From a virus, in the IMG/VR virus record IMGVR_UViG_3300005529_000007, positions 3,169 to 67,168 of that record: a stretch of DNA of 64,000 bases; one strand, 5' to 3'. Positions within the stretch are counted from its first letter, which is position 1. Each line of letters starts with the position of its first letter. Both the position numbers and the translations under genes were made by a program. Positions 1-64,000 of this stretch are shown one piece after another. Under the pieces are notes generated by a model. That model did not search any database, was not told the origin of the DNA, and was given only the letters and a program-made list of their open reading frames with translations.

Positions 1-194
1 CTGCACGCACAGACCCAACTAATACGAACATTGGGATCTACACGAAGGTCCCAAGCATTACCGTAACCAAGGCCACCGCCCAGGGAGCCGCCGTCAGTGA
101 TCCCGTCGAACGAGACGCTGACATGGCTCTGTGGGACACCACGGCCAACTGCTACGTCGCCCCGGAAAATACCTCCGTGGGCGTCAACCAGTAA
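1..194 (+). CDS. 3' end of a truncated hypothetical protein
   Basis: Open frame from position 3 (ARTDPTNTNIGIYTKVP...VGVNQ) ending TAA at 192-194. Confidence 0.6.
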   Translation, partial: ARTDPTNTNIGIYTKVPSITVTKATAQGAAVSDPVERDADMALWDTTANCYVAPENTSVGVNQ

Positions 195-204
195 CCTTGA
201 CCTT

Positions 205-291
205 GGGTAGACACGACGCGAGTCCCGCCCTCTTACTCGCCAGCAGCTCCGCTCTCTTCCTGCCTTGCGTTGAGTTGACTAAGGTCTACCC
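205..291 (+). other. Intergenic three-way-junction structured element
   Basis: GGGTAGAC(205-212)/GTCTACCC(284-291) closes the hairpins GCGAGT/ACTCGC and CAGCTC/GAGTTG. Confidence 0.45.
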
Positions 292-304
292 TAGCCCCTT
301 CTAA

Positions 305-601
305 ATGGAAATTATCGGTATCACGCGCCTGGATGCAGACGGCAACCCCACAGATCAGTTCGTGGTTCGTTGCGAGATTCACAACTGGTACTTCAAGGGA
401 ATGCCCCCAATTACTACAGGGTGCCGGGAATGCTGGCAAGCCTACTACTTCGCCCAGGTCGCACGCGCCGGAATGGACAAGAAGGAGTGCGTAGATCAAC
501 TAGAGAGTGCCATTCGGCACACTACGGAGTTGGTTGAAAAAGGCGGCTGGGATTTCGAGCCCTTAGAACATCCTGAAATCAAAATAGAAGAAGAAAACTA
601 A
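305..601 (+). CDS. Hypothetical protein with CxxH/CxxC motifs
   Basis: 98 aa ORF, stop overlaps the next start, motifs CEIH and CREC. Confidence 0.7.
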   Translation: MEIIGITRLDADGNPTDQFVVRCEIHNWYFKGMPPITTGCRECWQAYYFAQVARAGMDKKECVDQLESAIRHTTELVEKGGWDFEPLEHPEIKIEEEN

Positions 602-921
602 TGGCAACATATTCAAGTATTTTCATCCCCGCTTGCAGTGGATCTGCCTCCACACAGGACATTAGCGGTTCTGTGGGAGCGGCCTCGGCATCGGGCGAGA
701 TCGTCCTGGGTAAGTATCGCCTCTTTGCGATCAATGCCTCGGGAGATCTGAACATCATCGTGGGGCAGGCAGGTGTGCAAGCGCCTACGGCTGCCAACTT
801 CCGCATTCCCTCCGGGGTTGTGGCGGTCTACGACCTGGGTTCTCACGCCGACAGGATTCGCCTCTTCAACAACGGTGCTGGTTCGGTCACGTACTGGATT
901 CAGCCCCTGGAGCGCACCTAA
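601..921 (+). CDS. Small beta-rich putative virion protein
   Basis: 106 aa, translationally coupled within the structural operon. Confidence 0.65.
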   Translation: MATYSSIFIPACSGSASTQDISGSVGAASASGEIVLGKYRLFAINASGDLNIIVGQAGVQAPTAANFRIPSGVVAVYDLGSHADRIRLFNNGAGSVTYWIQPLERT

Positions 922-1802
922 TGAAAAAACTCCTCTTAACGTGCCTTCTCCTAGTGGGCAGCGCCTTCGGGCAGCTCGGGCAGTTCGGGGGAGGGACGAG
1001 CAACGGCTCAGGGAGCTCCGGGACGCTCAGTGCAGGCACACCGCTCTGCATTGGAGGTGACACTGGATGGTCCAGGTCGGCGGCAGCTATTTGGAACGCG
1101 GGAACGTGCGCCAATGGCAACGCCACAGGGACTATCAACGCAGCCACGATCAATGCTGGCTCGGGTGTATTCTCCACTGGAACAGGCGCAGGGCAACTTA
1201 CGCTTGGCCAGGGTGCAGCTCCGGGAGCGCTCACGGCGAATACTTGGAACCTCTATGCCCCTGCGACGCTCACAACTTCCTATGGCTGGACCCTACCTGC
1301 GGCGGGCAACACTGGCGCAGCCCAGGGACTCCTGGTAAGCCAAGCTACAGGCTCTCCTCTCAATTCCAATCTTAGTTTCTTGACGCTGTCTAACCCCACT
1401 ACGACTGGTGGGTATGCGACCTTCACGGGCACGCTGACTAATAACAACGTAGCTTGTATCCTCGGGACCTCCCCCAACCAGGACATCGGCAACTGTGGCG
1501 CTTCTGCCTCGTTGAACGGCCTGAACTTCACCAAGCTCAACGCCAATACCAACGGCACGCACTTCACGGCCACTACTGCCAACAAGGACATCTACGGCGT
1601 CTGTGCCTTCGCTGCCGCAACAACCTGCTCAATCGTTTTCACCACGAACTATTCATCGACTCCTGGCGTGCTAATCACGCCCCTGATTCCTGGCTCCACC
1701 ACCTTCACCGTTACTGCCGTGGCCACGACTGGCTTCACGATCACAGCCAGCGCCTCCTTCACCGGGAACGTGGCCTACCTAACGTTCGGTGACCCGAACT
1801 AA
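921..1802 (+). CDS. Tail fibre-like protein with N-terminal signal peptide
   Basis: Leader MKKLLLTCLLLVGSAFG; G/T/N/S-rich body; C-terminal beta domain typical of fibre tips (TTGFTITASASFTGNVAYLTFG). Confidence 0.7.
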   Translation: MKKLLLTCLLLVGSAFGQLGQFGGGTSNGSGSSGTLSAGTPLCIGGDTGWSRSAAAIWNAGTCANGNATGTINAATINAGSGVFSTGTGAGQLTLGQGAAPGALTANTWNLYAPATLTTSYGWTLPAAGNTGAAQGLLVSQATGSPLNSNLSFLTLSNPTTTGGYATFTGTLTNNNVACILGTSPNQDIGNCGASASLNGLNFTKLNANTNGTHFTATTANKDIYGVCAFAAATTCSIVFTTNYSSTPGVLITPLIPGSTTFTVTAVATTGFTITASASFTGNVAYLTFGDPN

Positions 1803-3595
1803 TGTTCCGTAAGCTCATCGCAGTCTTAGCGCTGTGTGCTTCTAGCTTCGCTGTTACAGCGGGGCATGGCTGGAAAGGGATTACCCTCACGGCTACGCCA
1901 GGACTTCCTGGTTGCGTTGGGGGCTCTCTCGTCTGCGGGAACCTGGGCACCTCTGCCACGATCCAAACCGACATCGTCAATGACACCACCATCATGACGA
2001 ACATCAAGCCTGCCTTTCAGCCGAACGTGGCCTGGGCAGCTTGGGACGGCGATCAGAATGGCAATGGTACTTGTGCAACCAACCACACATCTGCCTGTGT
2101 GGACTGGACGCAAGTAGACAACATGTTGATGCAGTACGTGAGCGCAGGTGTGGTTGTCAACCCCATGATGGTCCCTACCCAGGGCATCCAGGCGGCGATT
2201 GAGAACTACTTGCCGACGTATGTGACAAGTCCTACGTATGCCACGACCCTCGGGGCCCTGCCGAATACCCTCACTTGTTGCAATAACTTCTCAGCTAGTC
2301 TCTGGACTGGCACCAGTGTAAACACCGGAACGAACTGCGCAGGAGGGGATGCAAACACCGTCTGCGTGAACGTGGGTCCGAATTTCACCACGGGTAGTTC
2401 CTGGGTGGGAATGGGAGTAGTTGTGGGGACTTCGGTCTTTACGATAGCTTCTGTTACCAACACCACCAACCTAGAGCTTACTACCAGCCCTGGGAATCAA
2501 TCAGCAGTCTTCTTTGGGGTAGGTAGTCCGTTTGGTTCTGGTGCGAACTGCGGAACTCCGCCGTGCACCTATCCCCAGTGCGGCGGCACAAACGGCTGCC
2601 TCTGGACACAGAGCCAATTCAACGGCAACCAGGGCGAGCCCGTGCAATACGAGATCCCCTTCCAGACTGCCTGGCAAGTCGCCATTGGCAAGATCCTCCG
2701 ACATTTTTCAGGGAATACCTCCCTCTGCCAGTCCGACCAGGCCACGGGAGATGTGACCGATTGCACCCAGGCGAATCAGATCGCGGCTGCTATTGGCTAT
2801 GTCCGCTTCGGCTTCGGCGGCAACTCCGAGAACTTCGGCATTTGCTTCAACCACTGGACGTTTAACGTAAACAGTTTCCTGGGGACAGGCTTTACAAATG
2901 CCGAGGATGAATACATCCTCCACGCCTCCACGAACTACATCCAGACGATGTTCAACTATACCCAGAGCCTGGCCACGACCTACAACGTGCCCTTTGATCT
3001 GGTGGCTGACACGCATGGCTGGGGCGCTGGCGCAGGCGATGTCAACGCCGCGAATGCGGAATTTAAGTACGCAGTGGCCGTGGGCTGGGGCTCCGGCAAC
3101 CACGGAATGCAGAAGTCCGACCTTACGAACTTCGCCACGGGCGTAGCTACGAATGCTAACTGGCTAGGGAATCATCTCCTCTACGCTGGCCAGACCTTGG
3201 ACTACATGCAGCTCTTTGCTGCGGACGATCCAAGTTGCATGTTGGGCGCGTGCGCGAGCACCAATCCAAATGCCGTCCAGGTCGGTGCCCTTCCTCCGCT
3301 TCTAGTGTTCGCCTCCGAGCATGGGATTCGTCGAATCGAATTCACCATTTGCCCGGTTGTGGGACTCCACTTCACCGTAGGCAACTACGCCTCACTGCCG
3401 ACGAACGGCCTGGCTTCTGGGAACAACTTGAATTGCTCCTCGGGCTGGGTCAGCTCTGCCACCTTCAATGCCCTGGGAGGCCCCACCGGGGTCTACTTCC
3501 AGGCCATGCAGAACTTCGTCAACGGCACCCCTGTGTCAGCCTCCGCCCTCTCGGGCAGCGTTGCCATCAAGGGGAACAACGCCATACTTCACTGA
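1802..3595 (+). CDS. Cys-rich exported protein, possible glycoside hydrolase or virion appendage
   Basis: Signal peptide MFRKLIAVLALCASSFA; about 20 Cys; WAAWD...DWTQVDNML segment resembles TIM-barrel glycosidases. Confidence 0.6.
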   Translation: MFRKLIAVLALCASSFAVTAGHGWKGITLTATPGLPGCVGGSLVCGNLGTSATIQTDIVNDTTIMTNIKPAFQPNVAWAAWDGDQNGNGTCATNHTSACVDWTQVDNMLMQYVSAGVVVNPMMVPTQGIQAAIENYLPTYVTSPTYATTLGALPNTLTCCNNFSASLWTGTSVNTGTNCAGGDANTVCVNVGPNFTTGSSWVGMGVVVGTSVFTIASVTNTTNLELTTSPGNQSAVFFGVGSPFGSGANCGTPPCTYPQCGGTNGCLWTQSQFNGNQGEPVQYEIPFQTAWQVAIGKILRHFSGNTSLCQSDQATGDVTDCTQANQIAAAIGYVRFGFGGNSENFGICFNHWTFNVNSFLGTGFTNAEDEYILHASTNYIQTMFNYTQSLATTYNVPFDLVADTHGWGAGAGDVNAANAEFKYAVAVGWGSGNHGMQKSDLTNFATGVATNANWLGNHLLYAGQTLDYMQLFAADDPSCMLGACASTNPNAVQVGALPPLLVFASEHGIRRIEFTICPVVGLHFTVGNYASLPTNGLASGNNLNCSSGWVSSATFNALGGPTGVYFQAMQNFVNGTPVSASALSGSVAIKGNNAILH

Positions 3596-3849
3596 TGGGC
3601 AGAATATATATCTATAAAAATCCCCGCACCCCCTTTAGGAAGCTCCCTAAGGGCGTGAACCTCCACCTCGTGGAGCCGCCACAGTACGTCTGTGCGAAGT
3701 GCCGAGAGTACGCCAAGGAATACTCCGATGGCGTCATCTGGTGCGACAAGTGCGGTGGGCCCAAAGAACAATCCGACCTCGTCAATCTCCGTCGCGGAAG
3801 ATCGCGTGTGACGCCAACCCCTGAATGGAAACGCATCAACGTTGATTAA
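3595..3849 (+). CDS. Zinc-ribbon protein
   Basis: ATG 3595 overlaps the upstream TGA; CAKC and CDKC motifs. Confidence 0.65.
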   Translation: MGRIYIYKNPRTPFRKLPKGVNLHLVEPPQYVCAKCREYAKEYSDGVIWCDKCGGPKEQSDLVNLRRGRSRVTPTPEWKRINVD

Positions 3850-5644
3850 GAAACTTCTTCTTAGCTTAGTCCTGCTAGGTTCTGCCTTCGCCCAGGTGAA
3901 CACGGCCAACATTGGCTTGATTCAGATCCCAGATGGCACGCTCAACTGGGGCGGATCAATGCGCACCAACTTCAACATCCTGGATAACCTGTTCTCTGCG
4001 TCGAATCCAACCGTTGTCCCAGGCTTCAAGGTTACGAATCTTTATCTCCCTGCGGTCTCTGTCGGGAGCTGTCTCAACGTCGGGGCGCTTAACGTCGTCA
4101 CCGGATACAACTGCCTGAACTTGGTATCTGGTCCGGGCATGAACTGCACGGGCTTCTCGGGCACGGTTACCTGTGGTATGACCAACACGGGTGTGACTGC
4201 GGGAAGCTACTCGAATGTCAACGTGACGGTGGATGCTCAGGGAAGAATCCTTGGTATCTCCAGCAGCACTGGCGGGACAGGCCTTCCAGCGACAGTCAAC
4301 TATCTCCCCTCTGGGTCGAACCAAGCCACCATCCAAGCTGCCCTGACGGGCGCGATCAGCGGAGAGACCATCTGGTTCTCAGGGTCCTATACCGCGTGCG
4401 GACTTACTTTGTCCGTGCCGGATGTGCACCTCCTTGGAATGGACGAAGACGGTTCAGTAATTTCCTGCGCAACCGCCAGTTCACCCATCTTGACAGTCAG
4501 CGGCGCAGGCGACCAGGTAGACAACCTGAACCTGAAGCACGTGACCAACTCCCCTACTTGTCCTGGAGGCAATGGAACTGCAACCTGCGGAGACGGCATT
4601 CAAGTCTTCCCCTCAGGCTCTCGGGTCAGGATCTCGAACGTCCACACGAATTTCAACTACAACGGTATCGCCCTGGGCTGGACGGCCTACGCGGTTCTCG
4701 ACAACTTCATCTCCGAGTTCAATAACAACCACGGAGTAGCGTTCATCCTGGACGCCAGCAACCCCCACATGCAGTGGGAGGTGGGACGCGGACTCTCTGA
4801 GCAGAACCTGGGCAATGGCTTCGATGTCACCTGTCCAGCGTCGTTCACCAATGTCCACACTCCTGGCCCGCACTTCTCGGGCAAGACCCAGACCTTCGGC
4901 AACAACGGCTACGGCTTCAACTTCGACTGCACGGCAGCGACCTCGTCCGGGATCTCGGACATCTGGATAGACGGAGCATTCTCCTCCCAGAACAACAAGT
5001 CAGGCTTCCACTTCAGCAACGGTGGGCGGAACGTCATCATGACGGGAACCTATTCCGAGCAAGCTGGAAGCTACGCGGGTGGCGCAGGATTTCCAAACTG
5101 TAGCGGCAATCCTTGTTCGCAAACCCCCTCGGGCTCGGGCTACGGAATCGAAGTAACCTCCGCTTGCGACAACACCTTTCCCCCGGATATTACGGGCGGC
5201 GGCATATGGCAGAACGACTACAGCGGAATCTTTGCTGGATGCCCTGGCATGTCGATCACTGGCGTCAATACGTTTGACAACGGCTTCGCCTCTGCCTCGG
5301 CCCAGACCGAAGCAGGCATCACCATCGCGGCAGACAACGTGAACGTCACGGGTGGGTACAACCAGAAGGGCTCGCATGAGACTTCCGGTATCTACATCCA
5401 GTCTGGGGACAAGCCGAACATCATGGGCTACCAGTGCGATTCCAACGTGAACAACTGCATCAACGTGGCCTCGATCCCCGCTAGTGGCTTCATCGAGCGC
5501 ATTGGCAACTCCCGCTGGACACAGTCGGACTCGGTAGCCTCCGGTTCCTGCCAGAACGGCGACAAGTGGACGCGGACGAATGCTGCCAACACTGGCACCT
5601 CCGAATGGACGTGCAAGAACGGCGCATACGTGGCCATTAACTAA
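3842..5644 (+). CDS. Tailspike, right-handed beta-helix (pectin-lyase-like), with signal peptide
   Basis: Leader MIKKLLLSLVLLGSAFA; head-binding-like segment TANIGL..P.G..NWG...NFNILD; fibre motif GVTAGSY...TVDAQGRI; then N/G-rich beta-helix repeats. Confidence 0.8.
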   Translation: MIKKLLLSLVLLGSAFAQVNTANIGLIQIPDGTLNWGGSMRTNFNILDNLFSASNPTVVPGFKVTNLYLPAVSVGSCLNVGALNVVTGYNCLNLVSGPGMNCTGFSGTVTCGMTNTGVTAGSYSNVNVTVDAQGRILGISSSTGGTGLPATVNYLPSGSNQATIQAALTGAISGETIWFSGSYTACGLTLSVPDVHLLGMDEDGSVISCATASSPILTVSGAGDQVDNLNLKHVTNSPTCPGGNGTATCGDGIQVFPSGSRVRISNVHTNFNYNGIALGWTAYAVLDNFISEFNNNHGVAFILDASNPHMQWEVGRGLSEQNLGNGFDVTCPASFTNVHTPGPHFSGKTQTFGNNGYGFNFDCTAATSSGISDIWIDGAFSSQNNKSGFHFSNGGRNVIMTGTYSEQAGSYAGGAGFPNCSGNPCSQTPSGSGYGIEVTSACDNTFPPDITGGGIWQNDYSGIFAGCPGMSITGVNTFDNGFASASAQTEAGITIAADNVNVTGGYNQKGSHETSGIYIQSGDKPNIMGYQCDSNVNNCINVASIPASGFIERIGNSRWTQSDSVASGSCQNGDKWTRTNAANTGTSEWTCKNGAYVAIN

Positions 5645-6213
5645 TGCCAGGCTTTGGTTCAAATCCGTTCGGACAGACAGCCTTTGGTGATCCCCCTGTA
5701 CCGACTTTAACGGTCTCAGGTTGCATCCCGCTGATTCCTTCTCCGAATGGACAGAACTGGACCCTGGGCATCACCGACAACGGAGAACTCACCACCACCC
5801 CAGCGCGGCAGGCAGGCATTCCTTCTCCTATGAAGATCGCCTCCCCGAGCTTTAGTTGGCTCATCACTGCCGACAACAACGGGGCAATCGTAACTACCCA
5901 GTTCTCCCTGGACTCCTCGCCCTTCTACTGGACGTTGAGATCCCTCCCTAGCTTCCTGCGCTATGCCATCTCAGCCGACGATCTCGGGGAACTTCAAACG
6001 CAACTGTTCAATGTTGCGGCGAATATCTCGGCTACTGTTCCTTATCCCCAAGATGTAACCATGTCCCGCTGGCCTGACACCATTGGCCTGATCTGCTACT
6101 CCTGTGGCAACGCCACGGTCAGCCTCTCAGCGGACATGAGCTGCTGGTGCTGTTCCTGCAACTCCTTCGTAGACGTAGAAGACACCAACGAGCTGGTCAT
6201 CATAGACGAGTAA
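5644..6213 (+). CDS. Putative tail-associated protein with three short repeats and a C-terminal Zn ribbon
   Basis: Repeats WTLGITDNGELTT / WLITADNNGAIVT / YAISADDLGELQT; CYSC...CWCCSC. Confidence 0.6.
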   Translation: MPGFGSNPFGQTAFGDPPVPTLTVSGCIPLIPSPNGQNWTLGITDNGELTTTPARQAGIPSPMKIASPSFSWLITADNNGAIVTTQFSLDSSPFYWTLRSLPSFLRYAISADDLGELQTQLFNVAANISATVPYPQDVTMSRWPDTIGLICYSCGNATVSLSADMSCWCCSCNSFVDVEDTNELVIIDE

Positions 6214-8111
6214 TGTTTAAGAAATTTATAGCAATCCTCACCCTGGCTGCTACGTGCTTCGCACAGACGCACACTACCGTGATGAAGGATCTGAATAGCA
6301 CCATCACTGGCGCAGTCTCCACCAGGCAGTGGATCGACGCCTCGGACACCTCCCGGTTCACGGGCGATGCCTGCCAGATGATTCTCGCGGCCCAGCAAAG
6401 CACAGCCGTGGGAGTGGTGATTGATGCCCGTGGCTTCACGGGCGACCAGGCATGTTCGGTTAATCCGTTCTCCTTTAGCTACCAGGGGACCATTCTCCTG
6501 GGGCCTACGTTCTACCACATTGCCACGCCCTGGATGCTGCCTCACAAGGTCAATCTTCTCGGAGCTGGCTGGGAGACGGGCCTGGGCAATAACTCCATTG
6601 GCTCGACGGTTATTCAGGCTTGCAGCGGGGCTGGACAGTATTGTGCCGGAGCATTTCCCTCGAATGGGATCATGTTCTGCTACACGGACGATGGCACTAC
6701 GTGCAACCACACTAGCGGACCAGTCTTTGACTCGCCTTTATATAACTTAACCTTCGACGGGAACAACGTCCTAGGCATCACTCTCTTGGCGAACTTCGTA
6801 GGCCAAGAGGGAACGGGCTTCTTCCGCATCAACGGCTTCGGCTACGGCAACCATGGCGTGGGTATCAACCTCGGTGGGATTGGCAAGGACCCCGTAGACA
6901 ATGGTCCTGGCTCCCAGAACACCACCCTCGACGAGATCTCCCTCTCGCTCATCACAGGCAATACCTGCACCGTAGATTCGATTGGCATCCTGGTGGACAC
7001 TGGCGGTCCGGCTTTCCCGAGCGCCCGCTCGATCAGCAATGTGACCATCACCAACCAGGGATGCGCCTCGAACCTCTACCCGGATGTAAACATCCAGATC
7101 AGCACAGGCTCCATGAAGCTGGACTCGATTCACTGCGAGAGCTTTCAGCGAGCGTGTGTCACCCTGGGGTATAGCCCAGTTGGCTTAGCAGGCGGCGCTT
7201 CCGGCATCTCCATCGACGAGATCAACTGCGGGAACTGTGCGCCACAGCCTTCGACCAACCTGGCCACCACCACTTCCATTAGCGGCAACACCGTCACCGT
7301 CACAGGCCTGGGCACGAACACCAACATCCGCGTGGGCGACCTGGTCATCATGTCGGGTTGCGCCCCGGCTGGCTACAACAACGCCTACGTAGTTCTTACT
7401 ACGACCGCCACGACTTTCACAGGCGTCATCGGCGGGAACACCCCTCCTGTCGGGAACGGCACCTGTAGTGCCTACCAGCCAGAGAACACGGTTGTTCTGA
7501 TCTCCAATCAATATGCGGCAGGCACGGCCTCTATCTCTCTTTCCAACGTTAGGGCTGTCGGGCCTAATCTCCCCTTCGACACGATTGTCGATGAAATCAA
7601 CGCCACGGCCAGCACCGGAGCCACGGTCAATACCACCAACGCGAACGTGCTAAATGCTGCGGTTGAAAATCAAGTCTCCCTCTACATCCTGGGCGATGCC
7701 AGCTCCTTCCCCGCATTCGGCACGAACGTCTTCACGACTTCCTGGCAGATCCCGCAAACGCAGCTTTCGGTGATGTCCACACAGGAAATTGTCACCTCGT
7801 ATAACTGCGCTGCCCAAGGCGGCAACTGTCAGAACGGCGGTCCCTCACAGCCAGCGGTCATTGCGGGCCTGGTCGCCATCGGCACCGGACAGACCACCGT
7901 CACAGTGACGACGAAGGCTGTCACATCGAACTCCGAAATCTTCATTCAAGAAGATCCCTCTGCCGGGAGCAGGTTCCTGGCCACGTGCAGCACCTCTCAA
8001 TTCGTCAACGCCATGGTCACCTCTCGCAGCGCTGGAGTCAGTTTCACGATCACGATCTCTGCCCCGGTTACAAGCAATCCCCTCTGTTTTGACTTCTGGA
8101 TAGTCAACTAA
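6213..8111 (+). CDS. Tailspike/fibre (beta-helix) with signal peptide
   Basis: Start ATG 6213 overlaps the upstream TAA; leader MFKKFIAILTLAATCFA; beta-helix body; fibre-tip C-terminus (TVTVTTKAVTSNSEIF...GVSFTITIS...FWIVN). Confidence 0.78.
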   Translation: MFKKFIAILTLAATCFAQTHTTVMKDLNSTITGAVSTRQWIDASDTSRFTGDACQMILAAQQSTAVGVVIDARGFTGDQACSVNPFSFSYQGTILLGPTFYHIATPWMLPHKVNLLGAGWETGLGNNSIGSTVIQACSGAGQYCAGAFPSNGIMFCYTDDGTTCNHTSGPVFDSPLYNLTFDGNNVLGITLLANFVGQEGTGFFRINGFGYGNHGVGINLGGIGKDPVDNGPGSQNTTLDEISLSLITGNTCTVDSIGILVDTGGPAFPSARSISNVTITNQGCASNLYPDVNIQISTGSMKLDSIHCESFQRACVTLGYSPVGLAGGASGISIDEINCGNCAPQPSTNLATTTSISGNTVTVTGLGTNTNIRVGDLVIMSGCAPAGYNNAYVVLTTTATTFTGVIGGNTPPVGNGTCSAYQPENTVVLISNQYAAGTASISLSNVRAVGPNLPFDTIVDEINATASTGATVNTTNANVLNAAVENQVSLYILGDASSFPAFGTNVFTTSWQIPQTQLSVMSTQEIVTSYNCAAQGGNCQNGGPSQPAVIAGLVAIGTGQTTVTVTTKAVTSNSEIFIQEDPSAGSRFLATCSTSQFVNAMVTSRSAGVSFTITISAPVTSNPLCFDFWIVN

Positions 8112-10208
8112 GTGCCTCTAGAGTACAACAACCCATCCGTTGCTCCCATGGTCTCGGTCTCCGAAGACCCTAACGAGCAGATTACCAACAAGGCTATTAC
8201 CAGCCTGCGTCGTATGCGGTACTTCCGCAAGCAATACGACCAGCGCCGGGCCTACTTCTATCGGCAATACATTGGGCAGCGGGACCAGAGATTCTACCCG
8301 GATAACATCACCCCCAGGGCGAACTCCTTTGTTCCATATCCTCTCTCCAACGTAGAGACCATCGTCTCCCGTGTTCTGGATGCCTTCTTTTCATATGAGG
8401 ACTTCTTTGATTCGCGTGGCCGCTCTGCGCAAGATGAGCCCTCTGCCGAGAAGATGAAGCACGTCCTGCTCAAGATGTTCCACGAGGCCAAGCTCATCCA
8501 GTCCTTCGAGACCCTGGTGCGGAACATCGCCATCTACGGCCACGCAGGAATGAAGATCGACTGGGATTGGGACTTCGATTGGGTGACATACGCCAAGCCC
8601 ATCTTTGCCATGAGCGACGATGGCATGACGCCGCTGATGCAGCCGACCCTGGACCCCAATACGATGCAACCTGTCATGCAGCCTGTCATCCTGGGGTATC
8701 AGCCAGATCGCAAGCCAGTGGCGCGGAACAGGCCGCGCTTCATCCCCATCGACGTGTATGACCTGATGGTCGATCCCGATGGCGGAATCATTGCCCATCT
8801 CACCGAACGCACCCTTGGACAAATGAAGCGCGAGCAAGCCATGAGTCTCATGGCAGCGCAGCAGGACCCCAGCAAGAAGCCGCTCTATCTCCCAGAGGCA
8901 ATGGAGACCTTGGAGCGCCGCGTCAGGGAAAGCGTCAAGGCTCCCGACAACCCGGATGATACTGTCATCCGCCTAGCAGAGCTCTGGGATGAATATGCCC
9001 AGACTCAAACCATCATGACCTACGGCGAAGATGCCGAGGCCATAAGCTGGAAAGATCTCCGCGCATCCTACAGGGCCGCAGGCTACAGCCCCTTCAAGCG
9101 CAAAGTTTACGCAGGCACGCCTCTCCTTCTCTACCACGGAGAGAGCCCCTTCATGCACAAGAAGTGCCCGATTGTGCACACGAGCTTCATCAAGATTCCG
9201 AATGAAATCTTCGGCCTGGGTGCCATCGAGATCATCTCGGACTTGACCGAGTCCCTGAACAAGTTCGTCAACATGGTTACGGACAACTGGAACCTGGGCA
9301 TCAATCGGCGGTTTGCCTTCGACGTGAACGCCGACATCGACCATGAAGCACTGAACAGTTTCAACGTCCCAGGCGGACGAGTGGGCGTCTCCGGCGATCC
9401 CACCAAGGTCATCATGCCCCTGCCCTTCTTCACCCCCCAGGCAGGCGACTACCAGGTCCTCGATCTCTACAAGGGCATGATCGAAATGACCTCCGGGGTG
9501 AGTGACTTCTACTCCAAGGCAGTGGGTTCCCCGACTGGGAATCGCACCGCCACAGGCATCAGCAATGTCATGCAGGAGTCCAACTACAGGTTCAAGATGT
9601 TCATCCGCAACCTGGAACTGGATGTCCTACAGCCTCTCCTTGAAATGTGCGCCTCGATGGTCCAGCAGTACTTGACGGATGACATTGAAGTGCAGATCAC
9701 CGGGGAGAACCCCACCATCAAGAAGTGGATCACCCTGCGCCCCGAGGAACTCATCGGGACTTTGCAGTTCGATCTCATTGCCGCCAACTACGCCAGCAAT
9801 CGGATGATTCGCCAGAGAAACCTGCTGGCCTTGTTCAACCTGGCTGCACAGAGCCCGTACCTCAACCAGTACGAGGCCCTTAAAGAACTCTTCGTGGCCT
9901 TCGAGGTGCGCAACGTCAACAAGCTGTTGTACGCCCCGCCTCAAGTTCAGATGATGCAGCTCCAAGAACAAGAGCAGCAGATCAAGATGATGGCCTTGCA
10001 GAGCATGATGGACACCGAAGGGAAGGCCCGGTTAAGCCAGGCCAAACCGCAAATGGGCAAGGGCCCAGACGGGCGTCCGCGCAAGATGCAGTTCGAGGGC
10101 AAGATCCCAGGCGCAGGCCTGATGGGTCCGATCCGCGAGCTCGCGCAAAGCATGGGAGCCAACGGCCTCGGCCTTGAAGGCATGGGTCAGGTTCCTGAGG
10201 GAGAGTAA
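8112..10208 (+). CDS. Portal protein
   Basis: 698 aa upstream of scaffold and capsid; IYGHAGMKIDW and RTATGIS motifs; Q/M-rich C-terminal tail typical of podoviral portals. Confidence 0.88.
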   Translation: MPLEYNNPSVAPMVSVSEDPNEQITNKAITSLRRMRYFRKQYDQRRAYFYRQYIGQRDQRFYPDNITPRANSFVPYPLSNVETIVSRVLDAFFSYEDFFDSRGRSAQDEPSAEKMKHVLLKMFHEAKLIQSFETLVRNIAIYGHAGMKIDWDWDFDWVTYAKPIFAMSDDGMTPLMQPTLDPNTMQPVMQPVILGYQPDRKPVARNRPRFIPIDVYDLMVDPDGGIIAHLTERTLGQMKREQAMSLMAAQQDPSKKPLYLPEAMETLERRVRESVKAPDNPDDTVIRLAELWDEYAQTQTIMTYGEDAEAISWKDLRASYRAAGYSPFKRKVYAGTPLLLYHGESPFMHKKCPIVHTSFIKIPNEIFGLGAIEIISDLTESLNKFVNMVTDNWNLGINRRFAFDVNADIDHEALNSFNVPGGRVGVSGDPTKVIMPLPFFTPQAGDYQVLDLYKGMIEMTSGVSDFYSKAVGSPTGNRTATGISNVMQESNYRFKMFIRNLELDVLQPLLEMCASMVQQYLTDDIEVQITGENPTIKKWITLRPEELIGTLQFDLIAANYASNRMIRQRNLLALFNLAAQSPYLNQYEALKELFVAFEVRNVNKLLYAPPQVQMMQLQEQEQQIKMMALQSMMDTEGKARLSQAKPQMGKGPDGRPRKMQFEGKIPGAGLMGPIRELAQSMGANGLGLEGMGQVPEGE

Positions 10209-10423
10209 TGTTCCACCACTGGGATTATGTCGCGCTGTGTGTCGCCATGGCAGTTGTCTTCGCCCTGGAGATGCTGGGCGTGTTCGGCAAGCATTACGTC
10301 ACGATCACTTACATCATCCGCACCTACATGCCCTGGGCGGCACGGGTAGCCGTGTGGCTCTGGCTAGGGCACCACTTCCTTAAGCCATTGCCTGAATGGC
10401 TCCAGAAGTATCTGGGGAAATAA
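10208..10423 (+). CDS. Small membrane protein
   Basis: 71 aa with two hydrophobic segments, coupled to the portal stop. Confidence 0.6.
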   Translation: MFHHWDYVALCVAMAVVFALEMLGVFGKHYVTITYIIRTYMPWAARVAVWLWLGHHFLKPLPEWLQKYLGK

Positions 10424-10427
10424 ATTA

Positions 10428-10458
10428 CCACTACCCCCAAAACGGGTCGCATAGACAC
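10428..10458 (+). repeat. Dispersed repeat R1 (CCACTACCC-n-AAAACGGGTCGCATAGACAC)
   Basis: Matches copies at 22801, 22901, 39135, 39296, 54838 and 59987. Confidence 0.8.
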
Positions 10459-10468
10459 AAACAAACAT

Positions 10469-10825
10469 ATGTTCAAGAGGGATATTCACCACTACCACGT
10501 TGTAGAAGTCGAGAAAGGGAGCAAGCTCCCCGAGATGAACGGAGACCTCCGCGAATCTCTCAAGACTCTTCAACATCACCCCGGTTTCCAATACCTGATC
10601 CAGCGCTGGCGTTTTCACAAGGCAGCCCTTGAGACTACTCTCAAGGAAGGTTTGAATCTTACTGAGGTTCAACTCCGCTACCTGCAAGCTGGCATCTACT
10701 GGGCAGGTAAGATCGAAGACGAGATCAATCTTCTCACCAAGGCAACTCCCAAGTCCCGCCCTGCCGAAGACGACGAACATGCGGCCTTCGCCGCCATGGC
10801 GTCCAATCTCGAACTCGTTAAATAA
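10469..10825 (+). CDS. Hypothetical head-module protein
   Basis: 118 aa between portal and scaffold. Confidence 0.7.
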   Translation: MFKRDIHHYHVVEVEKGSKLPEMNGDLRESLKTLQHHPGFQYLIQRWRFHKAALETTLKEGLNLTEVQLRYLQAGIYWAGKIEDEINLLTKATPKSRPAEDDEHAAFAAMASNLELVK

Positions 10826-10866
10826 GCTCGGACCCACAAGGTCCATATCTCCCACAAGGAACTGTA

Positions 10867-11778
10867 ATGCCCAATCAAGTGTCCCCTGGTTTCGACCGTG
10901 GCTTTGTCAGCATGAGCGATGCCCCTGGGGCAGACATTGGTTTCGACGATTTGTTCCCACCCGAAACCAACAATCTCGGTGCGCCACAAGCGCCACCTCA
11001 GGGAACTAACCCTCAAGAGCCGCCACAAGCTACACCTCCTACCGAAGCGGATTTCATCCGCGCTGGTCAGACGGTCTACAGAACTCGTGAGGATGCAGAA
11101 AAGGGAATCGAACATAAAGACTCCCTGATCTCGCGCTACCGGACATTCCTTGCAGACCAAGGAATCGACCCTGACGAACTCAAACCTCGCCCCAAAGCTC
11201 CCGAGCCCACAACGACTCCCGAGCCTCCTTCCCAGTTCAAGTACTACCAGAATCCCAAGATGTTCGATGAATTGTCCGAGGCTGTCAAAGCCCAGGACAA
11301 GGTTCGTTATCAGCAGATCCTGGAACAGCACAACCTGGAGCAGATGAACGCTGTCTTCGCTCCTGTTGCGCCGTACATCGCTGAAGTCGCCCGGCAACGG
11401 GCCGTCCGTCAAGTTGCGGACGAAGTCCCAGACTTCACACAGTTCATCAATAGCCAAGGCTACCGAGAAACCCTCAAGAGCCTGCCCAGCTTAGAGATGG
11501 CTGTCAAGAACGCGGAAAGCAACTTTGCGATGGCAGAGAACCTAGGCGAACTCTACAAGATCGCCTACCTGGTCAATCAGGGGCGGAACCGAAGCGCAAA
11601 TCCGGCACCGATTCAACAGTCTGTGCCTCCCCCGGCTGTGAGACCGACAACCGCACCCTCTACCATGACTCCCCCCGCCCCCGCTCCCCCGACTAGCGAC
11701 TGGACCACTAATCGTGATTCACGTCGCCAGCTCATCAAGGACATGGAGGGCAGAGGCATAAAAGACGTTGCGTTTTAA
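10867..11778 (+). CDS. Capsid scaffolding protein
   Basis: Pro-rich termini, helical core, directly upstream of the capsid gene; SD AAGGA. Confidence 0.75.
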   Translation: MPNQVSPGFDRGFVSMSDAPGADIGFDDLFPPETNNLGAPQAPPQGTNPQEPPQATPPTEADFIRAGQTVYRTREDAEKGIEHKDSLISRYRTFLADQGIDPDELKPRPKAPEPTTTPEPPSQFKYYQNPKMFDELSEAVKAQDKVRYQQILEQHNLEQMNAVFAPVAPYIAEVARQRAVRQVADEVPDFTQFINSQGYRETLKSLPSLEMAVKNAESNFAMAENLGELYKIAYLVNQGRNRSANPAPIQQSVPPPAVRPTTAPSTMTPPAPAPPTSDWTTNRDSRRQLIKDMEGRGIKDVAF

Positions 11779-11813
11779 CTACTCACAGCAGGGTCCAATT
11801 CACGAGGAAAACC

Positions 11814-12824
11814 ATGTTTAAGAAGTTTCTTTCCCTTCTCTTCATTGTCCTCGGTTTCGGACCTGATGTCGTAACTGTCACAGCAGGTACGGCAGGCAAT
11901 GCGGGGTCAACAGCCGCCGAGCTGATTACCTACATGTCTGCCCGTCTCTTGGAAGTGGCCGAGTTCAATACCATCCTCGACCAGTTCGGAGACAAGCATC
12001 CCCTCCCCAGCAACTCCTCGAAGACGATTCGTTTCGTCCGTGAAGAGAAGCTGACGGTTGCTGCTACGCCTACTCAGTTGACAGAAGGCATCCCGCCCGA
12101 TGCTGTGGGCCTGACCCTTAACCAGATTGAGGCCACGATTGAGCAGTATGGTTCCGTGGTTCGTTTGTCAGATCTTGCTGAGATCACCGCTCGTCATTCC
12201 ATTACCGAGCGCACGATCTACATCCTAGGTCTGCAAGCGGCTGAAACCTACGACCAGCTCATCTTCAACGTCCTCAACGCTGCAACTAACACCTACTACC
12301 CCAACAACAGAGCGGGTGATACCTCTCTGCTTGGCTCTGACTTGGTCGGCTTCCCTGACCTGGTCGAACTGGATGCTGCCCTGCAAGATCAGGGTGCGCG
12401 GCCCTTTGAAGGGGGCGAATACGTTTTCGTCACCCCGCCTCAGGTCTATGCAGGCATCCTGAAAGACCCGGACTACAAGGCCTCCAATCAGTTCCGCGCC
12501 CCTGAAAAGATCTGGCGTGGTGAAGTCGGCGCTCTCGGTGGATTCCGCGTAATCCGCTCGAACAGCGCTGCATTCGCTGCCACCTCTCAGGCGGGTGCGG
12601 GCCAGGCGAGCAAGGTGTTTAGCTCGTTTGCCATTGCTCGTTTTGCTTATCAGATTACTGATTTGCAGAACCTGCGCGTCTATGTCGTGGCCCCTGGTGG
12701 CCAGACTGACCCGTTGCAACAGAGCCGGAAGATCGGCTGGAAGTTCGCTTTCAAGTCGCTGATAACCAATCAGAATTGGGTGCGGCGAGTTCGTTCAGCG
12801 GGTGCAAACTCCATCACTAACTAA
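11814..12824 (+). CDS. Major capsid protein (N4-gp56-like) with hydrophobic N-terminal leader
   Basis: LPSNSSKTIRF, LTEGIPP, QYGSVVRLSD, GEVGALGGFRVI and DPLQQSRKIGWK motifs; SD GAGGA. Confidence 0.9.
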   Translation: MFKKFLSLLFIVLGFGPDVVTVTAGTAGNAGSTAAELITYMSARLLEVAEFNTILDQFGDKHPLPSNSSKTIRFVREEKLTVAATPTQLTEGIPPDAVGLTLNQIEATIEQYGSVVRLSDLAEITARHSITERTIYILGLQAAETYDQLIFNVLNAATNTYYPNNRAGDTSLLGSDLVGFPDLVELDAALQDQGARPFEGGEYVFVTPPQVYAGILKDPDYKASNQFRAPEKIWRGEVGALGGFRVIRSNSAAFAATSQAGAGQASKVFSSFAIARFAYQITDLQNLRVYVVAPGGQTDPLQQSRKIGWKFAFKSLITNQNWVRRVRSAGANSITN

Positions 12825-12826
12825 TA

Positions 12827-13396
12827 GTGCCTAAGACCGCAAAGCAAAAGTCCCAGAACAGAATTTGGTACCACCGTCATCGTGATGAACAAATCATCAA
12901 GATGAAAGAGTACCGGAACAAACTCAAAGACCGCTGCTTTGCGGCTTACGGTGGCTATGTGTGCGCTTGTTGCAAAGAGACTGAACAGTCTTTCCTTTGC
13001 ATCGACCACATCAACAACGACGGTTATCAACATAGAAAGGAAATCGGGTTCAGGGGAGGAATTGGAATTTACCTTTGGTTAATTCGCAATAACTTCCCTC
13101 CCGGTTTCCAAGTTCTCTGTTTCAACTGTAACCAAAGCAAGCGTCTAAACAAAGGCGTTTGCGCACACAAAGGAACAAAGATGAGTCATTCATTTGAGCA
13201 ACCTGGTCCTGGAGATGGCATCCACGAAATGCGGAGGCCGGAAGGTCACGCCCATCTCGACCAGAAACTCGACAAAGGGATGCGGTCTCCAATGATTGGT
13301 CAGCTTCCCATGAACGCTGGCCTAGAGAGCCCCTCTGAATCTGCCCAGAATGGTAGTGGCCACGGTGATAGTGGCTACACCGGGAGCGGCTTCTAG
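12827..13396 (+). CDS. HNH endonuclease fused in frame to a ~71 aa protein with its own start at 13181
   Basis: CACC...IDHINNDG...LCFNCN; internal AAGGAACAAAG-ATG at 13181 starts MSHSFEQPG. Confidence 0.75.
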   Translation: MPKTAKQKSQNRIWYHRHRDEQIIKMKEYRNKLKDRCFAAYGGYVCACCKETEQSFLCIDHINNDGYQHRKEIGFRGGIGIYLWLIRNNFPPGFQVLCFNCNQSKRLNKGVCAHKGTKMSHSFEQPGPGDGIHEMRRPEGHAHLDQKLDKGMRSPMIGQLPMNAGLESPSESAQNGSGHGDSGYTGSGF

Positions 13397-13740
13397 TGGC
13401 TGAGACCAAACCCAAAGTAGAGACCAAGGACCCTTGGCAGACGCCAAAGGAAACCTGGCAGTACGTCACCGTCCCGGACGAAGATCCGCTAGGTCATGCT
13501 CACCCCACGGTCAGCTTGAACAAGCATGTCTTCGAGCCGGGGAAAACGTATCTGCTTCCCCCACAGGTCGCGGAGTATGTAACTGATCGCGTGCGCGTGT
13601 ATGCGCGTTCGTGCGTCCGCCAGCTCCAGCCCAACGTGGATCTCAAGTCTCTGAGAGAAGTTGCTGTAGGTACAGCCAACTCAACTGCCAGCCAATATAC
13701 CAGTGGTGCGCAGCTTGTAGATGGCTCCACCCTTCCGTGA
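13396..13740 (+). CDS. Hypothetical head-module protein
   Basis: 114 aa coupled ORF. Confidence 0.65.
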   Translation: MAETKPKVETKDPWQTPKETWQYVTVPDEDPLGHAHPTVSLNKHVFEPGKTYLLPPQVAEYVTDRVRVYARSCVRQLQPNVDLKSLREVAVGTANSTASQYTSGAQLVDGSTLP

Positions 13741-14120
13741 CCTGGGACGACTACAACAAAGCACTCTTGGCCTTAACCATGTGGCGTGAAGCCCGTGGGG
13801 AGGGCCGAGAGGGCATGTACGCAGTGGGATGCGTCGTGCGTAACAGGGTCGTTGCGAACGACTGGGAACTGGTCATGGCGAAGAAACGGCAGTTCTCATC
13901 CCTTACTGCGCCAGGAGATGCCATGCTTGTGCAGTGGCCCCTCCAAGGCGATCTCCCCTTTGAGACGGCAATGGAACTTGCCGAGGCCATTTACTCCGGT
14001 TCCCTGCCGGACATTACCGAAGGCGCAACTCACTACTTCAACCCAAACGTAGTTCTTCCAACCTGGGCGAAGGACATGACCAAGATCAAGTCCATTGGCC
14101 ATCATGACTTCTATAAGTGA
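13737..14120 (+). CDS. SleB-like cell wall hydrolase (endolysin candidate)
   Basis: GTG 13737 overlaps the upstream TGA; EARGEG..GM.AV..V..NR, QFS, GATHY and IG.H.FY motifs. Confidence 0.88.
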   Translation: MTWDDYNKALLALTMWREARGEGREGMYAVGCVVRNRVVANDWELVMAKKRQFSSLTAPGDAMLVQWPLQGDLPFETAMELAEAIYSGSLPDITEGATHYFNPNVVLPTWAKDMTKIKSIGHHDFYK

Positions 14121-14731
14121 ACCCAACTGTCCTTCTTGTTCGGCACGCAGAAACAGAACTAAACGATCCTAAGAATGAGAAGATCCGGGGATACTCGGAT
14201 ATTCCCATCTCCTACAAGGGCAAAGACGGCTTGCGGAATACCGCGAGCTTTCTCAAAGAGCAAGCGTTTCCGATTGCCTTTGTACTCAGCTCCCCTCTCC
14301 AGCGGGCAATGATGTCCGCGAACGAAGTGGCGCAGCCCTTCGGAGCCAAGGTCATTCCCAACAATTCCCTTCTCCCTTGGAGCCTGGGCAAGTTGACAGG
14401 CGAGCCCGTGGCCATGGCTGCCAAGGAGATGAATTACTACCAAGAGTATCCCGACATCAAGGTGCCTGAAGGTGAAAGCTACCGCGACTTCTACAACCGC
14501 TGGGCCGTTGGCCTGGACAAGATGTTGCTCTATGCCGAGCAGCATCCTGAGGAGGTTCTAGTTGGAGTGGTTCATTCGCGTAACCTACTGGCTCTACCTA
14601 GTATTTTGGGCTCACGTGATATTGGGGACGTGCCTGTCAAAGGGGGCCCACCTCCCGAAAGCGTCACGCAAATCTCGCAAGACGAAAACGGAAACTGGCA
14701 CATGAAAGTAATCCACCAGGAGCCAGCGTAA
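14117..14731 (+). CDS. Histidine phosphatase (phosphoglycerate mutase family)
   Basis: LVRHAET, SSPLQRA, GES...R and VVHS motifs. Confidence 0.88.
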   Translation: MNPTVLLVRHAETELNDPKNEKIRGYSDIPISYKGKDGLRNTASFLKEQAFPIAFVLSSPLQRAMMSANEVAQPFGAKVIPNNSLLPWSLGKLTGEPVAMAAKEMNYYQEYPDIKVPEGESYRDFYNRWAVGLDKMLLYAEQHPEEVLVGVVHSRNLLALPSILGSRDIGDVPVKGGPPPESVTQISQDENGNWHMKVIHQEPA

Positions 14732-15267
14732 TGTCCTTCCTAGACATCATTAAAAAAGCCTTTCCCTTTATATCTGCTGCGGCCTCCCTCGGTGGTCCGC
14801 TGGGCACGATGGCAGCGAATGCCGTAGGGAAAGCTCTCAACGTAGACGCCAGCAAGGCGGTTACTCCTGAGAACATTGAAAGCATAATCACCCAGGCCTT
14901 TGCCGATCCCGCACAGCGTGCGGCCCTCCTACAAGCGGAGCAAAACTTCCAAGCCCAGATGGCTGAGCTCGGCTACAAAGACGCCGAGACCATGGTGGAA
15001 GATGCGAATGCTGATCGAGCCAATGCCCGCGCCAGGGAGATTGCAGTAAGGGACTGGACTCCGAAAGTCCTAGCCGCCTGCGTCACCATCGGCTTCTTTG
15101 GTGTGTTGATGCTGATGGGATTCCACAAGACGCCCGACTCAGCCCACGACGCTTGGATGCTAATGCTCGGTGCCCTCAGCACAGCCTGGGGCGGAATCAT
15201 CCAGTACTACTTCGGCAGCTCGGCAGGCAGCGCACGCAAGACTGAACTCATGGCCCAGAATGGCTAA
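14731..15267 (+). CDS. Holin (3TM/GTA-holin-like)
   Basis: DRANARARE coil, two C-terminal TM segments, YYFGSSAGS motif. Confidence 0.75.
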   Translation: MSFLDIIKKAFPFISAAASLGGPLGTMAANAVGKALNVDASKAVTPENIESIITQAFADPAQRAALLQAEQNFQAQMAELGYKDAETMVEDANADRANARAREIAVRDWTPKVLAACVTIGFFGVLMLMGFHKTPDSAHDAWMLMLGALSTAWGGIIQYYFGSSAGSARKTELMAQNG

Positions 15268-16429
15268 TCTATATTCCGCAACTACAACTTGCCAGAACGT
15301 AATTAGCGCAACCGCGCAAGACGTTCGCAACACCCTCGATACTACGCAGAACCAAGCTCTGCTCATTGACTACACCAACCGTGTGCAGCTAGAGATGCTG
15401 CGCTGGAGTAGGTGGATCTTCTTGCTTAGTGCACCGCAGAGGTTCATCACCCAACTTGGCGTGACTGACTACTGGCTTGGGGCCACGGCAGGAAACTCCC
15501 AGGGGCAGTACGACACGGGCCTCAACCTTACGGACATCCGTACCATCAAGCCTGGCACGGTCTTTGACAGGACAAACTTCACCCCTCTCCAAAAGGTAGA
15601 CGAGCCACCTCTGGTTGCGAAGGTCGCATACCCGGATGCTACATCTCGTCCCGCTCGGCCCTCGCAATGGCGGCAAGCCATCGACACGCCGAACGTAATG
15701 AACATCTATCCGGCCCCGGATAACCAGACGCTTTACTCTCCCCAGCCGGAGCCGCCGATCTGCACGACAGCTACTTCAGGAGCTCTGGCCAATCGCCTCT
15801 ACTGGGTCACGGTGACATTTGTGGACTCGACTGGGGCAGAATCTACTGCTCCCCGCGCCACCAAGATCTTCGTCCCCGCAGGCAAGGTGCTGGTTGTCAA
15901 TCCCCCGAAGGAGCCGCTCATCGCTGGCACCACGGGCATCAAGTACGACCGCTACAACGTCTACGCAGTCTCGTCGCCGTTCGGCACGACCCTAACTGCC
16001 AACCAAGCTACCCAACAAGCAACTCTCATTTCCACCAGCTCCAACTGGCAGGAGCCCAACTCCGGCCTCACCACAACTGGTCTCAATCCTCCGACCAACA
16101 ATGCCGTGGAGCCCATCGACGGCTACATCATCGAGTTCCGTTACTGGAAGCAGCGCAAGCAGGTTGCTGCCACAAGCGATGTCCTCCAGATCCCGGACGA
16201 CTACAAAGACATCGTCATCGCGGGAGTCAATGCGCTTTCATTTCAATTCCTCAACCGTATGCCCGACGCCAGTGCCTGGATGCAGCGCTACCGCGAAGGC
16301 CTCACGGGAATCATCCGAGATATAAACCTGTTCCCACGCGGAAGCGAATTCATTCGCCCCGACTCCGCAGGAATTGGTGGCCAGCTCCCGGCTATCGAAT
16401 CCATCGACCTCTCGGTCTTGCAGAACTAA
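15260..16429 (+). CDS. Head-tail adaptor / tail tubular protein A-like
   Basis: ATG 15260; RWSRWIFL, NIYPAPD and IPDDYKDIVI segments; lies upstream of the large nozzle-like gene. Confidence 0.65.
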   Translation: MANLYSATTTCQNVISATAQDVRNTLDTTQNQALLIDYTNRVQLEMLRWSRWIFLLSAPQRFITQLGVTDYWLGATAGNSQGQYDTGLNLTDIRTIKPGTVFDRTNFTPLQKVDEPPLVAKVAYPDATSRPARPSQWRQAIDTPNVMNIYPAPDNQTLYSPQPEPPICTTATSGALANRLYWVTVTFVDSTGAESTAPRATKIFVPAGKVLVVNPPKEPLIAGTTGIKYDRYNVYAVSSPFGTTLTANQATQQATLISTSSNWQEPNSGLTTTGLNPPTNNAVEPIDGYIIEFRYWKQRKQVAATSDVLQIPDDYKDIVIAGVNALSFQFLNRMPDASAWMQRYREGLTGIIRDINLFPRGSEFIRPDSAGIGGQLPAIESIDLSVLQN

Positions 16430-18916
16430 ATGTCCTGGTACAAATCCCCCATACGCCCCATTGATCCGATTGTCTCGGACGTACAGCCGGAATATCCCGA
16501 GCGGTATATACGAGACAACTTCGAGGGCACGGGGCTGGACCTCTATACCCAGCCTCCTGCCCAGGATCAATCCATGTGGACGCTGCTGACCAATGTGATG
16601 CCCATCACAGATGGGACACTCCATCGGCGCTGGGGAGCGCAGTTCTTTACCACGAACGCACAGTTCGGTGGGAATACATATGGTCCCTACACGCGAGCCT
16701 ATCAGTATCGCAATGATCTAAACGGCAGCACAGGCACGCGGCGGCTCATCTTCATGGGTGGGTCCTTCGATGTCTTCAACGAAGACGGCACGGTCTACAC
16801 CGCCAGCGCCTTCGGCACCAGACCCAATCCCATGTTCCGTGGCGTCCTCTCCCGGAACTGGTTCTACATGTGCAACACCCAAAGCGCCTTCAAGTGGGCG
16901 GACATGTGGAACGGGGTCAACTTCCCTAACTGGGGAATCGCTGCCCCGGTGGGAGCCACGTCGTCAGTCATCACCTCTGGGCCGAATCCCCCCACCACCG
17001 CCACCAACATCGGCTCCTGGTCAAACCCGAACAACATCCTCGTTTCAGATAACACCTACGCTGTCGAGAGCCTGGCCACAGGCATCACCGATGGCGGCGA
17101 CATCCAGGCGACGGGGTTTGGTTTCGCCATCCCCAGCAACGCAACCATCACAGGCTTTCGGGTAGAAGTTCAAGCTAAGGCAACCACCTCCGGCTCCGAT
17201 GTCCCTGAGTTGTCCATTCTCCTCCTCAAGGCAGGTGTGATCTACGGAGGAACTTCCCAACTAAGCGGCTTCCAATCGCTCGTGAGCGGCGCACCGGAGA
17301 CGTTCATCTCCTTCGGTGGCAACGGCGATCTGTTCTACGGAGCTCTGTGGACACCCGCTGATGTGAATGCGTCGAACTTCGGCGTGCAGATTCATCCCAT
17401 GGTGCGGCCCACGTCCTCCGGCCCCGCCACCTTTAACATCGACTTCGTAAGAGTCACAGTCTTCTACACGACCGTCACGGGCGCGATCAATGCCACTCCT
17501 GGCGGCGGCGCAGGCATCACCCTCTCCCTCGGGCGCGTTTACTACTGCGTCTTTGAGAACAGCAGGACCGGGCACTTCTCCGATCTCAACCCGAGCAGCG
17601 GCTCGACTGGTCCCCTCAACAACCAGAACGTCAACCTGACGAACATTCCCGTCTCGGGCGATAACCAGGTGGACAAGAAGGTAATCCTCGCCACGGCAGA
17701 TGGAGGAGATCCCAGTACGTTGTACCTCGTGGCGGAAATCCCCAACAGCTCCACGACCTACACCGACAGCACGCCTGAGCTCACGCTGCTGAACAATCAG
17801 ATATACGTCTACACCGACCAGTTCGGAACTGAGTTTGGGGTGGCGAACAATACTCCTCCCCCTCTTGGCCAGATCATGTGCAAGCACAAGGGCCGCTTGT
17901 GGATGGCAGTGCAGGAGAATCTCTTCTTCTCCAAGAGCGTGGACGAGCTCACGCTTCCCGATGGCTTCATTGCCGGGAAGTACGAAGAAGCCTGGCCAGC
18001 CGATAGTTACTTTGATGTTTCCAACGGCGCAGAGACCATCACAGGTCTTCTCTCTGATGGCAACGTGCTTTACATCGGGACCACGCAGCATGTCCGCCGT
18101 CTCTTCGGAGATAGCCCCTCCAACTTCCAGCAGCCCGAGATTGTCCACACCAATGTAGGCGTGGTCAATCAAGAGGTCTGGCAGATGGTCTATATGGAAG
18201 GCACACCCGCAGGAGCCATCTGGCTTACGCCCGATGGACGTGTCATCCAGTCAGATGGGAACACTTACGTTGATATTGGCAAGCCTGTTCAGCCTCTCCT
18301 GAACGGCATCTCCCCTGGCGTCATGGCCAACTCCCACGCAGCCTTCATGAGCGACGGGGAGTTTGATCTTTACTTCCTCTGCATCCCGAGCGGCTCCAAC
18401 TACGGGGACGTGCACCTGGTCTACGATCTCCGCTCCCAGCGCTGGTTCGAGTGGGTTCCCCCGGTAGCCAGTGCAAGCATTCTCTACAACGTCAAAGCTG
18501 ATGGCACACCGCAATGGCTATTCTGCGATGACACGGCCCAGGGCGTCGTCTATCGCTACACCCCAGGATTCGTAACCGACAACGGGGGCGCGAACATCTT
18601 CGTGACTGCCACGACTGCTTGGTTGCACATGGGCGATCCTACTTATCGCAAGGTCCTCGATGAGCTAGAAGTCACGACCCAAGACCCCGGACTCACGGTC
18701 TCCGTGTCTGGCTCCAGTGGGGACGATGGCTTCTCCGGCACTTCCATCGTGGCCAATGCCGCTCTCAAGACGAGCCCATTTGGACAAAAGAAAATCTACT
18801 TCCCCGGCACAGGCAGCAAGCACCGCTACTACAAAGTAACCTTCAGCACATCCACCGCCACGGACCAAGTGATCCTTGGCTACAGCTTCCGCTTCACCCC
18901 CTGGAACACTCTCTAA
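16430..18916 (+). CDS. Tail nozzle / tubular protein B / stabilisation protein
   Basis: 828 aa; GTLHRRWG start, HKGRLW, LFFSK and LVYDL motifs; beta-propeller-like composition. Confidence 0.72.
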   Translation: MSWYKSPIRPIDPIVSDVQPEYPERYIRDNFEGTGLDLYTQPPAQDQSMWTLLTNVMPITDGTLHRRWGAQFFTTNAQFGGNTYGPYTRAYQYRNDLNGSTGTRRLIFMGGSFDVFNEDGTVYTASAFGTRPNPMFRGVLSRNWFYMCNTQSAFKWADMWNGVNFPNWGIAAPVGATSSVITSGPNPPTTATNIGSWSNPNNILVSDNTYAVESLATGITDGGDIQATGFGFAIPSNATITGFRVEVQAKATTSGSDVPELSILLLKAGVIYGGTSQLSGFQSLVSGAPETFISFGGNGDLFYGALWTPADVNASNFGVQIHPMVRPTSSGPATFNIDFVRVTVFYTTVTGAINATPGGGAGITLSLGRVYYCVFENSRTGHFSDLNPSSGSTGPLNNQNVNLTNIPVSGDNQVDKKVILATADGGDPSTLYLVAEIPNSSTTYTDSTPELTLLNNQIYVYTDQFGTEFGVANNTPPPLGQIMCKHKGRLWMAVQENLFFSKSVDELTLPDGFIAGKYEEAWPADSYFDVSNGAETITGLLSDGNVLYIGTTQHVRRLFGDSPSNFQQPEIVHTNVGVVNQEVWQMVYMEGTPAGAIWLTPDGRVIQSDGNTYVDIGKPVQPLLNGISPGVMANSHAAFMSDGEFDLYFLCIPSGSNYGDVHLVYDLRSQRWFEWVPPVASASILYNVKADGTPQWLFCDDTAQGVVYRYTPGFVTDNGGANIFVTATTAWLHMGDPTYRKVLDELEVTTQDPGLTVSVSGSSGDDGFSGTSIVANAALKTSPFGQKKIYFPGTGSKHRYYKVTFSTSTATDQVILGYSFRFTPWNTL

Positions 18917-19450
18917 ATGCCCCGCGTAGCACAAGTACAAAACACATCCGAGCTGAACAAGCTCCTGTCGCGCATTGACAAATTAGAAAAGCGCATGGTC
19001 TCCGTGCAGGACACCGTTGATGTCCATGCCTCTCAACTGGCGCGGATAGATGTGGCGCACGCGCAGCCGACAACGAATAATCTTGTCTTCACCTGGACGG
19101 GAGGAAGTACCAGCCTCTCCTGGGCCACAGGTTGGATCAAAGACAAGAACGCCAGCAGCTCTAAGACGATCTCCCCGCCAACCTTCTCGTCGGCTCCTGG
19201 CACCTCTCATTCCAGCACGGTGATCGCCGGGTCCCTGACCCTGTCACCGTCAACTCACTACTGGCTCGGCTGGGACAAGGTCCACCAGAAGATGGTGGCC
19301 AATACGGACGCCAGTGTCTTGTTTCAAAACTACAACGTGCAAATCGTCTGCCGCCTGTTCACCGGAACAGCGGGCCAGACGGGAACTGCCGGGGGAGGCG
19401 GAAGTGCAGCAAGCAGCGACCTCTCAGGGCAGACATACAAATTGTTCTAA
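18917..19450 (+). CDS. Putative tail protein
   Basis: N-terminal coiled coil followed by a beta domain; abuts the previous gene. Confidence 0.6.
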   Translation: MPRVAQVQNTSELNKLLSRIDKLEKRMVSVQDTVDVHASQLARIDVAHAQPTTNNLVFTWTGGSTSLSWATGWIKDKNASSSKTISPPTFSSAPGTSHSSTVIAGSLTLSPSTHYWLGWDKVHQKMVANTDASVLFQNYNVQIVCRLFTGTAGQTGTAGGGGSAASSDLSGQTYKLF

Positions 19451-19456
19451 ACGCAA

Positions 19457-19687
19457 ATGCAAATCTCAACAATTTACTACGGCGTTGGAATCGTTGGCGC
19501 AGGGGGAACGGTCCTTTACAAAGTGGCGAAGTTCTTCCTGGGTATGGATTTCAACATCAAGACAATCTTAACCAACCACCTGCCTCACATTGATGCGCGG
19601 TTGAACTTAATAGAGGAGCACCTTTTTGAGAGAACGAATCCGTCCAGCAACGCCCGAAGAGATCGAGAAGATCGCAGCGAAGGCTGA
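19457..19687 (+). CDS. Small membrane protein
   Basis: N-terminal TM segment followed by ILTNHLPHI. Confidence 0.55.
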   Translation: MQISTIYYGVGIVGAGGTVLYKVAKFFLGMDFNIKTILTNHLPHIDARLNLIEEHLFERTNPSSNARRDREDRSEG

Positions 19688-19964
19688 CTTAACGCCACGC
19701 AGTGCCGTATGGGCCTTGGGCGAGAGCATAGCAGTAACAAGATTAGCAGCAGAGATTGACCCCGTCTTCTATGGAGAAGGCACCCCGACCATCCGCAAGG
19801 CATGGTTCATCTGGGGGCTGGAGAACATGCTGAAGGGTAATGGCTACACCGAGTACTACTTCAATGTGCCAGTTCGTGACGAGGAATACGTAAAGATCGT
19901 CAAGGGCTTTGGCGCGGAGCAGACCTCCTTGGAGCCGGAGTTCCGATTCAAGAAAGTTCTTTAA
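19626..19964 (+). CDS. GNAT-like protein of the tail/ejection module
   Basis: IRPATPEE start, position before the ejection genes, SD GAGGAG. Confidence 0.55.
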   Translation: MRERIRPATPEEIEKIAAKADLTPRSAVWALGESIAVTRLAAEIDPVFYGEGTPTIRKAWFIWGLENMLKGNGYTEYYFNVPVRDEEYVKIVKGFGAEQTSLEPEFRFKKVL

Positions 19965-20671
19965 TGAGCACTAAGACCACCACCTCAAGCGACAATCAAA
20001 GTAATCTGAACTTTGATCCAGGTTCGATGAGTCTCTACAAGAACCTGACTGGCAATGCTGGCAATGTACTGAACCAGTACATGAACAACCCCTTTACGAA
20101 TGCCTTTTATCAAATGGGCCTTCAGACCAGTCAAAAGGGAGCCATGCAGCAGGGCCAGAACAACATCCAGGCCATGCTCCAGAACATGAAAGTATCTGGG
20201 CTGGGCGGAGCCTCTGGCGCTGGCTTCCAGCAAGCGCAGCTTGGCAAGATCGGACGTAGCAATGCGTCCATGTTGTCGCAAGCGAACTTGGGGAACGTGA
20301 TGAACGCTTTCCAACGGCAGCTTGGCGCGACGGGCATGGGCATGGCCTTCCAGCCACTCATGACTGGCGAGAAGTCTCACGGTCAGCAGACGCAGCAGAC
20401 GGGTGGGCTGGGCACATGGTTGCCACAGCTTGCTGGCGCGGCGTTTGGCGGACTCACTGGCGGCTTAGGTGGCCTCTTTGGAGGTGGCGGGGGAGCTGGC
20501 TCAGGGTTAATTAGTCCCACGATGAGCAGCATGGCTGGCGGAGCGCCGACCATGATCCCTGGCATGATGGGAGGAATCAATTCCATGGCCATCAATCCCT
20601 TCAGCGCTGGCATGGACCCGAGCTCCTTGTTCAGTGGCTACAGCCCCACAATGCCTAGCTTCGGAGGTTAA
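19964..20671 (+). CDS. Internal virion (ejection/pilot) protein
   Basis: G/Q/M/N-rich with a Gly-rich hydrophobic segment. Confidence 0.65.
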   Translation: MSTKTTTSSDNQSNLNFDPGSMSLYKNLTGNAGNVLNQYMNNPFTNAFYQMGLQTSQKGAMQQGQNNIQAMLQNMKVSGLGGASGAGFQQAQLGKIGRSNASMLSQANLGNVMNAFQRQLGATGMGMAFQPLMTGEKSHGQQTQQTGGLGTWLPQLAGAAFGGLTGGLGGLFGGGGGAGSGLISPTMSSMAGGAPTMIPGMMGGINSMAINPFSAGMDPSSLFSGYSPTMPSFGG

Positions 20672-20674
20672 TCA

Positions 20675-21904
20675 ATGGGATTACTAGACGACGTTTCTTT
20701 CATGGGGGGCGGCTTCAACTCAATGGGTATGCCCTCTGCCCAGATGATGCGCCAGTATCAACAGATGCGGAACATCCGCCTGCTCGATCCTGAACGACAA
20801 CTCCGAGAGATGGGACCCATGCGCGGCATGGGTAATCGTGGCGCGGCCAACCCCTGGTTCGCGCAGATGGGGCAGCTCGGGAACACACCGGACTATAGTG
20901 GATTTACGTATGACCCTGGCGCGAATGCTGCGGCCAGTGCGGCCCTGCGGCCCTATGGACTCAGCCCGCTTAATCCCAATCAAGTTAACCCCAATGCGAT
21001 CTTTCCCAACAGCGGATTCTTCGGACGCCATCCTGGACTGACGAGTCGGCTGGAAGGTGGGATCTTTGGAGCGGCTGCGACACGGGGAGCAAATACCTGG
21101 GGCGAGGGAATCTCTAACGTCGCTCAGTCCATGATCGAAGGGCCACGCGCCAAGGCAGGGATTGTCAACCAGCAATTCGCCAGGCCATTCCAGCAAGCCC
21201 AGATGCTTGAGAGCTTGCAGGACATGCAGCAGAAGCGAGAGCTTACTGAGGCAGACATTCAATGGCGCAGAGCCGAAGCGCAGAAGGCCGGGCAGTCTCC
21301 CTTTCCGAAATACGGCGAAGCCAAGATCGGCGCAAAGGGCGAAGCGTATATGTTCCCGAACGATGGAGGTGAGCCCAAGCAAGTACTTCCTCCTGGGACA
21401 TTCAACACCAAGGACGACAAGGTGCTATCTCCAGAGGAACAAGCCATCGACGCCTTCAGGCGTGAGCAAAAACGAGAGCCCACTTCTCAAGAACTCGTCA
21501 CGTTACATAACGAGTGGACCGAGAAAGAGCGCAAGGCTGCGAATGCTGCGAACGGAGCCAAGATGGCCGTGCCAAACGGCAAGGGTGGATTTACCTTTCA
21601 AGTTATCCAACCTGGTTCCCCTATCCCCGCAGGCTCCCGAACCATTAACGACATTGGAACCGAGCAGCACAAAGAGACAGCCTCACGGGAGAAGTTCCTG
21701 GCCAGCTCCGCCAGTTGGCCCGCCTCACGCTGGGCAAGGCTCAAGGCCTTCGGCGTGAAGCGCGGCGACATGCAATCGCTGGGTCAGTTCTACGATCAGA
21801 ACATTTCCTCCGGCGCGTACACCATGGACGAGAGCGGTGCGCCTCGTGCTAACGGCGACGCCCCCAGTCCCACCCCTTCTTTATCCAACCCCTTTAGGAA
21901 ATAG
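20675..21904 (+). CDS. Internal virion (ejection) protein
   Basis: 409 aa between the pilot-like and large internal protein genes. Confidence 0.62.
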   Translation: MGLLDDVSFMGGGFNSMGMPSAQMMRQYQQMRNIRLLDPERQLREMGPMRGMGNRGAANPWFAQMGQLGNTPDYSGFTYDPGANAAASAALRPYGLSPLNPNQVNPNAIFPNSGFFGRHPGLTSRLEGGIFGAAATRGANTWGEGISNVAQSMIEGPRAKAGIVNQQFARPFQQAQMLESLQDMQQKRELTEADIQWRRAEAQKAGQSPFPKYGEAKIGAKGEAYMFPNDGGEPKQVLPPGTFNTKDDKVLSPEEQAIDAFRREQKREPTSQELVTLHNEWTEKERKAANAANGAKMAVPNGKGGFTFQVIQPGSPIPAGSRTINDIGTEQHKETASREKFLASSASWPASRWARLKAFGVKRGDMQSLGQFYDQNISSGAYTMDESGAPRANGDAPSPTPSLSNPFRK

Positions 21905-24900
21905 TGGCCGACCAAGTAGCAGATTACCTTCGTTCACAGCAAATTCCTGACAGTGTTCGAGCGGACGCTTGGGATGCGTACCATCAGGCAACTGATGCGA
22001 ACGACTTCCAGTCTCGCTTTACCAAGCTGCAAGTCCCGGACAACGTCAAGGCTGACTTGTGGGATATGCGCTTTGCTGCCCAGCCGCAACGTCGTGTTAC
22101 GAATGTCCCCACCGGGGAGATCCGCGCTGACGATAGCTGGATGTCTGGCGCTCGTCGCATGGTTGCGAACACAGCCCTGGGACATGCTCTGCAATCTTCC
22201 ATGCCGAAGGTCGCGGACTTCTTCGGGCTTACGCCTTCGCATACCGTGTACGACCCGGAGTACGAAGCTACCAAAGGCCAGCTCCTTGCTCCACAAGAAC
22301 TGATCGCCGCCTCGCAACCAGACAGTGTCATGGGCTACGTCAAGGACGCAGCCAGGGCAGGCCTGGGAGGTGTCGGATCTCTAACCTCTGGCGAGAACAT
22401 GGCCACCATGGCCGGGATCGCCACGGGTGGAGGTGCGCTGGCTGAAGTTTACTTCGGTTCGGAGATGTTGATCGGGGCCGACCAAGGACTGAAGCGCAGT
22501 TACCAGGCCGCGAGCCGAGGTGATTACCACACAGCGGCGGCTGAGTTTGGCGCAGCGGCAACTAACTTAGAACTTGGCAGACGTACTCTCCGGCACTTGG
22601 CTGGCGCGGAAACTCACAGCCCGATGCCCGGCACGAATCTTGTTGCTCCAGAAAATGGCAACGGAGTATCATCCCCGGCATCTGTACCAGCAGCACCTGA
22701 AGTTTTAGCACCCAAACCAAAAGTACCCGAGCCGCCACTCGTGCCTGAAGGGTCCGAACAACCCGCGCCCCAAGTGTCTGCCCCGCCCCCTGCGCCTGAA
22801 GTGTCTGCGCGACCCGTTTTTAAGGGGAGTGACATCGCTTCGCGCTTGGACACGATTGAACGGAGCCTGCCTGGAGAGGTACCCGAGGCGAAGCCGAAGG
22901 CACTACCCCAAAACGGGTCCCTAGAAGATGAGCCCAACTATCTCAAGCGGCCCTTGAGCGTGGACCCTGCAACAGGCGAGCGCAAGGTTATCCGGGATTC
23001 TTATCCCGAGGACATGGCAGCCCGTGGCAAGAAGAAGTTCGACTTCTACACGGATGCCAACAAGCAGATCGAGAATGCCGCCAAGTACAACCCTCAAGGC
23101 GAGCAGATCGGGGATGCGAAGATCCTGGCAGCCTACCGGGAGAACCAGGCGAATGCCGTTGCTGGCTTCCGCACCTGGGCTCAGTATGCCGACATCGAGG
23201 ATGTCAAGGGAGCTGTAAAGGATCTCGCCGCGAAGATCAAAGACGGCGGAGAACGCCTGGATATGATGCGCGTCCTAGGCTACGGCCTCTCCAAAGACAA
23301 GCTGGTATTTCACGCGGGCATCGAGGGAACCGAGCAAATCACCGAGGACGCACTCCAGAAGGCCATTGGACGCAGGACCGTTCCCAGTGTGCCCAAGGAT
23401 TACACGATTGAAGATCCCATCAAGAAGGACATGGTGGACAAGGGGCTGGCCCGTCAGAAAGACGTGGACGCCCTGGATGAGCAGATTGACAAGCTAAAAG
23501 AGACGTACAAGAAGGCCACTTCCCTCGACGAGAAGCAATCCATCAGCGATCACATTGATGCCTTGAGGGAACAGCGTAAAGCACCCTTCAAGGAAGTCAA
23601 GGACGCCAAGGCCACCCTCCGTCGTGACTGGGCCTCGAACTACATCCGCAGCAAGGGACTGGAGCTCTCCGACCAGATCGCGCACTACCGTGACCTGGCA
23701 CAGGCAGCCATCCGCGCCAAGCAGCTCAGGCCGAAAGATTTCGTAGAAGAAGTCAAGACAGACGTTGCTCCTATCCGACAACTCGGCACGGGCGAAGAAG
23801 CCGTGCAGTATTCCAAGGAGTCCATCGCTGGGGCCGTGTTCGGCTCCGAGGCAGATGCCCGCAAAGCTGCGGAGCAAGTCTATGGCGACAAGTACACACT
23901 CCGCACCCGCGAGCGAGAGGGCAAGCAAGTCTATTCTGTCCTCCCCCGTGAGGAAGTGGCGCGGCAGGTTACCGCCCAATCCACCGGGGACATAGCAGCT
24001 CGCAAGCAGAACCTGGACTTCCTGAAGAAGGAATTGACCAAAGCCACCACCGAGAAAGCGAGGCTTAAACTCCAACGTGCAATCGCAAAAGAGGAGCGTG
24101 CGCTGGGCCTTTCAGCCAGCGAAGCCCCGACAGGTCCGACCGCCGCAACTGCGGGCACCCCTAAAGCCCCCGAAGCCGCAGCGCCCACCAGAGAATCCGT
24201 TCAGGCCCCCCAGGGGACAGAAGTAAGACCTAGCTTCGACGAGCGCATGAAGGCTCGTACTGAGGTTAAGGACGACATCTTCGAGTACCGCGTACAGCAG
24301 CTCGTCAAGAAGGGCATGAGTCGCGCCACAGCCGAGCTCATGGTACGCAAGAAGATGGAGAGCGAGCGTGGCTCCTTCTCCAACAAGCCGCCCATGGGAG
24401 CTTATGGCCCCTCTGGCCCAGGCGTCCTCTGGCGTTTAGGCAGCGCCCTCGACAGAGTCTTCGGAGATCGCAGCTCAGAGGAAAAGAAACAAACCGAGAC
24501 CATCATCCGGGAAGCTGGGGGCGAACTCGCCCGCAAGCACGAGATGATCTGGAACAAGCTCCAGGAAGGCATCGACCGCCACGATGCTGATACCGAAGTC
24601 CAGACCAGGCAGTTCATGGACGCAGGGGAAATGAAACCCGGCGCAACCGTCCTCTCTCCCGAGGACCAGGCCATGGCCCAGGAACTCCACTCCATGTTCC
24701 AGGAGCGCTGGGACAAACTAAAGAACCTTCTCCCTGATCGCTTCGATGGCGCAGGGATCGAGAACTACCTAAAACACATCTGGGAAGGCAAGCGTGGCCA
24801 GGTCGCAGCCGAACGCCTCTGGCAGAGTGTCGGAGGCAAGCGGCCCCTGGAAGGCTCGGCTACCTTCGCACGCCACCGCTTCTATAGATATTTCTCAGAC

Positions 24901-26847
24901 GGCCTGGACGCAGGACTCAAGCCGCTGACCTACAACCCAATTAAGATGCAGCTCCTGGGCCTCTATGAGATCGACCGCTTCATCATGGCCCATGAGATGA
25001 AGAACGACATGCGCCAGGCTGGCCTGGTGAAGTTCGTGAAGATCGGCCAGGATGTCCCTCCCGGCTGGTCCAAGCTGGATGACAAGATCTTCAAGCCGCG
25101 CCTGTTCAAGGACGGTGGCCTTACGTCGTACGGCGAATACTGGGCCCCGGCTGACGTGGCCAAGGTATTTAATAACTACCTCTCTCCTGGTCTCCGTTCC
25201 AACGAGGCCTATGAGATCGCCCGCCAGTACGGCAACTTCATGAACCAGATTCAGCTCGGGGCCTCTGCCTTCCACGGCGGCTTCGAGGTCGTCAATGCGA
25301 GTTCCTCTGAGGTGGCCCTTGGCCTCCAGCAGCTCACCCGTGGACAGTACGCGGATGGCATGAAGCGCATCGCTCGTGGCTACGCAGTTGGCCTCGCGGC
25401 CAAGCATTACTACTCCCTGGGCAAAGCCATCGAGCAGGAGTACATCGCCCCTACAGGCATCACGCCCAACAACATCAAGCTCGTTGAAGCTGTCCGAGAA
25501 CTGGAGATCGCAGGTGGCCGTATCGGCCTCGATCCCATCTACTCCAATCAATCCTTTGATGCCATGCGCAAAGCCTGGACCGAGGGAAGATACATCGCCT
25601 CTGGTGCACACGCCCTGGGTCACGCTGTCGAATACACCGCCCGCCCCTTGATGAAGTACTTCGTTCCCCGCATCAAGCTGGGGATGTTCGCGGACATGGC
25701 ACAACATCGCCTGACTGAACTCATCAACCAAGGAGCCACCCGCGACGAGATCGCCCACGAACTGGGCAAGGTCTGGGACAGCGTAGACAACCGCGCTGGC
25801 CAGCTCGTTTACGACAATCTCTTCTGGAACAAGGCCACCAAGGACATTGGCTTCCTGGCTGTCCGCTCTCTGGGCTGGACCCTCGGTACTGTCCGTGAAC
25901 TTGGCGGCGCAGGCGTCGATACCTTCCGCCAGGCTTCTGACCTCCTCAAAGGCAACGGCAAGAATATCCGCCTCACCGAGCGCCAGGCCTATGCCATCGG
26001 TATGACGACCACTGTCGGTCTGATCGGTGGCATCATGACCTACCTGGCCACAGGCAAAGCCCCCCAGAAGGCCGAGGATTACTTCTTCCCACCTACGGGT
26101 ACCCTGGACCCCTCCGGCAACCCCGCTCGTCGCTCCTTGCCCTCCTACGTGCGCGATGTGGCGGCTTTTAAGAACCAACCGCTCCAGACTATAACCAACA
26201 AGGCCCAGCCCCTCCTGGTGGACATCCACCAGCTCTGGACCAACCAGGACTACTACGGCACTGAGATCCGGCACCCAGGAGATAGTACCCTGGCTCAAGT
26301 AGGCGAAGTTGCCAAGCACGAGCTGACTAACCTTCAGCCGTTCGGCATTCAGTCCTACATGCGCAGCAGACATTCGGCTGAGTCCCGCTTAGACAGTGCC
26401 CTCTCATTTGTCGGCGTGACCCCAGCCCCTCGCTACATCGGCCAGACCAAAGCCGAGAAACTGGCCTACGAACTTTCCGAGCGGCACAGAGAAGCAGGCC
26501 CGAGAGACGCGAATACCTTCCAGAAGTACCGCACCGCAGGGCAACTACGAGCCCTATATGCCGCAGGCAAGATCGACGAATCCAAACTAGATGACGCTCT
26601 CTTCTCTGGGAAGATCACCGACTCCCAGTACAACGACATAGTAGACGCCACCCAGATGACTCCCTTCGAGCGACAGGTCAAGTCCCTGAAAACTCCTGAG
26701 GAGATCATGACGGTCTGGCGCGAAGCCAACCCATCTGAACGTGCAACCATGCACGACTACATGGAAGGAATGTGGGATAGAATAGACCCAGATACTCAGC
26801 CCGAACTCTTCAAGCAGTTCGAGAAAGAACTGGGATACGAGCAATGA
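21904..26847 (+). CDS. Large internal virion / DNA ejection protein
   Basis: 1647 aa, helical, last gene of the podoviral structural block; C-terminal region resembles large polyvalent proteins. Confidence 0.72.
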   Translation: MADQVADYLRSQQIPDSVRADAWDAYHQATDANDFQSRFTKLQVPDNVKADLWDMRFAAQPQRRVTNVPTGEIRADDSWMSGARRMVANTALGHALQSSMPKVADFFGLTPSHTVYDPEYEATKGQLLAPQELIAASQPDSVMGYVKDAARAGLGGVGSLTSGENMATMAGIATGGGALAEVYFGSEMLIGADQGLKRSYQAASRGDYHTAAAEFGAAATNLELGRRTLRHLAGAETHSPMPGTNLVAPENGNGVSSPASVPAAPEVLAPKPKVPEPPLVPEGSEQPAPQVSAPPPAPEVSARPVFKGSDIASRLDTIERSLPGEVPEAKPKALPQNGSLEDEPNYLKRPLSVDPATGERKVIRDSYPEDMAARGKKKFDFYTDANKQIENAAKYNPQGEQIGDAKILAAYRENQANAVAGFRTWAQYADIEDVKGAVKDLAAKIKDGGERLDMMRVLGYGLSKDKLVFHAGIEGTEQITEDALQKAIGRRTVPSVPKDYTIEDPIKKDMVDKGLARQKDVDALDEQIDKLKETYKKATSLDEKQSISDHIDALREQRKAPFKEVKDAKATLRRDWASNYIRSKGLELSDQIAHYRDLAQAAIRAKQLRPKDFVEEVKTDVAPIRQLGTGEEAVQYSKESIAGAVFGSEADARKAAEQVYGDKYTLRTREREGKQVYSVLPREEVARQVTAQSTGDIAARKQNLDFLKKELTKATTEKARLKLQRAIAKEERALGLSASEAPTGPTAATAGTPKAPEAAAPTRESVQAPQGTEVRPSFDERMKARTEVKDDIFEYRVQQLVKKGMSRATAELMVRKKMESERGSFSNKPPMGAYGPSGPGVLWRLGSALDRVFGDRSSEEKKQTETIIREAGGELARKHEMIWNKLQEGIDRHDADTEVQTRQFMDAGEMKPGATVLSPEDQAMAQELHSMFQERWDKLKNLLPDRFDGAGIENYLKHIWEGKRGQVAAERLWQSVGGKRPLEGSATFARHRFYRYFSDGLDAGLKPLTYNPIKMQLLGLYEIDRFIMAHEMKNDMRQAGLVKFVKIGQDVPPGWSKLDDKIFKPRLFKDGGLTSYGEYWAPADVAKVFNNYLSPGLRSNEAYEIARQYGNFMNQIQLGASAFHGGFEVVNASSSEVALGLQQLTRGQYADGMKRIARGYAVGLAAKHYYSLGKAIEQEYIAPTGITPNNIKLVEAVRELEIAGGRIGLDPIYSNQSFDAMRKAWTEGRYIASGAHALGHAVEYTARPLMKYFVPRIKLGMFADMAQHRLTELINQGATRDEIAHELGKVWDSVDNRAGQLVYDNLFWNKATKDIGFLAVRSLGWTLGTVRELGGAGVDTFRQASDLLKGNGKNIRLTERQAYAIGMTTTVGLIGGIMTYLATGKAPQKAEDYFFPPTGTLDPSGNPARRSLPSYVRDVAAFKNQPLQTITNKAQPLLVDIHQLWTNQDYYGTEIRHPGDSTLAQVGEVAKHELTNLQPFGIQSYMRSRHSAESRLDSALSFVGVTPAPRYIGQTKAEKLAYELSERHREAGPRDANTFQKYRTAGQLRALYAAGKIDESKLDDALFSGKITDSQYNDIVDATQMTPFERQVKSLKTPEEIMTVWREANPSERATMHDYMEGMWDRIDPDTQPELFKQFEKELGYEQ
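22801..22925. repeat. Inverted pair of the dispersed repeat (R2 -, R3 +) forming a ~125-bp palindromic element inside the CDS
   Basis: GACCCGTTTT..GGGGAGTG pairs with CACTACCCCAAAACGGGTC; inner stem GCTTCGC/GCGAAGC. Confidence 0.7.
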
Positions 26848-27710
26848 CCTTTAGAGATTACGAAGCACAGTACGAGAACTTTGTCAGAATCCATCTTCGC
26901 TTTTCAACTTGGCTGCGCTACTGCGACTGCCTGGAAAAGCTCATGGAGCACTTCGGAGACCGCCACCCCAAAGACATCTTCCGCATTGATGTCATCGGCT
27001 ACGTCACCAAGCGCACCCAGCAAGGAGCTGCATATCGAACCGTAGCCCTGGAGAAGATGGTAGGGAGTGCTTTCTTTCGCTGGATGGCAGACAACAACAT
27101 CGTGGAAGAGGATCACAATCCCTTCGCTGCTACCAAGGTTCCTGGTAGGGAGCCGCAGTTTGTGCACAAGGCCCTGTCGCCTGAGACCATCAAGGCCATG
27201 TGGAACGCCACTCGTACAGACGAGGACCGTCTCCTCATGCGCCTGGCCAACACTACCCCGCTCACTGTCGGCATGATGGCCGCACTCCAGAGGGAGGACT
27301 TCGACTTCGAGAGAGCCCGTCTCACTGTCAAGCGCAGCAAGACCCAGAAGGTCGTGACGCTGCCAGTAGACCCAGCTCTCCTGGAGCAGGTGCGCAATCG
27401 CCCGCCTGGGCCGCTGTTCCCCGAGGCCGCCAAGCGCCTCCAGGGATCACGCTACCTCAGACAAAAATTTGAATGCTTAGCAAGACGGGCTGGCGTAAAG
27501 GCTACCGCCCATTGCTTCCGGCACACCTTTGCAACGGACGCGCTACGTGGTGGGATTGATCTGAGGACCGTCCAAGAACTTCTTGGTCACGCGAACATCT
27601 TAACTACTTCGCGTTACCTCGCTCCTGCCGACGTGGAGTCTGTCCGGGGTTTTCTGGAGACTCGCCCGAAGCTGGATGAAGCCAGTCCTCTTTCTCCTTC
27701 TCACTGTTAG
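26844..27710 (+). CDS. Xer-like tyrosine recombinase without an arm-binding domain
   Basis: HCFRHTFAT, VQELLGHANILTTSRY and SKT motifs; first catalytic Arg box appears degenerate (TTPLTVGM). Confidence 0.88.
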   Translation: MTFRDYEAQYENFVRIHLRFSTWLRYCDCLEKLMEHFGDRHPKDIFRIDVIGYVTKRTQQGAAYRTVALEKMVGSAFFRWMADNNIVEEDHNPFAATKVPGREPQFVHKALSPETIKAMWNATRTDEDRLLMRLANTTPLTVGMMAALQREDFDFERARLTVKRSKTQKVVTLPVDPALLEQVRNRPPGPLFPEAAKRLQGSRYLRQKFECLARRAGVKATAHCFRHTFATDALRGGIDLRTVQELLGHANILTTSRYLAPADVESVRGFLETRPKLDEASPLSPSHC

Positions 27711-27879
27711 CAACATCCCAGACCTTATCTGAACACAATTTAAGGACCCTGACTTCAGCGTACAATTCAGCACGCTTAACAGGGTCCTTTTCATTGGACA
27801 GAAGGTCGTCGAGCTCTTGCGCTTTACGGGCCCAAGCAGTGGCCAGATTCAATAGGTCGGCATACCCGTAGAGGACCAT
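27604..27879 (-). CDS. Hypothetical protein
   Basis: 91 aa helical ORF, convergent overlap with the recombinase. Confidence 0.45.
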   Translation of the reverse strand: MVLYGYADLLNLATAWARKAQELDDLLSNEKDPVKRAELYAEVRVLKLCSDKVWDVANSEKEKEDWLHPASGESPENPGQTPRRQERGNAK

Positions 27880-27909
27880 GGACGAATAGTAGCATAATTT
27901 TTGTACTCG

Positions 27910-28080
27910 TCATGTGGATTGCCCTAATACGGTCACCAGGCCGATGACATCCAACAATCCTGCCACGCAAACGGCGGTAGCCATAGCGAGAGGGTGACGA
28001 AGCAGTCCCAGAAAGCCGCCAGCCATTAGGGACACCCCAGAGAGTGACACACAGCCAAGTAGAACGTGGCCCTTGTCCAT
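27910..28080 (-). CDS. Small two-TM membrane protein (56 aa, not in ORF track)
   Basis: MDKGHVLLGCVSLSGVSLMAGGFLGLLRHPLAMATAVCVAGLLDVIGLVTVLGQST. Confidence 0.45.
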   Translation of the reverse strand: MDKGHVLLGCVSLSGVSLMAGGFLGLLRHPLAMATAVCVAGLLDVIGLVTVLGQST

Positions 28081-28180
28081 TGTCTTTTTTTACAGAACCG
28101 GGGGGCGAGCGTCGTGGACCTTACTACGTAATCAATAGTACACGCAACTATATTTTTATCTTGTTACGAAATCCGAACAA

Positions 28181-28480
28181 AACCTAAGTTGAACGCCCTA
28201 TGAGTCTATTCGCATGAGATCGCCTGCCGCGAAACACACTGTACTCATTTCGAGAACAATCGTACTCAGAACGAGAACGAAAACTTAGGCACAACTTAGG
28301 CACAAAAAAGGGGGGCTATTCGCCCCCTTTTCGCCTTTCAGGACTCTAAAGGCAACAGATTCAACAGGACTTTTAGAATGGTACTGAGTTAAGCGCCCTG
28401 AAAGTCAAACACATAAGTTATACATTCGGTTGGATTTGGCTGTCAACCTGGGAGCAAGATGGGATCAAAATTGATCCCAA
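28181..28480. other. Candidate attP region with arm-type repeats
   Basis: Mostly non-coding, at the integrase 3' end; tandem AACTTAGGCAC x2 (28282-28303), inverted CCTAAGTT (28183-28190), GTACTCA-n4-GAGAAC x2, TGGGA(G/T)CAA repeats at 28449-28479. Confidence 0.55.
28304..28332. terminator. Bidirectional intrinsic terminator
   Basis: AAAAAAGGGGGG-CTATTCG-CCCCCTTTT between convergent gene blocks. Confidence 0.7.
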
Positions 28481-29614
28481 TTTGTTTGCCATCTTCCTGC
28501 TGTGCTCTCGGCTGGCATGGGCATAGACCTTCAGCGTAATGCTGGGATCAGAATGCCCCAGGCGTGCGGCGACCGTGCGGATGTCCTCCCCTTCAGAGAT
28601 GAGGGCCGTAGCATTCCCATGGCGAAAAGCATGGAGCCCCGCCTTGGGGATACCTAATGTGGCAAGGAGTTTTTGAAGTTTGTCTCGCACCACATATCGG
28701 CTATCCCACGGTCTTCCATTGGCGGTTGCAAACAGAAACGGCACCGAAGCGTCATGGGATCTGACGGCCAGGAAACGAAGAATATGTTCTGCAAGGGTGT
28801 CGGATATTTCAACAGAACGGATTCCACTTGCGCTTTTAGGAGTTTGAAGTCTTCCTCTCCATACTCCCTGCCGCACACGCAGACAACGGTTCGCATAGTC
28901 GAAGTCCTCCACACGAAGACCACACAGCTCACCTGCACGTAGGCCCGTCTCCGCCGCGATCAGGAAGAACGTCTTGAACGGTTCCTGGGCTGCGGATATG
29001 ATCTGTTGCATCTGCTCAGTTGTAAAGGAAGGACGTTCAACAGGCGTTAGCCTGGGGAGCACAATGCCCTCTTTGACATTGTGGGAGACATATCCCCAGG
29101 CTTTCGCTGTCTTCCACGCGGTCCTGAAGGTGGCGTAGATATTTCTAACCGTCTTCGGGCGACACACGAGCGTGGAAATAAATTGTTGCACGAGGGCTGT
29201 GGAGATGTCCCCCATGTTCATCTTCCCGAAGAAGGGCATGATGTACTTGGTCATGTGCACCTTCTCCGAGTTCTGACTAGATGGCTTGTGCTGTGGGAGC
29301 ACAGTCTTCATCCAGCGTTGTGCGAAATCGTTGTAAGACACGACCGCCTTGGGGCGGTAGCTAGTAGAGTTGATCTCCGCCAGCTTCGCTTCCAAGGCGC
29401 GTTGTGCTAGTCGTTTAGTAGGGAGTTCCTGTAGAGTCCCCAAGACCACGGACTTTTGCAAGCGGTGGGTGTTTGTAGATGCAGGGGGTGCACCACAACT
29501 CGCTCGATGTTCTGTGACAGGAGCAAGGACATCCTCCCGCCATCTCCCTACCCACACTTTGTTTCGCTTGCCCCTCAAGAACAGTTGCCCCTTCTGATAC
29601 CTTCTCCGGGCCAT
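28418..29614 (-). CDS. int: Phage integrase (tyrosine recombinase with arm-binding N-terminus)
   Basis: ATG 29614 with SD AGGAG; MARRRYQKG...WVGRWRE; TGLRAGEL, TPKS, HAFRH and RLGHSDPSITLKVY motifs. Confidence 0.93.
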   Translation of the reverse strand: MARRRYQKGQLFLRGKRNKVWVGRWREDVLAPVTEHRASCGAPPASTNTHRLQKSVVLGTLQELPTKRLAQRALEAKLAEINSTSYRPKAVVSYNDFAQRWMKTVLPQHKPSSQNSEKVHMTKYIMPFFGKMNMGDISTALVQQFISTLVCRPKTVRNIYATFRTAWKTAKAWGYVSHNVKEGIVLPRLTPVERPSFTTEQMQQIISAAQEPFKTFFLIAAETGLRAGELCGLRVEDFDYANRCLRVRQGVWRGRLQTPKSASGIRSVEISDTLAEHILRFLAVRSHDASVPFLFATANGRPWDSRYVVRDKLQKLLATLGIPKAGLHAFRHGNATALISEGEDIRTVAARLGHSDPSITLKVYAHASREHSRKMANKLGSILIPSCSQVDSQIQPNV

Positions 29615-29936
29615 GTTTATCTCCTGGCCCGTTGAAACTATTGCCAGGGGTATTGTACTCTCTTGGGTAGGCTGCATACAAGACTGCGTAGTTGATGATG
29701 TCGGCAATGGTGTCCTGGAGTCCTTCATCTTCAACCGCGAAGTGTCCCTTCTCCTCGTAAGATACTAGCCGTGCGATCTTGTCCGACATGCGGACAAGTA
29801 TTCCGTAGGTGCCAAAGGCTCGGAAGTTGGCGAAGATGTCGCTGCTCCGTCCGTAGTCTTGGTTCTTCTTCTCCATGACGGCTCGCGCCTTCCTGGAAAG
29901 ATCGGCGTGAAACGCCAGTAGCTCTTGTCTATTCAT
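29415..29936 (-). CDS. DUF1599-like (all-alpha NTP pyrophosphatase-related) protein
   Basis: KKNQDYG, RMSDKIARL and DTIADIINYAVL motifs; C-terminal tail overlaps the integrase. Confidence 0.75.
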   Translation of the reverse strand: MNRQELLAFHADLSRKARAVMEKKNQDYGRSSDIFANFRAFGTYGILVRMSDKIARLVSYEEKGHFAVEDEGLQDTIADIINYAVLYAAYPREYNTPGNSFNGPGDKHGPEKVSEGATVLEGQAKQSVGREMAGGCPCSCHRTSSELWCTPCIYKHPPLAKVRGLGDSTGTPY

Positions 29937-30073
29937 CTGCGTCCGCCTTCCACTTCTCGTACATACGAACCCAATCTATATTGGGATCGTAGCCATCTTC
30001 GGAGAGAGCGGTCATCGTTGCTGACCAATTATTCTCAAGGCACATCCGCATACATGCCAGGTAGGCTTCTTTG

Positions 30074-30376
30074 TTAGTTATTGCAACACCCCTTCTTGGC
30101 GTGACGTACACGCAACTTCTTCACATTCGCGTCCATGACATCCTCAGGATCGAAGCCAAACTCCTGGCATATCCTGGTCCAATAGAAGATCTGGTCCCCT
30201 AGCTCTAGCTTGAGTTCTTCCAGGTCCAGACGGTCATCCCGAATGTGCTTCTTCAAATGTTCCAGGACCTCGCCAGTTTCCCCAGCGAGGCCTGTAGACA
30301 TGACGAAGAGGCCGCGTAGCTTCTCTCCGTCGTGCCAGAGTTTCTTTACTTCCTTCTTGTACTGGTCAATCGTCAA
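30074..30376 (-). CDS. MazG-like nucleotide pyrophosphohydrolase
   Basis: GLAGETGEVLEHLKK...LELGDQIFY...NVKKL. Confidence 0.88.
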   Translation of the reverse strand: MTIDQYKKEVKKLWHDGEKLRGLFVMSTGLAGETGEVLEHLKKHIRDDRLDLEELKLELGDQIFYWTRICQEFGFDPEDVMDANVKKLRVRHAKKGCCNN

Positions 30377-30560
30377 TCTTCATTTCTCCATAGCCCAAGC
30401 CTGTTAGCACCTGAGTCTCTAGAATTCCTAGATCCTCCACTAGCGCGAACAGAGCCGAAGGCTCCTCAAACTCCAGGACAACTTTCTCGTCCCTGGTTTC
30501 GACTTTGATACTCCTGCATAAAGGAATCTCGAAGATAAACATCTCACGCGAGCTGGTCAC
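30366..30560 (-). CDS. Hypothetical protein
   Basis: Short ORF overlapping both neighbours. Confidence 0.5.
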   Translation of the reverse strand: MTSSREMFIFEIPLCRSIKVETRDEKVVLEFEEPSALFALVEDLGILETQVLTGLGYGEMKIDD

Positions 30561-31377
30561 GAAACACGTAATCGTGTCTCAATTCATGCTGACCATCGGA
30601 ACGGAAGATGCGACTCTCTTGCCTCCGCATTGCCGTGCCTTCAATAATCCGTCCATCAAAGGTGACGACAATGTACGCAGGGAGAATTGGCGGGTAGGCT
30701 TTCTCTTCTGCATACCCACTACGTGAGTCGTAGCCACAGCCACAGATGTACTGATGGCGCAGCTTCGTTCTTATCTTCCGTGTTCCATTGTCACAGCTCA
30801 AAAGGGCCGCAGGAGGAACCTCCATGCAGGCATGGGAGTGCGCGGTGAACAGAGCGTCCGCGTCGATGAATTGTTTGAACGTCTCGGCCTTGGTGACCTT
30901 GGACTGCATGGCCACACCCGAGTCCGCGCCGTGGTGGAAGAACAGATCATACGTAGACCGATTCACCACCAGGTTGCACATGGCGCATACCCCCAGGTAG
31001 GGAATCCCCAAACGATGGCAAAGGTTCTTGTCAAAGCTGAGGCCAGTCTCCTTGAAGATGCGGTGCCCGTGGTTTCCCCGAATGCCGAATAGCAACTTGT
31101 CGGCAACGGGAGCGAGTTCTTCTACGACCACATCGTGCTGTTGCTGGGGGGACAAGATCTGCTCGTACAGCCCACCCTTGCTCAGCTTGGTGACGCACTC
31201 CCCGCCGTCCCCCATGTAGATGCCAAATCCATTAGGGTCCTTGCGAAGGCGCTCGATATGCTCGCGGATAAATTGCATGTCGCACTGGCTCGCGCCGACG
31301 TGCATACACACAAGTGGATAAAGTCGAATGACTGATTCCTTCAACTCCATCTTCTTGGTGTCGAAGGCGAACCTCAT
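30544..31377 (-). CDS. Calcineurin-like metallophosphoesterase
   Basis: CMHVG (DxH variant), MGDGGE, GNHG, HHG and AHSH motifs. Confidence 0.82.
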   Translation of the reverse strand: MRFAFDTKKMELKESVIRLYPLVCMHVGASQCDMQFIREHIERLRKDPNGFGIYMGDGGECVTKLSKGGLYEQILSPQQQHDVVVEELAPVADKLLFGIRGNHGHRIFKETGLSFDKNLCHRLGIPYLGVCAMCNLVVNRSTYDLFFHHGADSGVAMQSKVTKAETFKQFIDADALFTAHSHACMEVPPAALLSCDNGTRKIRTKLRHQYICGCGYDSRSGYAEEKAYPPILPAYIVVTFDGRIIEGTAMRRQESRIFRSDGQHELRHDYVFRDQLA

Positions 31378-31388
31378 GTATTCCAGAG

Positions 31389-31769
31389 TTAAGCTCCTAG
31401 AGCGGCTGCTTTAACTGTCTGCCACTCTTCCTTGGTGATCTGTGCGTACCGCGCACTGGCCCCCACAGCCGCCTTGCCCTTCTCGTTGAGCAGGCTCCAA
31501 TAATGGGCAACCAGGCTCCCGACCAGGGTAAAGAGCGTGTAGTAAAGGGCCGTGAAGATTGCCATGCCGATACCGTACTTCCCGGTCATCATGGCGAACA
31601 TCTTCGAGAAGATAATGATCTGGCTAATGAACCAGACCCCGTTGCTGGCTAGACCAGCAACCATGTGGCGACTGAGGGAGCCACTGTTTCTCGCACGGCT
31701 AACGAATGTGAAAGCAAAATTCTGAGCCACCAGGATGGGTGCCCAGTACAGCCAGGTTAAGTCAAACAT
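31389..31769 (-). CDS. Membrane protein
   Basis: About three hydrophobic helices. Confidence 0.65.
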   Translation of the reverse strand: MFDLTWLYWAPILVAQNFAFTFVSRARNSGSLSRHMVAGLASNGVWFISQIIIFSKMFAMMTGKYGIGMAIFTALYYTLFTLVGSLVAHYWSLLNEKGKAAVGASARYAQITKEEWQTVKAAALGA

Positions 31770-31907
31770 TCCCTTTTAACTTTCTCCAACGCTCGTCGAG
31801 CAATTTCTTGTTCCGTAGGTGTTGGATCGTATTCATACGAAGCACACACTGGCCCGTGTATGATTTGCTCCAAAGCCTGCTTATAAATATCACGTTCCCT
31901 CCGAAGG

Positions 31908-32159
31908 CTAGACAACCGCGTTCAACTCCTTCTTCCCCTCCAGGACTTCCCGGAGCAGCTTGTCCATGGCCTGCATCAACTGCGCCAGGACATCGCTCTC
32001 GGGGTTGAGTAATTCTTTGGAGACCTTGTACGAGGTCTGGAAGGCATACTTCTCCCCCACCACCTTGCAGATCAGGTCCACTTTTAGTTTGTCGTCATCG
32101 GAAGGGGTCGCTATAAGCGCCAGCTTCTCGATCTCGAATTTGGATTTAAGTTCTTCCAT
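31908..32159 (-). CDS. Hypothetical protein
   Basis: ATG 32159 (MEELKSKF). Confidence 0.55.
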   Translation of the reverse strand: MEELKSKFEIEKLALIATPSDDDKLKVDLICKVVGEKYAFQTSYKVSKELLNPESDVLAQLMQAMDKLLREVLEGKKELNAVV

Positions 32160-33303
32160 GTACCCTTCTGAACTTCCCATCGACGAACAGAATGTCCCTG
32201 CTCCCCAGGAGACTCTGTAGCATCTTGTCCACATCCTGGCTGGAGCAATAGTTCCTCATCGCCCGCTTGATCTGGACATCGCTCACGTAGTCATCTCCAA
32301 TAGCTTCCATGACCTTGTTGAGCATCTTGCCCTGCGGACTCATAGGCACGATGACCTCTTGCAACCGTCGCTGGGTATAGTCATACAGCGCTATCCCCGC
32401 TTGGATGTCCTCCGCAGTCAGCTCCGCCCTGCGGCAGCTCAAGGCCACCAGCAAAGCCATCCTCAGAACATGTGCTCCCGCTCTCGCGGCGAACGGTGCC
32501 AAGTTTCCCGTATCCGGTGTGAAGGACTGATACCACAGCCCATAGGCATCGCTCGCCGCATAGTCAGCGAAGTCCACAGGACCTTCCGACATCCTGAGTA
32601 TCCTCGTGAACTCATAGAAGACGCGCTCGCGTTCGATGGCCAGCGTGTCCCTTTGAGCCTTTGACAATACCCGGTTCGGGTCCGGGACTCTCTGCCCCTT
32701 GTGGTCTTCTTTAACGATCACAAATCTAGGCAGGAAGCCCCCAACTCCAGCGGAGCTGGGGAGCTGTTCTTGTAACCACTCTTTCGTACTTCCCCCACAT
32801 ACACAGACCGCCGGATCGTAGACGATTTTCGCGGGGCCACCACCCTTTGTGCGAATGCTCGCAGGACGAAGGTCCAGCAAGTCTGTCATGTAGGGGATCA
32901 TGCCCTCCTGGTACTTCTCCTTGGAGAAGAAGTTCGCCAGCTCCGAGGCCATGATGATCGAATGCGGCTTTTGCATCAGATCCTCATGCAGGGCTTCCTT
33001 GGTTGATTTACCCGTGATGATGTGTGGAGGTTGCAAGCCTTCTGGTAGTGGCCGGATAAGGTGGTCCATTGCCATGTCAACCAGGGCTGTGCTTTTTCCT
33101 ATTCCGCTTGGGCCTATGAGCAGAAGATTCATCAGGGGATAGGTCGTGTGGATGTCGAGATCCACCCACACTCTACGGCCCAAAGCCGCGCCCAGCATGG
33201 CCATTCCTGCGAACAGGATGTAGCTCTTGGGGGGCTCGGCAGTGGGCCAAATCTGCATATACTCTCTCAGCCAGCTATCGTTTGGTAGACAGCTTTCTAA
33301 CAA
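32146..33303 (-). CDS. DUF3987-type P-loop ATPase (putative replicative helicase)
   Basis: Walker A GPSGIGKST, ASEL Walker B-like motif, GGFLPRF. Confidence 0.78.
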   Translation of the reverse strand: MLESCLPNDSWLREYMQIWPTAEPPKSYILFAGMAMLGAALGRRVWVDLDIHTTYPLMNLLLIGPSGIGKSTALVDMAMDHLIRPLPEGLQPPHIITGKSTKEALHEDLMQKPHSIIMASELANFFSKEKYQEGMIPYMTDLLDLRPASIRTKGGGPAKIVYDPAVCVCGGSTKEWLQEQLPSSAGVGGFLPRFVIVKEDHKGQRVPDPNRVLSKAQRDTLAIERERVFYEFTRILRMSEGPVDFADYAASDAYGLWYQSFTPDTGNLAPFAARAGAHVLRMALLVALSCRRAELTAEDIQAGIALYDYTQRRLQEVIVPMSPQGKMLNKVMEAIGDDYVSDVQIKRAMRNYCSSQDVDKMLQSLLGSRDILFVDGKFRRVHGRT

Positions 33304-33413
33304 TCCCTTTTTCCTTTAGCCTCTTCTCCTGCGCATCGCAGGCCTCTTCCCACCAGCGGTTGAGACCCACCTGCGCTATGCGCTTCTTGTCTTCTGGATT
33401 GAGTCCGTCGATA

Positions 33414-33707
33414 CTAAGATAGGCCGGGATCAAGAGCAGGTTTCGCCGTCGTGAATGAGCCAAAGCGGTTGGTGATCTCGCTATACTGACGAGCATTCTT
33501 CTCGTCCAAGGTTTCGATCTCCTCGGTCAGGAAATCTTCTACGATATACCGCAGCCCATGCTCGGAGAGCTGAGGGCGACGAACGGTTAAAGTGCTACCG
33601 GAAAAGCCTGCATACTGCGGCTCACCTGAATTCAGCGAGAGGACAAAGAGAGGCTCCTCCGTGGTCTTCATGTAAACTACAGTTCCGGGTTTGATGGTGT
33701 CTGACAA
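33414..33707 (-). CDS. Hypothetical protein
   Basis: SD GGAGG, directly downstream of promoter P1. Confidence 0.7.
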   Translation of the reverse strand: MSDTIKPGTVVYMKTTEEPLFVLSLNSGEPQYAGFSGSTLTVRRPQLSEHGLRYIVEDFLTEEIETLDEKNARQYSEITNRFGSFTTAKPALDPGLS

Positions 33708-33723
33708 TTACTTCCTCCGTTAA

Positions 33724-33756
33724 AGATTAGACGCTACAGATGTTAAATTCTGGTCA
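33724..33756 (-). promoter_or_regulatory. Phage ECF-sigma promoter P1
   Basis: TGACCAGAA-N13-GCGTCTAATCT. Confidence 0.75.
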
Positions 33757-33838
33757 GGGTGGTGAATTCTGGCCTTGTATTTATCCGGGTGGGCTACGAA
33801 CTTGTCGAAGTTCACTGGATAAGCTGGTGCCCCCTCTG

Positions 33839-34201
33839 TTATCGCTCATTTCCCCGTAACCGGATAGCACCGCACCAGCAGAATTGCTTCCCTTGACAAC
33901 ATGAATCGCATGGACATGGGTTGGTCCATATGTGCCGACCGGACTCGCAGAATGGATGCGTTCTGTCTGTTATCTCGTGGTCTTGAAAGATAGCGGGGAG
34001 TGAGCAATACCAGCACTCGTACTCATACCTACCTTCAGGTCTATTCGGGCTGCTGGACCGGAGAGTCAGGCTATGCTTTACAGCACATCGGGCCGCATCT
34101 ATCGCGTGATAGTTAGGGCAATTAGTCGGGTGTTTAAGCCACGTCAACCCGCAATACTCACACGGTGTATTCCAGAGATCGGGTTTGATCGTGACCTTCA
34201 T
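33839..34201 (-). CDS. Cys-rich hypothetical protein
   Basis: MKVTIKPD...; multiple CxxC motifs. Confidence 0.55.
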   Translation of the reverse strand: MKVTIKPDLWNTPCEYCGLTWLKHPTNCPNYHAIDAARCAVKHSLTLRSSSPNRPEGRYEYECWYCSLPAIFQDHEITDRTHPFCESGRHIWTNPCPCDSCCQGKQFCWCGAIRLRGNER

Positions 34202-36665
34202 AGTCGTCTGCCTCTCCCCAGCTATCTCCCACCTTGATGCCAATGGGAATGTGGAACCCACCCAACTCTGGCCAGGGCTGTTCCATAACCTCGCGCACTA
34301 CCGCTATCAGCTCGTCCACCTGCTCGGCTGGACATTCAAACACCAGCGAGTCATGGACCTGGATCAGCAATCTTGCTGGCTTCGGGAGTGCTTTATATAT
34401 CTTGACAACACGGCGCACCTTCTCCTCGGGCCAGCCAATCCTCTCGTACATCAGTCCGATCATGGCGCGGAAAATGATGTCTGCGGCAGTGCTCTGGGGC
34501 AAGAAGGACAAAGACTCCGTATAGTACGAGCTTGTCCAGAACCACCTCATCCTTGAGAATGGGGTCCGCAGGTAGCCTTGCTTTTTTGCGAGGTCGGCGG
34601 TCCTTTGTTGCCAGGTGATGGTGGGCCATATTTCTTTTTTCCATTTCTCTTGCAGGTCCCTCGTTTCGACCAGGTCCATGTCGTACATGTTGGCGATCTT
34701 CTTGTAACCGCCCCCATAGTTCGTCATGTGGACGATGCGCTTGGCTTTGCCATAGGGCGCATCTTTATCGTTGTCTTTTACGACCTCGTCGTAGGGCACT
34801 CCGAGGAAGAGGCTGGCGGCATATCGGTGTTCCGAAAATTTAGGATCAGCTCTGAACCTTTCGAGCCTGGCCTTATCCCCAGCGAAATAAGCCGTGAGCC
34901 TGTTTTCGATCTGGGAGTAATCCACGTCAACGATCTTCCATCCTTCGTGACTTGGAACGTAAATGAACCGAGCCGTCTCGGGAATGTTTTGAAAGTTCGG
35001 ATCTGAACTAGATAGCCTTCCTCCGTTTGTCCCATGTACGTTGAAGTGCGGAAACATTCGGTCAATCTTGACCATGTCCGCTTTAGCAAATGTCGTAATG
35101 AGCTCATCGAGTTGGTTCAGTCTCCGAATTGCCTTGAGGGTACGAGCTTCCTTGGGCTTGCCCGCCTTGACCAGGCGGTGGGTCAACTTGTCCAGGGCGA
35201 TCTTGCCCGTGGTTACATTGCCACTCTTCTGGTCAGTGATCTCCTCAAGTCCAAGGCAACCCTCTTCTTTGCTGTATAAATATCTCGCCTTAATTGCAGG
35301 AGAGCGCCAAGGAATTTCCTTTTCCGTGGTTGGGACGAGAACGTATTTAACAGGCTTTCCGCTCTTGCCGAGAGTTCCAGGAGGTGCCTCCCTTCGACGA
35401 TTAACCTGCACCTCTCTTGTTCGCAGGAAATCGGGGAGATATTTTTCTTCGTCATCGCGTTCCTTTAGGAGTTTCTCCCGGACGTTCAGGATCTGGTTGG
35501 GGTTGATCTTGAAGCCCGTCTCGTGCATGAGGCGGCAGATCCTGGCCAGGGGAACCTGAACATTGAGATAAAGGTCAAGGAGCTTGTAGCTCTTGACCAT
35601 AGGCAGAAGCTGATTGAAACATTGCAGCGTGACATCAACGTCACGGCAGCAGTACCACTCTAGGCCTAAGCTCTTGTCGTCTTTCCAGGCGGGCTTGTTT
35701 ACGAACTGACTTCCGACAAACTCAAGGTCATGAGGAAAGTCCGGGAAACACAAATGCTGGAGGAGCATCGTATCGTAAACGACGCACTCTTCCCGAGCTG
35801 TAATATCGAACTTCCGCAATATGGGCAGGTCAAATTGCAGAGCGTTGTGACCCACCAGCGTTTCCGCTTCTCGGAAGATTCGCTTGAGCTCGGGGATATA
35901 GGCTCCCCGGTACGGGATGGTAAGAGCCTTTGTGGGTTCCGCACACAACCCGACCATGAGGAGTTCTCCGGTCCAGCGGTTGGTTTCAATATCGAAGGCG
36001 AATTTTCTGTATCTAAAGGCTCGGACATCTTCTAGGCTCGGTTGCGGGTTGTAGTGCTCAGGTGGAGGATCGAGGCCTTTCAGGAGGTCATTGACCGCCA
36101 CCGGGAACATCGTCTGGTCCCGCATGATGTATGCGGGGTGGAGGGTGGCTACATAAGGTATTCTTCCGCCGCCAGGCAGAAGGATCTCACCAGGGCTGCC
36201 ACGCCACTTAAAAATGCCACCGTCCCTTCCAGCGACGAGCCGTAGTGGTTTATCTCCAAGTAGATCAAGCCGCCTCCAAGGACGAGAAGACAGAAGGGGT
36301 TCGAGGTGACTCCTTCGACAATATCTGACAGCTTCATTTGCATCCTCCTTGGATATGTAACTCCGTGCCTCGGGATCTGTCGGGAAGACATTGTCCGGGG
36401 GACGGCATTGAATACAGTTCGTGATGGTCAGGCCATCGCGGGGGATGTGGGCCTTGGCCAACATCTGGTTGAACCAGTTCCCCGCCCCGCCCACCAACGG
36501 CTCCCCGATCTCAGCCTCGTGCTCGCCAGGGGCCTCGGCAATCACCAGCCTGACCAGGTCCTTGCTGGGGTCAGGCATCTTGGGAGGGACGAAAGAGTTA
36601 TTGGGAAAGAGCCGCCTCATGGGGCAGCCCTCGCAACCTGCTACTTCAGAAACTTTTTTAGGCAA
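34158..36665 (-). CDS. polA: Family A DNA polymerase with N-terminal family-4 uracil-DNA glycosylase domain and 3'-5' exonuclease
   Basis: UDG: CEGC, AEAPG, CRPP, HPA. Exonuclease: FDIET, GHNALQFD, YCCRD. Polymerase: DYSQIE, KRIVHMTNYG, QVHDS. Confidence 0.93.
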   Translation of the reverse strand: MPKKVSEVAGCEGCPMRRLFPNNSFVPPKMPDPSKDLVRLVIAEAPGEHEAEIGEPLVGGAGNWFNQMLAKAHIPRDGLTITNCIQCRPPDNVFPTDPEARSYISKEDANEAVRYCRRSHLEPLLSSRPWRRLDLLGDKPLRLVAGRDGGIFKWRGSPGEILLPGGGRIPYVATLHPAYIMRDQTMFPVAVNDLLKGLDPPPEHYNPQPSLEDVRAFRYRKFAFDIETNRWTGELLMVGLCAEPTKALTIPYRGAYIPELKRIFREAETLVGHNALQFDLPILRKFDITAREECVVYDTMLLQHLCFPDFPHDLEFVGSQFVNKPAWKDDKSLGLEWYCCRDVDVTLQCFNQLLPMVKSYKLLDLYLNVQVPLARICRLMHETGFKINPNQILNVREKLLKERDDEEKYLPDFLRTREVQVNRRREAPPGTLGKSGKPVKYVLVPTTEKEIPWRSPAIKARYLYSKEEGCLGLEEITDQKSGNVTTGKIALDKLTHRLVKAGKPKEARTLKAIRRLNQLDELITTFAKADMVKIDRMFPHFNVHGTNGGRLSSSDPNFQNIPETARFIYVPSHEGWKIVDVDYSQIENRLTAYFAGDKARLERFRADPKFSEHRYAASLFLGVPYDEVVKDNDKDAPYGKAKRIVHMTNYGGGYKKIANMYDMDLVETRDLQEKWKKEIWPTITWQQRTADLAKKQGYLRTPFSRMRWFWTSSYYTESLSFLPQSTAADIIFRAMIGLMYERIGWPEEKVRRVVKIYKALPKPARLLIQVHDSLVFECPAEQVDELIAVVREVMEQPWPELGGFHIPIGIKVGDSWGEADDYEGHDQTRSLEYTV

Positions 36666-36679
36666 CTATAGAGAATCCA

Positions 36680-36765
36680 AGAGGGGCCCCATCAACGCCC
36701 CATGTGAAAGGAGAAAAGCCATGGGAGGAGCCCCTCTGTGCGCAGGGCTTAGATCTGCCCGCGCA
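36680..36765 (-). promoter_or_regulatory. Structured leader upstream of the DNA polymerase
   Basis: Stems AGAGGGGC/GCCCCTCT with inner CCCATG/CATGGG, and TGCGCAGGGC/GCCCGCGCA. Confidence 0.45.
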
Positions 36766-36770
36766 AACCT

Positions 36771-36980
36771 TTATTCAGTTTTGGGTTCGTATTCGTTGCA
36801 ACAACCCCGAGGGTGCACAACTGCCTTGCCGTTTAGCATTGGCAGCACACCACTCCTGGCGTCACGAAGGACTACCGGGTTGCCACAAAGGGTGGGACGC
36901 TTGAAGTACTCACAGTGCTCGCACTTGAATGGTCCGAGGTCAGGCGGAGCATATTTGGCACGGCCAGAGCCTACACTCAT
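36771..36980 (-). CDS. Small HiPIP-like Cys protein
   Basis: AKY...CEHCEYF...C...V.PRGCCNEY spacing. Confidence 0.55.
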   Translation of the reverse strand: MSVGSGRAKYAPPDLGPFKCEHCEYFKRPTLCGNPVVLRDARSGVLPMLNGKAVVHPRGCCNEYEPKTE

Positions 36981-37285
36981 TTCTTCGGCGCTTCCCGGAT
37001 GACCACATCCCCAGGAACATCCAGCACGTACTTGTCAGGGTCCAGCTTCAGCTTCTTGAACAGCTTCAACTGAGCGTCCTGGCCTTCCTGGTTGATGGCG
37101 CGAAGTTCACTCTCAGCAGCCTTGTAGTCCAGCTCAAGCTGTTTCATCTTGAGCAACGCGGTCTGCTGGCGAATGACAATGGCCTGAATTACGCTCTTGT
37201 CTTCAAGGGGAGCAGTGGGAATATCCTTAGCGTGAGCCAGAGGCAACACCAGTGTCAGGAACAGAATTGTCCGTATCAGGCGCAT
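36977..37285 (-). CDS. Exported coiled-coil protein
   Basis: Signal peptide MRLIRTILFLTLVLPLAHA; SD GAGGAGG. Confidence 0.65.
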   Translation of the reverse strand: MRLIRTILFLTLVLPLAHAKDIPTAPLEDKSVIQAIVIRQQTALLKMKQLELDYKAAESELRAINQEGQDAQLKLFKKLKLDPDKYVLDVPGDVVIREAPKK

Positions 37286-37544
37286 TGCAGACCTCCTCGA
37301 TGTCTTGCATAGCATGTTTGAGTTCCGCGACGGGCACGAATCCCTTCAAGGCGGTCTTGGCTTCGATCCAGTGATTGCAGGCTTGCCCTATGTTGCCGCT
37401 GTCAAAGTTGGCAGCGATGTAGCCATATGCGAAGCCGCCAGACTGGTTGTTCACCAGCACGTCATGCTTTGGGGTAGGGGGGAAGATGCGGAACATAATC
37501 ATGCACAAGATCATCCCCGTTGCTATTCCAGAAAGTATTCTCAA
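37227..37544 (-). CDS. Membrane-anchored hypothetical protein
   Basis: N-terminal TM segment. Confidence 0.5.
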   Translation of the reverse strand: MRILSGIATGMILCMIMFRIFPPTPKHDVLVNNQSGGFAYGYIAANFDSGNIGQACNHWIEAKTALKGFVPVAELKHAMQDIEEVCNAPDTDNSVPDTGVASGSR

Positions 37545-37675
37545 TCTTTTTTCCTCGTTACGGGATTGTCCTTGTGGTTGGAGTTGTAGATTTTCGCGGC
37601 TTTACTCTTCGCCGCTTTGTCTGACATTCCCTCCTTCTTGAACTTGTCCCGCATTGCTTCGTACTGTTTTGGCAT
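37541..37675 (-). CDS. Small basic protein (44 aa, not in ORF track)
   Basis: MPKQYEAMRDKFKKEGMSDKAAKSKAAKIYNSNHKDNPVTRKKD; stop overlaps the next start. Confidence 0.6.
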   Translation of the reverse strand: MPKQYEAMRDKFKKEGMSDKAAKSKAAKIYNSNHKDNPVTRKKD

Positions 37676-37939
37676 CTTTGTGCCTTATCTCCAGTCTCCA
37701 GCCCTTGGTGTTGAAACTAACCACGGGGCTGATTAAGGTCATGTGTTTAAGGTCTGGGCCTGGACCGTCTGCTAGTTCGGTCACCGGGGCTTCGAGGCGG
37801 GTACGGACGTTCTTGTCGATGGAGGTAATGCAACCCTCGTCACACACGTAAACGCCGTATTGGTCGGTGCGCTCCGCGATGAGTGAGCAGTCAGGTTCGT
37901 GTCTCCCTGCACAAACCATTGCCAACCATAAAGTCAAAG

Positions 37940-38275
37940 TCACCATAGCTCGTTAAGCGCTCCCCTCACTGCTAAGCGAAGCATCTCCTCGTTGAACTTC
38001 TTGCCGTGCTTCATGTACGGGTACAGCTTTATGTGACACATCTCATGGAGCAAGGTCAGCCGATATTGTTCTGAACTAAAGTGCTTACGAGGGTCAATAG
38101 AGATCGTGAACAACAGATGGTTGCCCTCGTCGGCGACTGAGATGTTCAAGCCAAAGGTCTTGGGACCTAGCTCGTCGTTCCAGCCAACCAAAGTCTCAGA
38201 CGGGAGTTGCCCATCGAAGTACTTACGGTTGTAAGTGTTGTAGATCGTTTTTAGCCGAGCACTTGCTATGAACAA
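37940..38275 (-). CDS. SprT-like zinc metalloprotease domain protein
   Basis: YNRKYFDGQLP, TLLHEMCH and HGKKF motifs. Confidence 0.82.
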   Translation of the reverse strand: MFIASARLKTIYNTYNRKYFDGQLPSETLVGWNDELGPKTFGLNISVADEGNHLLFTISIDPRKHFSSEQYRLTLLHEMCHIKLYPYMKHGKKFNEEMLRLAVRGALNELW

Positions 38276-38291
38276 TTTTTATAAAAGATTG

Positions 38292-38472
38292 ATTGAGGGG
38301 AGCCGAAGCCCCCCTCAATTTGTCCAGGGAATAGCCTTTCCCCGGACGGTTGCCACGTGGCGGTGGGAACTTGAGGGAGTCTCAGTGTGTCGTTTACAGA
38401 GGATTACCAAGTCCTCTCCAGGGACGATAGTGACTCTCCCTCATAGCCGGGTTCGCTGGTACCGCTACCCGG
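38292..38472 (-). ncRNA. Candidate structured RNA (~180 nt) ending in a C(UUCG)G terminator
   Basis: Four helical domains; G-U pairs and the UUCG loop fit the - strand. Confidence 0.5.
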
Positions 38473-38480
38473 TACGTCGA

Positions 38481-38876
38481 TTAGGCCGCTGGCTTCACGT
38501 TGAAGATGTCCAGATTGGCCCGAGCGCGGGGGTACTCAGGAGTAGGGGCGGAGTGCTTCACAGCAGCCGAGAAGCGCGAGCCACTCGCTGCGTTAAGAAC
38601 TTCCACCGGATTCTGCCCAGGTGTCGAATCCAAACCCATCACTTCGATGAGCCGCTTGAGAACGCGAGGACTCCAGTCATAGTGTTCAGGATTCGGATAC
38701 GAGAACGTCAGGCGACGGCCAGTGAATTCACCGTCGTTTACAATGGTAGCGCTGGCTACGATCCGACCAGATTCGTCTTCACGTGCGCCTGGAGCTAACT
38801 CCCAGGTGTAAGTTTTCTCAGGAATGGTTTCGAGATTCGTAGAGATGTTAGAGAGATCAATGTTTTGCCAACCCAA
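38481..38876 (-). CDS. DUF669-like single-stranded DNA-binding protein
   Basis: TTG 38876 after GGAGG; IPEKTY...DGEFTGRRL; clustered with the Sak4-like ATPase. Confidence 0.65.
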   Translation of the reverse strand: MGWQNIDLSNISTNLETIPEKTYTWELAPGAREDESGRIVASATIVNDGEFTGRRLTFSYPNPEHYDWSPRVLKRLIEVMGLDSTPGQNPVEVLNAASGSRFSAAVKHSAPTPEYPRARANLDIFNVKPAA

Positions 38877-38907
38877 AGGTGCGACTTCCTCCAATTTTGT
38901 CTTGCAA

Positions 38908-38940
38908 AGATTAGACGCTCCAGACGATAATTTCTTGTCT
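38908..38940 (-). promoter_or_regulatory. Phage ECF-sigma promoter P2
   Basis: AGACAAGAA-N13-GCGTCTAATCT. Confidence 0.78.
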
Positions 38941-39126
38941 ATGCCAACCAAAAAACGGGTCTGGACGCCTGAACAACGGGCACGAGTAGCAGCCTCGCAG
39001 AAAGCTCGCTGGGACGCTAAACGTGCCGCAACAACCACCAGCACGCAAGTCAACACGATCAGGGACTCGGAGTCCTACCGCATTGGTTATCGTGATGGCT
39101 ATAAAGATGGACGAGAGGGGAGATGA
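38941..39126 (+). CDS. Small basic putative DNA-binding protein, antisense to its block
   Basis: MPTKKRVWTPEQRARVAASQKARWDAKRA...GYRDGYKDG. Confidence 0.6.
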   Translation: MPTKKRVWTPEQRARVAASQKARWDAKRAATTTSTQVNTIRDSESYRIGYRDGYKDGREGR

Positions 39127-39134
39127 TCCCCTCC

Positions 39135-39325
39135 TGTCTGTGAACCCGTTTTTGGGGTAGTGGTACAGGGTTTCCGCAGGGCTTGTAGCCCATTGGAGGC
39201 TTGTTGAGAGGCACTACCCACCGGACCAGAACGGGTCAGAAACTGGTTGCCCGGATTTCGCAACCTCTCGCATCCTTGGCTTGCGAACCCTGTATCCACT
39301 ACCCTAAAAATGGGTCGAACAGACA
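39135..39325. repeat. ~190-bp palindromic element bounded by repeats R4 (-) and R5 (+)
   Basis: About 45-bp imperfect terminal inverted repeats; internal stems GAGAGG/CCTCTC, ACCAG/CTGGT and GGGCT/AGCCC. Confidence 0.75.
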
Positions 39326-39410
39326 AAAACTTGGCCCGAGTCATATTCCCTACTTCCTCTTGGGGCCAGCGCGGCGTTGCAAAATTTCACTAGGGAACCG
39401 CGAGATCGAA

Positions 39411-39464
39411 CTACTTGCTAAATTTCTTGCTCGACTTCTTTGCGGTTTTCTTCTTCGTTGCCAT
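39411..39464 (-). CDS. 17-aa Lys-rich micropeptide
   Basis: MATKKKTAKKSSKKFSK after a strong SD AAAGGAGG. Confidence 0.4.
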   Translation of the reverse strand: MATKKKTAKKSSKKFSK

Positions 39465-39773
39465 TTGACCCTCCTTTCGTAGGCTCGATTGAGTTCTTCC
39501 ACTGACGCAAGGTCAGCCCGTGATAGACATAGCAATCACCACAGCACGTCCAATGTGGGCCGATGCCGTGGCATTCACAACTACACTGGGGTTGGACCAT
39601 CATCGTTTCCTTTCCAGACCAGAACCATAAGCATGAGCAGGATGCCTTCGAGGGCATACGTTAGGTAGCTCACGACTTCCGCCTAAACTTCTCCCAACAC
39701 TTGAGGCAGCCCTTGCCACCGTTACAGCGCGGGACTCTGATGCCCTTGTATCGTTTGTAGTTCTTGCACATTT

Positions 39774-39959
39774 TCATACAAAATGCTCCCCGCACACGTA
39801 CTGACTGTAGTGATACCGTTCCTGCAAAGGAGGAGGCGGACCGTACTTGCGATAGCGATGTGTGTGACCGCGCCCGCAGAGGACGCACTCGTCTGACTCA
39901 AACTCATACCAGTAAGAACCAGTACGGTATTGAATCTCCGGCACACCCCAAGCTCTCAT
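39774..39959 (-). CDS. Small Zn-binding hypothetical protein
   Basis: CVLC...CGEH; ATGA overlap with the upstream gene. Confidence 0.5.
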   Translation of the reverse strand: MRAWGVPEIQYRTGSYWYEFESDECVLCGRGHTHRYRKYGPPPPLQERYHYSQYVCGEHFV

Positions 39960-40780
39960 GCCACTACCGCGCTCGTGTACCCTGCTTTGATTTTCTCTAG
40001 CAGCATGTTAAACGTCCCCCTGCCCTCCGTGGGTTTCCCCTCGACGGGCTCGAAGATCTCCTCCCGATCAAGCAGCGCCTTGCTGGAACTATTGGCCCTG
40101 CACTTCGCCACGACGCCACCTTCCGGCTGCGTCACCAGGAACCTCTGGCTGTACTTCGACTTCGCATCTGCGGGATTCCGCAACGCTGTCCGCGTCCGCA
40201 TCCTCAGCACAAAGTCAAACATCGCTGGCGCTCCCAGGAACATCTGCCCTGGTAGATCTGGCCCGATGAGGCTCTCCGTCCCTGGAGGATCATCCGGTCC
40301 AGCCTTGTCATACTTCTCCAGCGCTGTCACAATAATGTGCTTGTCGGGGGCAGAGTCGAACAGCCTGACGAGCAGCCTACGGGATAGTTCTCCCATGACC
40401 TGGTAGTCATCGAGCTCCGGTATCCCCTGCTTCCGCTTGTCCGACTCGCCCCTTGCCCGTGGGATCTGGAGGGCCGCTGCCTTGATGTGCTTGCGCACAA
40501 CTTCGGTCCAGGAGTCCACAATCAGGCTATCTTTATCTTTGAAGATCTCTCCTGAGCAGAATTCTTCCACTTCCTTGAAAGACTGAGGTATGACAAAATC
40601 AACTGCACGATCAGCAATAGTAAGTAACCCATTACCTTGCCCTGTCTCACAAGCGCAGCACCCAGGATTAGGAGCCCCACCAGCCCAAAGAGTTTTACCA
40701 GTTCCCGGCAGTCCATATACCAGGACCTTAATCTTGAGATTATCCGCATTGACCAGTTCCTTCGTGTTTCTTATCTGCAA
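39956..40780 (-). CDS. Sak4-like / AAA_24 ATPase (ssDNA annealing)
   Basis: VLVYGLPGTGKT, LIVDSWT, HIIVTALE and FDFV motifs. Confidence 0.82.
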   Translation of the reverse strand: MQIRNTKELVNADNLKIKVLVYGLPGTGKTLWAGGAPNPGCCACETGQGNGLLTIADRAVDFVIPQSFKEVEEFCSGEIFKDKDSLIVDSWTEVVRKHIKAAALQIPRARGESDKRKQGIPELDDYQVMGELSRRLLVRLFDSAPDKHIIVTALEKYDKAGPDDPPGTESLIGPDLPGQMFLGAPAMFDFVLRMRTRTALRNPADAKSKYSQRFLVTQPEGGVVAKCRANSSSKALLDREEIFEPVEGKPTEGRGTFNMLLEKIKAGYTSAVVA

Positions 40781-40981
40781 CTACTCTGCCTCCAATGAAT
40801 CGTCAACCGTGGCAGGAATGGCCTCGCAATACTCCACTTCCGGCATCCCAAGAGCCCCGCTGTCCCCGTCTTCCAACATTCTCTCCGCAATTACCTCAGC
40901 CTCTTCAGGTGAGTTTGCACTGTCTACATAGTAAGTATGGTCCTGCGTTACAGTCACAGTGACCTTATATGGTTTCTTCAT
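40781..40981 (-). CDS. Hypothetical protein
   Basis: VDSANSPEEAEVIA pattern, coupled ORF. Confidence 0.6.
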   Translation of the reverse strand: MKKPYKVTVTVTQDHTYYVDSANSPEEAEVIAERMLEDGDSGALGMPEVEYCEAIPATVDDSLEAE

Positions 40982-41741
40982 TTTTCTCTTTCATGTGTAG
41001 GCGCTTGAAGAGTTTCAGTGCGCCTAAAAAGGCTTGAAAATCCTGTCGATATTCCCTGCGACCACTGGCGTGGTCCTCAAAGACAGCCGCTTCTTTATCC
41101 AGTCGGATTAGTATCCGTTTCTCTATTCGCCGTTGTGTCTCCTCCTCATAAGCAGCTTGATACGCAGAGGTTTGAAGCCAGTACTCGTCATAAAGAGACT
41201 TGGAAGTCTTCCAGTCGATGAGGGTAAGCTCACCGTCCACGTATGCAAGTTTGTCCAGCGTCCCACTGAATCTGTGTCGCCGTGAATATATACGACGTTC
41301 GACTTCCACAAGCCGAACCTCGTGCTCTCGTAACCACGCGAGAGCAGCATCGACACAGGACCTAACCGCAGTACCCTCGGCGGGAAGAAGGGGCTTCTCA
41401 GTGCTCTTGAGGTGCTTCTCAAGGAAAGAGTGAACTTCCTTGCCCACGTTGAGAGCCTCGTCCCGAACGGAACGATAGGCGCTTGTGGCCTGCTTCCATA
41501 CCTGTTCGAGATAGAGATCGCTGTGAGCGACATCAGGACTAACGGCCCCCTTGCAAAGGTTAACTGCCGAGTTGACAGCCCAGGGGATTAGCCAGGGCTT
41601 ATCAATCACACTGCATATGCGCGTGACCGAGGGAACCTTACGGCGTTCCTCTCCCTCGATGACGTGATACGTATGGGCCCGGTCGTTGTACTCCAGGCAA
41701 ACTTCCCCACCATACAAGTGGGTGATTTCTACTTCAGCCAA
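40965..41741 (-). CDS. PD-(D/E)XK exonuclease
   Basis: PSVT, GKEVH, SGTLD, IDWKTS and LQTSAY motifs. Confidence 0.87.
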   Translation of the reverse strand: MAEVEITHLYGGEVCLEYNDRAHTYHVIEGEERRKVPSVTRICSVIDKPWLIPWAVNSAVNLCKGAVSPDVAHSDLYLEQVWKQATSAYRSVRDEALNVGKEVHSFLEKHLKSTEKPLLPAEGTAVRSCVDAALAWLREHEVRLVEVERRIYSRRHRFSGTLDKLAYVDGELTLIDWKTSKSLYDEYWLQTSAYQAAYEEETQRRIEKRILIRLDKEAAVFEDHASGRREYRQDFQAFLGALKLFKRLHMKEKNEETI

Positions 41742-41747
41742 TAAGTC

Positions 41748-42017
41748 TTATCTGTTCCAGGTGTCCCCCAGTTCTTCGATGCCCCCCTCGATGGCTCCCC
41801 ATGGAACGGTGATGTCATCAATGGTTTCTCGGTGTGTGCCAATGGACGAAGTGATGGTGATCCCTTCATCGTTGGCCTGGACGACGTAACCTAGCGTCTG
41901 GATTTTTGCGGTCTGTCGCGGCCTTTCGGGGTTGTATTGCCAGCCCATGTGAGACTTTGAGTCATGCCAACAGAACCTGACTGCTGTCCCAAATGGGATC
42001 TTCCGTACTCTTGCCAC
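41748..42017 (-). CDS. Hypothetical protein
   Basis: GTG 42017 after GGAGG, downstream of P3; WHDS..GW and TLGYV motifs. Confidence 0.65.
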   Translation of the reverse strand: MARVRKIPFGTAVRFCWHDSKSHMGWQYNPERPRQTAKIQTLGYVVQANDEGITITSSIGTHRETIDDITVPWGAIEGGIEELGDTWNR

Positions 42018-42027
42018 TGTTCCTCCA

Positions 42028-42060
42028 AGATTAGACGCCTGAGAAGGGTGTATCTTGTCA
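42028..42060 (-). promoter_or_regulatory. Phage ECF-sigma promoter P3
   Basis: TGACAAGAT-N13-GCGTCTAATCT. Confidence 0.78.
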
Positions 42061-42091
42061 AGCATCTGTAGTTAATTTGATCTCCCCCGTG

Positions 42092-42163
42092 TGTCTCTCT
42101 CTGCCTATATATTTATTAGAAAAAAGATATATAAGAGAGAGAGCCAAAACCGTACCGCTGAGT
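42092..42163 (+). repeat. (TC)n/(AG)n hairpin plus CGTACCGCTGAGT element, copy A
   Basis: Homologous to 62172-62246. Confidence 0.75.
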
Positions 42164-42268
42164 CTACTTGTGCCTAAATTTAATTTGCATCTCCTTCAAC
42201 TTAGTTGCATCTCGGTGCACGCACGATGCGAAGTATGCAGAAAAGTAGCAGGATAATGATAATTATCT

Positions 42269-43369
42269 TCACAGTTGTGCCTTTCCTTTCCAACGTTCTC
42301 TGAAGTCAACTTCCGGGTCCGCCACCAGGGCCTTGTGTCCCTGGCTTAGGACCTTGTCCACAAGCCTCCGCGCATTGACATCCTTCTCCTTGAATAGCTC
42401 GAACCAGTTCACGAGCTGCTTCCAGGGGATGGTCGTTCGCTTGATGTGCTCTAGCGCAACCTGCGGCTCGGCTGCTGCCAGCTTAGCCGCAGTGAGGCAT
42501 AAAAAAGCATTCCTGGGATCGTAGAGCCAGCTCGCCATGGTGCGGTACTCGGTGTGGAGATGCCACGAGGGGCGATAAGCAGGATCGTATTTAAGGTGCC
42601 GCTGGACCCGCACATCTCCATAGTGCCCGTAATCCCCGGAAGATCGACGGGTCTGTGACTCATGATTCGGAAGAATGTCTAGCTGTTCCAATCGGGCGGT
42701 GATAGTATCCAGGGCCTTGACTCTCGCCTTGTGCTCATCTGTCCAGGTTTCTTCAACTAGCACCTGCTCAGGATTGTCCGGGTCACGCACGACACTGGTC
42801 TCGTGCACATATCCTTCCTTCAAGGGGGAGATGTCCAGGTGCACGTGGCCTCCCAGGGTCACGGTCCTCCCCGCCAGGCGCGACACGGCCCCGGCCTTCC
42901 ACTTGTTGCCCAGGTCCAGGGAGTCTGCCCTCATCATTAGTTCCTTGAGTCTCTTAACCAAAGTAAAGGTCCCCTTCGCAGGCTGTGGCCGAAGCTCCGC
43001 CACGTACCCGCTATGGTCCCAACCGATCTGCCCCGCATGAGGCAGCTTGTGCGATAGATTCACGCCCTCTCCCGCAGCGTCAAAGACAACAAACTCAGGA
43101 TCACAACCTACAAGAAATGAATTGACCACAACTTCTTCAACCTCCGGTGAAGGTACATCGCCTTCACTTCTATAGTGTCGAGCGTACAAATTTTGGGACT
43201 GGAGGAGTATGCCCAAGGGGCGACTCTGGGAAAGCTGAACCTGGGCTAGTTGGTTCCCATACGACCCCATCAGTTGATTCGTATAGGCATTCCGCCCCTC
43301 TTCAAAGCCCTGCTGAAACGCCTGCATCCCTAGTCCAAGCAAATCCCCCAGCCCGCTAAACCCTCCCAT
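42269..43369 (-). CDS. phiEco32-like COOH-NH2 ligase (paralog 1)
   Basis: GCDPEF, AELRP, GGHVH, YGDVR and EYRT motifs. Confidence 0.82.
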   Translation of the reverse strand: MGGFSGLGDLLGLGMQAFQQGFEEGRNAYTNQLMGSYGNQLAQVQLSQSRPLGILLQSQNLYARHYRSEGDVPSPEVEEVVVNSFLVGCDPEFVVFDAAGEGVNLSHKLPHAGQIGWDHSGYVAELRPQPAKGTFTLVKRLKELMMRADSLDLGNKWKAGAVSRLAGRTVTLGGHVHLDISPLKEGYVHETSVVRDPDNPEQVLVEETWTDEHKARVKALDTITARLEQLDILPNHESQTRRSSGDYGHYGDVRVQRHLKYDPAYRPSWHLHTEYRTMASWLYDPRNAFLCLTAAKLAAAEPQVALEHIKRTTIPWKQLVNWFELFKEKDVNARRLVDKVLSQGHKALVADPEVDFRERWKGKAQL

Positions 43370-43901
43370 CGCGCATCCTCTCTTCCAGCCTGCGCCAACG
43401 CGAGGTCACACAATCCAAGGTCTCGCCTGACTTCTCAGCAATCTCCGGGAGGGTCATACCCTCCAGCTTGCATCGAACTAAAAACATCTCCTCTTCTTTT
43501 AAGCCCTCGGTCAGCTTCTCCAGGGCGATCTCCGCCTCCAGGCTGTCCTCGAACATCCCCGCCCCCACGTCATCCGTGAGCTCCACCTGCTGCCTGCGCA
43601 TCTTGTCGCGGATCGCAGTGCGGCACAGGTTGAGTACAATGGCATGGAACCAGGTGGAGAATTTGCTATCCCCCCGGAACTTGTCAGACATGTAAAGGGC
43701 TTTGGTAATGGCCTCGTCAGCGATCTCCTGATCGCTTCGGCCTAGAGTGAGGACGCAGACACTTTCTGCGTGATAGCGCAGGGCCTTGAAGAGTTTCTCC
43801 AGCACTTGCTCGTCTTGCGTCTCGCGCCAGAGTTGAAACAGTTCGTTCTCATCGCCGCCACCAACCCCAGTGTTTGAGGTCGTAAAAGAACAAGTGGACA
43901 T
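43356..43901 (-). CDS. ECF-type sigma-70 factor
   Basis: Region 2 KFRGDSKFSTWFHAIVLNLC; region 4 EGMTLPEIAEKSG. Confidence 0.87.
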   Translation of the reverse strand: MSTCSFTTSNTGVGGGDENELFQLWRETQDEQVLEKLFKALRYHAESVCVLTLGRSDQEIADEAITKALYMSDKFRGDSKFSTWFHAIVLNLCRTAIRDKMRRQQVELTDDVGAGMFEDSLEAEIALEKLTEGLKEEEMFLVRCKLEGMTLPEIAEKSGETLDCVTSRWRRLEERMRDGRV

Positions 43902-43970
43902 TAAAAGTCAACCTCTCTCCCCTGTCTCGGGGCTGAATAAATAGAAATCCTGGTAATGCGCTGTGATGTC

Positions 43971-44201
43971 TCATGCTGCTCTCCCTGCCTCGTGCTCCCG
44001 CTGCACCCACCACAAGGCCAACTCTACTCGATTCGAGAGACCCGTCTTGTCATAGATGCAACAGACATAATTCTTTATTGTGTTCTCTGTGGTTCCGATA
44101 GCGTTGGCCACTTCCCGGTTTGTGTTTCCGTCTGCGACCAGGCGGACGACATCTCGTTCTCGGGGAGTGAGCTCACGCTTCCCTTCGTATCTTGTAGGCA
44201 C
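43971..44201 (-). CDS. LuxR-type HTH protein
   Basis: LTPRERDVVRLVADGNTNREVA...TIKNY...IYDKTG..NRVEL. Confidence 0.9.
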   Translation of the reverse strand: MPTRYEGKRELTPRERDVVRLVADGNTNREVANAIGTTENTIKNYVCCIYDKTGLSNRVELALWWVQREHEAGRAA

Positions 44202-44584
44202 AGATCCTCCTTGTAAATCAGGACAGCCAACTTCACGCGCTTGACCCCGGTGTCAATTCCATAACGGTCGTACATATTGTTCAGGTGCTGCTTGACTGAA
44301 CGGTTTGCGATTCCCAACGTCTTTGCCATGTCTCGGGTCTCGTAACCCTGGAGAAGAAGCTCGACAATCTGCCGCTCGCGGGGGGTGAGGGTGTCCCGCA
44401 TCTTGTCGCGTGGCATGGTCGCGGCCAGTACTTCACGGGCGAAGGCGGTTACTGTATTTACCATCTGCCGGACTTTGGCATCGTGAAACATTGGAAGTCC
44501 GTATCTATAGCTGTCGTAATTGCGGGCTATTTCGTCGAGCTTCCATACCAATTCAAGCGCTCGCTTCTCTAGATCGTCGCTCAT
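44075..44584 (-). CDS. Protein with a LuxR-type HTH domain
   Basis: LTPRERQIVELLLQG...MAKTLGIANRSVKQHL. Confidence 0.8.
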   Translation of the reverse strand: MSDDLEKRALELVWKLDEIARNYDSYRYGLPMFHDAKVRQMVNTVTAFAREVLAATMPRDKMRDTLTPRERQIVELLLQGYETRDMAKTLGIANRSVKQHLNNMYDRYGIDTGVKRVKLAVLIYKEDLCLQDTKGSVSSLPENEMSSAWSQTETQTGKWPTLSEPQRTQ

Positions 44585-44775
44585 CGCCATCGTAGTATCT
44601 CCCCCATGAGAATAATTCCGCTGACTACGCCGAAGAATAGCCCGGCTCCTGCGGCAAACGCTGCCGCCCTAATCGCCCTTGTGTCGCTTACACTTTCGCA
44701 GTAAGTATGCAGCCCACAGAACTGGCACTTGCCAGGAATATCGCAGCCTTCGAAGTTCTCTAGATCGTCGCTCAT
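44581..44775 (-). CDS. Small protein with CxxC and a C-terminal TM segment
   Basis: Coupled ORF; first 20 nt identical to those of the next gene. Confidence 0.55.
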   Translation of the reverse strand: MSDDLENFEGCDIPGKCQFCGLHTYCESVSDTRAIRAAAFAAGAGLFFGVVSGIILMGEILRWR

Positions 44776-45002
44776 GACGCTGGCTCCTCTGGTGTGGGTG
44801 CAGGCGCGGCCTCGAAGTAAAACGTATACGTCAATGGCAAGACGTACCCGGCACAGTATTCATGAATCATGTAAGGCGGGAGTTCGCTTACAAGAATGAA
44901 TGGATAACCGCTCCAGTTTCTCAGCGCCTGCCAGAAACGCTGTTCGGGATTGTCTTCACAGTAGGCGACGAACTTAGCCAGTAATTCGCTGTTCTTGCTC
45001 AC
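44772..45002 (-). CDS. Hypothetical protein
   Basis: PEQRFWQALRNW; coupled ORF. Confidence 0.6.
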   Translation of the reverse strand: MSKNSELLAKFVAYCEDNPEQRFWQALRNWSGYPFILVSELPPYMIHEYCAGYVLPLTYTFYFEAAPAPTPEEPAS

Positions 45003-45352
45003 ACTTCCTCCTTCGGACTCTCCACGGCAGCGCGGTCAATGGGTGCGCTCGGCTGCGGACTCTGGGCGAGAGCGCGTTCGGCAACGCAATGCAGGCACAC
45101 GTAATCAGGCACCGACCAGTCTTCAGTGTGCTCCAGACGCTCGGCTATTTTCTGCAACGCTTCCCGCAGTTGCGCGTTCTCAGCGGAGAGAGCGGCCCGG
45201 CCAGCTTGCCATGCTTTATACGCCAGCTCTGTCGCAAACAGCCAGTATGTACCCTCATTATCCGGGTCTGTTGCGATGGCCAGTTTTTCAGTCTTGGCCC
45301 ACTTCTCAAACTCCGCTCGGCTCGCTTCCTGTACCTCGGTAGGCTCAGTCAT
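44999..45352 (-). CDS. Hypothetical protein
   Basis: RAEFEKW...AWQAGRA pattern; SD GGAGG. Confidence 0.6.
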   Translation of the reverse strand: MTEPTEVQEASRAEFEKWAKTEKLAIATDPDNEGTYWLFATELAYKAWQAGRAALSAENAQLREALQKIAERLEHTEDWSVPDYVCLHCVAERALAQSPQPSAPIDRAAVESPKEEV

Positions 45353-45367
45353 CTCCGTCCCTCCCTC

Positions 45368-45772
45368 TCATCGACCTTCAGACTGCGAACTCAGTGATGG
45401 CCCTTCAATCGGCGGCGGACATTGTTTATGGGAATGCTGCCTCTCGTAGTCTGGATTGTGTGAGGGCAGTATTGGCGCTTTACCCGCTATGATGGCATCG
45501 ACTAATCTCCTTGCCGCCTCCTCCTGTGTCGCGCCGTGCTCTGCCCAAAAACCCTTCGCCCCGTCTTCGATATATATCCTGTGGCAGTCGTCCATACATA
45601 AGTTAGCTTGAAATTGCGCGTTCGGATCGTCCTGCCAATCCACACAAAATATCCAATAGTGCATGTGACGCGCCTTAGCGAGTTGGATCAATTCCGCGAT
45701 TCCGTTTCGTTGTTTAGCAAATACCGTTACCGACAACAACAGACAAGTCAGCATCAATTTGATAATTTTCAT
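45368..45772 (-). CDS. Exported hypothetical protein
   Basis: Signal peptide MKIIKLMLTCLLLSVTVFA. Confidence 0.6.
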   Translation of the reverse strand: MKIIKLMLTCLLLSVTVFAKQRNGIAELIQLAKARHMHYWIFCVDWQDDPNAQFQANLCMDDCHRIYIEDGAKGFWAEHGATQEEAARRLVDAIIAGKAPILPSHNPDYERQHSHKQCPPPIEGPSLSSQSEGR

Positions 45773-46058
45773 CGACCCCCCTCTGCTGCTACGCTCCCTT
45801 CTGCCGCCCTTCTACTCGCTGCCATGTCTGCCTCCAGCAGAATACCTACTCACTCACGTGTAACTATCCATGTCATCAATGTAATCATCGTCGCAATCTC
45901 CCACGACGGAAGCCACGCTGTCGCCTGCCGCTACCAGATCATCGTCCGCCACTTCCTCGATGAAGCACCGATCACAGGCAGGAATCAACACCCCTCCCAC
46001 AGACACCCACAGTACTTCCGTAAACGCCTTGCACTTCTGGCAGAAGTAACTGTCTCCG

Positions 46059-46526
46059 TCATTCCTCGACACTTGCCTGAGATGCGACGTTCCCGGAATA
46101 GGGGGTGAGAGAACTCTCGTAGTATCGGATGGTCCTGATGGGGACGCTGTCGAGGTCCCATGTAAATCTCTCTCGTCCTGGTGGTGGTGTCGGGGTGGCG
46201 GCAACTGAATTGTCATCTCTTTCTCTCCTTTTAAGTGGCACGTTCAGCCTGTACTTCCTGGCGAAGTGCATATAACGGCTGTTCTTCACATGCACACGCG
46301 AGGGCTCGCGGAATACCCACATACCCTTCCTGGCATAGCTCAGCCTATCCATGTACCACCGCGCACGTTCCCACCAGGGCCACTTCTTAAAGCCCTCTGG
46401 ATAATCCTCCGGCTTCAGGAACGGCGTCAGGTACTTCTCCACGCTCGCCATGAGTATGGCCTTGGCCCTGCCCCCGGCGTACTTCCTGCCCTCGATGTCT
46501 ATTACAAAACGAACTTTGTTCGGCAT
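46059..46526 (-). CDS. Hypothetical protein
   Basis: 155 aa ORF within the operon. Confidence 0.55.
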   Translation of the reverse strand: MPNKVRFVIDIEGRKYAGGRAKAILMASVEKYLTPFLKPEDYPEGFKKWPWWERARWYMDRLSYARKGMWVFREPSRVHVKNSRYMHFARKYRLNVPLKRRERDDNSVAATPTPPPGRERFTWDLDSVPIRTIRYYESSLTPYSGNVASQASVEE

Positions 46527-46529
46527 AAG

Positions 46530-46724
46530 CTAATCTACCAGTCCCTTGGTGAGTTCATACCGCAACTGCTCGGCCCTTCTCATGGCTTCTTCCCGAGGGT
46601 TGTACCAATCCCAATAGAGATTCCCAACCCTCACCCAGCCACCGCGCCCATCTTCGGGCACTTCTACTTCAACCATTGCTCGGATGCGTCTCCGCAGCAC
46701 CCTTGCGTCTACGGTATCCGCCAT
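46530..46724 (-). CDS. Hypothetical protein
   Basis: SD GAGGTG; 64 aa. Confidence 0.5.
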   Translation of the reverse strand: MADTVDARVLRRRIRAMVEVEVPEDGRGGWVRVGNLYWDWYNPREEAMRRAEQLRYELTKGLVD

Positions 46725-47460
46725 TGACCCACCTCACAATGTGCTCCGCAAGAGACGTGATGCCCTGCCGCCGATCTTGCACACCTGGGGCGGTGTTGAC
46801 CTCCAGGACAAACATCCTATCGTCCATGCTGTGGATGATGTCCACGGCCCCGAAGTCCAGGTCCATCGCCTCGACCGCCGCTGACCCGAGGTCCTTCAGC
46901 GCTTGCGGTGCATTATCGTAAAATCTAAACGCAAAACCGTGTCCCCAGTTCCACCCGATGCCCGCCGTTCGTCCAACACCGTATCTTTCAGGGTACTGCA
47001 TAACTTTCTCATACACTGCGATAGGTCTCCGGCGATACGCCCAGACTCGATACTCTCGTTGCCTCGGGATATACTGTACGAAATAATCACAAGCACCTCC
47101 TTGTGTGCGCCATGTGAACTCCACATCATTCTGGAGTATTGGCACGATGTCCTTCGCCTTCGAGTGCTTGAACTTGCGCCCTAAGATGGGGAAGGAAAGT
47201 GGCTGGCCATTCGTCCACCCGCCATTCGTGCTCCAGGTATTATGTGGAGGCACAAGAACTCCTCTGCTGTGCAGGCGCTGGAGTTCCTGGAATTTGTTTA
47301 GCCTGCCTGCATTGCCATTGAGCACGGGCACCGAAGCAGCCACGGGGACGCCATAAGAAACTATGGCTTCCCCCGGTGTGCCGATCTGTATCCCTTGCTC
47401 TTGTAGGAGCTGCCCCAACAGTCTCCCGGTGTCCCCTTTTACTGCGCGAAGTTCGATCAC
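46669..47460 (-). CDS. ATP-grasp ligase (RimK/YheCD-like)
   Basis: QYIP..REYRV, LDFGAVD and VLEVNTAPG motifs. Confidence 0.87.
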   Translation of the reverse strand: MIELRAVKGDTGRLLGQLLQEQGIQIGTPGEAIVSYGVPVAASVPVLNGNAGRLNKFQELQRLHSRGVLVPPHNTWSTNGGWTNGQPLSFPILGRKFKHSKAKDIVPILQNDVEFTWRTQGGACDYFVQYIPRQREYRVWAYRRRPIAVYEKVMQYPERYGVGRTAGIGWNWGHGFAFRFYDNAPQALKDLGSAAVEAMDLDFGAVDIIHSMDDRMFVLEVNTAPGVQDRRQGITSLAEHIVRWVNGGYRRRKGAAETHPSNG

Positions 47461-47469
47461 AAAGACTCC

Positions 47470-47931
47470 TTAAAGTTGTTTCGACCAGAACTCAACCACG
47501 TGTTTCTCCATGTAGTTTGAAGCAAAGCTCCCGGTCGTCTTCCATCCTTGTTTCAGTAGCAAGGTGCGCTCGACGATGTTGTCCTCACGTACTGTGGCAA
47601 CGAGCACTTCTGCCCCTGCCTTTCGTGCGATCTCTTCTCGGTAGCTCGCCATGAGCGTGCCGATCCCACGCCCTCGTTGAAAGCGGCTGACACTCACCTC
47701 GTGCGACACCAGAATCAAGTCGTTCCCTGGCATTGGAGCCAGGGCAAAGTTGCACAGACAGAAGCCATTACTTTCCCCTTCACGAACCATGATGCTGGCG
47801 TGAAAGTTGTCTCCTGCCGAGTTGGTGGTCAGCCTGAGATTCTCTGGCCTGATGTAAGTAAGCCTTGCGATGGTCCGCAAGGCTTCCTCGTTGAGTACCT
47901 CTTTCGTCTTTTCGTCGAGTGTGTAGATCAC
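47470..47931 (-). CDS. GNAT acetyltransferase
   Basis: V...QRGRGIGT acetyl-CoA motif; ATVREDN...KQGW. Confidence 0.85.
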   Translation of the reverse strand: MIYTLDEKTKEVLNEEALRTIARLTYIRPENLRLTTNSAGDNFHASIMVREGESNGFCLCNFALAPMPGNDLILVSHEVSVSRFQRGRGIGTLMASYREEIARKAGAEVLVATVREDNIVERTLLLKQGWKTTGSFASNYMEKHVVEFWSKQL

Positions 47932-48887
47932 GCCTTCAACTCCTTGACTGCGAGGAATGTATTACAACCAGTGCAAACCAGTTCCCAGAGGGGCTGGTTC
48001 TTCTGGCTGTGCGTAAGACTCACGTACTTTTTGCACCCCGGACACTCCACTACATCCAAGGTCTTCTCGTCGTAGTACCGTGTGCGATGACTACGATAGT
48101 TGTCGTGCAGCTTCCCATAGTCCGGGGCAGTGTAGAACTTCGCCACCCGGAACTCGTCATGCCACTCCAGCCCACGTTCCCCGAACATGTAGATCGAGTC
48201 GTTGTTCATGGTGATAAAGGCCAGGTCCGCCCGATTGGGCTGCATGAGCAACCCATGCCGCTCTACGAACGGCCTCATGGCATTATGTATCGCCTGCTTT
48301 TCACTACTCCACACCAGCAAGTTCGGCGTGCTCGCCAGCACGAGCGGGCTCCCGCTGCGTGCCAGGACCAGCTTGCCTGGATACGCATTGGCAATGGCTG
48401 CGATGGCCACGGAACCTGAGATCTTCCTCAAGGCCCGCAGACCCTTCATCGTAAAGCCCCCCTCATCGAGGATCGCCCGCAGGATGTCGCTGTCCACGTC
48501 TGCCTTCCGGTCCAGCGAAAGCTCCCGGAACAACGTGTCATCGTTGTGAATCATGCCGTTGTGCACCACTGCCACGTTCCCGGCAAACACAGGATGATTA
48601 TTGGCGTTGTCCTTCGGGTTGCCTTGCGTCGCTGCTCTTGTGTGCCCCAGGAAGATCTCGGTCTCTTCCCTCAGGTGAGCTGTAAGAAACTCCTTATACG
48701 CCCGGCTCCTCACGAAGTGATTCGCAGGCTCGTCCTGCTTGAGCACCTGGACTTCTTCGCCAGGATTTTGCAAGGCCATCCCCGTGGCGTCCAGCCCACG
48801 TCTCTCATTCGCGCAGAGAAGCGTGGTGATCTTCTCCTCGGTTATAGGTTCGTCGCCAAAGCGGCGGATGCCGCAGATTCCACACAT
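47928..48887 (-). CDS. Class II glutamine amidotransferase
   Basis: N-terminal MCGICG, GHTRAATQG, NNHP, HNGMI and VDSD motifs. Confidence 0.9.
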   Translation of the reverse strand: MCGICGIRRFGDEPITEEKITTLLCANERRGLDATGMALQNPGEEVQVLKQDEPANHFVRSRAYKEFLTAHLREETEIFLGHTRAATQGNPKDNANNHPVFAGNVAVVHNGMIHNDDTLFRELSLDRKADVDSDILRAILDEGGFTMKGLRALRKISGSVAIAAIANAYPGKLVLARSGSPLVLASTPNLLVWSSEKQAIHNAMRPFVERHGLLMQPNRADLAFITMNNDSIYMFGERGLEWHDEFRVAKFYTAPDYGKLHDNYRSHRTRYYDEKTLDVVECPGCKKYVSLTHSQKNQPLWELVCTGCNTFLAVKELKA

Positions 48888-49213
48888 GACTGTTCTCCTC
48901 GTCCGCTCCAGGCATATCCCTGGATTTCGGCTTTCTCTCGCTCGGATAGCTCTCCGAAAAACTTCCATTTGTACTGCTGCATCCAGGAAAGGTGCTTTGC
49001 CTTATTCTGGTGTTTGATAACCCACTTGCGAAATCCGGTTACGTACATACTGCTTTTCCTTGTGTTGCAGAGAGCACAAGCCGGGACCAGGTTCTGTTGG
49101 TACTGATGTCTCGTCCAACCCCTGGGTAAGTACACCCTCGGTACTTGGTGATCTCTGGTTGTGGCAGGTTGCCCACAATACCAGCAGGGTTTCCCCCTTA
49201 CATAAGACTTCAT
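48842..49213 (-). CDS. HNH endonuclease
   Basis: CWYCG...DHQVP...NLVPACALCN. Confidence 0.85.
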   Translation of the reverse strand: MKSYVRGKPCWYCGQPATTRDHQVPRVYLPRGWTRHQYQQNLVPACALCNTRKSSMYVTGFRKWVIKHQNKAKHLSWMQQYKWKFFGELSEREKAEIQGYAWSGRGEQSCVESAASAALATNL

Positions 49214-49277
49214 GGCGCGGTCCCCAAAGAAAAGGGGCAAGATGTACTATCCTCGCCCCCCAGAGTCGAAGCAGCTA

Positions 49278-50786
49278 CTACTCCAAGTCTTTGCTTGGGT
49301 ATTCGTACAACACTTTGCCCTTGAATCTGACAGGAGCGGGAACATATTGGGATTTCCACTCCTTCAGACTGTCGCGGTGAACTTTTTTTATGTCCCAGAT
49401 AGGCAACACTCCGTTGAGTAATGCCTTCTTCATCTTGTGGAACCGCTCGCCTTCGCGCCAGTCGGCACCAATGGAGATGTGCTTTCCTCCATCTGCCTCG
49501 AAGGTCTTGACCGAAAACGGGAACCTGGTCTGCCAGCCAGAGGGCAGGTACTTCACCAGGCTCCTGGACAACATCAACGGATGCACGCCTCTTGTATGCC
49601 CTTGTATGGACATCTTCAATTCCTTGTGGTAGCAGATGTCCCAGATCATCTCGCCCAGGCCCTTGGCTTGGTGAGTATTGGCCGTAGCCAGCGCCAGGGC
49701 ATAGCCATCCGGCAACACAGTCGGGTGCCAGGTAGCTGTCGGCGTCCTCGCAGGAATGGGCACGCCCGAAAAGAGATGGTCAAACATGTCCCGGACATCC
49801 TGCTCACTGGGAGCGATGCTCAAAGGCACAACCTTCACGGGCGTCTTCTCTGTCGGGGTCGTGATCCCCCAGCGTCCCTTGAAGTCCCAGCCCACATGCC
49901 TCGGGAACCCGCCGCGCTTAATTAGGTACAGCGCCAGCAGAGCGTCATCGTCCGTGTCCTTGAAGTACGCCAGGAGGTTCCGCAACTTGGCCGCAAGTAC
50001 CGTAGGATTAGTTCCGTTCCCCGATCTCGTCACCAGCCCTGGGCAATGCACACACAGCTTCGCCAGGGTGATGCTGATAAAGGCCAGCGCTGGGCTGTCT
50101 AGCCAGCTCGGAAACGTGCGGTACTCATAGCCGTGGGTCTGTAGCCTAAAGTCCCCCGGCATCCCGTAATGCTGGCCCAGTCGATCCCCGCCTCGCCTCT
50201 CGGCCATCTCTCGCGTGGGATAGACGCCCATGCCAAGCAGATCCTCGGTGAGATTGTCCAGGGCACGGACCTCATCGGCTCTCGTGGGCCGCTTGCGTCC
50301 CATGTGCACATGCCCGCCAATCCCGTCACCAAAGACAAATGCCCCACAGCGCCATTGGTACGTCGTAATACCTTCCACTAAGGTGGACATCCACCTCAGG
50401 GTGCTCAGAATGCTCGCGCACACACGCAGCGCACACCGGCTCGGGTGAGGCCGAATCTCTGCCAGTCGCCCGTTGTTGTCTGCGCCAAACGCTGGCCCTT
50501 GTTGCAAGCCCAGGTGATGTGCATCCACCCGAGAATCCTCATCTCTCGTCAGCCCACTGCTCACGAACACGAACTCCGGGTCAGCTCCCAGCTTGAAGCG
50601 ATTCACATACCGCCTCTGCGGGCCGAACTCGGGCAACTTCTGGAGCCGTTTCAACCAGCTCTCTAGCTTCTGGTCGGAGACCGTGTAGCCCAACGGGAAC
50701 GCACGGTGGATTCCCTCCGGCGCAGAGATCCCGTGGCTGATGGCCACCCGATAAAAGGCATCCTTGAGTTTCACAAGTTCGCTCAT
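49278..50786 (-). CDS. phiEco32-like COOH-NH2 ligase (paralog 2) with C-terminal extension
   Basis: GADPEF, AEIRP, GGHVH, YGMPGDFR and EYRTFPSW motifs. Confidence 0.83.
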   Translation of the reverse strand: MSELVKLKDAFYRVAISHGISAPEGIHRAFPLGYTVSDQKLESWLKRLQKLPEFGPQRRYVNRFKLGADPEFVFVSSGLTRDEDSRVDAHHLGLQQGPAFGADNNGRLAEIRPHPSRCALRVCASILSTLRWMSTLVEGITTYQWRCGAFVFGDGIGGHVHMGRKRPTRADEVRALDNLTEDLLGMGVYPTREMAERRGGDRLGQHYGMPGDFRLQTHGYEYRTFPSWLDSPALAFISITLAKLCVHCPGLVTRSGNGTNPTVLAAKLRNLLAYFKDTDDDALLALYLIKRGGFPRHVGWDFKGRWGITTPTEKTPVKVVPLSIAPSEQDVRDMFDHLFSGVPIPARTPTATWHPTVLPDGYALALATANTHQAKGLGEMIWDICYHKELKMSIQGHTRGVHPLMLSRSLVKYLPSGWQTRFPFSVKTFEADGGKHISIGADWREGERFHKMKKALLNGVLPIWDIKKVHRDSLKEWKSQYVPAPVRFKGKVLYEYPSKDLE

Positions 50787-50980
50787 AGTTCGGTCCTCGG
50801 CTCCAAGTGCACCAGCCCTCCACAAGAAGAACAAATCACGTAGGGAAATGGCATCGAATTCACGGATGTTTCATGCACGCTGCCACACACGCTACAAGCT
50901 CCCCACATCCCTCCTACTTCTTCTGCGGCAGTAACCCCGTCCAGCTCGTAGATCTCCCCGTCTACATGTTGCTCAGCCAT
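50783..50980 (-). CDS. Zinc-ribbon protein
   Basis: CSVC...CSSC; ATG 50980. Confidence 0.55.
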   Translation of the reverse strand: MAEQHVDGEIYELDGVTAAEEVGGMWGACSVCGSVHETSVNSMPFPYVICSSCGGLVHLEPRTEL

Positions 50981-51453
50981 CTTTTGAACTCCCGTAACTG
51001 CTGTATGGTCAACTTGGCCATAGGCCCATAGACTCTCTTTATTTGGTGTTCGTGACGAACTTTCTTGATCTGAAACGGCTCCCTCATCCAGGACAAGGAC
51101 TGCAACCGCTGCCAAGGATGGTAGTAGTTCCATAAGGTCTGGCTGGCTGCTGACACGGGCATATCCAGCCCCGCGATCCGCCCCCATGAGGCTGAGTTGG
51201 AGATAATGTTCTCCCGGTCGAACTCGTAGAGGTAAACGGTTTTGTCCTGCGAGATCCGTAACACTTTCTCCCAAAGCTGGCGCGTGGGCTTGCCTAGATA
51301 GGTAAACTGACGCTGTCTACCACTCCCTGCAAGCACCAGCACCCTAGTGGGATAGTTCCCAGGGAATGGCTTGGGCTTTGTGCCAGTCATGCTCATTCCC
51401 CGCAACTGCGCGAGCGCCATCTTCACTACGATTTTCGGTGTAAACTTCTTCAT
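50962..51453 (-). CDS. Hypothetical basic protein
   Basis: ATG 51453 (MKKFTPK). Confidence 0.55.
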   Translation of the reverse strand: MKKFTPKIVVKMALAQLRGMSMTGTKPKPFPGNYPTRVLVLAGSGRQRQFTYLGKPTRQLWEKVLRISQDKTVYLYEFDRENIISNSASWGRIAGLDMPVSAASQTLWNYYHPWQRLQSLSWMREPFQIKKVRHEHQIKRVYGPMAKLTIQQLREFKRWLSNM

Positions 51454-51577
51454 GTTTTCGCCTTCTTTGCCGAAAGCTCCTTGAATGCCTGCCACAGCGT
51501 CCACACGGTCGTGGAGAAACACTGCACCCGCTTGATCTCGTTATTCCCGTTCCTGGTCCACACCCAATAGCTCGGAC

Positions 51578-52264
51578 TCAATCCGTGCATTGGCCCTGGC
51601 TCGACGTAGATTCCGTGTCGTTCAAGCCAGAACTGTTGAATAATGTTGAGTGACGAACCTGATGAAGTGTCATCTCCAGTGGCAGCCATCTGTCCATGTC
51701 GAACTTCCATCGCTCCTGACATGATCCTCCGCACAGGGGAACTCCCCATTTCTGTTTCTTCGTATAGTCCTTGCAAACAACGCACTTGCCCTTTTCAAGG
51801 AGCTCCTTGTACGTATTGACGAGCAGCACGTTGCAGTTCCACCAGGATTTCTTGCTGTCGTGCTTGTGCAGGAATCTCTCTGCTCCGCCGTGGCATACCG
51901 TTCTACATGCCCGGCAGACGGAGAACGTCCCGTACTCTTGAGCCACCCCAATCCAGAACCGATATTCCCAGTTCTTCAGGTTCCCAGGCTTCGGGTTAAA
52001 GGCCGTCGTGACCTTCACGAAGCCCATCGGGGTGAACTTTTGCGGCGTACTCCTATTGCACCAGGTACAGATCCAGATCCCATTTCGCAAGATCTTGGCC
52101 GAGGAACCATACGGCAACTTGCACAACGGACATCTATCGTCCGTGTCATATCGCCCTCGGGTCTTCTCCCAATGCGTGGCCTCCCTGGCCCTGACGGGCA
52201 TCTGGGGCTGGCGTGCCCCGTAGGGATACACGATGTTTCTGATTACCCAGAAGGGGACTTTCAT
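51578..52264 (-). CDS. Multi-Zn-finger hypothetical protein
   Basis: Several CxxC pairs; SD AGGAG. Confidence 0.65.
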   Translation of the reverse strand: MKVPFWVIRNIVYPYGARQPQMPVRAREATHWEKTRGRYDTDDRCPLCKLPYGSSAKILRNGIWICTWCNRSTPQKFTPMGFVKVTTAFNPKPGNLKNWEYRFWIGVAQEYGTFSVCRACRTVCHGGAERFLHKHDSKKSWWNCNVLLVNTYKELLEKGKCVVCKDYTKKQKWGVPLCGGSCQERWKFDMDRWLPLEMTLHQVRHSTLFNSSGLNDTESTSSQGQCTD

Positions 52265-52271
52265 GTCTCTC

Positions 52272-52613
52272 CTAGTTCACGAACGAAACTTCGATTCCGT
52301 TTTCAGCAAAAAGTCGAGTAATGTTTTTTTCCCGGTCAGCGTCATGCAGCGACGGGTCGTCATTCGTTGCCATTAGGTGGTCACCGACAAAAGAGCTGGA
52401 GAGCCCCTCGTCGTCGAAGAGAAAAGACATTTGTGTGGGACTATCCAACAAGTCCCGAGGCGAAACCACGCCTAGAATCTGATCCTCCCTCAACCCACAC
52501 GCCAACGAGAAGAAGCCCAAGCAGCACATCTTCCTGTCAGATTTGCGCAAGAGATAGGACCTATGTCCTCCTTCTCCCCTCAACCACTGCTTGCGATCAA
52601 TGACGAGTTTCAT
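52272..52613 (-). CDS. Hypothetical protein
   Basis: WLRG...MCCLG...ND motif pattern common in phage early genes. Confidence 0.7.
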   Translation of the reverse strand: MKLVIDRKQWLRGEGGHRSYLLRKSDRKMCCLGFFSLACGLREDQILGVVSPRDLLDSPTQMSFLFDDEGLSSSFVGDHLMATNDDPSLHDADREKNITRLFAENGIEVSFVN

Positions 52614-52630
52614 AATGCTTTAGTTCCTTC

Positions 52631-52819
52631 CTACGGACACATGTACTCGTATGCTTTGGTTTCCCGTTCTTCCCCACATTGAGCGCACACATCCATTTCG
52701 TATTGCCGAGTTCGTTGCTCGTCGGTACGCGGGTCATACGGGCCTAGCTTGGGGTGCGTTATGGTGCGATTCAAGCAGCACATCACCCATCTATGTAGAC
52801 CGAACCTGCACCAGTTCAC
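52631..52819 (-). CDS. Small Zn-binding protein
   Basis: CRFGLHRW...CAQCG. Confidence 0.6.
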   Translation of the reverse strand: MNWCRFGLHRWVMCCLNRTITHPKLGPYDPRTDEQRTRQYEMDVCAQCGEERETKAYEYMCP

Positions 52820-53097
52820 TGTTCCCTCAATTCCTCCACCGCCACAACCTGGCTGGTGTAAACCAATCTCCCTGCGGTCGCACCCAGCATCTTCCCCAAC
52901 TCCCTGAGGCTCTCATCTCTCGCCTCCATCACCATGCCGACGCGCTTGCCCACAACGGGCTCATCGCAAAGAATGAACGTCCCACTCTCGTCTCTCAACT
53001 CCCCGCTTTCAGTCGTCTTCTGGAGTCTCACCCACGTCTTAGCTGCGTGGTCAATTAGGTACTGGCTCCCTGTCTCAGTCGTTACGAGCTGTTTCAT
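52816..53097 (-). CDS. Hypothetical protein
   Basis: TETGSQY...TSQVV; SD GGAGG. Confidence 0.65.
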   Translation of the reverse strand: MKQLVTTETGSQYLIDHAAKTWVRLQKTTESGELRDESGTFILCDEPVVGKRVGMVMEARDESLRELGKMLGATAGRLVYTSQVVAVEELREQ

Positions 53098-53120
53098 GTG
53101 CCTCCCCCTAAAAAATTTAA

Positions 53121-53290
53121 GACCTGGGGAGAGGAGGCCTAAACACGCCCCTTCACCCAGGTCGTTTCACAGGGAGTTGAGCTTATCGTGCGCCAAGTGG
53201 CGAGCGGCAAGAAGGCCCCTCCTTGTCAAACTCCACCTGTCTCCCTGTATTGGCATAGGCCCACTTAGTGGACGCTGTCCAGGTCGCACT
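53121..53290 (-). ncRNA. Candidate structured RNA or regulatory leader
   Basis: Branched stems plus a terminal GACCTGGG/CCCAGGTC hairpin and U-tract. Confidence 0.4.
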
Positions 53291-53301
53291 AGAACGCAGT
53301 G

Positions 53302-53727
53302 TTACCGCGAGGTCTTTTTTCTCCTCGCCTTGCGTCCGCTGCGATTGCTCGCAGATACTTTGCGTGCTGCCAACAGGGGCATGGTCTTCATGCCCTTGGC
53401 GAACATGGTAATGACGTTCCCGCTCCGCCCCTTGAAGGTGCCGAGTGCTACATAACCCGCCTTGACGGCGGCCTTCTGGGCAGCGAGCTGGTTGTCGTTC
53501 AACGTAATGAGCTTGCAAGGGGCGCTGTCTTCGGAATCCTCAATGGATGCAACGATGACCTTGATGGCCTCTTCTTCATTCGTGACCAGGTTGTCATCTT
53601 TCAGGCTCTCGATCTCGTCTTTGTCTTCAGAGATCTGTTGTTTCAAATCCGCGTCGCTCGGGAAGGTGTAGATCACCTCCACCCCGCAACATCCTGGAAA
53701 ATCGTCTCGATTGATTTCCGTCTCCAT
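53302..53727 (-). CDS. Divergent GNAT-like protein
   Basis: FPGCCG...LITLNDNQ...GY..LGTF pattern; SD GAGGAG. Confidence 0.5.
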   Translation of the reverse strand: METEINRDDFPGCCGVEVIYTFPSDADLKQQISEDKDEIESLKDDNLVTNEEEAIKVIVASIEDSEDSAPCKLITLNDNQLAAQKAAVKAGYVALGTFKGRSGNVITMFAKGMKTMPLLAARKVSASNRSGRKARRKKTSR

Positions 53728-53830
53728 ATTTCTCCTCTTCTTTGTGAATGTCTCCTCCCGGCAGAACCGTGAGGCCTACAAAACCGTGCTCTACATCCGC
53801 AGAAAGCATGTTCCCACTCCTGTGCATAAA

Positions 53831-53856
53831 AAAGGCCACTATTTCAAGTGGCCTTT
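53831..53856 (-). terminator. Intrinsic terminator
   Basis: AAAGGCCACT/AGTGGCCTTT followed by a U-tract on the - strand. Confidence 0.75.
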
Positions 53857-53875
53857 ATTCTGCGTAGGCGCTGGG

Positions 53876-54229
53876 CTACTTCGGCGCAGCCTGCAAGTTG
53901 GATGGAGGCGACGGGAGCACAGGTATCAGTACCTGGACTTCTCCGTCACAGGCACTTTCCGCACCTCCTGTTCCGACATCCGAGACGTTGTAGAAGATCG
54001 TCTGGCCGTCAGTGAGGCCCACTGTGTCCACATACTGAAGGGCGTTGATTCCCGTGGCGTAGGGCGTCGGGGAGCCATTGCAAACTCCCTTGGCCGTGCC
54101 CTTATAGATGTTGTACGTCACACCTGGTGTCGTGGAAGCGTTCCACGAGAGTGTGACGGAATGTTGTCCAGGGGTATTGGCAAACGCCATCCCTCCCAAA
54201 GCAAGTACAACAAGCAAGCGTTTAATCAT
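53876..54229 (-). CDS. Exported fibronectin type III domain protein
   Basis: Signal peptide; SVTLSWNAS...YNIY...YVD...YNVS...GAES...PSPPSNL. Confidence 0.82.
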   Translation of the reverse strand: MIKRLLVVLALGGMAFANTPGQHSVTLSWNASTTPGVTYNIYKGTAKGVCNGSPTPYATGINALQYVDTVGLTDGQTIFYNVSDVGTGGAESACDGEVQVLIPVLPSPPSNLQAAPK

Positions 54230-54331
54230 TTCTTCCTCTTATTGTGGTCCTTGACATGATCCAACAACTTCTCCCAGCGCTTAAACTTCTTCTCGCAATG
54301 CCCGCAACGATGTAGTCTTTTCTTGGCCACC

Positions 54332-54619
54332 TCATCTCCCCTCGTGCACTGAGTAAGCCACCGCAGCACTCTCAGTGCCGATCAGTGCCCATTTGAAAAT
54401 CTTGGCCGCTCGCTTATGCCCGTGCTTGTTCAGCTCATGCGTAGCGAGGATCTCCAGCCCCAGGTCGGCTGCACATGAGCCGTACCCAATCGCTGGTCCA
54501 TGCGTAACAAATGGACGGGCTATGGGGTTTATCTCCCGATAGCCCCCTCTGTCCAGGCGCTGCATTGTGAGCTGGCAATCTGTGGCCGTCAGGGCCATCA
54601 ACAGGGCGAGTGTCTTCAT
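54332..54619 (-). CDS. Membrane hypothetical protein (E-x-N-P family)
   Basis: D..LT...GGYREINPIARP followed by hydrophobic helices. Confidence 0.6.
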   Translation of the reverse strand: MKTLALLMALTATDCQLTMQRLDRGGYREINPIARPFVTHGPAIGYGSCAADLGLEILATHELNKHGHKRAAKIFKWALIGTESAAVAYSVHEGR

Positions 54620-54828
54620 CGCTTGAATCCAAGAACTGTAAGGGCCTCTTGTATCTGGGCATCTCGCTTCGCCTTCGCTGCCTCAATGCGTTGTATTTCT
54701 TCTTCGCGGCACTTGGGGCAGAGGTAAGATAGAGAAGCGTAATCAGATGCCACATACTGCATCTTCACCCCATGCTTGCAGCAGTAGCCATTCCTAGCGA
54801 GCACATTGAGGGCTTCATCACGATTCAT
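54616..54828 (-). CDS. Small Zn-finger protein
   Basis: CCKHG...CPKC. Confidence 0.6.
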   Translation of the reverse strand: MNRDEALNVLARNGYCCKHGVKMQYVASDYASLSYLCPKCREEEIQRIEAAKAKRDAQIQEALTVLGFKR

Positions 54829-54837
54829 AAGTTCTCC

Positions 54838-54865
54838 CCACTACCCAAAAACGGGTCACACAGAC
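54838..54865 (+). repeat. Dispersed repeat R6
   Basis: CCACTACCCAAAAACGGGTCACACAGAC. Confidence 0.8.
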
Positions 54866-54883
54866 CCAAGTTCCTTTTATCCC

Positions 54884-55259
54884 CGCGAACCCCGGCATCT
54901 CCAGAGCGTATGCAAATCCCCGCCCTATCCGTAAAGAACTTCTCCGACAAACTTTGTTCCTTGTTTAACGGGACGCCCGGAGTAAAGGGGTACTAATCGG
55001 TGATATAAGCTCCCCGATTTCCCCCACCCATACGGTTTTCACCAAGGGCCTACCTACGTCGCCCACAGAGGGAACAAACTGATTGCCGTGCCCATCCAAT
55101 CCAGACAGGAGACAAGATGTCCTGTTCTAGAGAAGCACAAAACGAGAGCGAGCTTATGATCGCCCACTCCCATACTTCCCCCGGCCCGTCCGAGCCGCGA
55201 ACCTGGACTCCTTGCCTCGAAAAGCAAGGCCCGTGTCGCTCGGTTGCCGGGGTTCTGCG
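54884..55259 (-). ncRNA. Candidate large structured ncRNA (~375 nt)
   Basis: 11-bp perfect end-to-end helix, UUCG and GAAA tetraloops, many G-U pairs on the - strand, no credible ORF. Confidence 0.65.
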
Positions 55260-55265
55260 AAGAAC

Positions 55266-55583
55266 TTAATAGAAAATTCCATTCCAATTCTGATTGTCGT
55301 AATACGTTTCATACTGCGGCTTGGGATCTGTCTTGACCTTCACCAGGACATCCTCACAGCTTTTCCTGCCGCAACAGGGCACATGGCCCTTGGCCAAATG
55401 AAACGCAGGTCTGGCACAGCCCCGGCAGATAAACCTTGGCAATTTCCCCCTGCCTTTACAGGTCACACAAATGGGATCTTGCTTCTGGTATCTCGGGTCC
55501 ACTCGTGTCCCAAGCCCTCTACAAATGGGACACACGTCCACTACGATTTCTTTGCCAGTCGCTTGCTCGCTAGAATTCCCCAT
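55266..55583 (-). CDS. DnaJ-type CxxCxGxG zinc-finger protein
   Basis: CPICRGLG and CVTCKGRG. Confidence 0.65.
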   Translation of the reverse strand: MGNSSEQATGKEIVVDVCPICRGLGTRVDPRYQKQDPICVTCKGRGKLPRFICRGCARPAFHLAKGHVPCCGRKSCEDVLVKVKTDPKPQYETYYDNQNWNGIFY

Positions 55584-56971
55584 TGACCCTCGTTCTCCAC
55601 AAGGCGCTGGTCCCAATAAACCCTGCGCCCGTTTTTATCCACCTTCCCAAACATATCCAGCTTCCAATTCCCCTCGATGTCCGTGGGATCAGGAATGACA
55701 TGCTCAACACCCTTGAGAATAGTTTCCATTGCCAACGTGATCGTTGGGGAGGCAACACCCTCCGCGTGCGGGAAATTTGTGTACGTCAACAGCGCCGCGA
55801 GCACCTTGGAATTAGTCGCAATCATCTCGCGGGCCGCAGCCACGTCGCACGTGTTAATCACCTTCCGCACATCCGCCGCATTGGCCTTCCAGAGCAAATC
55901 ACACAGGCCAAGCCGCCCGAAGTTCAGGGCCACACGGAACAGCTCCATTGTCAAGTGACCAATCGCCGGATGGCACAACCAGAAGTTGCTCAACGTGCGG
56001 TATTCAATGCCATACGCAGGCAATCTATACTCGCCCGCGAGACCGTAGAATCTCCGCCGAATTGGATTGTCGATATTGGCAGCCATGCTGACCGCGCATA
56101 CACCCAGGACCGCATCCAACGAACGCACGGTCCGCGACACAATATCGTCATTCGTCGGGATCACACCATAGGTCAAATGTCCACCCGCGAATCTGTACTG
56201 CAACCGCCTGGGCTCCGCGACTTCCTGCCCCTTGTCGCCATAGATATTCCGGCTGGGCGTGCATCCCAGGATCACGTACTTCTCGTCGAGCTCCGCGAGC
56301 GTAGATAGGGGAATCTCAACCACATTCTCCAAGGACAACTTCGCATTTGCGTGCTTCTTCCGCGCCGCACTCAATGTGCGATACAAGCCCTCACGTATGT
56401 TGTACGTGACTGATTCCAGGCAATTTGCGGGATTCACATTGAACTCCGCCTGGAAGCCATCCCAAAATGCACGCGCACCCACGCCCACACCGTCAGGAGC
56501 TCCGCCTTCCTGCATTTTGGCCACACGCTTCTGGAACTCCTGCTGACTCCCCTCATTACTCTCCAGGAAATCAAACGCATTGAGCACCTGGTCGCCCACC
56601 TTCACGAAGATCTCCGGGTCGCTTCCTGTGGTCCAGGCCGTGCCTTTCCGCATGACATACTTCCCATTCAAAAGCGAATCTGCCAGCCTGCTCTGCAATT
56701 CCTTGGTCCGCTCTTCAGGGAGCACCTTCCAGGGCATAGTTGCCGGAATCTTGTTTGGCACAGTCATCGCAGCAATCGTGTTGTTGTGGCCGTGCAACAC
56801 GTGCAATTCCGGCCACACATAGGACGTGTTTATTTTGCCCGTGTGATCGTAGGTGCCCTCTGCACCCATAACCAGGGCCTCACGTCCCCCGAAGTATCCC
56901 GCGCCCCACTCGGGCGGGACCTCCACCGCAGTACCTGGGGGAATATCCTTAAATGGAATCTTGTTGCTCAT
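55541..56971 (-). CDS. phiEco32-like COOH-NH2 ligase (paralog 3)
   Basis: GSDPE, DGFQAEFN, GCTP, RFAGGHL, RRRFYGLAGEYR and EYRTLSNFW motifs. Confidence 0.88.
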   Translation of the reverse strand: MSNKIPFKDIPPGTAVEVPPEWGAGYFGGREALVMGAEGTYDHTGKINTSYVWPELHVLHGHNNTIAAMTVPNKIPATMPWKVLPEERTKELQSRLADSLLNGKYVMRKGTAWTTGSDPEIFVKVGDQVLNAFDFLESNEGSQQEFQKRVAKMQEGGAPDGVGVGARAFWDGFQAEFNVNPANCLESVTYNIREGLYRTLSAARKKHANAKLSLENVVEIPLSTLAELDEKYVILGCTPSRNIYGDKGQEVAEPRRLQYRFAGGHLTYGVIPTNDDIVSRTVRSLDAVLGVCAVSMAANIDNPIRRRFYGLAGEYRLPAYGIEYRTLSNFWLCHPAIGHLTMELFRVALNFGRLGLCDLLWKANAADVRKVINTCDVAAAREMIATNSKVLAALLTYTNFPHAEGVASPTITLAMETILKGVEHVIPDPTDIEGNWKLDMFGKVDKNGRRVYWDQRLVENEGQWGILASKRLAKKS

Positions 56972-56976
56972 GGTAC

Positions 56977-57384
56977 TCAATGTCCTTTCCCAGTGACTTC
57001 AAATCTCTTGTGAAAGCACAGTTGAACCAGATCAGCCGCGAACTCAATGCACGTATGATGTACTTGATACGCGGCCATCACCTGCTCAACCCATTTGCGG
57101 TCTTCAACAAGGCTAAGCACATCTTTCAACGTAGCCTTGTATAGTTTGAGTTGCAGCTTCTCCATGACCATCTTGGCTGCCCCCTTGGCATACTGCTCTC
57201 TTTCATGCTGTCGTCTCACCAAGTTGTGCCAAGCGACTTGTTCAGGAGTACCTTCTTGCAGCAAACGTTCATCGGTTACTGTCCTGAGCCCATGCACGAA
57301 TTTTCCCCTTGAGCGAAGTGCCCTCCCGAGAGCGAGCCCAAAAACCGTCGCACGTTCACGTCTTTTGGGCGTAAAAAAGGCCAT
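56977..57384 (-). CDS. Hypothetical protein (start uncertain)
   Basis: ORF abuts the ligase gene; its 5' end overlaps a terminator. Confidence 0.5.
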   Translation of the reverse strand: MAFFTPKRRERATVFGLALGRALRSRGKFVHGLRTVTDERLLQEGTPEQVAWHNLVRRQHEREQYAKGAAKMVMEKLQLKLYKATLKDVLSLVEDRKWVEQVMAAYQVHHTCIEFAADLVQLCFHKRFEVTGKGH

Positions 57385-57650
57385 AGGCAAACCCCTTCTG
57401 CCTATGGCCTCTTCGCTCTGGGGGAGAGACCTCCAGGTTTCCCTAGAGGCGGGTTCTTATAGAACCCTCACAATGGACCTAATCCACTGTGAGCGTTCCA
57501 CTGGAACGCCCGACGACTAGCACGGATAATTGCACCCGCAATAAGTGCGGGTGAGTCAAAACGAGGAAGGTACGTACCCAAGTTCGGATAGGTGCCCTCT
57601 CCTTCCAGATGGGAGCTTATGCCGCTCCCTGGCGTATTACCTCGTTTTAT
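57373..57650 (-). ncRNA. Candidate structured ncRNA (~280 nt) with abutting hairpins and a terminator
   Basis: At least seven strong helices; GAAA loop and G-U pairs fit the - strand. Confidence 0.6.
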
Positions 57651-57741
57651 GAGGCCGAACAAAACAGCCACTTTTCTTGCAATCATGCTTTGCCAGTGGC
57701 CGCTTCTTCAGGCGTGTAAAAAGCCTCTTGAGCAATTTCAT
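57637..57741 (-). CDS. 34-aa basic peptide (not in ORF track)
   Basis: MKLLKRLFTRLKKRPLAKHDCKKSGCFVRPHKTR after GGGAG. Confidence 0.4.
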   Translation of the reverse strand: MKLLKRLFTRLKKRPLAKHDCKKSGCFVRPHKTR

Positions 57742-57757
57742 GAATAGCTCCCATCAA

Positions 57758-57788
57758 AAAAGGGAACGGAGAATGTCCGTTCCCTTTT
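57758..57788. terminator. Intrinsic terminator (bidirectional)
   Basis: AAAAGGGAACGGA/TCCGTTCCCTTTT. Confidence 0.75.
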
Positions 57789-57951
57789 ATGTCGTTAGCT
57801 ATTGCTACTCTACGGCGTGTGTGACCCCGGCAACATCTGCACCAGCTCATGCTGCACAGAGCGCCTAAGCGCCCTCTGCTTGATGTCATCCAGGGAAACC
57901 ACCACCAGCAGCAACAACAAAACCACCGCAATCCACTTCATCGCTTCCCTC

Positions 57952-58665
57952 CTAATTGCGAGTACAATACGCTTTCGCAGGGGCGCTTGCATAGTGGGTT
58001 AATTCCAGCGCTATACCAATCGGGTGCCAATTCCCTGTCGGGGTGAATCTATACAGGGTTTGGTCATACGACCATCCCCATACTGACGCTTCCCCTGACG
58101 GCGCTTCCACACTGCCCGGATTCCAGTTCGGTGGCGTGTGCGCAGCATCGCACCACGTGGCCACCGGATACCAGCACCCATAGCCATCGCACGTGATTGC
58201 GAGACCTGTTCTTTGCAGCACATCCACCGCACTCTCGATGTACGTGTTCAAATTAAAGTACTGTGTCCCGGACTTGCATATCGCGCCGCCTGTATAGGCA
58301 ATCGCATACGTCACCGAGCCCGCGTAAACAGTCCCTTGAACCATTTTCCCTTGCAAGGCGTTGTTCGTAGCCCGCATGGCCTGCATGTTGCTGTCCCAAT
58401 ATCCGTTCACCGCAACACCGTTGACCGTAAACGTCAGCGCCGTAGGCGTTGCATAGCACGTCCAGGGAATGCAGGTGTTACCGTTGCAGTACTCGGTGTC
58501 CTCGGAGCCGCCGAATACATCAAACTCAAATACATCCGACGGGAAATCACTCCCCGAAGAAACGATCTGCGTACTTGTGGGCGGCGTCACCTCTTGCTGC
58601 CCTTGAGCGGCCATCACGAAGATCCCAAGTATCAACGAAACTAACACTCCACACCATCGCGTCAT
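57952..58665 (-). CDS. Exported Cys-rich protein
   Basis: Signal peptide MTRWCGVLVSLILGIFVMAAQG; beta-rich with paired Cys. Confidence 0.7.
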   Translation of the reverse strand: MTRWCGVLVSLILGIFVMAAQGQQEVTPPTSTQIVSSGSDFPSDVFEFDVFGGSEDTEYCNGNTCIPWTCYATPTALTFTVNGVAVNGYWDSNMQAMRATNNALQGKMVQGTVYAGSVTYAIAYTGGAICKSGTQYFNLNTYIESAVDVLQRTGLAITCDGYGCWYPVATWCDAAHTPPNWNPGSVEAPSGEASVWGWSYDQTLYRFTPTGNWHPIGIALELTHYASAPAKAYCTRN

Positions 58666-58672
58666 TTTGTCG

Positions 58673-58729
58673 CTCCTATATGCCTAGATTAGGCCGATAA
58701 AATCCAGAGCCCGAAGAGGCATTTAGGAG
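58673..58729 (-). promoter_or_regulatory. RBS-sequestering stem in the 5' UTR
   Basis: CUCCUA-A-AUGCCU pairs with AGGCAU-A-UAGGAG, which contains the SD. Confidence 0.55.
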
Positions 58730-58797
58730 TCCCCCAGGTTCAGAGAACTTAATCCCATTCCCTGGGGGGTGCGTTGCGAGCAGCAACAACGTCGAGA

Positions 58798-58968
58798 TTA
58801 TCTTGGCCACTTTCCTTTGGTCACCATGATGCCGCGTACAATGTCGGCTACATGTTGTGGGTCCGCCAAACGCTCTTGCCATACAGCTAATGCCTTCCTG
58901 GCCTCTCTACGCAACTGCCGTTTGGAAACGTGGCGAGTTGCCCGATGTTGAAATATGCCTGCTCGCAT
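58798..58968 (-). CDS. Small basic protein
   Basis: ATG 58968 after AGGAGG. Confidence 0.55.
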   Translation of the reverse strand: MRAGIFQHRATRHVSKRQLRREARKALAVWQERLADPQHVADIVRGIMVTKGKWPR

Positions 58969-59006
58969 ATTGCCTCCTGTTAATGTGTTTCTAGTGCTAA
59001 CCAACC

Positions 59007-59171
59007 CTAACTCGAAGGATTCATAACTTCGTGGCAAACTGCATGACACTCGCCACAACAACCTGCGTCCGCCGGACAGCGACACCCATTGCCATATTCG
59101 TCATCATTTGTGTATCCGTCCCATGGACAGCTAGGACAGAACCCTTCGTCGTGACAAACAGGGCATGTCAT
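59007..59171 (-). CDS. 54-aa protein with 10 Cys (not in ORF track)
   Basis: MTCPVCHDEGFCPSCPWDGYTNDDEYGNGCRCPADAGCCGECHAVCHEVMNPSS. Confidence 0.55.
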   Translation of the reverse strand: MTCPVCHDEGFCPSCPWDGYTNDDEYGNGCRCPADAGCCGECHAVCHEVMNPSS

Positions 59172-59179
59172 TTCGCTTT

Positions 59180-59572
59180 TCACTCAAATCCCTCCCACCG
59201 CTGATTCTTGCCCTCGCCCATGGTCCGCACCATACTGCCCGGCTGCGCCATACGCTTCTTGGCCTCACCCTCGCTAATCACTCTCCACTTGAGCTGCGAA
59301 TCACCCGTGTCCATGTACCTATGGCGTCTCGCGCCCTCTTTGGGCTGGCTCCATAGCCATCGCGTCGTTTTCCATTTCTGCTCAATACGATCAATCTCGC
59401 CCTGGAGGAAATCATCCAGTCTCTTGTACTCGCAGCCCTCTATGGGACGCATCCCAGGAGGCAATGTCCCCAATTTCGACCTGAGGAACCATTTGCGGAC
59501 ACGGCTGCGCCCATCCTCGAAGCTCTTTAGCTCCGTTTCGTATTCCTCTTTGGACTTGTAGATCTTGCTCAT
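59180..59572 (-). CDS. Hypothetical protein
   Basis: ATG 59572 overlaps the upstream stop. Confidence 0.6.
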   Translation of the reverse strand: MSKIYKSKEEYETELKSFEDGRSRVRKWFLRSKLGTLPPGMRPIEGCEYKRLDDFLQGEIDRIEQKWKTTRWLWSQPKEGARRHRYMDTGDSQLKWRVISEGEAKKRMAQPGSMVRTMGEGKNQRWEGFE

Positions 59573-59928
59573 CGCTTGTTCCACTCCTTGAGAAGGTGTC
59601 CCACAAACGCGGGCCAGAGCATATCCATTCCCTTGCCCCATTGGCTCCAACCACACGAACAACTCGCCAGCGATGGGTTTCTCTCGCGTCCATCCATCGT
59701 AAACACGGGGACGTGTTGTAGCATGAACTTCACGGGTATATTCACGTCTAGTTCTTTACCCATTGGGATGTGCCTCCGCGGCTTTCGCCAAACGATCACC
59801 GTACGTTTGTCTAAACACGGTTCGCAGCTAAAATATGTCGCCTCGCCCTCTGGGCGCATCCAAGTAGCAGGTTCCTTGTGGCAATCGTCACACAGTAAAC
59901 TCGAAGGTTCGATTTTGATCCAAGCCAT
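59569..59928 (-). CDS. Zn-finger hypothetical protein
   Basis: CDDC, CEPC and CSCGW motifs. Confidence 0.6.
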   Translation of the reverse strand: MAWIKIEPSSLLCDDCHKEPATWMRPEGEATYFSCEPCLDKRTVIVWRKPRRHIPMGKELDVNIPVKFMLQHVPVFTMDGRERNPSLASCSCGWSQWGKGMDMLWPAFVGHLLKEWNKR

Positions 59929-59952
59929 ATCGTCCTTCCCTACAACACGCGA

Positions 59953-60180
59953 TTAAGTTCTCTCCACCGCCCCCAAGTGCGAGTCGCTCTGTGCGACCCG
60001 TTTTTCGGGTAGTGCTAGAACAAGCTCTTGCCCATAGGGCACCACAACCCAGTCATCCATATGTGTCTTGGTATGTCCCGCAAGGTTGCGCATCATATCT
60101 CTCGCAACCTCCAAGGACATGTAGGAGGCCGACAATCTCCGCCAGCCCCCTGTTCGCAACTTAAGCGCGAGCTGATACAT
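59953..60180 (-). CDS. Hypothetical protein
   Basis: ATG 60180 after GAGGAG. Confidence 0.55.
   Translation of the reverse strand: MYQLALKLRTGGWRRLSASYMSLEVARDMMRNLAGHTKTHMDDWVVVPYGQELVLALPEKRVAQSDSHLGAVERT
59987..60014 (-). repeat. Dispersed repeat R7 (inside a CDS)
   Basis: Reverse complement CACTACCCGAAAAACGGGTCGCACAGAG. Confidence 0.78.
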
Positions 60181-60388
60181 TACGGCTCCTCTTGGTCGGC
60201 ATGGGATTCGCCAACAAGGCGAATTTCCCTCGTGTCTCATGCCCATTGATGCACTTCACGGTCCCAAGACGGTAATTCCCATCCGTCTTGACCAGTCTCC
60301 AATGCGAGAAACAATGCACAATCTGTGTCCCGTGCTTCTCAACCACCTTGCGACACGCAAACTTCGCCAGACGTAGTTCCTTGTTCAT
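60161..60388 (-). CDS. Hypothetical protein
   Basis: Coupled ORF. Confidence 0.5.
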   Translation of the reverse strand: MNKELRLAKFACRKVVEKHGTQIVHCFSHWRLVKTDGNYRLGTVKCINGHETRGKFALLANPMPTKRSRNVSARA

Positions 60389-60597
60389 GACTCTCTCCCA
60401 GGCGTACCGTGTGGGGCCAATCCTCGCAGTGCTCTTACCTGGTTGGCCCTCGTGATTAGCTTCGTGGCATTCTCATGCCATCTATCCAGCATGTTGCGAT
60501 CTACCACACGTGAGACACGCTCCACTAGCGTGTGCTCTCGCTTGGCATTCGTTTCCTCCACGTGGCGCTGAAGCACCACGGGATCGAAATTGCTCAT
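60385..60597 (-). CDS. Hypothetical protein
   Basis: SD AGGAG. Confidence 0.55.
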   Translation of the reverse strand: MSNFDPVVLQRHVEETNAKREHTLVERVSRVVDRNMLDRWHENATKLITRANQVRALRGLAPHGTPGRES

Positions 60598-60728
60598 AAC
60601 GCTCTCCTGAGGCGAGTAGCCTCACACAGGGGCGCATATAGCGCCCTAGTGCGCGATCACTCGCACAAGCTCATAAAGCCCGTACCACATCCACGCGCTC
60701 ACGATGCACGCCATGACGAACTTGGGAT

Positions 60729-60938
60729 TCATGGCTTCTCCCGCGTTATTGGGTCGTTGTCGTAGGAATACCCCTGATCGTTGATCTTGCGCCTGATGGA
60801 ATCGAACACCACGCGCGCTTCTCCCTCAACCCGCGTCCTCCACAACCCAACGTCATGGACGATCATCGGATCTCTGTGAGGATTAGCCTCATCCCTCTGC
60901 AAGAGAGTCAGCTTGATGATGTAGCGAGGCTTCTTCAT
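60729..60938 (-). CDS. Hypothetical protein
   Basis: SD GGAGG. Confidence 0.55.
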   Translation of the reverse strand: MKKPRYIIKLTLLQRDEANPHRDPMIVHDVGLWRTRVEGEARVVFDSIRRKINDQGYSYDNDPITREKP

Positions 60939-61008
60939 GGCAGCCTCCCAAGAACATGCACAACAAGCTCCGCCAGAACCGCAATACTTGCGAGTACTAC
61001 GAGAACTT

Positions 61009-61206
61009 TCAAGCCGTACATGGGTCGTCCCTCCATGTCTCGCAAGATGACCTGAACTCCATGTAGACGTTCGTCATCGCGCTCATGTCCCCAAACTCTA
61101 CGTATCTGTCCCACGCATCTAGCACGTTCTCCTCGCACATCATGAGAGCCGCTTGCAGGCCCTTGGGATCACGCTCAAGCTCGTGCTCGTAATCCCCCTT
61201 GTGCAA
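61009..61206 (-). CDS. Hypothetical protein
   Basis: Short ORF in the early block. Confidence 0.4.
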   Translation of the reverse strand: MHKGDYEHELERDPKGLQAALMMCEENVLDAWDRYVEFGDMSAMTNVYMEFRSSCETWRDDPCTA

Positions 61207-61276
61207 ATCATGCGTGCGACTTGCGAGCGGGTGGAAAAAGCGCGGGTGAGCGTATGCCCACCCGCATGGGAGAGAA

Positions 61277-61690
61277 CTACTCTGCGAGGCTGTTCAGGCG
61301 TTCGAGCGCGGCGATGTCGTCGGCGCTCACGGTTTGCTGCGTGCGCAAGGCGTCGGCGTACTTGGCCATGTCGGCATTGCCGGACTTGCTCGCCTTGGCC
61401 GCAATGCGCTCAAGGGCTTTCTGCTCACGGGGGGTGAGCTTGAATTTCCCGTCTGCACGGGCAGCCGTGCGCTTGTTAATACTTATCCCGATCTGGTACG
61501 ACTCGCCCGTGTTGGTATCTAGCACGGCGATGTTGTGCGCTCGGGTAGTAAACCCATACGGGCGTTCTTCCGCCTGCGTCCAGTCCACGCACGCAAGTAA
61601 TACTTCCGCAACCGTGAGGCGGTCGAGGGCACCATTGGGCGGTTCAGTCGTGTTCGTAATCTTCAACGCGGGTTGTTTCTTGTCGTCCAT
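61277..61690 (-). CDS. First early gene, hypothetical protein
   Basis: SD AGGAG; followed by a terminator-like hairpin at ~61235-61265. Confidence 0.7.
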   Translation of the reverse strand: MDDKKQPALKITNTTEPPNGALDRLTVAEVLLACVDWTQAEERPYGFTTRAHNIAVLDTNTGESYQIGISINKRTAARADGKFKLTPREQKALERIAAKASKSGNADMAKYADALRTQQTVSADDIAALERLNSLAE

Positions 61691-61814
61691 ACTCGCAATC
61701 TCCTGTAGGGCCTAAGCCCGGATGTGCTTGGCCGTTTGGCCGAGCCGCCGAACTCCCTGTCCTCCAGGGTCCAAAGTAAGTGGCCTGTTTTCAAGCACTT
61801 GCAGAAATCCGGCC

Positions 61815-62282
61815 CAAGTCCTTGATTCCAAAGGACTTATCTCCTCCTGCGTGCGTACACCCGCTTGTACGCAAGTGCCCGCGTATCACGGGCGTGCGCA
61901 GATTAACTAAATCAGGCGCGGGCGCACCCATATGCGCGTGCGTGCGTATGTCATTGATTGCGCGTGCGAGCGCGTATGTTTAGGCTTGTCGCCAGGCGGG
62001 TGGCCTTATCATCTTGGATGGGACCCATCGTCTACAAAATTTTAGAAACTTAGAACTAACTCATTGATTCTAAAGGGGGGCGGCAGAACTGAGGCGGGGG
62101 TCCTATAAGTCCTTTATAATGAGTGGAATGACACTTTTTCTCTAAATGGTTTATTTTCAACAAACTAAAAATGTCTCTCTCTCTACCCCCCTTATATATT
62201 AGGAGAAAGATATAGAAGAGAGAGAGACAGAATCGTACCGCTGAGTGCATTTTGAAGGAAAAGATCCCCCAACTTATTGATA
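61815..62282. promoter_or_regulatory. Divergent non-coding control/packaging region with IHF-consensus sites
   Basis: WATCAA-N4-TTR on the - strand at 61815-61827, 62057-62069 and 62270-62282; palindrome AAGTCCTT-N7-AAGGACTT. Confidence 0.55.
62172..62246 (+). repeat. (TC)n/(AG)n hairpin plus CGTACCGCTGAGT element, copy B
   Basis: Homologous to 42092-42163. Confidence 0.75.
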
Positions 62283-62351
62283 ATAGGAGGTTTAGACTTG
62301 AGCACAACAAGTAAGTATATGAAAACAAAGCAAATATAATTTTGCATAATG

Positions 62352-62384
62352 TGACAAGAAATGCCCTCCTGTGGCGTCTAATCT
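62352..62384 (+). promoter_or_regulatory. Phage ECF-sigma promoter P4 (late operon)
   Basis: TGACAAGAA-N13-GCGTCTAATCT. Confidence 0.78.
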
Positions 62385-62850
62385 ACGCGAGCCTAAGTTG
62401 CCCTCCAAGCCCTACACACCCCCCGCCTGGTATCGACCCGCAGCAGAGCTGATGGCCCGCAATAGCCTCTCCCTCAAGCAGGCCGTCAGCGAGCTGAAAG
62501 TCCAGATCACCCCTGAAGAGTGCGAACTCGTCTCTCGTAGGAAGGAATTCCAACAAATACTCCGTGAAGAACGAAACAAGTTCCACACGGAAGTTGCCGA
62601 TCAGCCAGGACGCAACAAGTCCACGGCCCTCGGCATGATGCAAGTCGCCATCGAGAAGCTCATGGTTGAAGGGGAATGGGACAAAGCCGTAGCAGCCATC
62701 GAGAAACTCGCCAAACTCGAAGGCTGGGTCGGGTCCGACAGCAACATAAACATCTTCTCCGGCCTCACTGCAAGAGACATTGCCGAGGCCAAAGAGCGCA
62801 TATCCAAGCAGATTGAACCTCGAAGCCCTCAAGAGATTCTCCCCAACTGA
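62371..62850 (+). CDS. Terminase small subunit (true start probably TTG 62398 or later)
   Basis: HTH-like N-terminus, AIEKLAKLEG motif, overlaps terL. Confidence 0.7.
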   Translation: MASNLREPKLPSKPYTPPAWYRPAAELMARNSLSLKQAVSELKVQITPEECELVSRRKEFQQILREERNKFHTEVADQPGRNKSTALGMMQVAIEKLMVEGEWDKAVAAIEKLAKLEGWVGSDSNINIFSGLTARDIAEAKERISKQIEPRSPQEILPN

Positions 62851-64000
62851 GCAGCTCGCCATTCTTGAGGCCCTAGAGGCCAAGAGAAAACAAGAGAACT
62901 TCATCAAGTACTGGGAACCACAGCCTCAACAGGCTGCGGCCCTCCCGAGGTTCACGAGCGACATTAAGATCTTCGGCTTCCTGGGCGGCAATCGCTCGGG
63001 CAAAACCGAAGTAGGCGTCTTCCTGGATGTCGCCTGGGCGCTAGGTAAAGAGTATTTCCAAGGCGAACCTGCCTGGGAATATGTCAAGGACCTCCCAATC
63101 CCCGAACCACCGAACAACATCTGGATCGTGGGGTTGGACTACGGGGTCCTGAAGAACGTCATTTGGTGGGAAAAGCTGCGCCAGGGCCGCAATCATCCCC
63201 CGTTACTCCCGAAAGATCCCCAAGTTGTCACGAAAGTCATAGATGGAGAGTTCCAAGTCCACTTCGCCAATGGGTCCATTATCACAGGCAAGAGCGCAGA
63301 TTCGGGCCGTGAGAAATTCCAGGGCGCAAGCGTTGACCTCGTCCACATTGATGAAGAGTGCGAAGTTGCAGTATTTGATGAGTGTTATCAGAGAACTGCG
63401 GACTGTGCGGGAAAAATCTTACTTACGCTCACTCCGCTCGTCGATGTAGCGAGTGGCGTTAAGACGCCGTGGGTATTTGATCTCTACGAGGAAAAACAGC
63501 AAGGCAGAAAAGACGTAGAGTTCGTCAAGCTGAGCGTACTGAATAATCCGTACGTCCCTGACGAAGAGAAAACAAAGCTCCTGGAGAAATGGTCAGGACA
63601 CTTTGAGGAGAAGGCAAGACTATACGGGGACTTCATCCAGAGAAGCGGGCTGGTTTATAACCTCTGGGATGAAAAGAAACATGTAGTTGATCCCTTCAAG
63701 ATCCCGAGAGACTGGAGAAGGATCGTCTCCATTGATCCTGCGGCTACGGGCACAACCGCTGTCATCTGGGCCGCCGTCGAACCAGGGACCAATAACCTCT
63801 ACATCTACAACGAATACTACGAGCGCGACATGGTTGTGTCTAACCATGCGAAGAATATCCTGGTTCGGAATGGATCTGATCCCATCGACATCTGGCTCAT
63901 TGATCCCAAATGGGGCAGCCAGCGGAACAACGAGACTCACAAGACAGGAGCCCAGCTCTATCGGGAAAACAACATCCCCGTTCGCCTGGCGGAAGTCAAC
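62780..64000 (+). CDS. terL: Terminase large subunit, truncated by the window end
   Basis: Walker A GGNRSGKT, Walker B VHIDEE, LTLTP coupling motif, nuclease SIDPA; start TTG 62780 or 62813. Confidence 0.93.
   Translation, partial: MPRPKSAYPSRLNLEALKRFSPTEQLAILEALEAKRKQENFIKYWEPQPQQAAALPRFTSDIKIFGFLGGNRSGKTEVGVFLDVAWALGKEYFQGEPAWEYVKDLPIPEPPNNIWIVGLDYGVLKNVIWWEKLRQGRNHPPLLPKDPQVVTKVIDGEFQVHFANGSIITGKSADSGREKFQGASVDLVHIDEECEVAVFDECYQRTADCAGKILLTLTPLVDVASGVKTPWVFDLYEEKQQGRKDVEFVKLSVLNNPYVPDEEKTKLLEKWSGHFEEKARLYGDFIQRSGLVYNLWDEKKHVVDPFKIPRDWRRIVSIDPAATGTTAVIWAAVEPGTNNLYIYNEYYERDMVVSNHAKNILVRNGSDPIDIWLIDPKWGSQRNNETHKTGAQLYRENNIPVRLAEVN

Follow-up and report, generated by a model that had tools for sequence, protein, structure and literature searches.

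Leader-bearing, cysteine-rich proteins, two of them tailspike-like, in a late-gene cassette of a phage probably infecting soil Acidobacteria

A group of genes directly upstream of the portal gene in a complete 67-kb phage record (IMGVR_UViG_3300005529_000007) raises the question of whether spike-like proteins of a tailed phage are exported from the cytoplasm and, if so, whether they end as virion parts or as free enzymes. The window analyzed is a stretch of 64,000 nt, positions 3,169 to 67,168 of that record. The four ORFs singled out in a preliminary description were found with the quoted N-termini on the plus strand at 921–1802 (ORF921, 293 amino acid residues), 1802–3595 (ORF1802, 597 residues), 3842–5644 (ORF3842, 600 residues, TTG start) and 6213–8111 (ORF6213, 632 residues). 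Two leaderless plus-strand ORFs lie among them: an 84-residue ORF with a CxxC...CxxC pattern (3595–3849), whose start overlaps the ORF1802 stop and whose end overlaps the ORF3842 start, and orf5644 (5644–6213, 189 residues), with a Cys cluster at its C-terminus. Two small core genes that are conserved, orf305 (with 4 Cys) and orf601 (305–921, plus strand), are located 5′ of the cassette and coupled to it, and the portal gene (8112–10208, plus strand) begins one base past the ORF6213 stop; translational coupling by stop/start overlaps extends from 305 through the portal at 8112. A position between terL and the portal, as described earlier, holds loosely: terL is off the window end, separated from ORF921 by the first 920 bases of the window and a further ∼3.2 kb of the record, and several more ORFs intervene. 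The locus is read as a fast-changing late-gene cassette that shares a single coupled operon with the genes for portal and head, within an export explanation that we regard as probable overall.

Leaders were called with a hand-made rule for the n-, h- and c-regions, devised after these sequences had been seen. By this rule, the Sec-type leaders reported for all four proteins were recovered, each with a basic start, an uncharged core and a small-x-small site. The predicted leaders are encoded on the plus strand at 921–971 (17 residues, cut before QLGQF), 1802–1852, 3842–3892 (from the TTG start, cut before QVNTA) and 6213–6263 (cut before QTHTT); in ORF1802 the cut falls after SFA in the preliminary description and after VTA by the rule. 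Exactly these four were positive among the 22 plus-strand ORFs of at least 90 residues in positions 1–27,800, and over the whole record the rule hit 8 of 72 ORFs, the others being ORF 57952 on the minus strand and three doubtful antisense or internal-start ORFs. The ORF6213 start matches the public gene call (P0024, 632 residues), and relatives of ORF3842 begin MIKKLL or MIKRLL. Neither a twin-arginine motif nor a canonical lipobox was read in any of the four N-termini. Leaders are kept in homologs, with 10 of 14 members of the ORF3842 family passing the rule; the four failures comprise two N-terminal fragments, one leader that the rule missed and one ambiguous case. Cassettes of close relatives also hold leader-bearing ORFs at the same place, and in relatives with portals of 69–78% identity the rule passed, among upstream ORFs of 250 residues or more, 15 of 33, compared with 3 of 86 ORFs downstream of the portal.

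The four ORFs encode 7, 20, 18 and 19 Cys residues (ORFs 921, 1802, 3842 and 6213, respectively), with 6, 19, 18 and 18 in the mature proteins. This amounts to 2.4–3.4% Cys, against 0–0.6% in the head, tail and internal proteins used for comparison (portal, scaffold, capsid, ORF15170, ORF16430, ORF18917, ORF19964, ORF20675 and a 1647-residue protein). Closely spaced Cys pairs had been noted in the proteins, and clustering of consecutive pairs was detected in ORF921 (p = 0.045), ORF3842 (p = 0.018) and ORF6213 (p = 0.022), but not in ORF1802 (p = 0.24), whose mature Cys count of 19 is odd. In related loci, the median Cys content was 2.1% in leader-bearing ORFs (n = 23) versus 0.5% in the others (n = 174; Mann–Whitney p = 2e-10). 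An even number of mature Cys was counted in 22 of the 23 (binomial p = 3e-6), and in 44 of 69 control ORFs without a called leader, a set that retains several obvious leaders missed by the rule. Within the ORF3842 family, ten Cys are either invariant or conserved at 90% or more.

ORF3842 is arranged as a leader, a conserved N-terminal module of ∼45 residues, a fibre-shaft motif (residues 113–140), a beta-helix and a small C-terminal domain, and its 18 Cys fall into nine consecutive pairs. The motif GVTAGSY..TVDAQGRI, previously taken for a fibre motif, does match a repeat in an Mtd_N-bearing fibre protein. The beta-helix that had been proposed was obtained by structure prediction as a right-handed helix spanning residues ∼150–540 (mean pLDDT 68), and a homotrimer was predicted as well. 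Its fold matched CBA120 TSP2/TSP3, the Pam1 tailspike, phi29 gp12, AlgE epimerases and the RbmB lyase (Foldseek E 1e-6 to 1e-5), together with 225 viral models at E ≤ 0.001; at the level of sequence, no match to solved chains or deposited phages was found. Trimer prediction for residues 113–445 scored 0.90, a value that could stem from resemblance to tailspike trimers of solved structure, and the best of three controls scored 0.00. Partner pLDDT was at least 88, at least 90% of contacts agreed between runs, and the contacts ran along the helix; in calibration, 20 of 30 solved one-chain pairs attained the mark used, as did 1 of 23 single chains. ORF3842 is predicted to be a trimeric tailspike- or depolymerase-like beta-helix. 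A "head-binding-like N-terminus" was not borne out, as the N-terminal pieces drew no Pfam hit with the threshold relaxed to E ≤ 1, and the N-terminal domains of the four ORFs gave no Pfam match to a known virion-anchor or particle-binding domain.

The description of all four proteins as fibre- or spike-like stands for ORF3842 and ORF6213 and is not supported for the other two. ORF6213 is modelled as a tailspike- or depolymerase-like beta-helix, the body resting on the Atlas's own model (TM 0.53/0.75). Only ∼30–45 residues precede its helix, its 18 mature Cys form nine consecutive pairs, and its C-terminal domain of ∼100 residues is common to other cassette proteins and one cellular gene. ORF1802 has no fibre features; its leader is followed by a (beta/alpha)8 barrel of the glycoside-hydrolase-like kind, into which a beta domain is inserted (model pTM 0.72, mean pLDDT 64). 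The closest match by VIA-align was beta-amylase 1b90 (Z 21.9, rmsd 4.0, 314 aligned residues), followed by GH42 4ucf (Z 19.0), Cwp19 5oq2 (Z 18.4), GH35 and GH5, with barrel matches from Z 21.9 to 15 over residues ∼18–582. The fold is shared with clan GH-A type hydrolases (GH14, GH42/GH35, GH5, Cwp19), from which ORF1802 differs in its 5–12% identity to solved chains and in that Pfam returned nothing for it or its 12 aligned relatives. Many of its 32 HMMER relatives carry signal or lipoprotein leaders, and of 151 genomes sampled from the class to which genome G001 belongs, 3 have cellular copies. The model points to a TIM-barrel glycosidase-like protein, and its relatives are bacterial proteins that are secreted or lipoproteins. 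For ORF921, family and fold searches gave no assignment and no fibre hallmark was found. Its body is rich in Gly, Ser and Thr, and its six mature Cys form three close pairs; its leader and "GQ(L)GQF(S/G)GGG" start recur in ORFs of 140–624 residues in loci L006, L007, L008 and L022, with differing bodies.

The content of the slot varies among relatives. BLAST matched none of ORFs 921, 1802 and 3842 to the cassettes of phages with ∼75% identical portals. Conserved proteins without a leader are present in several close relatives, namely the "MAYQF" family (∼360 residues) and the orf5644 family, the latter with members in L006, L007, L009, L010, L012 and L041 (BLAST E 1e-29 to 3e-17); speculatively, orf5644 is a possible adaptor or chaperone. 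More distant relatives hold leaderless proteins with carbohydrate-binding-type domains in the same slot. An unrelated phage (L002) encodes, after its head genes, a leader-bearing protein of 2330 residues with long fibre repeats and an ORF3842-type beta-helix. A Terriglobia-class cellular gene (in G109) carries the same leader and N-terminal module together with the ORF6213 C-terminal domain; it lies outside any prophage, among cytochrome, ResB, NHL-repeat and SurA-like genes, which weakens the "head-binding" interpretation. A portal relative was located on a 3.3-kb scaffold binned in a Terriglobia MAG. From this one binned scaffold and the shared modules, the host is probably a diderm acidobacterium of the class Terriglobia.

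The core to which the favoured explanation commits is export and oxidative folding outside the cytoplasm, which the kept leaders and Cys counts lead us to infer with reasonable confidence. Each of the four proteins would be made with a Sec-type leader and, as none of them has a twin arginine, would cross the inner membrane unfolded. Cleavage by signal peptidase I would expose Gln in three of the four proteins, and folding and disulfide formation would take place in the periplasm of the diderm host. The earlier idea of exported, disulfide-folded periplasmic appendages thus survives for export and disulfides, and is narrowed in that only two of the proteins are spike-like. All four are taken to target host surface polysaccharide, the substrate being a guess from fold alone. 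Sugar-targeting gear would then probably fold outside the cytoplasm, a departure from the textbook tailed-phage route; in the literature searched, no paper describing exported spike-like proteins of a tailed phage was found.

As to their fate, the four proteins may never be more than free enzymes, active within the lysing cell and around it, where they would cut its capsule, exopolysaccharide or O-antigen, first from the periplasm and later in the post-lysis matrix. We lean towards this account while giving it slightly less than an even chance, and free glycanases are at least as likely as virion parts. Such enzymes might ease release, keep debris from capturing progeny or prevent superinfection. 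The account agrees with the secreted or lipoprotein character of the ORF1802 family, with beta-helix matches to secreted bacterial epimerases (AlgE) and lyases (RbmB and PL6), with the short stretch ahead of the ORF6213 helix and with the cellular non-prophage sibling. However, it leaves the phage without a recognized receptor-binding protein, does not explain the shaft motif and N-terminal module of ORF3842 or the 2330-residue fibre, and must reckon with Sec taking proteins to the periplasm only. A cell-encoded exported tailspike-like enzyme has been published: according to the available text, WceF of Pantoea stewartii is a Tat-exported trimeric beta-helix that cuts its producer's own exopolysaccharide, stewartan (PMC7949094). 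WceF works as the free-enzyme account supposes, and the cassette proteins likewise have a cellular sibling; as far as that text goes, it differs in being cell-encoded rather than phage-encoded, in using the Tat route for folded proteins and in having a P22-like head domain.

Alternatively, the two beta-helix proteins, and perhaps ORF921, would be the phage's own tailspikes or fibres, maturing in the periplasm and docking on finished particles as the inner membrane opens at holin lesions or lysis; we hold this only tentatively and think it rather unlikely. Downstream of the capsid gene, an endolysin (13611–14120, separate from the cassette), a histidine phosphatase, a holin-like protein, a tail protein and an internal-virion-like protein were recognized, the remaining genes there being without any assignment, and no further fibre- or spike-like protein was recognized elsewhere in the record, which speaks for this account. 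The architecture of ORF3842 (N-terminal module, shaft motif, predicted trimeric helix, C-terminal domain) is that of a receptor-binding protein, the cassette varies as receptor-binding loci do, the slot of distant relatives holds carbohydrate-binding-type proteins, and a shaft such as that of the 2330-residue protein would hardly be needed by a free enzyme. The tailspikes of CBA120 (TSP2/TSP3), Pam1, phi29 (gp12) and Det7/Dettilon resemble ORF3842 in beta-helix, predicted trimer and N-terminal shaft motif, and likewise occupy variable late-gene cassettes; ORF6213 shares the beta-helix. P22 tailspikes attach in vitro to heads that lack tails, which makes docking at a late stage physically possible. 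Known phage tailspikes are leaderless and fold in the cytoplasm, whereas a Sec-type leader is kept across the ORF3842 family, and ORF3842 has 18 paired Cys and no recognized particle-binding domain. Further against docking, the search for a tailed-phage precedent was negative, the leader module and ORF6213 C-terminal domain also occur on a cellular gene, and ORF1802 lacks fibre features. In addition, the leaderless "MAYQF" and orf5644 families could be the true particle-bound parts, and relatives of ORF16430, which range from 810 to 1062 residues, could bear the receptor-binding function.

It is improbable that the N-termini are uncleaved membrane anchors or assembly elements (SAR-like or capsid-like) that keep the proteins tethered or on the cytoplasmic side. 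The phage's own capsid protein does have a conserved hydrophobic N-terminus without an AxA site, so that such a start is by itself no proof of export here, and the rule was also positive for the capsid protein in distant relatives; in the available text on Porphyromonas phages, signal-like capsid N-termini are suggested to be removed by a prohead protease (PMC10367356). However, all four proteins show the three-part leader pattern described above, Gln follows the predicted cut in 3 of the 4 and, among the leader-bearing ORFs of relatives, in 13 of 23, and high, even Cys counts accompany the leader, while the capsid protein has no Cys. Lysogenic-conversion "morons", surface or secreted proteins made from a prophage for the benefit of the host, are very improbable: the record encodes two tyrosine recombinases and Porphyromonas prophages encode host-style exported proteins of unknown function in the text available (PMC10367356), but the genes lie inside the late operon from orf305 to the portal, the overlapping stops and starts seem to leave no space for their own promoter or terminator, and GC and GC3 (0.66–0.72 in the cassette) match the neighbours.

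Other exported systems offer partial parallels. According to the accessible part of the report, the MAT fibres of Bdellovibrio bacteriovorus are tail-fibre-like trimers with a signal peptide directly before a conserved domain, with swapped tips and, in some, disulfides (PMC10769870). They show that fibres of the phage-tail type can fold after export, but differ, in that account, as cell-encoded predator adhesins, some with an S74 chaperone domain; the proteins here belong to a phage late operon, and none of the four ORFs gave a match to an S74 domain. Sec-exported and SAR endolysins, in the text available, show tailed phages routing late proteins via host Sec before lysis (PMC6116005), although these are lysis-cassette peptidoglycan hydrolases and not spike-like. 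Phages of Porphyromonas gingivalis carry five secreted-protein genes with host-style leaders and Gln after the cut, of unknown function and not described as tail parts in the portion available (PMC10367356); they resemble the present phage in the Gln and in the hydrophobic capsid start. The Q-rule is stated, in the part of the source at hand, to be exclusive to Bacteroidetes (PMC10653852), whereas the hints here point to Terriglobia. In one genome of that class (321-kb sample, 56.8% GC), leaders were similar, and in 15 of 36 Gln lies at the cut or beside it.

The four cysteine-rich ORFs that lie just upstream of the portal gene (ORF921, ORF1802, ORF3842 and ORF6213, numbered by their starts in the window) were present with the N-termini given for them in the preliminary description, which had claimed Sec-type signal peptides for all four. 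Such leaders were called here with a hand-made rule for n-, h- and c-regions, drawn up after inspection of the four sequences. The strict form of the rule required the first residues to be positively charged on balance, 8-16 uncharged core residues of which at least 65% are L/A/V/I/F/M/W/C, and small residues at -1 and -3 of the cut site, with Pro barred at +1; it replaced a laxer version that gave obvious false hits and missed ORF6213. All four ORFs (4/4), which start MKKLLL (ORF921), MFRKLI (ORF1802), MIKKLL (ORF3842) and MFKKFI (ORF6213), passed the rule, and exactly these were marked among the 22 plus-strand ORFs of the late block. Across the whole record, 8 of 72 ORFs passed: besides the four, these were the minus-strand ORF at 57952 and three hits of doubtful standing, antisense or with internal starts. 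The rule also made false calls on the capsid protein in 7 distant relatives and missed at least three leaders (L006-3482, L010-3193 and the 2330-aa protein of L002, all on other viral contigs). A Tat leader was rejected for each of the four ORFs given the absence of a twin arginine, and a lipoprotein leader was rejected given the absence of an L-x-[GAS]-C lipobox, the leader Cys of ORFs 921, 1802 and 6213 standing in no canonical lipobox.

The numbers of Cys in total and in the mature protein were 7 and 6 in ORF921, 20 and 19 in ORF1802, 18 and 18 in ORF3842, and 19 and 18 in ORF6213. Cys made up 2.4-3.4% of the four ORFs versus 0-0.6% of nine head- or tail-side proteins (portal, scaffold, capsid, ORF15170, ORF16430, ORF18917, ORF19964, ORF20675 and the 1647-aa protein), five of which contain zero Cys. 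When within-pair spacing was compared with random placement, the close Cys pairs described earlier were borne out in ORF3842 (p = 0.018), ORF6213 (p = 0.022) and ORF921 (p = 0.045), but not in ORF1802 (p = 0.24). Nine consecutive close Cys pairs were found in each of ORF3842 and ORF6213, and ten Cys of ORF3842 are invariant or at least 90% conserved in its family. When the distinct ORFs of 200 aa or more in the viral loci L002-L042 were compared, the median Cys content was 2.1% with a called leader (n = 23) versus 0.5% without one (n = 174; Mann-Whitney p = 2e-10). The mature Cys count was even in 22 of the 23 leader-called ORFs (binomial p = 3e-6), counts that are somewhat inflated as exact duplicates alone were removed and near-identical pairs (e.g. 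L009-7440 and L012-1342) were counted twice; the single odd-count ORF becomes even after the cut is shifted by two residues. In the control set of ORFs with no called leader and at least 4 Cys, which still holds several obvious missed leaders, the count was even in 44 of 69. Even counts were also found in 9/10 called proteins of the ORF3842 family.

The 67,168-base record, of which the window covers bases 3169-67168, has a direct terminal repeat of 120 bases and a completeness rating of 100%. Its large terminase gene (phrog_2, E 4e-24) extends beyond the window's end; a portal gene of SU10/P22 type (8112-10208) was identified with Pfam/PHROGs, and the major head protein gene (11814-12824) with phrog_1357 (E 5e-43). 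An endolysin-like gene (13611-14120; Hydrolase_2) and a holin-like gene (14731-15267) are located 3' of the head genes. Between these two stands a gene of the histidine-phosphatase superfamily (14117-14731; Pfam E 1e-21), a counterpart of which lies upstream of the portal in L034, L035 and L040. A tail protein, an internal-virion-like protein and the 1647-aa protein are also annotated in the record, and two tyrosine recombinases and a DNA polymerase are encoded in the other arm of the genome. Within the head-gene block, a 71-aa ORF (10208-10423) with strongly hydrophobic segments, a small membrane protein, begins at the portal stop codon. No tRNA genes were found. Portal identity to the nearest deposited phages was 20-27% (36 records, all below 60%); the phage is an uncultured lineage with podoviruses as distant relatives.

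The late-gene cassette runs in the order orf305, orf601, ORF921, ORF1802, an 84-aa ORF with two CxxC pairs, ORF3842, orf5644, ORF6213 and portal, and stops and starts overlap or abut throughout. The 84-aa ORF (3595-3849) occupies what looks like a gap between ORF1802 and ORF3842, its ATG overlapping the TGA of the former and its stop the TTG start of the latter. GC3 was 0.66-0.72 in the cassette versus 0.63-0.77 in the neighbouring genes; separately expressed cargo is unlikely because the cassette is coupled and its GC3 is like that of its neighbours. The leaderless orf5644 (5644-6213) contains 2 or 3 copies of the motif W-x-L-...-D-x-G-x-L-x-T-T and a C-terminal Cys cluster. It is kept in the cassettes of L006, L007, L009, L010, L012 and L041, adjoining leader-bearing ORFs, with the L010 counterpart forming the C-terminal half of a 391-aa ORF, and is a candidate adaptor or chaperone.

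A related portal is encoded on forty viral contigs. In the 8.2 kb upstream of the portal, the strict rule picked out 29 of the 95 ORFs with 90 aa or more in the close relatives (portal identity 69-78%), and 15 of 33 when the size limit was 250 aa; on the downstream side it picked out only 3 of 86. The 18 large rule-negative ORFs include a terminase, contig-end fragments and two clear leaders that were missed, as well as a conserved leaderless family of ~360 aa starting MAYQF. The large upstream ORFs of the distant relatives passed in 2 of 29 cases, and large leader-bearing ORFs (489-1339 aa) were found downstream of the head genes in L016, L017, L018, L020 and L026. Leaderless proteins in the corresponding slot of the distant relatives gave no PHROGs match; with Pfam, Fn3_assoc/CHB_HEX_C_1 was detected on one and a weak Laminin_G_3 on another. 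ORFs 921, 1802 and 3842 had no BLAST match among the upstream ORFs of the relatives. ORF6213 shared its last 60-120 residues alone with ORFs of four relatives (L005, L006, L009 and L012), and its residues 75-339 weakly matched one ORF in L008. The content of the cassette thus turns over; the flanking orf305 and orf601 are conserved throughout the relatives. Bodies that otherwise have nothing in common can share a leader type and the few residues that open the mature protein. On L002, an unrelated viral contig of 64.6 kb, a region 3' of the head genes (L002:7025-19400) encodes a 2330-aa fibre with a leader, long fibre repeats and a beta-helix of the ORF3842 type; after it come three ORFs (633, 1065 and 175 aa) that also have leader-like starts, and then membrane proteins.

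The preliminary description had grouped the four proteins as fibre- or spike-like, and this was upheld for ORF3842 and, in an Atlas model, for ORF6213, both beta-helical; ORF1802 was modelled as a TIM-barrel and ORF921 received no assignment. None of the four ORFs matched Pfam or PHROGs, and a sequence search of the PDB with them gave no match, ORF921 returning three chance-level rows only. ORF3842 matched 14 relatives strongly (E 1e-152 to 1e-72), and leaders were conserved among them when checked, being called by the rule in 10 of 14 and by eye in one more, with two others being fragments. The AlphaFold model of ORF3842 with its relatives (mean pLDDT 68, pTM 0.64) is a right-handed beta-helix, confident from about residue 150, the N-terminal 150 residues having a pLDDT below 50. 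Its best solved matches were AlgE epimerases, CBA120 tailspikes 2 and 3, the RbmB lyase, the Pam1 tailspike and phi29 gp12 (E 1e-6 to 1e-5), and 225 viral models matched it at E ≤ 0.001, many of them named as pectate-lyase-superfamily proteins, tailspikes or depolymerases. Residues 106-143 resemble a repeat present five times in P0017, a fibre-like protein with an Mtd_N domain at its start (55-59% identity over 33-38 residues). The trimer anticipated for this protein was predicted for residues 113-445 with a score of 0.90 versus 0.00 for the best of three controls, the partner pLDDT being at least 88 and at least 90% of contacts being common to the runs; of the solved one-chain pairs, 20 of 30 attained the same mark, as did 1 of 23 single chains. 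Because trimeric tailspikes are already solved, this pass may reflect mere likeness and not independent evidence. A head-binding-like N-terminus was not upheld, given that the N-terminal pieces had no Pfam match at E ≤ 1 and that the N-terminal module of the ORF3842 family also occurs on a cellular gene. A profile scan of genome contigs with alignment A1 found nothing, and tblastn with ORFs 3842, 6213 and 1802 gave no match among 50,697 deposited phages. ORF6213 is nearly an orphan by sequence, a word-seeded protein search recovering itself and one partial hit. Its Atlas model resembles a Beta_helix cluster (TM 0.53 by query and 0.75 by row), and its feature neighbours at 0.88, taken as leads only, were phage depolymerase and pectate-lyase clusters.

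ORF1802 was rejected as a fibre, its model (pTM 0.72) having no beta-helix and showing the (beta/alpha)8 barrel of a TIM-barrel glycosidase fold. It was superimposed on beta-amylase 1b90 with Z 21.9 and rmsd 4.0 over 314 aligned residues, followed by a GH42 enzyme (Z 19.0), Cwp19 (Z 18.4) and then GH35 and GH5 enzymes; Foldseek alone was weak (E 2e-4, TM about 0.3), and no Pfam family fits. In the alignment of its relatives (A2), E343 is invariant and E513 nearly invariant, and these are candidates for the two catalytic carboxylates expected on strands 4 and 7 of a clan GH-A type enzyme. A word-seeded protein search recovered only the protein's own truncated copy; an exhaustive HMMER search found 32 relatives. 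The 12 relatives inspected mostly begin with a signal or lipoprotein leader, and the rule or a lipobox marks 18 of 31 (own copy excluded), with many of the unmarked ones being short fragments. Of 151 genomes sampled from the class to which the bacterial genome G001 belongs, 3 contain cellular copies, with a leader visible on 3 of the 4 loci read. As modelled, ORF1802 is plainly an enzymatic protein of bacterial type.

Hints as to the host were obtained from a 3.3-kb scaffold of a MAG titled Terriglobia, which carries a relative of the portal (49% identity), and from base composition, GC being 56.8% in 321 kb sampled from a genome of that class (G095, L051-L067) versus 51-60% along the window. 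Leader-like starts were present on 36 of 214 ORFs in the G095 sample; 6 of these 36 have Q at the predicted +1, and 15 have it at the cut or next to it. Three of the 4 window ORFs have Q directly after the predicted cut, as do 13 of the 23 leader-bearing ORFs of the relatives. Such a 'Q-rule' is described as exclusive to Bacteroidetes (PMC10653852); the small, heuristic G095 sample suggests, though only tentatively, that it may not be. The hints point to Terriglobia, not Bacteroidota. When the ORF3842 alignment was run against 301 genomes of the class, only 10 hits emerged, all of them weak and partial, and one of these is a 513-aa cellular gene on a 4.8-Mb contig (G109:C1:3981297-3982838, corresponding to L068:313-1851 on the minus strand). 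Its leader and first 45 residues resemble the N-terminal module of the ORF3842 family (profile E 1e-6; pairwise E 0.002), and over its last 100 residues it matches the C-terminal domain of ORF6213 at 44% identity (E 1e-14). The ten neighbours of this gene, none of which matches a phage family, encode multihaem cytochromes, ResB/CcsA-type assembly proteins, NHL-repeat proteins, a histidine kinase and a SurA-like protein, with one having no Pfam match. Other genomes of the class contain large ORFs ending in the ORF3842-type C-terminal domain. Modules thus circulate between cells and their phages, and the N-terminal module is not simply readable as a particle-binding domain.

The four ORFs are probably exported and oxidatively folded, which would explain the leaders, their conservation, the link between leaders and a high, even Cys count, and the likeness to the leaders of the putative host. 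The feature is real and well marked, and its first reading was partly right. As to the fate of the proteins, there is a considerable chance, somewhat short of even, that they act as free exported enzymes only; the enzymatic, bacterial-type nature of ORF1802 and the existence of the cellular sibling in G109 both count against attachment to the particle. Docking of the beta-helix spikes on the particle at lysis is a less probable reading. It draws on the receptor-binding-protein architecture of ORF3842, on a locus as variable as a host-range locus, on the L002 fibre, which is too long for a free enzyme, and on the fact that nothing else in the record resembles a receptor-binding protein; against it stand the mismatch of compartments, the lack of a recognised anchor among the features found, and the conserved leaderless cassette proteins, which might be the true particle parts. 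Under this docking scheme, heads and tails would be built in the cytoplasm, and the trimeric beta-helix spikes would leave it through Sec, be trimmed (in many cases so that Gln becomes the first residue) and, once in the periplasm, be held together by about nine disulfides. Docking would have to wait until the holin had opened the inner membrane, would follow within seconds, and might be mediated by the conserved, leaderless orf5644. We propose such a two-compartment route for this phage group only tentatively. That the hydrophobic N-termini are uncleaved anchors is improbable, and carriage of the genes as lysogenic cargo (a moron) is more improbable still, given the overlapping stops and starts on both sides and a GC3 like that of the neighbours. 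The remainder goes to something else that was not considered.

The usual view is that tailed phages assemble their particles entirely in the cytoplasm. In this complete phage, the sole spike-like proteins bear conserved export signals and even-numbered, paired Cys, so that either spikes are assembled in two compartments or the phage secretes a changing set of glycanases and its true receptor-binding protein is still unrecognised. The two-compartment route, if true, would be a new morphogenetic pathway for Caudoviricetes, and soil phages would be armed with oxidatively hardened spikes. Both outcomes bear on the prediction of host range from uncultured soil phage genomes, on the expression of depolymerases, for which oxidising conditions would be needed, and on annotation pipelines that hold "signal peptide" and "virion protein" to be mutually exclusive. 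The even-Cys signature (22/23) offers a simple genomic marker for surveys of how frequent such proteins are. Full-text literature searches yielded no report of Sec leaders on the tail fibres or tailspikes of tailed phages; the nearest cases are the Q-rule proteins without assigned function and the signal-like capsid starts of Porphyromonas phages (PMC10367356), the Tat-exported WceF (PMC7949094), the MAT fibres of Bdellovibrio (PMC10769870) and exported endolysins (PMC6116005).

A 237-aa ORF in the other arm (57952-58665, minus strand) has a leader-like start; Q residues stand at its predicted cut, and 8 Cys follow in the mature part. It had no PHROGs match at E ≤ 0.1 and may be an exported early or lysogeny protein. 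The N-terminus of the major capsid protein (window 11814-11880) consists of a hydrophobic stretch followed by GFGPDVV, with no in-frame start ahead of codon 41 and with GAGGA upstream. This hydrophobic N-terminus is conserved in close and distant relatives (e.g. ...GFGADVV and ...GIGDDIV); in the window phage, the protein has no small-x-small site before a non-Pro residue and zero Cys. The hydrophobic start may be a cleaved or scaffold-binding N-arm, and similar capsid starts in Porphyromonas phages have been suggested to be cut off by the prohead protease (PMC10367356).

Follow-up and report, generated by a model that had tools for sequence, protein, structure and literature searches.

The window analyzed here is a 64,000-nucleotide stretch of a viral genome (positions 3,169 to 67,168 of IMG/VR record IMGVR_UViG_3300005529_000007), and the head and signal-peptide genes described below lie on its plus strand. 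The head module runs in the order portal (8112..10208), putative scaffold (10867..11778) and major capsid protein (MCP; 11814..12824), which fits the N4-gp56 type of arrangement. The portal protein matches the families PF23899 SU10_portal (E 6.5e-24) and PF16510 P22_portal (E 2.4e-15). The putative scaffolding protein (303 aa) has no family match in Pfam, PHROGs or NCBIfam; its gene lies between those of the portal and the capsid protein, with the stop codon 35 nt before the capsid start, and relatives likewise encode its conserved C-terminus ahead of the capsid gene. A conserved ORF of 118 aa (10469..10825) is located between the portal and scaffold genes. On the other side of the portal gene lies a fiber- or spike-like ORF of 632 aa (6213..8111), which starts with a 17-aa Sec-type signal peptide that ends in C-F-A and is followed by Q. 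Three more ORFs upstream (921..1802, 1802..3595 and 3842..5644, together spanning 921..5644) carry 17-aa signal peptides ending in A-F-G, S-F-A or A-F-A, and ORFs 921, 1802 and 3842 are headed by the same leader design as ORF 6213.

The product of ORF 11814..12824 (336 aa) is an N4-gp56-type major capsid protein with the HK97 fold. Residues 38-328 match TIGR04387 (N4-gp56) with 152.1 bits (cut-off 60), and the protein also matches PF25209 (38.6 bits, cut-off 27, E 2e-09) and phrog_1357 (E 5e-43). An AlphaFold2 model of the MCP (pLDDT 80.8, pTM 0.75) retrieves 9d82, 9bgn, 9e99 and 9lbz as the top Foldseek matches (E 1e-14 to 7e-16), and the capsid chains of N4, DEV and Shigella phage B2 are matched with E 1e-14 to 1e-16, at a sequence identity to the best structural matches of only 14-18%.

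The capsid ATG (11814) is preceded at a distance of 8 nt by a Shine-Dalgarno (SD)-like GAGGA (11801..11805), and the encoded protein opens with a hydrophobic leader which occupies 11814-11861, reads MFKKFLSLLFIVLGFG and is followed by PDVVTVT. The original prediction of such a leader behind a GAGGA site was correct as to the sequence and the position of the SD, and it is also borne out by the homologs. The homolog set, consisting of the query and the best 120 of 375 matches (121 sequences), contains 90 proteins with the leader, 27 without it and 4 that are truncated at the N-terminus; in the alignment, the leader is accordingly conserved in 90 of the 117 full-length members. A mis-called start, with initiation downstream and a leader that is never made, can practically be discounted. 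A few database entries do begin at M41 or later (P0035, P0075, P0099 and P0114), but all four appear to be truncated calls. Between 11814 and the ATG at 11934, no ATG, GTG or TTG is in frame, and residues 17-41 are more strongly conserved than the rest of the N-terminus (among the 90 homologs, their mean pairwise identity is 0.75, and D18, G25, G28, G31 and L37 are invariant); the start at 11934 is therefore set aside. The SD site ahead of 11814 likewise argues against a downstream start, and GAGG or AGGA is found within about 15 nt of the start codon of the leader in 23 of 26 leader-bearing loci. Given, in addition, that the leader frame is open and its pattern kept in all 90 homologs, and that the rough dN/dS of the leader is 0.37, the leader is, as judged from sequence, translated.

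The leader consists of three parts. The basic tip, M-F-K-K (11814..11825), conforms to the clade pattern, in which 83 of the 90 leaders contain at least one K or R (K3 and K4 in the window). Counted back from the end of the leader, 50 of 88 sequences have K or R at position -13, and 51 of 86 have N, S or K at position -14. The tip is followed by a helix, F5-L13 (FLSLLFIVL; 11826..11852), with a single polar position, S7, which corresponds to -10; across the clade, hydrophobic residues fill positions -12, -9, -8, -7, -5 and -4, and 86 of the 90 leaders have a polar or small residue at -10. The third part is the joint G14-F15-G16 (11853..11861), which ends the module: G occupies position -3 in 90 and position -1 in 89 of the 90 leaders, and position -2 is mostly F (54), L (22) or I (7). 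The h-region of the window's leader comprises 9 hydrophobic residues plus G-F-G, with S at -10, against the uninterrupted stretch of about 7-15 hydrophobic residues that is usual for Sec/SPI signal peptides; 60 of the 90 leaders have just 9 uncharged residues ahead of the boundary, G-x-G included. The length of the leader is 16 aa in the window and 12-24 aa across the clade. The sequence varies, with a pairwise identity of 0.28 vs 0.75 in the adjoining residues, and the register is fixed in all 90 homologs; comparison of these sequences indicates that the leader is not a chance feature. Codons for F, K, N, L and I are abundant in it. In the AlphaFold2 model, a helix spans residues 2-12 (pLDDT about 73 for residues 1-10), residues 15-30 have a pLDDT below 50, and the N-arm helix covers residues 32-51 (11907..11966). 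The intervening segment, P17-G31 (PDVVTVTAGTAGNAG; 11862..11906), is the ancestral capsid N-terminus and is strongly conserved, although disordered in the monomer model; its most variable site in the 90 leader-bearing proteins is position +1. The hydrophobic moment of the leaders is 0.41 (sd 0.11) vs 0.28 (sd 0.14) for shuffled sequences, and together with the model this describes a short, amphipathic helix that carries basic residues and is followed by a flexible linker, a design that fits membrane-targeting helices.

The distribution of the leader is patchy. The 27 leaderless close homologs out of 117 begin with M-A-D-V exactly at the leader boundary; all 27 lack the G-x-G joint, and their start codon replaces G16. 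In all 13 of the 13 leaderless loci compared, GCN-GAY follows immediately on the scaffold stop codon, an SD and a start codon (ATG, GTG or TTG); the space in between is too short to encode a leader, and these loci are truly leaderless. M-A-D-V/I is the start of the leaderless relatives and of the sister clade alike; 19 of 20 sister-clade proteins have no leader, and neither do 4 of 4 cultured relatives. Both forms are common, with 95 sequences in a leader-bearing cluster and 90 in a leaderless one (P0007 and P0061, respectively). On the tree of the mature part, the gain or loss of the leader amounts to 17 changes, at least 9 of which are forced by well-supported branches. Taken together, the leaderless close homologs, the sister clade, the cultured relatives and the repeated changes on the tree indicate that the leader is a derived, clade-specific gain and that it is dispensable. 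Of the two observations that had been named at the outset as refuting the prediction, a downstream start was not found, whereas homologs without a leader do exist in the proportions given above, so that this point stands in part. Searches with Rfam of 11 loci with split capsid genes retrieved no family, i.e. no intron match. No head-module gene that co-varies with the leader was found in the loci compared. The 118-aa ORF 10469-10825 had been a candidate partner, since tblastn hinted at a link to the leader, but a profile search recovered this ORF from all 29 loci examined, of which 18 have the leader and 11 lack it; the apparent link is an artefact of divergence.

The resemblance between the capsid leader and that of ORF 6213, which was part of the original prediction, is substantial: both begin with MFKKF, and 14 of the 15 bases are identical. 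In overall build, the capsid leader resembles the Sec/SPI signal peptides of ORFs 921, 1802, 3842 and 6213: all measure 16-17 aa, start with a basic tip that leads into a hydrophobic stretch, and have F at -2 flanked by small residues at -3 and -1. The further statement that there is no AxA site holds literally, but G-F-G still supplies the small residues at -3 and -1. The differences are equally clear. The leader ends in G-x-G rather than A/S/C-x-A/G, has a shorter core, a conserved polar position and a fixed amphipathic register, precedes a protein that would have to act in the cytoplasm, never has Gln at +1 and sometimes has Pro there. Pro at +1 blocks signal peptidase I, and it is present in the window (P17) and in 12 of the 90 leaders. 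Gln at +1 is the Q-rule feature of Bacteroidetes signal peptides (PMC5837995); it occurs in none of the 90 capsid leaders and in none of 20 capsid genes, vs 26 of 33 co-resident signal-peptide-like ORFs, which were picked by a crude custom filter. A true Sec/SPI signal peptide, whereby the capsid protein would pass through SecYEG and be cut after G-F-G by signal peptidase I, as is presumably the case for the adjacent fiber-like proteins, is very unlikely on these grounds, even though the n-h-c design, the small residues at -3 and -1, the length of 16 aa vs the 17 aa of four co-resident signal peptides ending in F-A or F-G, and the lack of a basic residue in the first 25 mature residues would suit it. 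Apart from the residues at +1, the core of most leaders comprises only about 6 residues plus G-x-G, with -10 polar or small; the leader is missing in 27 of 117 relatives; and the sole capsid protein of a DNA-packaging tailed phage would have to stay in the cytoplasm. Export of the capsid protein is thus unlikely.

The suggestion that the leader is tied to the pathway of the exported fibers is not supported either. A signal-peptide ORF is located upstream in 12 of 22 leader-bearing loci vs 1 of 9 leaderless ones, in a sample that includes near-duplicates and is not phylogenetically independent, and there are clear exceptions in both directions: five leader-bearing loci (L074, L081, L091, L103 and L117) have no signal-peptide ORF within 10 kb upstream, and two leaderless loci (L085 and L102) adjoin such ORFs. 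A functional link between the leader and the signal-peptide fiber genes was rejected because of these exceptions and the non-independence of the loci, and the contrast in Gln at +1 points the same way.

Prp is a host cysteine protease that also trims ribosomal protein L27. Neither a prohead protease gene nor a Prp gene was found in the complete 67-kb genome, in which PF04327 (Prp) has no match, and a protease scan of the ORFs tried against Pfam, PHROGs and NCBIfam retrieved only an SprT-like domain, in the replication arm. As originally predicted, the leader does not match the Prp motif, which neither the leader in the window nor the consensus of the 90 leaders contains. The leader also differs from the delta-domain/prohead-protease type, given that there is no protease among the scanned ORFs and that it is 16 aa long vs a domain of about 100 aa; G-hydrophobic-G is not known to match any protease specificity. 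Prp-type N-termini do occur in 22 of 127 distant members of the capsid family, so that N-terminal leaders recur in this family, and two distant members (P0242 and P0254) look intermediate to Prp-like N-termini. A Prp-type ancestry was nevertheless rejected as the origin of the leader, with the nearest outgroups leaderless and the genome devoid of a Prp gene, and Prp-type leaders are used below as an analogy only.

The host is probably a member of the Bacteroidota and probably Gram-negative. The Bacteroidetes Q-rule, which the co-resident signal peptides obey, makes a lineage with Prp an improbable host. The portal and the DNA polymerase match those of cultured phages only at 20-27% identity and across many host phyla; no tRNA genes were found in the phage; the ESM Atlas match is labeled 'Viruses' only; and two scans of genome contigs yielded no usable prophage, at most short MAG contigs of doubtful binning.

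The reading that we favor, tentatively, by analogy with the Prp-cut leader of the 80alpha capsid protein, is that the leader may be a cytoplasmic, dispensable propeptide or assembly helper. It would be an optional module, made of a basic tip, a short amphipathic-to-hydrophobic helix and a Gly-hydrophobic-Gly joint, that was added to an ancestral M-A-D-V N-terminus. It might restrain newly synthesized subunits until they are handed to the scaffold, for instance by covering the N-arm or by retaining the subunits on a chaperone or the membrane surface; it would lie outside the load-bearing lattice, and either a host protease could cut it off at the Gly-x-Gly joint or it could stay as a flexible internal tail. 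Cleavage, the responsible protease and the role in assembly are what we infer for this module. The sharp module boundary, with an invariant G-x-G and natural leaderless forms that start exactly there, counts for a propeptide, and the leader is not lattice-like, in view of its low identity (0.28), the disordered linker after the helix and the lack of a significantly co-varying mature site. The part of the original prediction that spoke of a novel processed propeptide is supported indirectly by this boundary, but no protease was found to go with it, and G-hydrophobic-G is not the Prp motif. Three further considerations speak against the propeptide or helper. The fixed register and the amphipathic pattern would be in keeping with a stable helix that has a specific binding partner; decay would be the expected fate of a part that is purely dispensable, yet the pattern is kept in 90 lineages; and an extension of an N4-like N-arm could be structural, given that the N4 N-arm is ordered from residue 1 and reaches the quasi-2-fold axis (PMC11768535).

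These same features lead to the competing possibilities. Terminal amphipathic membrane-targeting helices occur on bacterial cytoskeletal and division proteins, and the leader, with its basic tip, helix of ~10 residues and flexible Gly-rich linker, resembles them; its hydrophobic moment (0.41 vs 0.28 for the shuffles) even exceeds those of the four true signal peptides of the same genome (0.15-0.27). An uncleaved helix of this kind, the tether of the original prediction, could lodge in the inner membrane or rest on its cytoplasmic face and concentrate capsid subunits or nascent procapsids there, and the on-and-off distribution of the leader would be consistent with a benefit that is conditional. 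This is an unlikely alternative, considering that 27 of 117 relatives assemble without a leader and that no membrane partner co-varies with it: a counterpart of the 71-aa hydrophobic ORF 10208-10423 turned up in just 1 of 61 relatives. Moreover, the N-arm of HK97-type shells is on the scaffold side, and assembled procapsids would be expected to hide the helix. The stronger proposal, that the leader is a working membrane-directing signal, that head assembly starts on the cytoplasmic membrane and that this is a conditionally useful trait, is more doubtful still; the benefit may hinge on the host or on a defense that senses the capsid N-terminus, and conditional usefulness would allow the leader to be under selection in most lineages and still to be lost or swapped at least 9 times. 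An equally doubtful role is that of a permanent lattice element, with uncleaved leader helices meeting at or near the quasi-2-fold axes as a hydrophobic clasp that replaces a cement or decoration protein. The fixed register of hydrophobic positions and the helix, modeled with moderate confidence, are compatible with such a clasp. The identity of the leader, however, is far below that of the neighboring lattice residues (0.28 vs 0.75), and at least 9 losses or gains are hard to reconcile with a structural part. No site in the mature MCP co-varies significantly with the leader, the best candidate being residue 20 (not significant, 9 independent pairs), and compensation for leader loss is thus not seen; nor is there a consistent pattern of an extra gene, such as one for a decoration protein, beside the leaderless capsid genes, where a small ORF just downstream of the capsid gene is found in 4 of 11 leaderless loci and also in one leader-bearing locus. 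The least that the leader could be is a module of ~48 nt without a function at the protein level, which either boosts initiation as an AT-rich, unstructured mRNA start or is a near-neutral passenger derived from a signal-peptide-coding 5′ end and spread by recombination. The 14 of 15 bases shared with ORF 6213, the richness in F, K, N, L and I codons, the patchy distribution on the tree and the relaxed constraint (rough dN/dS of 0.37 for the leader vs 0.12 for the next 24 codons, with dS saturated) agree with this; the invariant G-x-G and the residue classes kept over 14 positions in 90 sequences constrain a peptide rather than an RNA, and leaderless genes have ordinary SD-ATG contexts. We therefore regard this explanation as improbable.

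Short capsid leaders that are cut by the host protease Prp are already known from Firmicutes phages. The clade described here would add a second, unrelated type of leader on the same capsid family and in a different, probably Gram-negative host. It also provides a natural experiment, since capsid genes that are closely related but differ in having or lacking the leader exist by the dozen, and the purpose of such leaders can thus be tested directly by swapping the natural alleles. For annotation, it is pertinent that signal-peptide predictors are likely to call such capsid proteins 'secreted', from which export should not be inferred.

A close parallel among known systems is Staphylococcus phage 80alpha, in which the host Prp cuts N-terminal leaders off the capsid and scaffolding proteins, the capsid leader being 13-14 residues long; pre-cleaved and uncleavable mutants of this phage are viable, and the same motif is present on other structural proteins (PMC5744158). 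Both in 80alpha and in the present clade, a short leader heads a capsid protein with the HK97 fold, the scaffold is a protein of its own and a prohead protease is lacking; in both, the leader is dispensable, as judged from the viable mutants in the case of 80alpha and from the natural leaderless forms in the case of the clade, and both 80alpha and the window's phage carry similar leaders on several structural proteins of one phage. The leaders themselves differ: Prp sites conform to (D/N)LQ(F/L)F↓A (PMC9405229), whereas the clade leader is a hydrophobic helix that ends in G-hydrophobic-G, and it is not inherited from the Prp type because the nearest outgroups are leaderless. Literature searches on capsid signal peptides, hydrophobic N-termini and membrane-associated procapsid assembly yielded no direct precedent. 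Signal peptides have been predicted on the capsid proteins of Porphyromonas gingivalis phages (proposed Nixviridae), with the guess that prohead proteases remove them (PMC10367356); these phages likewise have a Bacteroidetes host and genomes with Q-rule secreted proteins, but a phage prohead protease is expected there and none was found in the window's phage, and the likeness is by description, not by leader sequence. The capsids of N4 (gp56), DEV, B2 and Moo19 share the fold and family of the MCP, and the model of N4 gp56 (PMC11768535) begins at residue 1, its N-arm comprising residues 1-46 and lacking a hydrophobic leader.

The ORF at 11814-12824 (+) encodes an N4-gp56-family HK97 major capsid protein of 336 aa. 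It matches TIGR04387 (152 bits, cut-off 60, residues 38-328), PF25209 (E 2e-09) and phrog_1357 (E 5e-43, from residue 26 on), and its AlphaFold2 model (83 sequences, pLDDT 80.8, pTM 0.75) finds as best PDB matches the capsid chains from Shigella phage B2, Pseudomonas phage DEV and coliphage N4 (E 7e-16 to 3e-14). The virus record is complete (67,168 bp, direct terminal repeats), with 64 kb covered by the window, and the gene order is portal (8112-10208, +; SU10/P22 portal families), two small ORFs, putative scaffold (10867-11778, +; 303 aa) and capsid. Because the family profiles start only 25-37 residues in, the N-terminus of the capsid protein is an extra. The start codon is ATG 11814, with GAGGA 8 nt before it, and the protein reads MFKKFLSLLFIVLGFG and then PDVVTVT, in agreement with the original prediction of a hydrophobic leader behind a good SD sequence. 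Translation from ATG 11934 is untenable, since residues 17-41 are the best-conserved N-terminal stretch and no ATG, GTG or TTG lies in frame between 11814 and that codon; a start anywhere downstream of 11814 is scarcely conceivable.

A word-index search yielded 375 capsid relatives, the best 120 of which are 65-89% identical. Among these 120 and the query (n=121), the leader is present in 90 and absent from 27, the other 4 being truncated calls; the expected conservation within the clade is thus borne out by the 90, and the opposite possibility, that close homologs lack a hydrophobic leader, holds for the 27. The 90 leaders are 12-24 aa long (median 16) and, counting back from the boundary with the mature part, carry Gly at -3 in 90/90 and at -1 in 89/90, with mostly F (54), L (22) or I (7) between them. 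Their register is fixed: N/S/K at -14, K/R at -13, L/F/I at -12, a polar or small residue at -10 (86/90), hydrophobic residues at -9, -8, -7, -5 and -4, and a small one at -6. Mean pairwise identity is 0.28 in the leader (the two glycines excluded) vs 0.75 in the next 24 residues, and a rough dN/dS, with dS saturated, is 0.37 vs 0.12 in the next segment. The leader is a translated, clade-specific, sharply bounded and dispensable element, the pattern of which is under purifying selection.

Absence of the leader is genuine. The 27 proteins without it begin M-A-D-V/I-I/V-T-V-T, their start codon occupying the place of the last Gly. Classification of 61 IMG/VR loci gave 34 with a leader, 13 without and 14 in which the gene is split or cut. 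The reading frame of every one of the 13 leaderless loci is closed within a few codons upstream of the start, and the scaffold stop precedes, by about 20-40 nt, an SD and a start codon (ATG in 11, GTG in 1, TTG in 1) followed by GCN/CCN-GAY, which leaves no space for a leader in any frame. Among 26 of the 34 leader-bearing loci that were examined, 23 have GAGG/AGGA directly ahead of the leader start codon. Both forms are abundant (95 sequences in leader cluster P0007, 90 in leaderless cluster P0061). In 11 of the 61 loci (L012, L015, L032, L035, L036, L044, L046, L048, L054, L057, L059) the capsid gene is interrupted by insertions, roughly 40-1,100 nt long, after residues 22, 50, 56, 75, 126, 133/150 or 317; these are likely introns or homing-endonuclease insertions, and no Rfam family was matched at gathering score.

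In an unrooted maximum-likelihood tree of 117 mature parts, built with the leader columns removed, leader state changes 17 times, at least 9 of the changes being forced by branches with SH-aLRT >=95. Shuffled states required a mean of 24.6 changes, and 0 of 500 shuffles were as low as 17. Very closely related pairs can be opposite in state (e.g., P0082/P0102, P0034/P0084, P0051/P0063). The next clade out (35-52% identity among members, ~40% to the window's protein) begins directly with M-A-D-V, M-S-V-I or M-P-N-I; 19 of the 20 next-clade proteins found with P0125 are leaderless, and the sole leader-bearing one, P0289, has an N-arm of the window clade's type. Four cultured relatives, Stenotrophomonas StenR_269, Pseudomonas Rollin, Paenibacillus API480 and Bacillus Page, have polar N-termini. 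Given the leaderless next clade and these polar N-termini, the leader is a gain of the window's clade, placed ahead of the M-A-D-V start of its ancestors. Later it was either lost repeatedly or swapped among relatives by recombination; the unrooted tree fits both.

As originally predicted, the leader resembles that of the fibre-like ORF 6213. Between the terminase region and portal lie four ORFs (921-1802, 1802-3595, 3842-5644 and 6213-8111, all +; 293-632 aa) that lack a family match, look fibre- or spike-like and carry 17-aa Sec-type signal peptides of similar design, ending A-F-G|Q, S-F-A|V, A-F-A|Q and C-F-A|Q, respectively, three with Gln next. They are the sole receptor-binding protein candidates seen, and raise the question of how signal-peptide-bearing fibres enter the virion. 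Two smaller ORFs, 45368-45772 (-) and 57952-58665 (-), also look secreted. A crude filter of our own, applied to plus-strand ORFs of the structural arm, picks exactly these four and the capsid protein. Extended to ORFs of >=200 aa in 50 loci with 10-kb flanks and this genome, it returned 53 distinct signal-peptide-like ORFs, 20 of them capsid genes. In all 20 the uncharged run ends at a conserved Asp (D18 in the window), whereas in the 33 others it is followed by Gln (26), H (4), R (2) or N (1). Gln at +1, the "Q-rule", is described in PMC5837995 as specific to Bacteroidetes SPI substrates; as the sole host clue, it would point to a Bacteroidota host. A capsid protein with 71% identity to that of the window is encoded on a 1,961-bp contig (L066) binned into a MAG of Thaumarchaeota; this binning is most likely an artefact and no host signal.

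Five features set the capsid leader apart from these signal peptides. The residue after the boundary is A (47), S (15), P (12, window included), L (5), T (3), V (3), N (2), G (2) or I (1), and never Gln (0/90); the leader ends G-x-G rather than A/S/C-x-A/G; its core is shorter, with a conserved polar position; and it is fixed in register and amphipathic, with a hydrophobic moment of 0.41 (sd 0.11; shuffles 0.28, sd 0.14), or 0.39 in the window vs 0.15-0.27 for the signal peptides of the four fibre-like ORFs. Because of these differences, and because the sole capsid protein must remain cytoplasmic, real export is unlikely, true Sec export being very improbable. The favored, though tentative, reading is a cytoplasmic, dispensable propeptide or assembly helper that would either be cleaved at the Gly joint or stay on as a flexible stretch. 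In the AlphaFold2 model residues 2-12 form a helix (pLDDT about 73), residues 15-30 are without confident structure and the N-arm helix starts at residue 32. With regard to cleavage, the Prp profile (PF04327) had no match in the complete genome, and none of the ORFs put through Pfam, PHROGs and NCBIfam scans matched a prohead protease, the sole protease-like domain being SprT-like (37940-38275, -) in the replication arm.

An amphipathic helix could also serve uncleaved in membrane targeting, which is a less probable reading. A built-in lattice clasp is somewhat less probable still; no site of the mature protein significantly tracks leader state, and no consistently extra gene adjoins leaderless capsid genes. 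In the search for a partner, the ORF of 118 aa that separates portal and scaffold was rejected, being found in 29/29 loci with or without a leader; upstream signal-peptide ORFs accompany 12/22 leader loci vs 1/9 leaderless ones, with exceptions both ways and loci that are not independent. An RNA-level or passenger module, against which the constraint on the peptide pattern speaks, ranks lowest of these readings.

Directly after the capsid stop lies a composite-looking 189-aa ORF (12827-13396, +), in the first ~118 residues of which we read an HNH endonuclease-like Cys/His pattern (no family match), and which from M119 matches a ~70-aa ORF standing alone after the capsid gene in L006, L008 and L016; in one cultured relative a homing endonuclease gene immediately precedes that of the capsid protein. 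In one subclade (L019, L020, L021, L023, L025; four leaderless, one leader-bearing) the capsid gene is followed by an 80-120-aa ORF with a common N-terminal motif, which could be a decoration protein. A strongly hydrophobic 71-aa ORF (10208-10423, +) overlaps the portal stop; tblastn found it in one relative only (L008, 43% identity), and its DUF6186 match is weak and sub-cut-off. A histidine phosphatase gene (14117-14731, +; His_Phos_1, E 1e-21) lies amid head, lysis and tail genes and is kept in many relatives, sometimes between portal and scaffold. Two facing tyrosine-integrase genes (26844-27710, +; 28418-29734, -) end the structural arm; the phage is probably temperate, although a scan of 185,579 species genomes turned up no prophage copy. 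The early arm holds three phiEco32-type COOH-NH2 ligase genes (42269-43369, 49278-50834, 55541-56980, all -) and a glutamine amidotransferase gene (47928-48968, -).

The chief interest of the feature is that nature supplies matched capsid alleles with and without the leader. Among 127 full-length distant representatives of the capsid family, taken from the best 150 of 2,276 hits, 22 carry the Prp motif, 5 another hydrophobic N-terminus and 100 neither, so that N-terminal leaders are a recurrent theme in this family. PMC9405229 gives the Prp motif as MLxx(D/N)LQ(F/L)F'A(S/H)KK. Prp, a host protease, removes the 13-14-residue N-terminal leader from the capsid protein of Staphylococcus phage 80alpha by a cut between F and A; viability is retained whether the capsid protein is made pre-cleaved or uncleavable, related phages bear the motif on further structural proteins, and the purpose of cleavage is called unclear (PMC5744158). 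Major capsid proteins of Porphyromonas gingivalis phages are likewise predicted to begin with signal peptides, which PMC10367356 supposes to be taken off by prohead proteases. In N4 the N-arm is ordered from residue 1 and extends to a quasi-2-fold axis (PMC11768535), so an N-terminal extension could have a structural role. The window's leader type is an invention separate from the Prp-type leaders.

Follow-up and report, generated by a model that had tools for sequence, protein, structure and literature searches.

A palindrome in the replication gene block of a phage contains a conserved, putatively RNA-level element that shares its words with a dispersed motif

A palindrome of about 190 bp in the replication and recombination gene block of a phage genome very probably contains, in its interior, a minus-strand member of a conserved family of structured elements. 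The two words that this interior displays also make up a short motif that is dispersed over the phage genome. Judged by sequence comparison, the element probably acts as RNA rather than as single-stranded DNA. We give about even weight to the more specific view that the palindrome is a long-stemmed copy of this element, made as an operon-sense RNA with a processing or protection stem that would be tied to the motif network.

Genomic context of the palindrome

The window, by which we mean the whole analysed stretch of 64,000 nucleotides, corresponds to bases 3169-67168 of a 67,168-bp virus record that has direct terminal repeats and is rated complete. The structural genes (portal, major head protein, and tail proteins) occupy the plus strand up to ~27.7 kb and are followed by two tyrosine recombinase genes, and a minus-strand gene block from ~62 kb down to 28 kb includes polA, primase, exonucleases, a Sak4-like annealase, and two sigma-like proteins. 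The palindrome lies within this block, 624 nt downstream of the Sak4-like gene and 250 nt upstream of a gene for a 133-aa protein, and a lone plus-strand open reading frame (ORF) adjoins it:

39956..40780, minus strand: gene for the Sak4-like single-stranded DNA annealase, upstream neighbour of the element family (phrog_124, E 7e-29; PF13479)
39135..39325, minus strand: whole palindromic element, i.e. outer helix P0 and conserved core in operon sense (repeats, folding)
38941..39126, plus strand: lone ORF of 61 aa, not conserved (no relatives, no Pfam or PHROG family)
38481..38882, minus strand: gene for the 133-aa OB-fold, PrgE/SSB-like protein, downstream neighbour of the element family (AlphaFold model and structure comparison)

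The 133-aa protein is without a Pfam or PHROG family, and a PDB sequence search with its profile gave nothing meaningful. Its AlphaFold model (pLDDT 87.8) resembles the OB-fold protein PrgE (E 2e-4, TM 0.54) and also bacterial single-strand-binding proteins (SSBs; E 2e-3 to 2e-2), and tblastn found relatives in 66 of 128 related loci. The pairing of Sak4 with an SSB is already known in the literature.

Elsewhere in the minus-strand block, gene 43356-43901 has only sigma-70 region 2 and the adjacent gene 44075-44590 only a region-4/GerE-type helix-turn-helix; together, these small genes resemble a phage sigma factor split in two. Genes for a glutamine amidotransferase, an acetyltransferase, and an ATP-grasp-like protein accompany three phiEco32-like COOH-NH2 ligase genes (within 42269-43369, 46669-50834, and 55541-56980, minus strand), and this set may be a modification pathway. 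At the junction of the structural and replication blocks, the two tyrosine recombinase/integrase genes are convergent (26844-27710, plus strand; 28418-29734, minus strand). No tRNA or tmRNA was found in the window; one related locus (L024) has a tRNA gene at 4260-4353, upstream of sak4 (Rfam, 32.9 bits). A DNA similarity search against 50,697 deposited phage records gave no match to the window.

A conserved element family downstream of sak4

Searching for related loci with single proteins gave none with Sak4 and one relative of 26% identity with polA, and an exact-motif scan of IMG/VR gave a single, unrelated match in a 512-kb contig. An alignment of 34 Sak4 homologues was used to fetch relatives and yielded 21 IMG/VR loci and 80 metagenome loci. 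Sak4-like homologues are numerous, many of them on 65-70-kb contigs, and in many of the fetched loci a hairpin-rich element lies just after sak4.

Model R1 was built from nine members of one subtype of this element, and model R2 from five relatives of a second subtype, with the present phage deliberately left out. With R1, 36 loci gave 39 matches, every one of them on the sak4-sense strand, and the window gave none at E<=1. R2 gave 10 matches, one of which lies in the window, on the minus strand only:

39198..39284, minus strand: core matched by model R2 (P1, P2, and conserved junctions; 31.4 bits, E 1.8e-5)

This E value stems from 472,576 bases searched on both strands. The match spans model positions 21-105 of 128 and comprises the interior of the palindrome only, with P0 outside it, and it is this interior that we assign with high confidence to the element family on the minus strand.

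At E<=1, both models together matched 43 of 93 sources (42 loci and the window), where 9 duplicate loci were left out and many of the unmatched sources are short contigs that end near sak4. The element is on the sak4-sense strand in all 42 loci. In 41 of them it lies 6-1700 nt downstream of sak4, after the Sak4-like annealase gene and before the OB-fold SSB-like gene, and the exception (L010) has it ~2.5 kb upstream. It is ~100-145 nt long, and its carriers are related phages of 54-70 kb. Whole records contained one match each (G001-G004 with R1, G006 and G007 with R2), and G005 has a single copy, at locus L014. R2 found no match at E<=0.1 in the whole records G008, G009, and G010, nor did R1 at E<=1 in their 10-kb loci (L007, L012, and L023). 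Three loci have a tandem double element (L019 at 3885-4097, L069, and L075), and the first copy of the tandem is much more diverged (17.8 versus 89.3 bits).

The family fold consists of a conserved single-stranded hexamer, an outer helix P0, a helix P1, and a two-part hairpin P2, to which one subtype adds a hairpin P4 that is capped by a conserved four-base loop. At Rfam 15 gathering scores, there was no match in the window, and the sole match in 17 related loci was a tRNA elsewhere, with none for the element; permissive Rfam scans of the window and the relatives gave chance-level matches only.

Covariation and strand of the element

The family alignments contain compensatory, helix-keeping changes, as is generic for structured non-coding RNAs. 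In unfitted MAFFT alignments, compensatory double changes were present in 14 of 18 pairs of the first subtype and in 14 of 31 pairs of the second. The model-fitted alignments A4 and A6 lean towards their own models and phylogenetic relatedness remains in the covariation figures, so that the following values are supportive and not formal tests: in A4 (32 distinct rows), 95.6% of the cells were paired, all 18 pairs had double changes, and 163 cells were doubly changed versus 42.5 in shuffles (0 of 500 shuffles as high), with pairing dropping to 46.7-58% when the partners were slid; in A6 (10 rows), 90.1% of the cells were paired and 21 of 31 pairs had double changes.

On the sak4-sense strand, A4 contains 40 G-U versus 14 A-C combinations. 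A terminator-like hairpin begins within one base of the end of the element on the sense strand in two of four relatives scanned, and the scan rule found none after the element in the other two. It is from such comparison among relatives that the strand and the probable RNA nature of the element are deduced.

Architecture of the palindrome in this phage

An initial annotation, made from the letters of the window, had described a ~190-bp palindrome whose arms are two copies of a repeat, and this architecture was confirmed by an inverted-repeat search, by folding, and by the recurrence of the arm words. The search found inverted arms of 20 nt at 39144-39163 and 39296-39315, which are 90% complementary and 132 nt apart. 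Segment 39125-39335 folds with -96.9 kcal/mol on the plus strand (z -7.2) and with -94.7 kcal/mol on the minus strand (z -5.95), in both cases with 0 of 200 shuffles as good. For exactly 39135-39325, the values are -95.9 (plus) versus -89.6 (minus) kcal/mol, and the plus strand forms an outer helix of 40 pairs, including two G-U pairs, both of which are C-A mismatches on the minus strand. The imperfect terminal repeats that had been put at ~45 bp are a helix of 40 pairs, and the inner stems are nested inside it in both foldings, as annotated. The "several" plus-strand G-U mismatches were rightly assigned to that strand and are only two in number.

In operon sense, the parts of the element are arranged as follows:

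39327..39332, minus strand: conserved single-stranded hexamer directly 5' of the outer helix, present in nearly all family members (invariant columns in alignments A3 and A5)
39281..39325, minus strand: 5' strand of P0, a copy of the dispersed motif, forward from boxA to boxB on the minus strand
39221..39254, minus strand: helix P2 with its loop (covariation of P2)
39230..39237, minus strand: boxA in the P2 loop, the same word as in the dispersed motif copies
39212..39219, minus strand: boxB just 3' of P2, the same word as in the dispersed motif copies
39135..39179, minus strand: 3' strand of P0, a motif copy in opposite orientation, forward on the plus strand

P0 usually comprises ~14 bp of lineage-specific sequence in the family, and in this phage it comprises ~40 bp that are an inverted pair of the phage's own dispersed motif. 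The palindrome seen earlier is therefore P0 plus core. The one contig assembled from a DNA sequencing run that may be the source was identical, with no joints or variants, within what contigs, which drop rare variants, can reveal. The palindrome is adjoined on its left by a short G+C-rich inverted repeat at 39110-39138, whose 12-nt arms are 83% complementary with 5 nt between them and which shares bases with the stop codon of ORF 38941-39126.

Phage G009, whose Sak4 is 52% identical, has a 121-nt palindrome after sak4 (6075-6195 in locus L012, 43490-43610 in the record). The arms of this palindrome are a ~30-nt hairpin motif that recurs at ~10 other sites of the 70.5-kb phage, and its interior matched neither R1 nor R2. 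G009 is one other lineage that repeats the palindrome design with arms from a dispersed motif.

The annotated neighbourhood with the lone plus-strand gene was correct, as ORF 38941-39126 stops 9 nt before the element. In an otherwise minus-strand operon, a sigma-70-like promoter match on the plus strand (38902-38931) directly precedes this ORF. A sigma-70 scan found no minus-strand promoter match around the element in this phage, and between 38300 and 40100 neither strand has an intrinsic terminator, i.e. a G+C-rich hairpin followed by a T run. The ORF 39099-39344 (81 aa), whose conservation as a protein would have spoken against the initial interpretation, is not conserved: together with the 61-aa plus-strand ORF and two further overlapping frames, it had 0 tblastn matches (E<=0.01) in 128 related loci (833,667 bases).

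A dispersed motif shares its words with the core

With up to three mismatches, the 20-nt arm word occurs four times in the window, versus 0.00 expected from 100 shuffles. The ~30-nt motif of this phage has six copies (two arms, three single copies, and one partial copy), and the core contains an additional split copy. The copies outside the palindrome are:

10428..10460, minus strand: single copy in the intergenic space that follows the portal gene and a small gene; antisense to the plus-strand structural genes
22901..22920, minus strand: partial copy inside an ORF of 1647 aa
54839..54866, minus strand: single copy in operon sense; 12 nt separate its end from the start codon of gene 54616-54828
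59985..60020, plus strand: single copy, antisense to the minus-strand early genes

The motif is 20-30 nt long and differs from phage to phage, and in every phage examined its copies are far more numerous than expected by chance; within a genome, the copies share 83-90% identity over 27-35 nt. G001 contains 10 copies and G004 contains 16, each versus 0 for the reversed control, and G005 has 17 copies plus the core (reversed control 0). According to listings read by eye, boxB is present at 13 of 15 boxA sites in G006, the remainder being the core and one site without boxB, and at 9 of 11 boxA sites in G007.

In six phages, lineage by lineage, the 5' half of the motif (boxA) is the word of the P2 loop, and the 3' half (boxB) is the word just 3' of P2. 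The present phage has the same boxB variant in the core (39212-39219) and in the dispersed copies, and this word occurs 8 times in the genome versus 2 times for the reversed word. The two halves are partly complementary within each lineage, so that the motif is able to form a small hairpin, and they change in step across lineages (sequences read by eye). In G005, G006, and G007, again by eye, this hairpin pairs better on the strand opposite to the one that reads from boxA to boxB. As the core shows boxA in the P2 loop and boxB 3' of P2, we infer that it shares a factor with the dispersed copies.

With respect to genes, an ORF starts 4-13 nt after the motif end at 7 of the 17 copies in G005 and at 1 of 5 copies scanned in this phage. 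Nine copies in G005 are antisense and lie at gene ends or between genes, and short cassettes are enclosed by a sense copy followed by an antisense one. Roughly half of all dispersed copies run antisense to the local genes, and a reader that acts purely at the RNA level in mRNA therefore leaves them unexplained. This phage (10428-10460) and G005 (19133-19150) agree in the place and the orientation of the antisense copy after the portal gene but differ in its motif sequence.

Sense/antisense pairs also surround single small ORFs or ~100 nt in G005 (40264-40387 and 10978-11364) and in G007 (19478-19854), and these bracketing pairs give potential long-range hairpins like the palindrome of the window. 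A motif copy lies near or in the 5' end of the polA frame in L020 (7263-7279), L021 (7261-7276), L024 (8527-8542), L075 (6368-6383), L085 (5352-5367), and L087 (6260-6276); those of L020 and L021 are antisense and ~70-115 nt inside the frame. The polA frame of the present phage has no such copy.

Three readings of the motif or its boxes were discarded. A promoter for a phage sigma factor does not fit, as there is no conserved upstream (-35-like) box around the motif and the orientation is mixed. Chi-like or nick-site functions do not fit copies that are strand-balanced and differ in sequence between related phages. We judged a classical H-type pseudoknot between boxA and boxB to be sterically unlikely by our own reasoning because a connecting loop of 1 nt would have to span a helix of 8-9 bp.

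Discussion

In the interpretation that we prefer, the element would be transcribed together with the minus-strand replication and recombination operon, and the ~40-bp duplex P0 could serve as a processing or protection stalk of the kind that RNase III cuts, which would free or stabilise the core. The core in turn could bind, titrate, or be controlled by a factor specific to the phage that also recognises the motif copies scattered near the starts and ends of genes, with the exposed boxA and boxB tying the RNA to this factor as decoy, target, or competitor. Such a decoy or regulator mechanism for the core is offered tentatively. Points against this interpretation are the two wobble pairs that favour the plus strand, the plus-strand promoter-like match and ORF that point into the element, the antisense half of the dispersed copies, the lack of an R1 match in the window and the restriction of the R2 match to the interior, the lack of a minus-strand promoter or terminator match around the element, and the better pairing of the motif hairpin on the opposite strand in G005-G007. 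A wider view, which we consider rather doubtful, is that of an RNA-centred recognition system, in which a single structured RNA with a split motif copy co-evolves with a motif that marks 10-18 gene boundaries per genome. The RNA might then present itself as a mimic or decoy to whatever factor recognises these dispersed signals, it might pair with antisense copies and thereby free or block the start-linked ones, or it might guide annealase-driven pairing at motif sites that primes replication or recombination. As a variant, the element may be a ribozyme of a new kind that cleaves itself at the conserved hexamer immediately preceding the outer helix.

The main rival to a structured RNA is a role at the DNA level in replication or recombination, for example as an origin or as a single-strand hairpin for priming or strand annealing, with the dispersed copies as sites for the same DNA- or single-stranded-DNA-binding protein. 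This role would suit the location, with a Sak4-like annealase encoded on one side, an OB-fold SSB-like protein on the other, and the exonuclease, primase, and polA genes nearby; it would also suit the dispersal of copies every few kb on both strands in coding and non-coding DNA and the better pairing of the motif hairpin on the strand opposite local sense copies in G005-G007 (by eye). We nevertheless regard it as fairly unlikely, since G-U exceeds A-C by 40 to 14 on one fixed strand relative to sak4, one subtype has a four-base-loop helix and an elaborate junction that are typical of RNA, sense-strand terminator-like hairpins follow the element in two of the four relatives scanned, and the cumulative GC skew does not turn at 39 kb. 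Selfish spread is unlikely as well: a REPIN- or MITE-like doublet, whose inverted copies flank a conserved core by chance, would explain why this phage and G009 have singlets and inverted doublets of one repeat, why inverted doublets also occur in G005 (10978/11364 and 40264/40387) and L021 (4075/4126), and why copies within a genome are so alike (83-90% over 27-35 nt). The palindrome does have the terminal inverted repeats of a MITE, as the initial annotation had proposed; only its arms recur, however, with no second full-length copy in the window, and in relatives the homologous core occupies the corresponding position and is closed by outer stems that are short and unrelated. The target-site duplication expected of such an insertion is lacking, as the bases just outside 39135 and 39325 differ (by eye), and a core that is single-copy and shares one locus in 41 of 42 relatives speaks against the presence/absence polymorphism of a MITE, the contig of the closest relative (L028, 70% Sak4 identity) ending before the site. 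Furthermore, PHROG or Pfam scans of 78 window proteins found no transposase, the sole recombinases being the two tyrosine integrases; the post-portal copy keeps its place and orientation in this phage and G005 despite differing sequence; the motif changes in step with the core boxes across lineages; and for 7 of the 17 copies in G005 a start codon follows at a distance of 4-13 nt. For the window, a conserved functional reading thus replaces the mobile-element reading.

The initial annotation had also considered a plus-strand structure, namely a structured 3' RNA of a lysogeny or antisense transcript. Such a structure could end or stabilise the transcript of 38941-39126, or it could be part of an RNA antisense to the operon. 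Only this strand forms the two G-U pairs in the outer stem, its fold is ~6 kcal/mol better for 39135-39325, and the sigma-70-like match at 38902-38931 lies just before the ORF, 9 nt past whose stop the element starts. However, both wobble positions fall on one given strand with a chance of one in four, the ORF has neither a relative in 128 related loci nor a Pfam or PHROG family, and no terminator-like match was found on either strand. The conserved interior was matched on the minus strand only and is homologous to a family that is fixed on this other strand, with sak4 sense in 42 of 42 loci. We regard the plus-strand reading as quite unlikely. That the palindrome is incidental to a real gene, either ORF 39099-39344 (81 aa, minus strand) or 39201-39482 (93 aa, plus strand), is very improbable. 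Both frames are indeed open, but they found 0 tblastn matches at E<=0.01 in 128 loci (833,667 bases), in which the neighbouring 133-aa protein matched 66; in addition, the 81-aa ORF has no Pfam or PHROG family, and the insertions and deletions among family members are not multiples of three. Hardly any credence is given to an inverton, in which a recombinase acting on the arms would flip the 100-nt interior. The short segment between inverted repeats and the two tyrosine recombinase genes of the phage would fit such a switch, but the family keeps one orientation relative to sak4 in 42 of 42 loci, and the further arm copies elsewhere in the genome would permit large rearrangements.

Comparison with known systems

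REP and REPIN sequences, which are associated with RAYT transposases, are short hairpin repeats dispersed either singly or as inverted doublets, the latter folding into long hairpins. The phage motif likewise occurs as singlets and inverted doublets. In contrast to REP/REPIN systems, no HUH/RAYT (Y1) gene was found among 73 ORFs scanned against PHROGs and 23 against Pfam, with small ORFs partly covered; the phage copies keep their positions across divergent phages, many of them exactly before start codons, and the unique core carries the motif in split form.

RNase III stalks, as in rRNA precursors and T7 early mRNA, are long near-perfect duplexes formed by sequences that flank a functional RNA in a polycistronic transcript. 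By analogy, P0 of this phage is a long near-perfect duplex that flanks a putative functional RNA, whereas the ~14-bp P0 of the relatives is too short for a typical RNase III site. 6S RNA has ~190 nt and a long closing duplex around an internal unpaired region. The element resembles it in its length of ~190 nt and its long closing duplex, and the phage encodes its own sigma-like proteins; it differs in that the window has no Rfam 6S match and the motif lacks promoter signs (no upstream -35-like conservation, mixed orientation).

Among catalogued RNAs, the freshwater-1 RNA (RF02979) can be aligned over its whole 62-position model to L014 5948-6010 (sense), where it covers the P2 hairpin and the following conserved tail. 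This alignment scores only 19.4 bits versus a gathering score of 72, and the phage family is two to three times longer, with the outer helices P0 and P1. At E<=10, freshwater-1 had no match in the window or in 7 other relatives of the L014 subtype, and our search found no paper on the freshwater-1 motif. The element adds a well-supported, uncatalogued RNA-like family (42 loci) to widespread uncultured soil and freshwater phages.

Further structured RNAs that precede a phage single-strand-binding protein gene are the autoregulatory leader of T4 gene 32 and the candidates described ahead of gp32-type SSB genes (Fremin et al. 2023, PMC10690425). Compared by description only, our element differs in that the SSB-like gene starts 250 nt downstream and that many relatives have a small ORF in between. 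The contig numbers of six relatives are absent from 6 supplementary files of that study (Fremin et al. 2023, PMC10690425), and the family may be in its files 1, 2, and 4. No paper linking phage Sak4 with a noncoding RNA was found.

For the dispersed motif, the closest described parallel is SAS/ESAS of Cluster K mycobacteriophages, a short, asymmetric, group-specific motif with 10-20 repeats per genome (Pope et al. 2011, PMC3203893). According to the sections of this description consulted, SAS lies a few bases before start codons, includes a ribosome-binding-like stretch, and differs in sequence between subgroups; its function is unknown, and the authors leave both an RNA and a protein reader open (PMC3203893). 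Almost all SAS share one orientation, and they are confined to the non-structural genome half (PMC3203893), whereas about half of the copies analysed here are antisense and copies are spread across the whole genome. The same sections on SAS contain no matching structured RNA locus (PMC3203893), whereas the similar motif system described here comes with a single, strongly covarying locus that holds the same two words, and motif and locus change together across at least five lineages. Phage-specific start motifs such as SAS have been unexplained since 2011, and the structured locus is a testable candidate for their partner.
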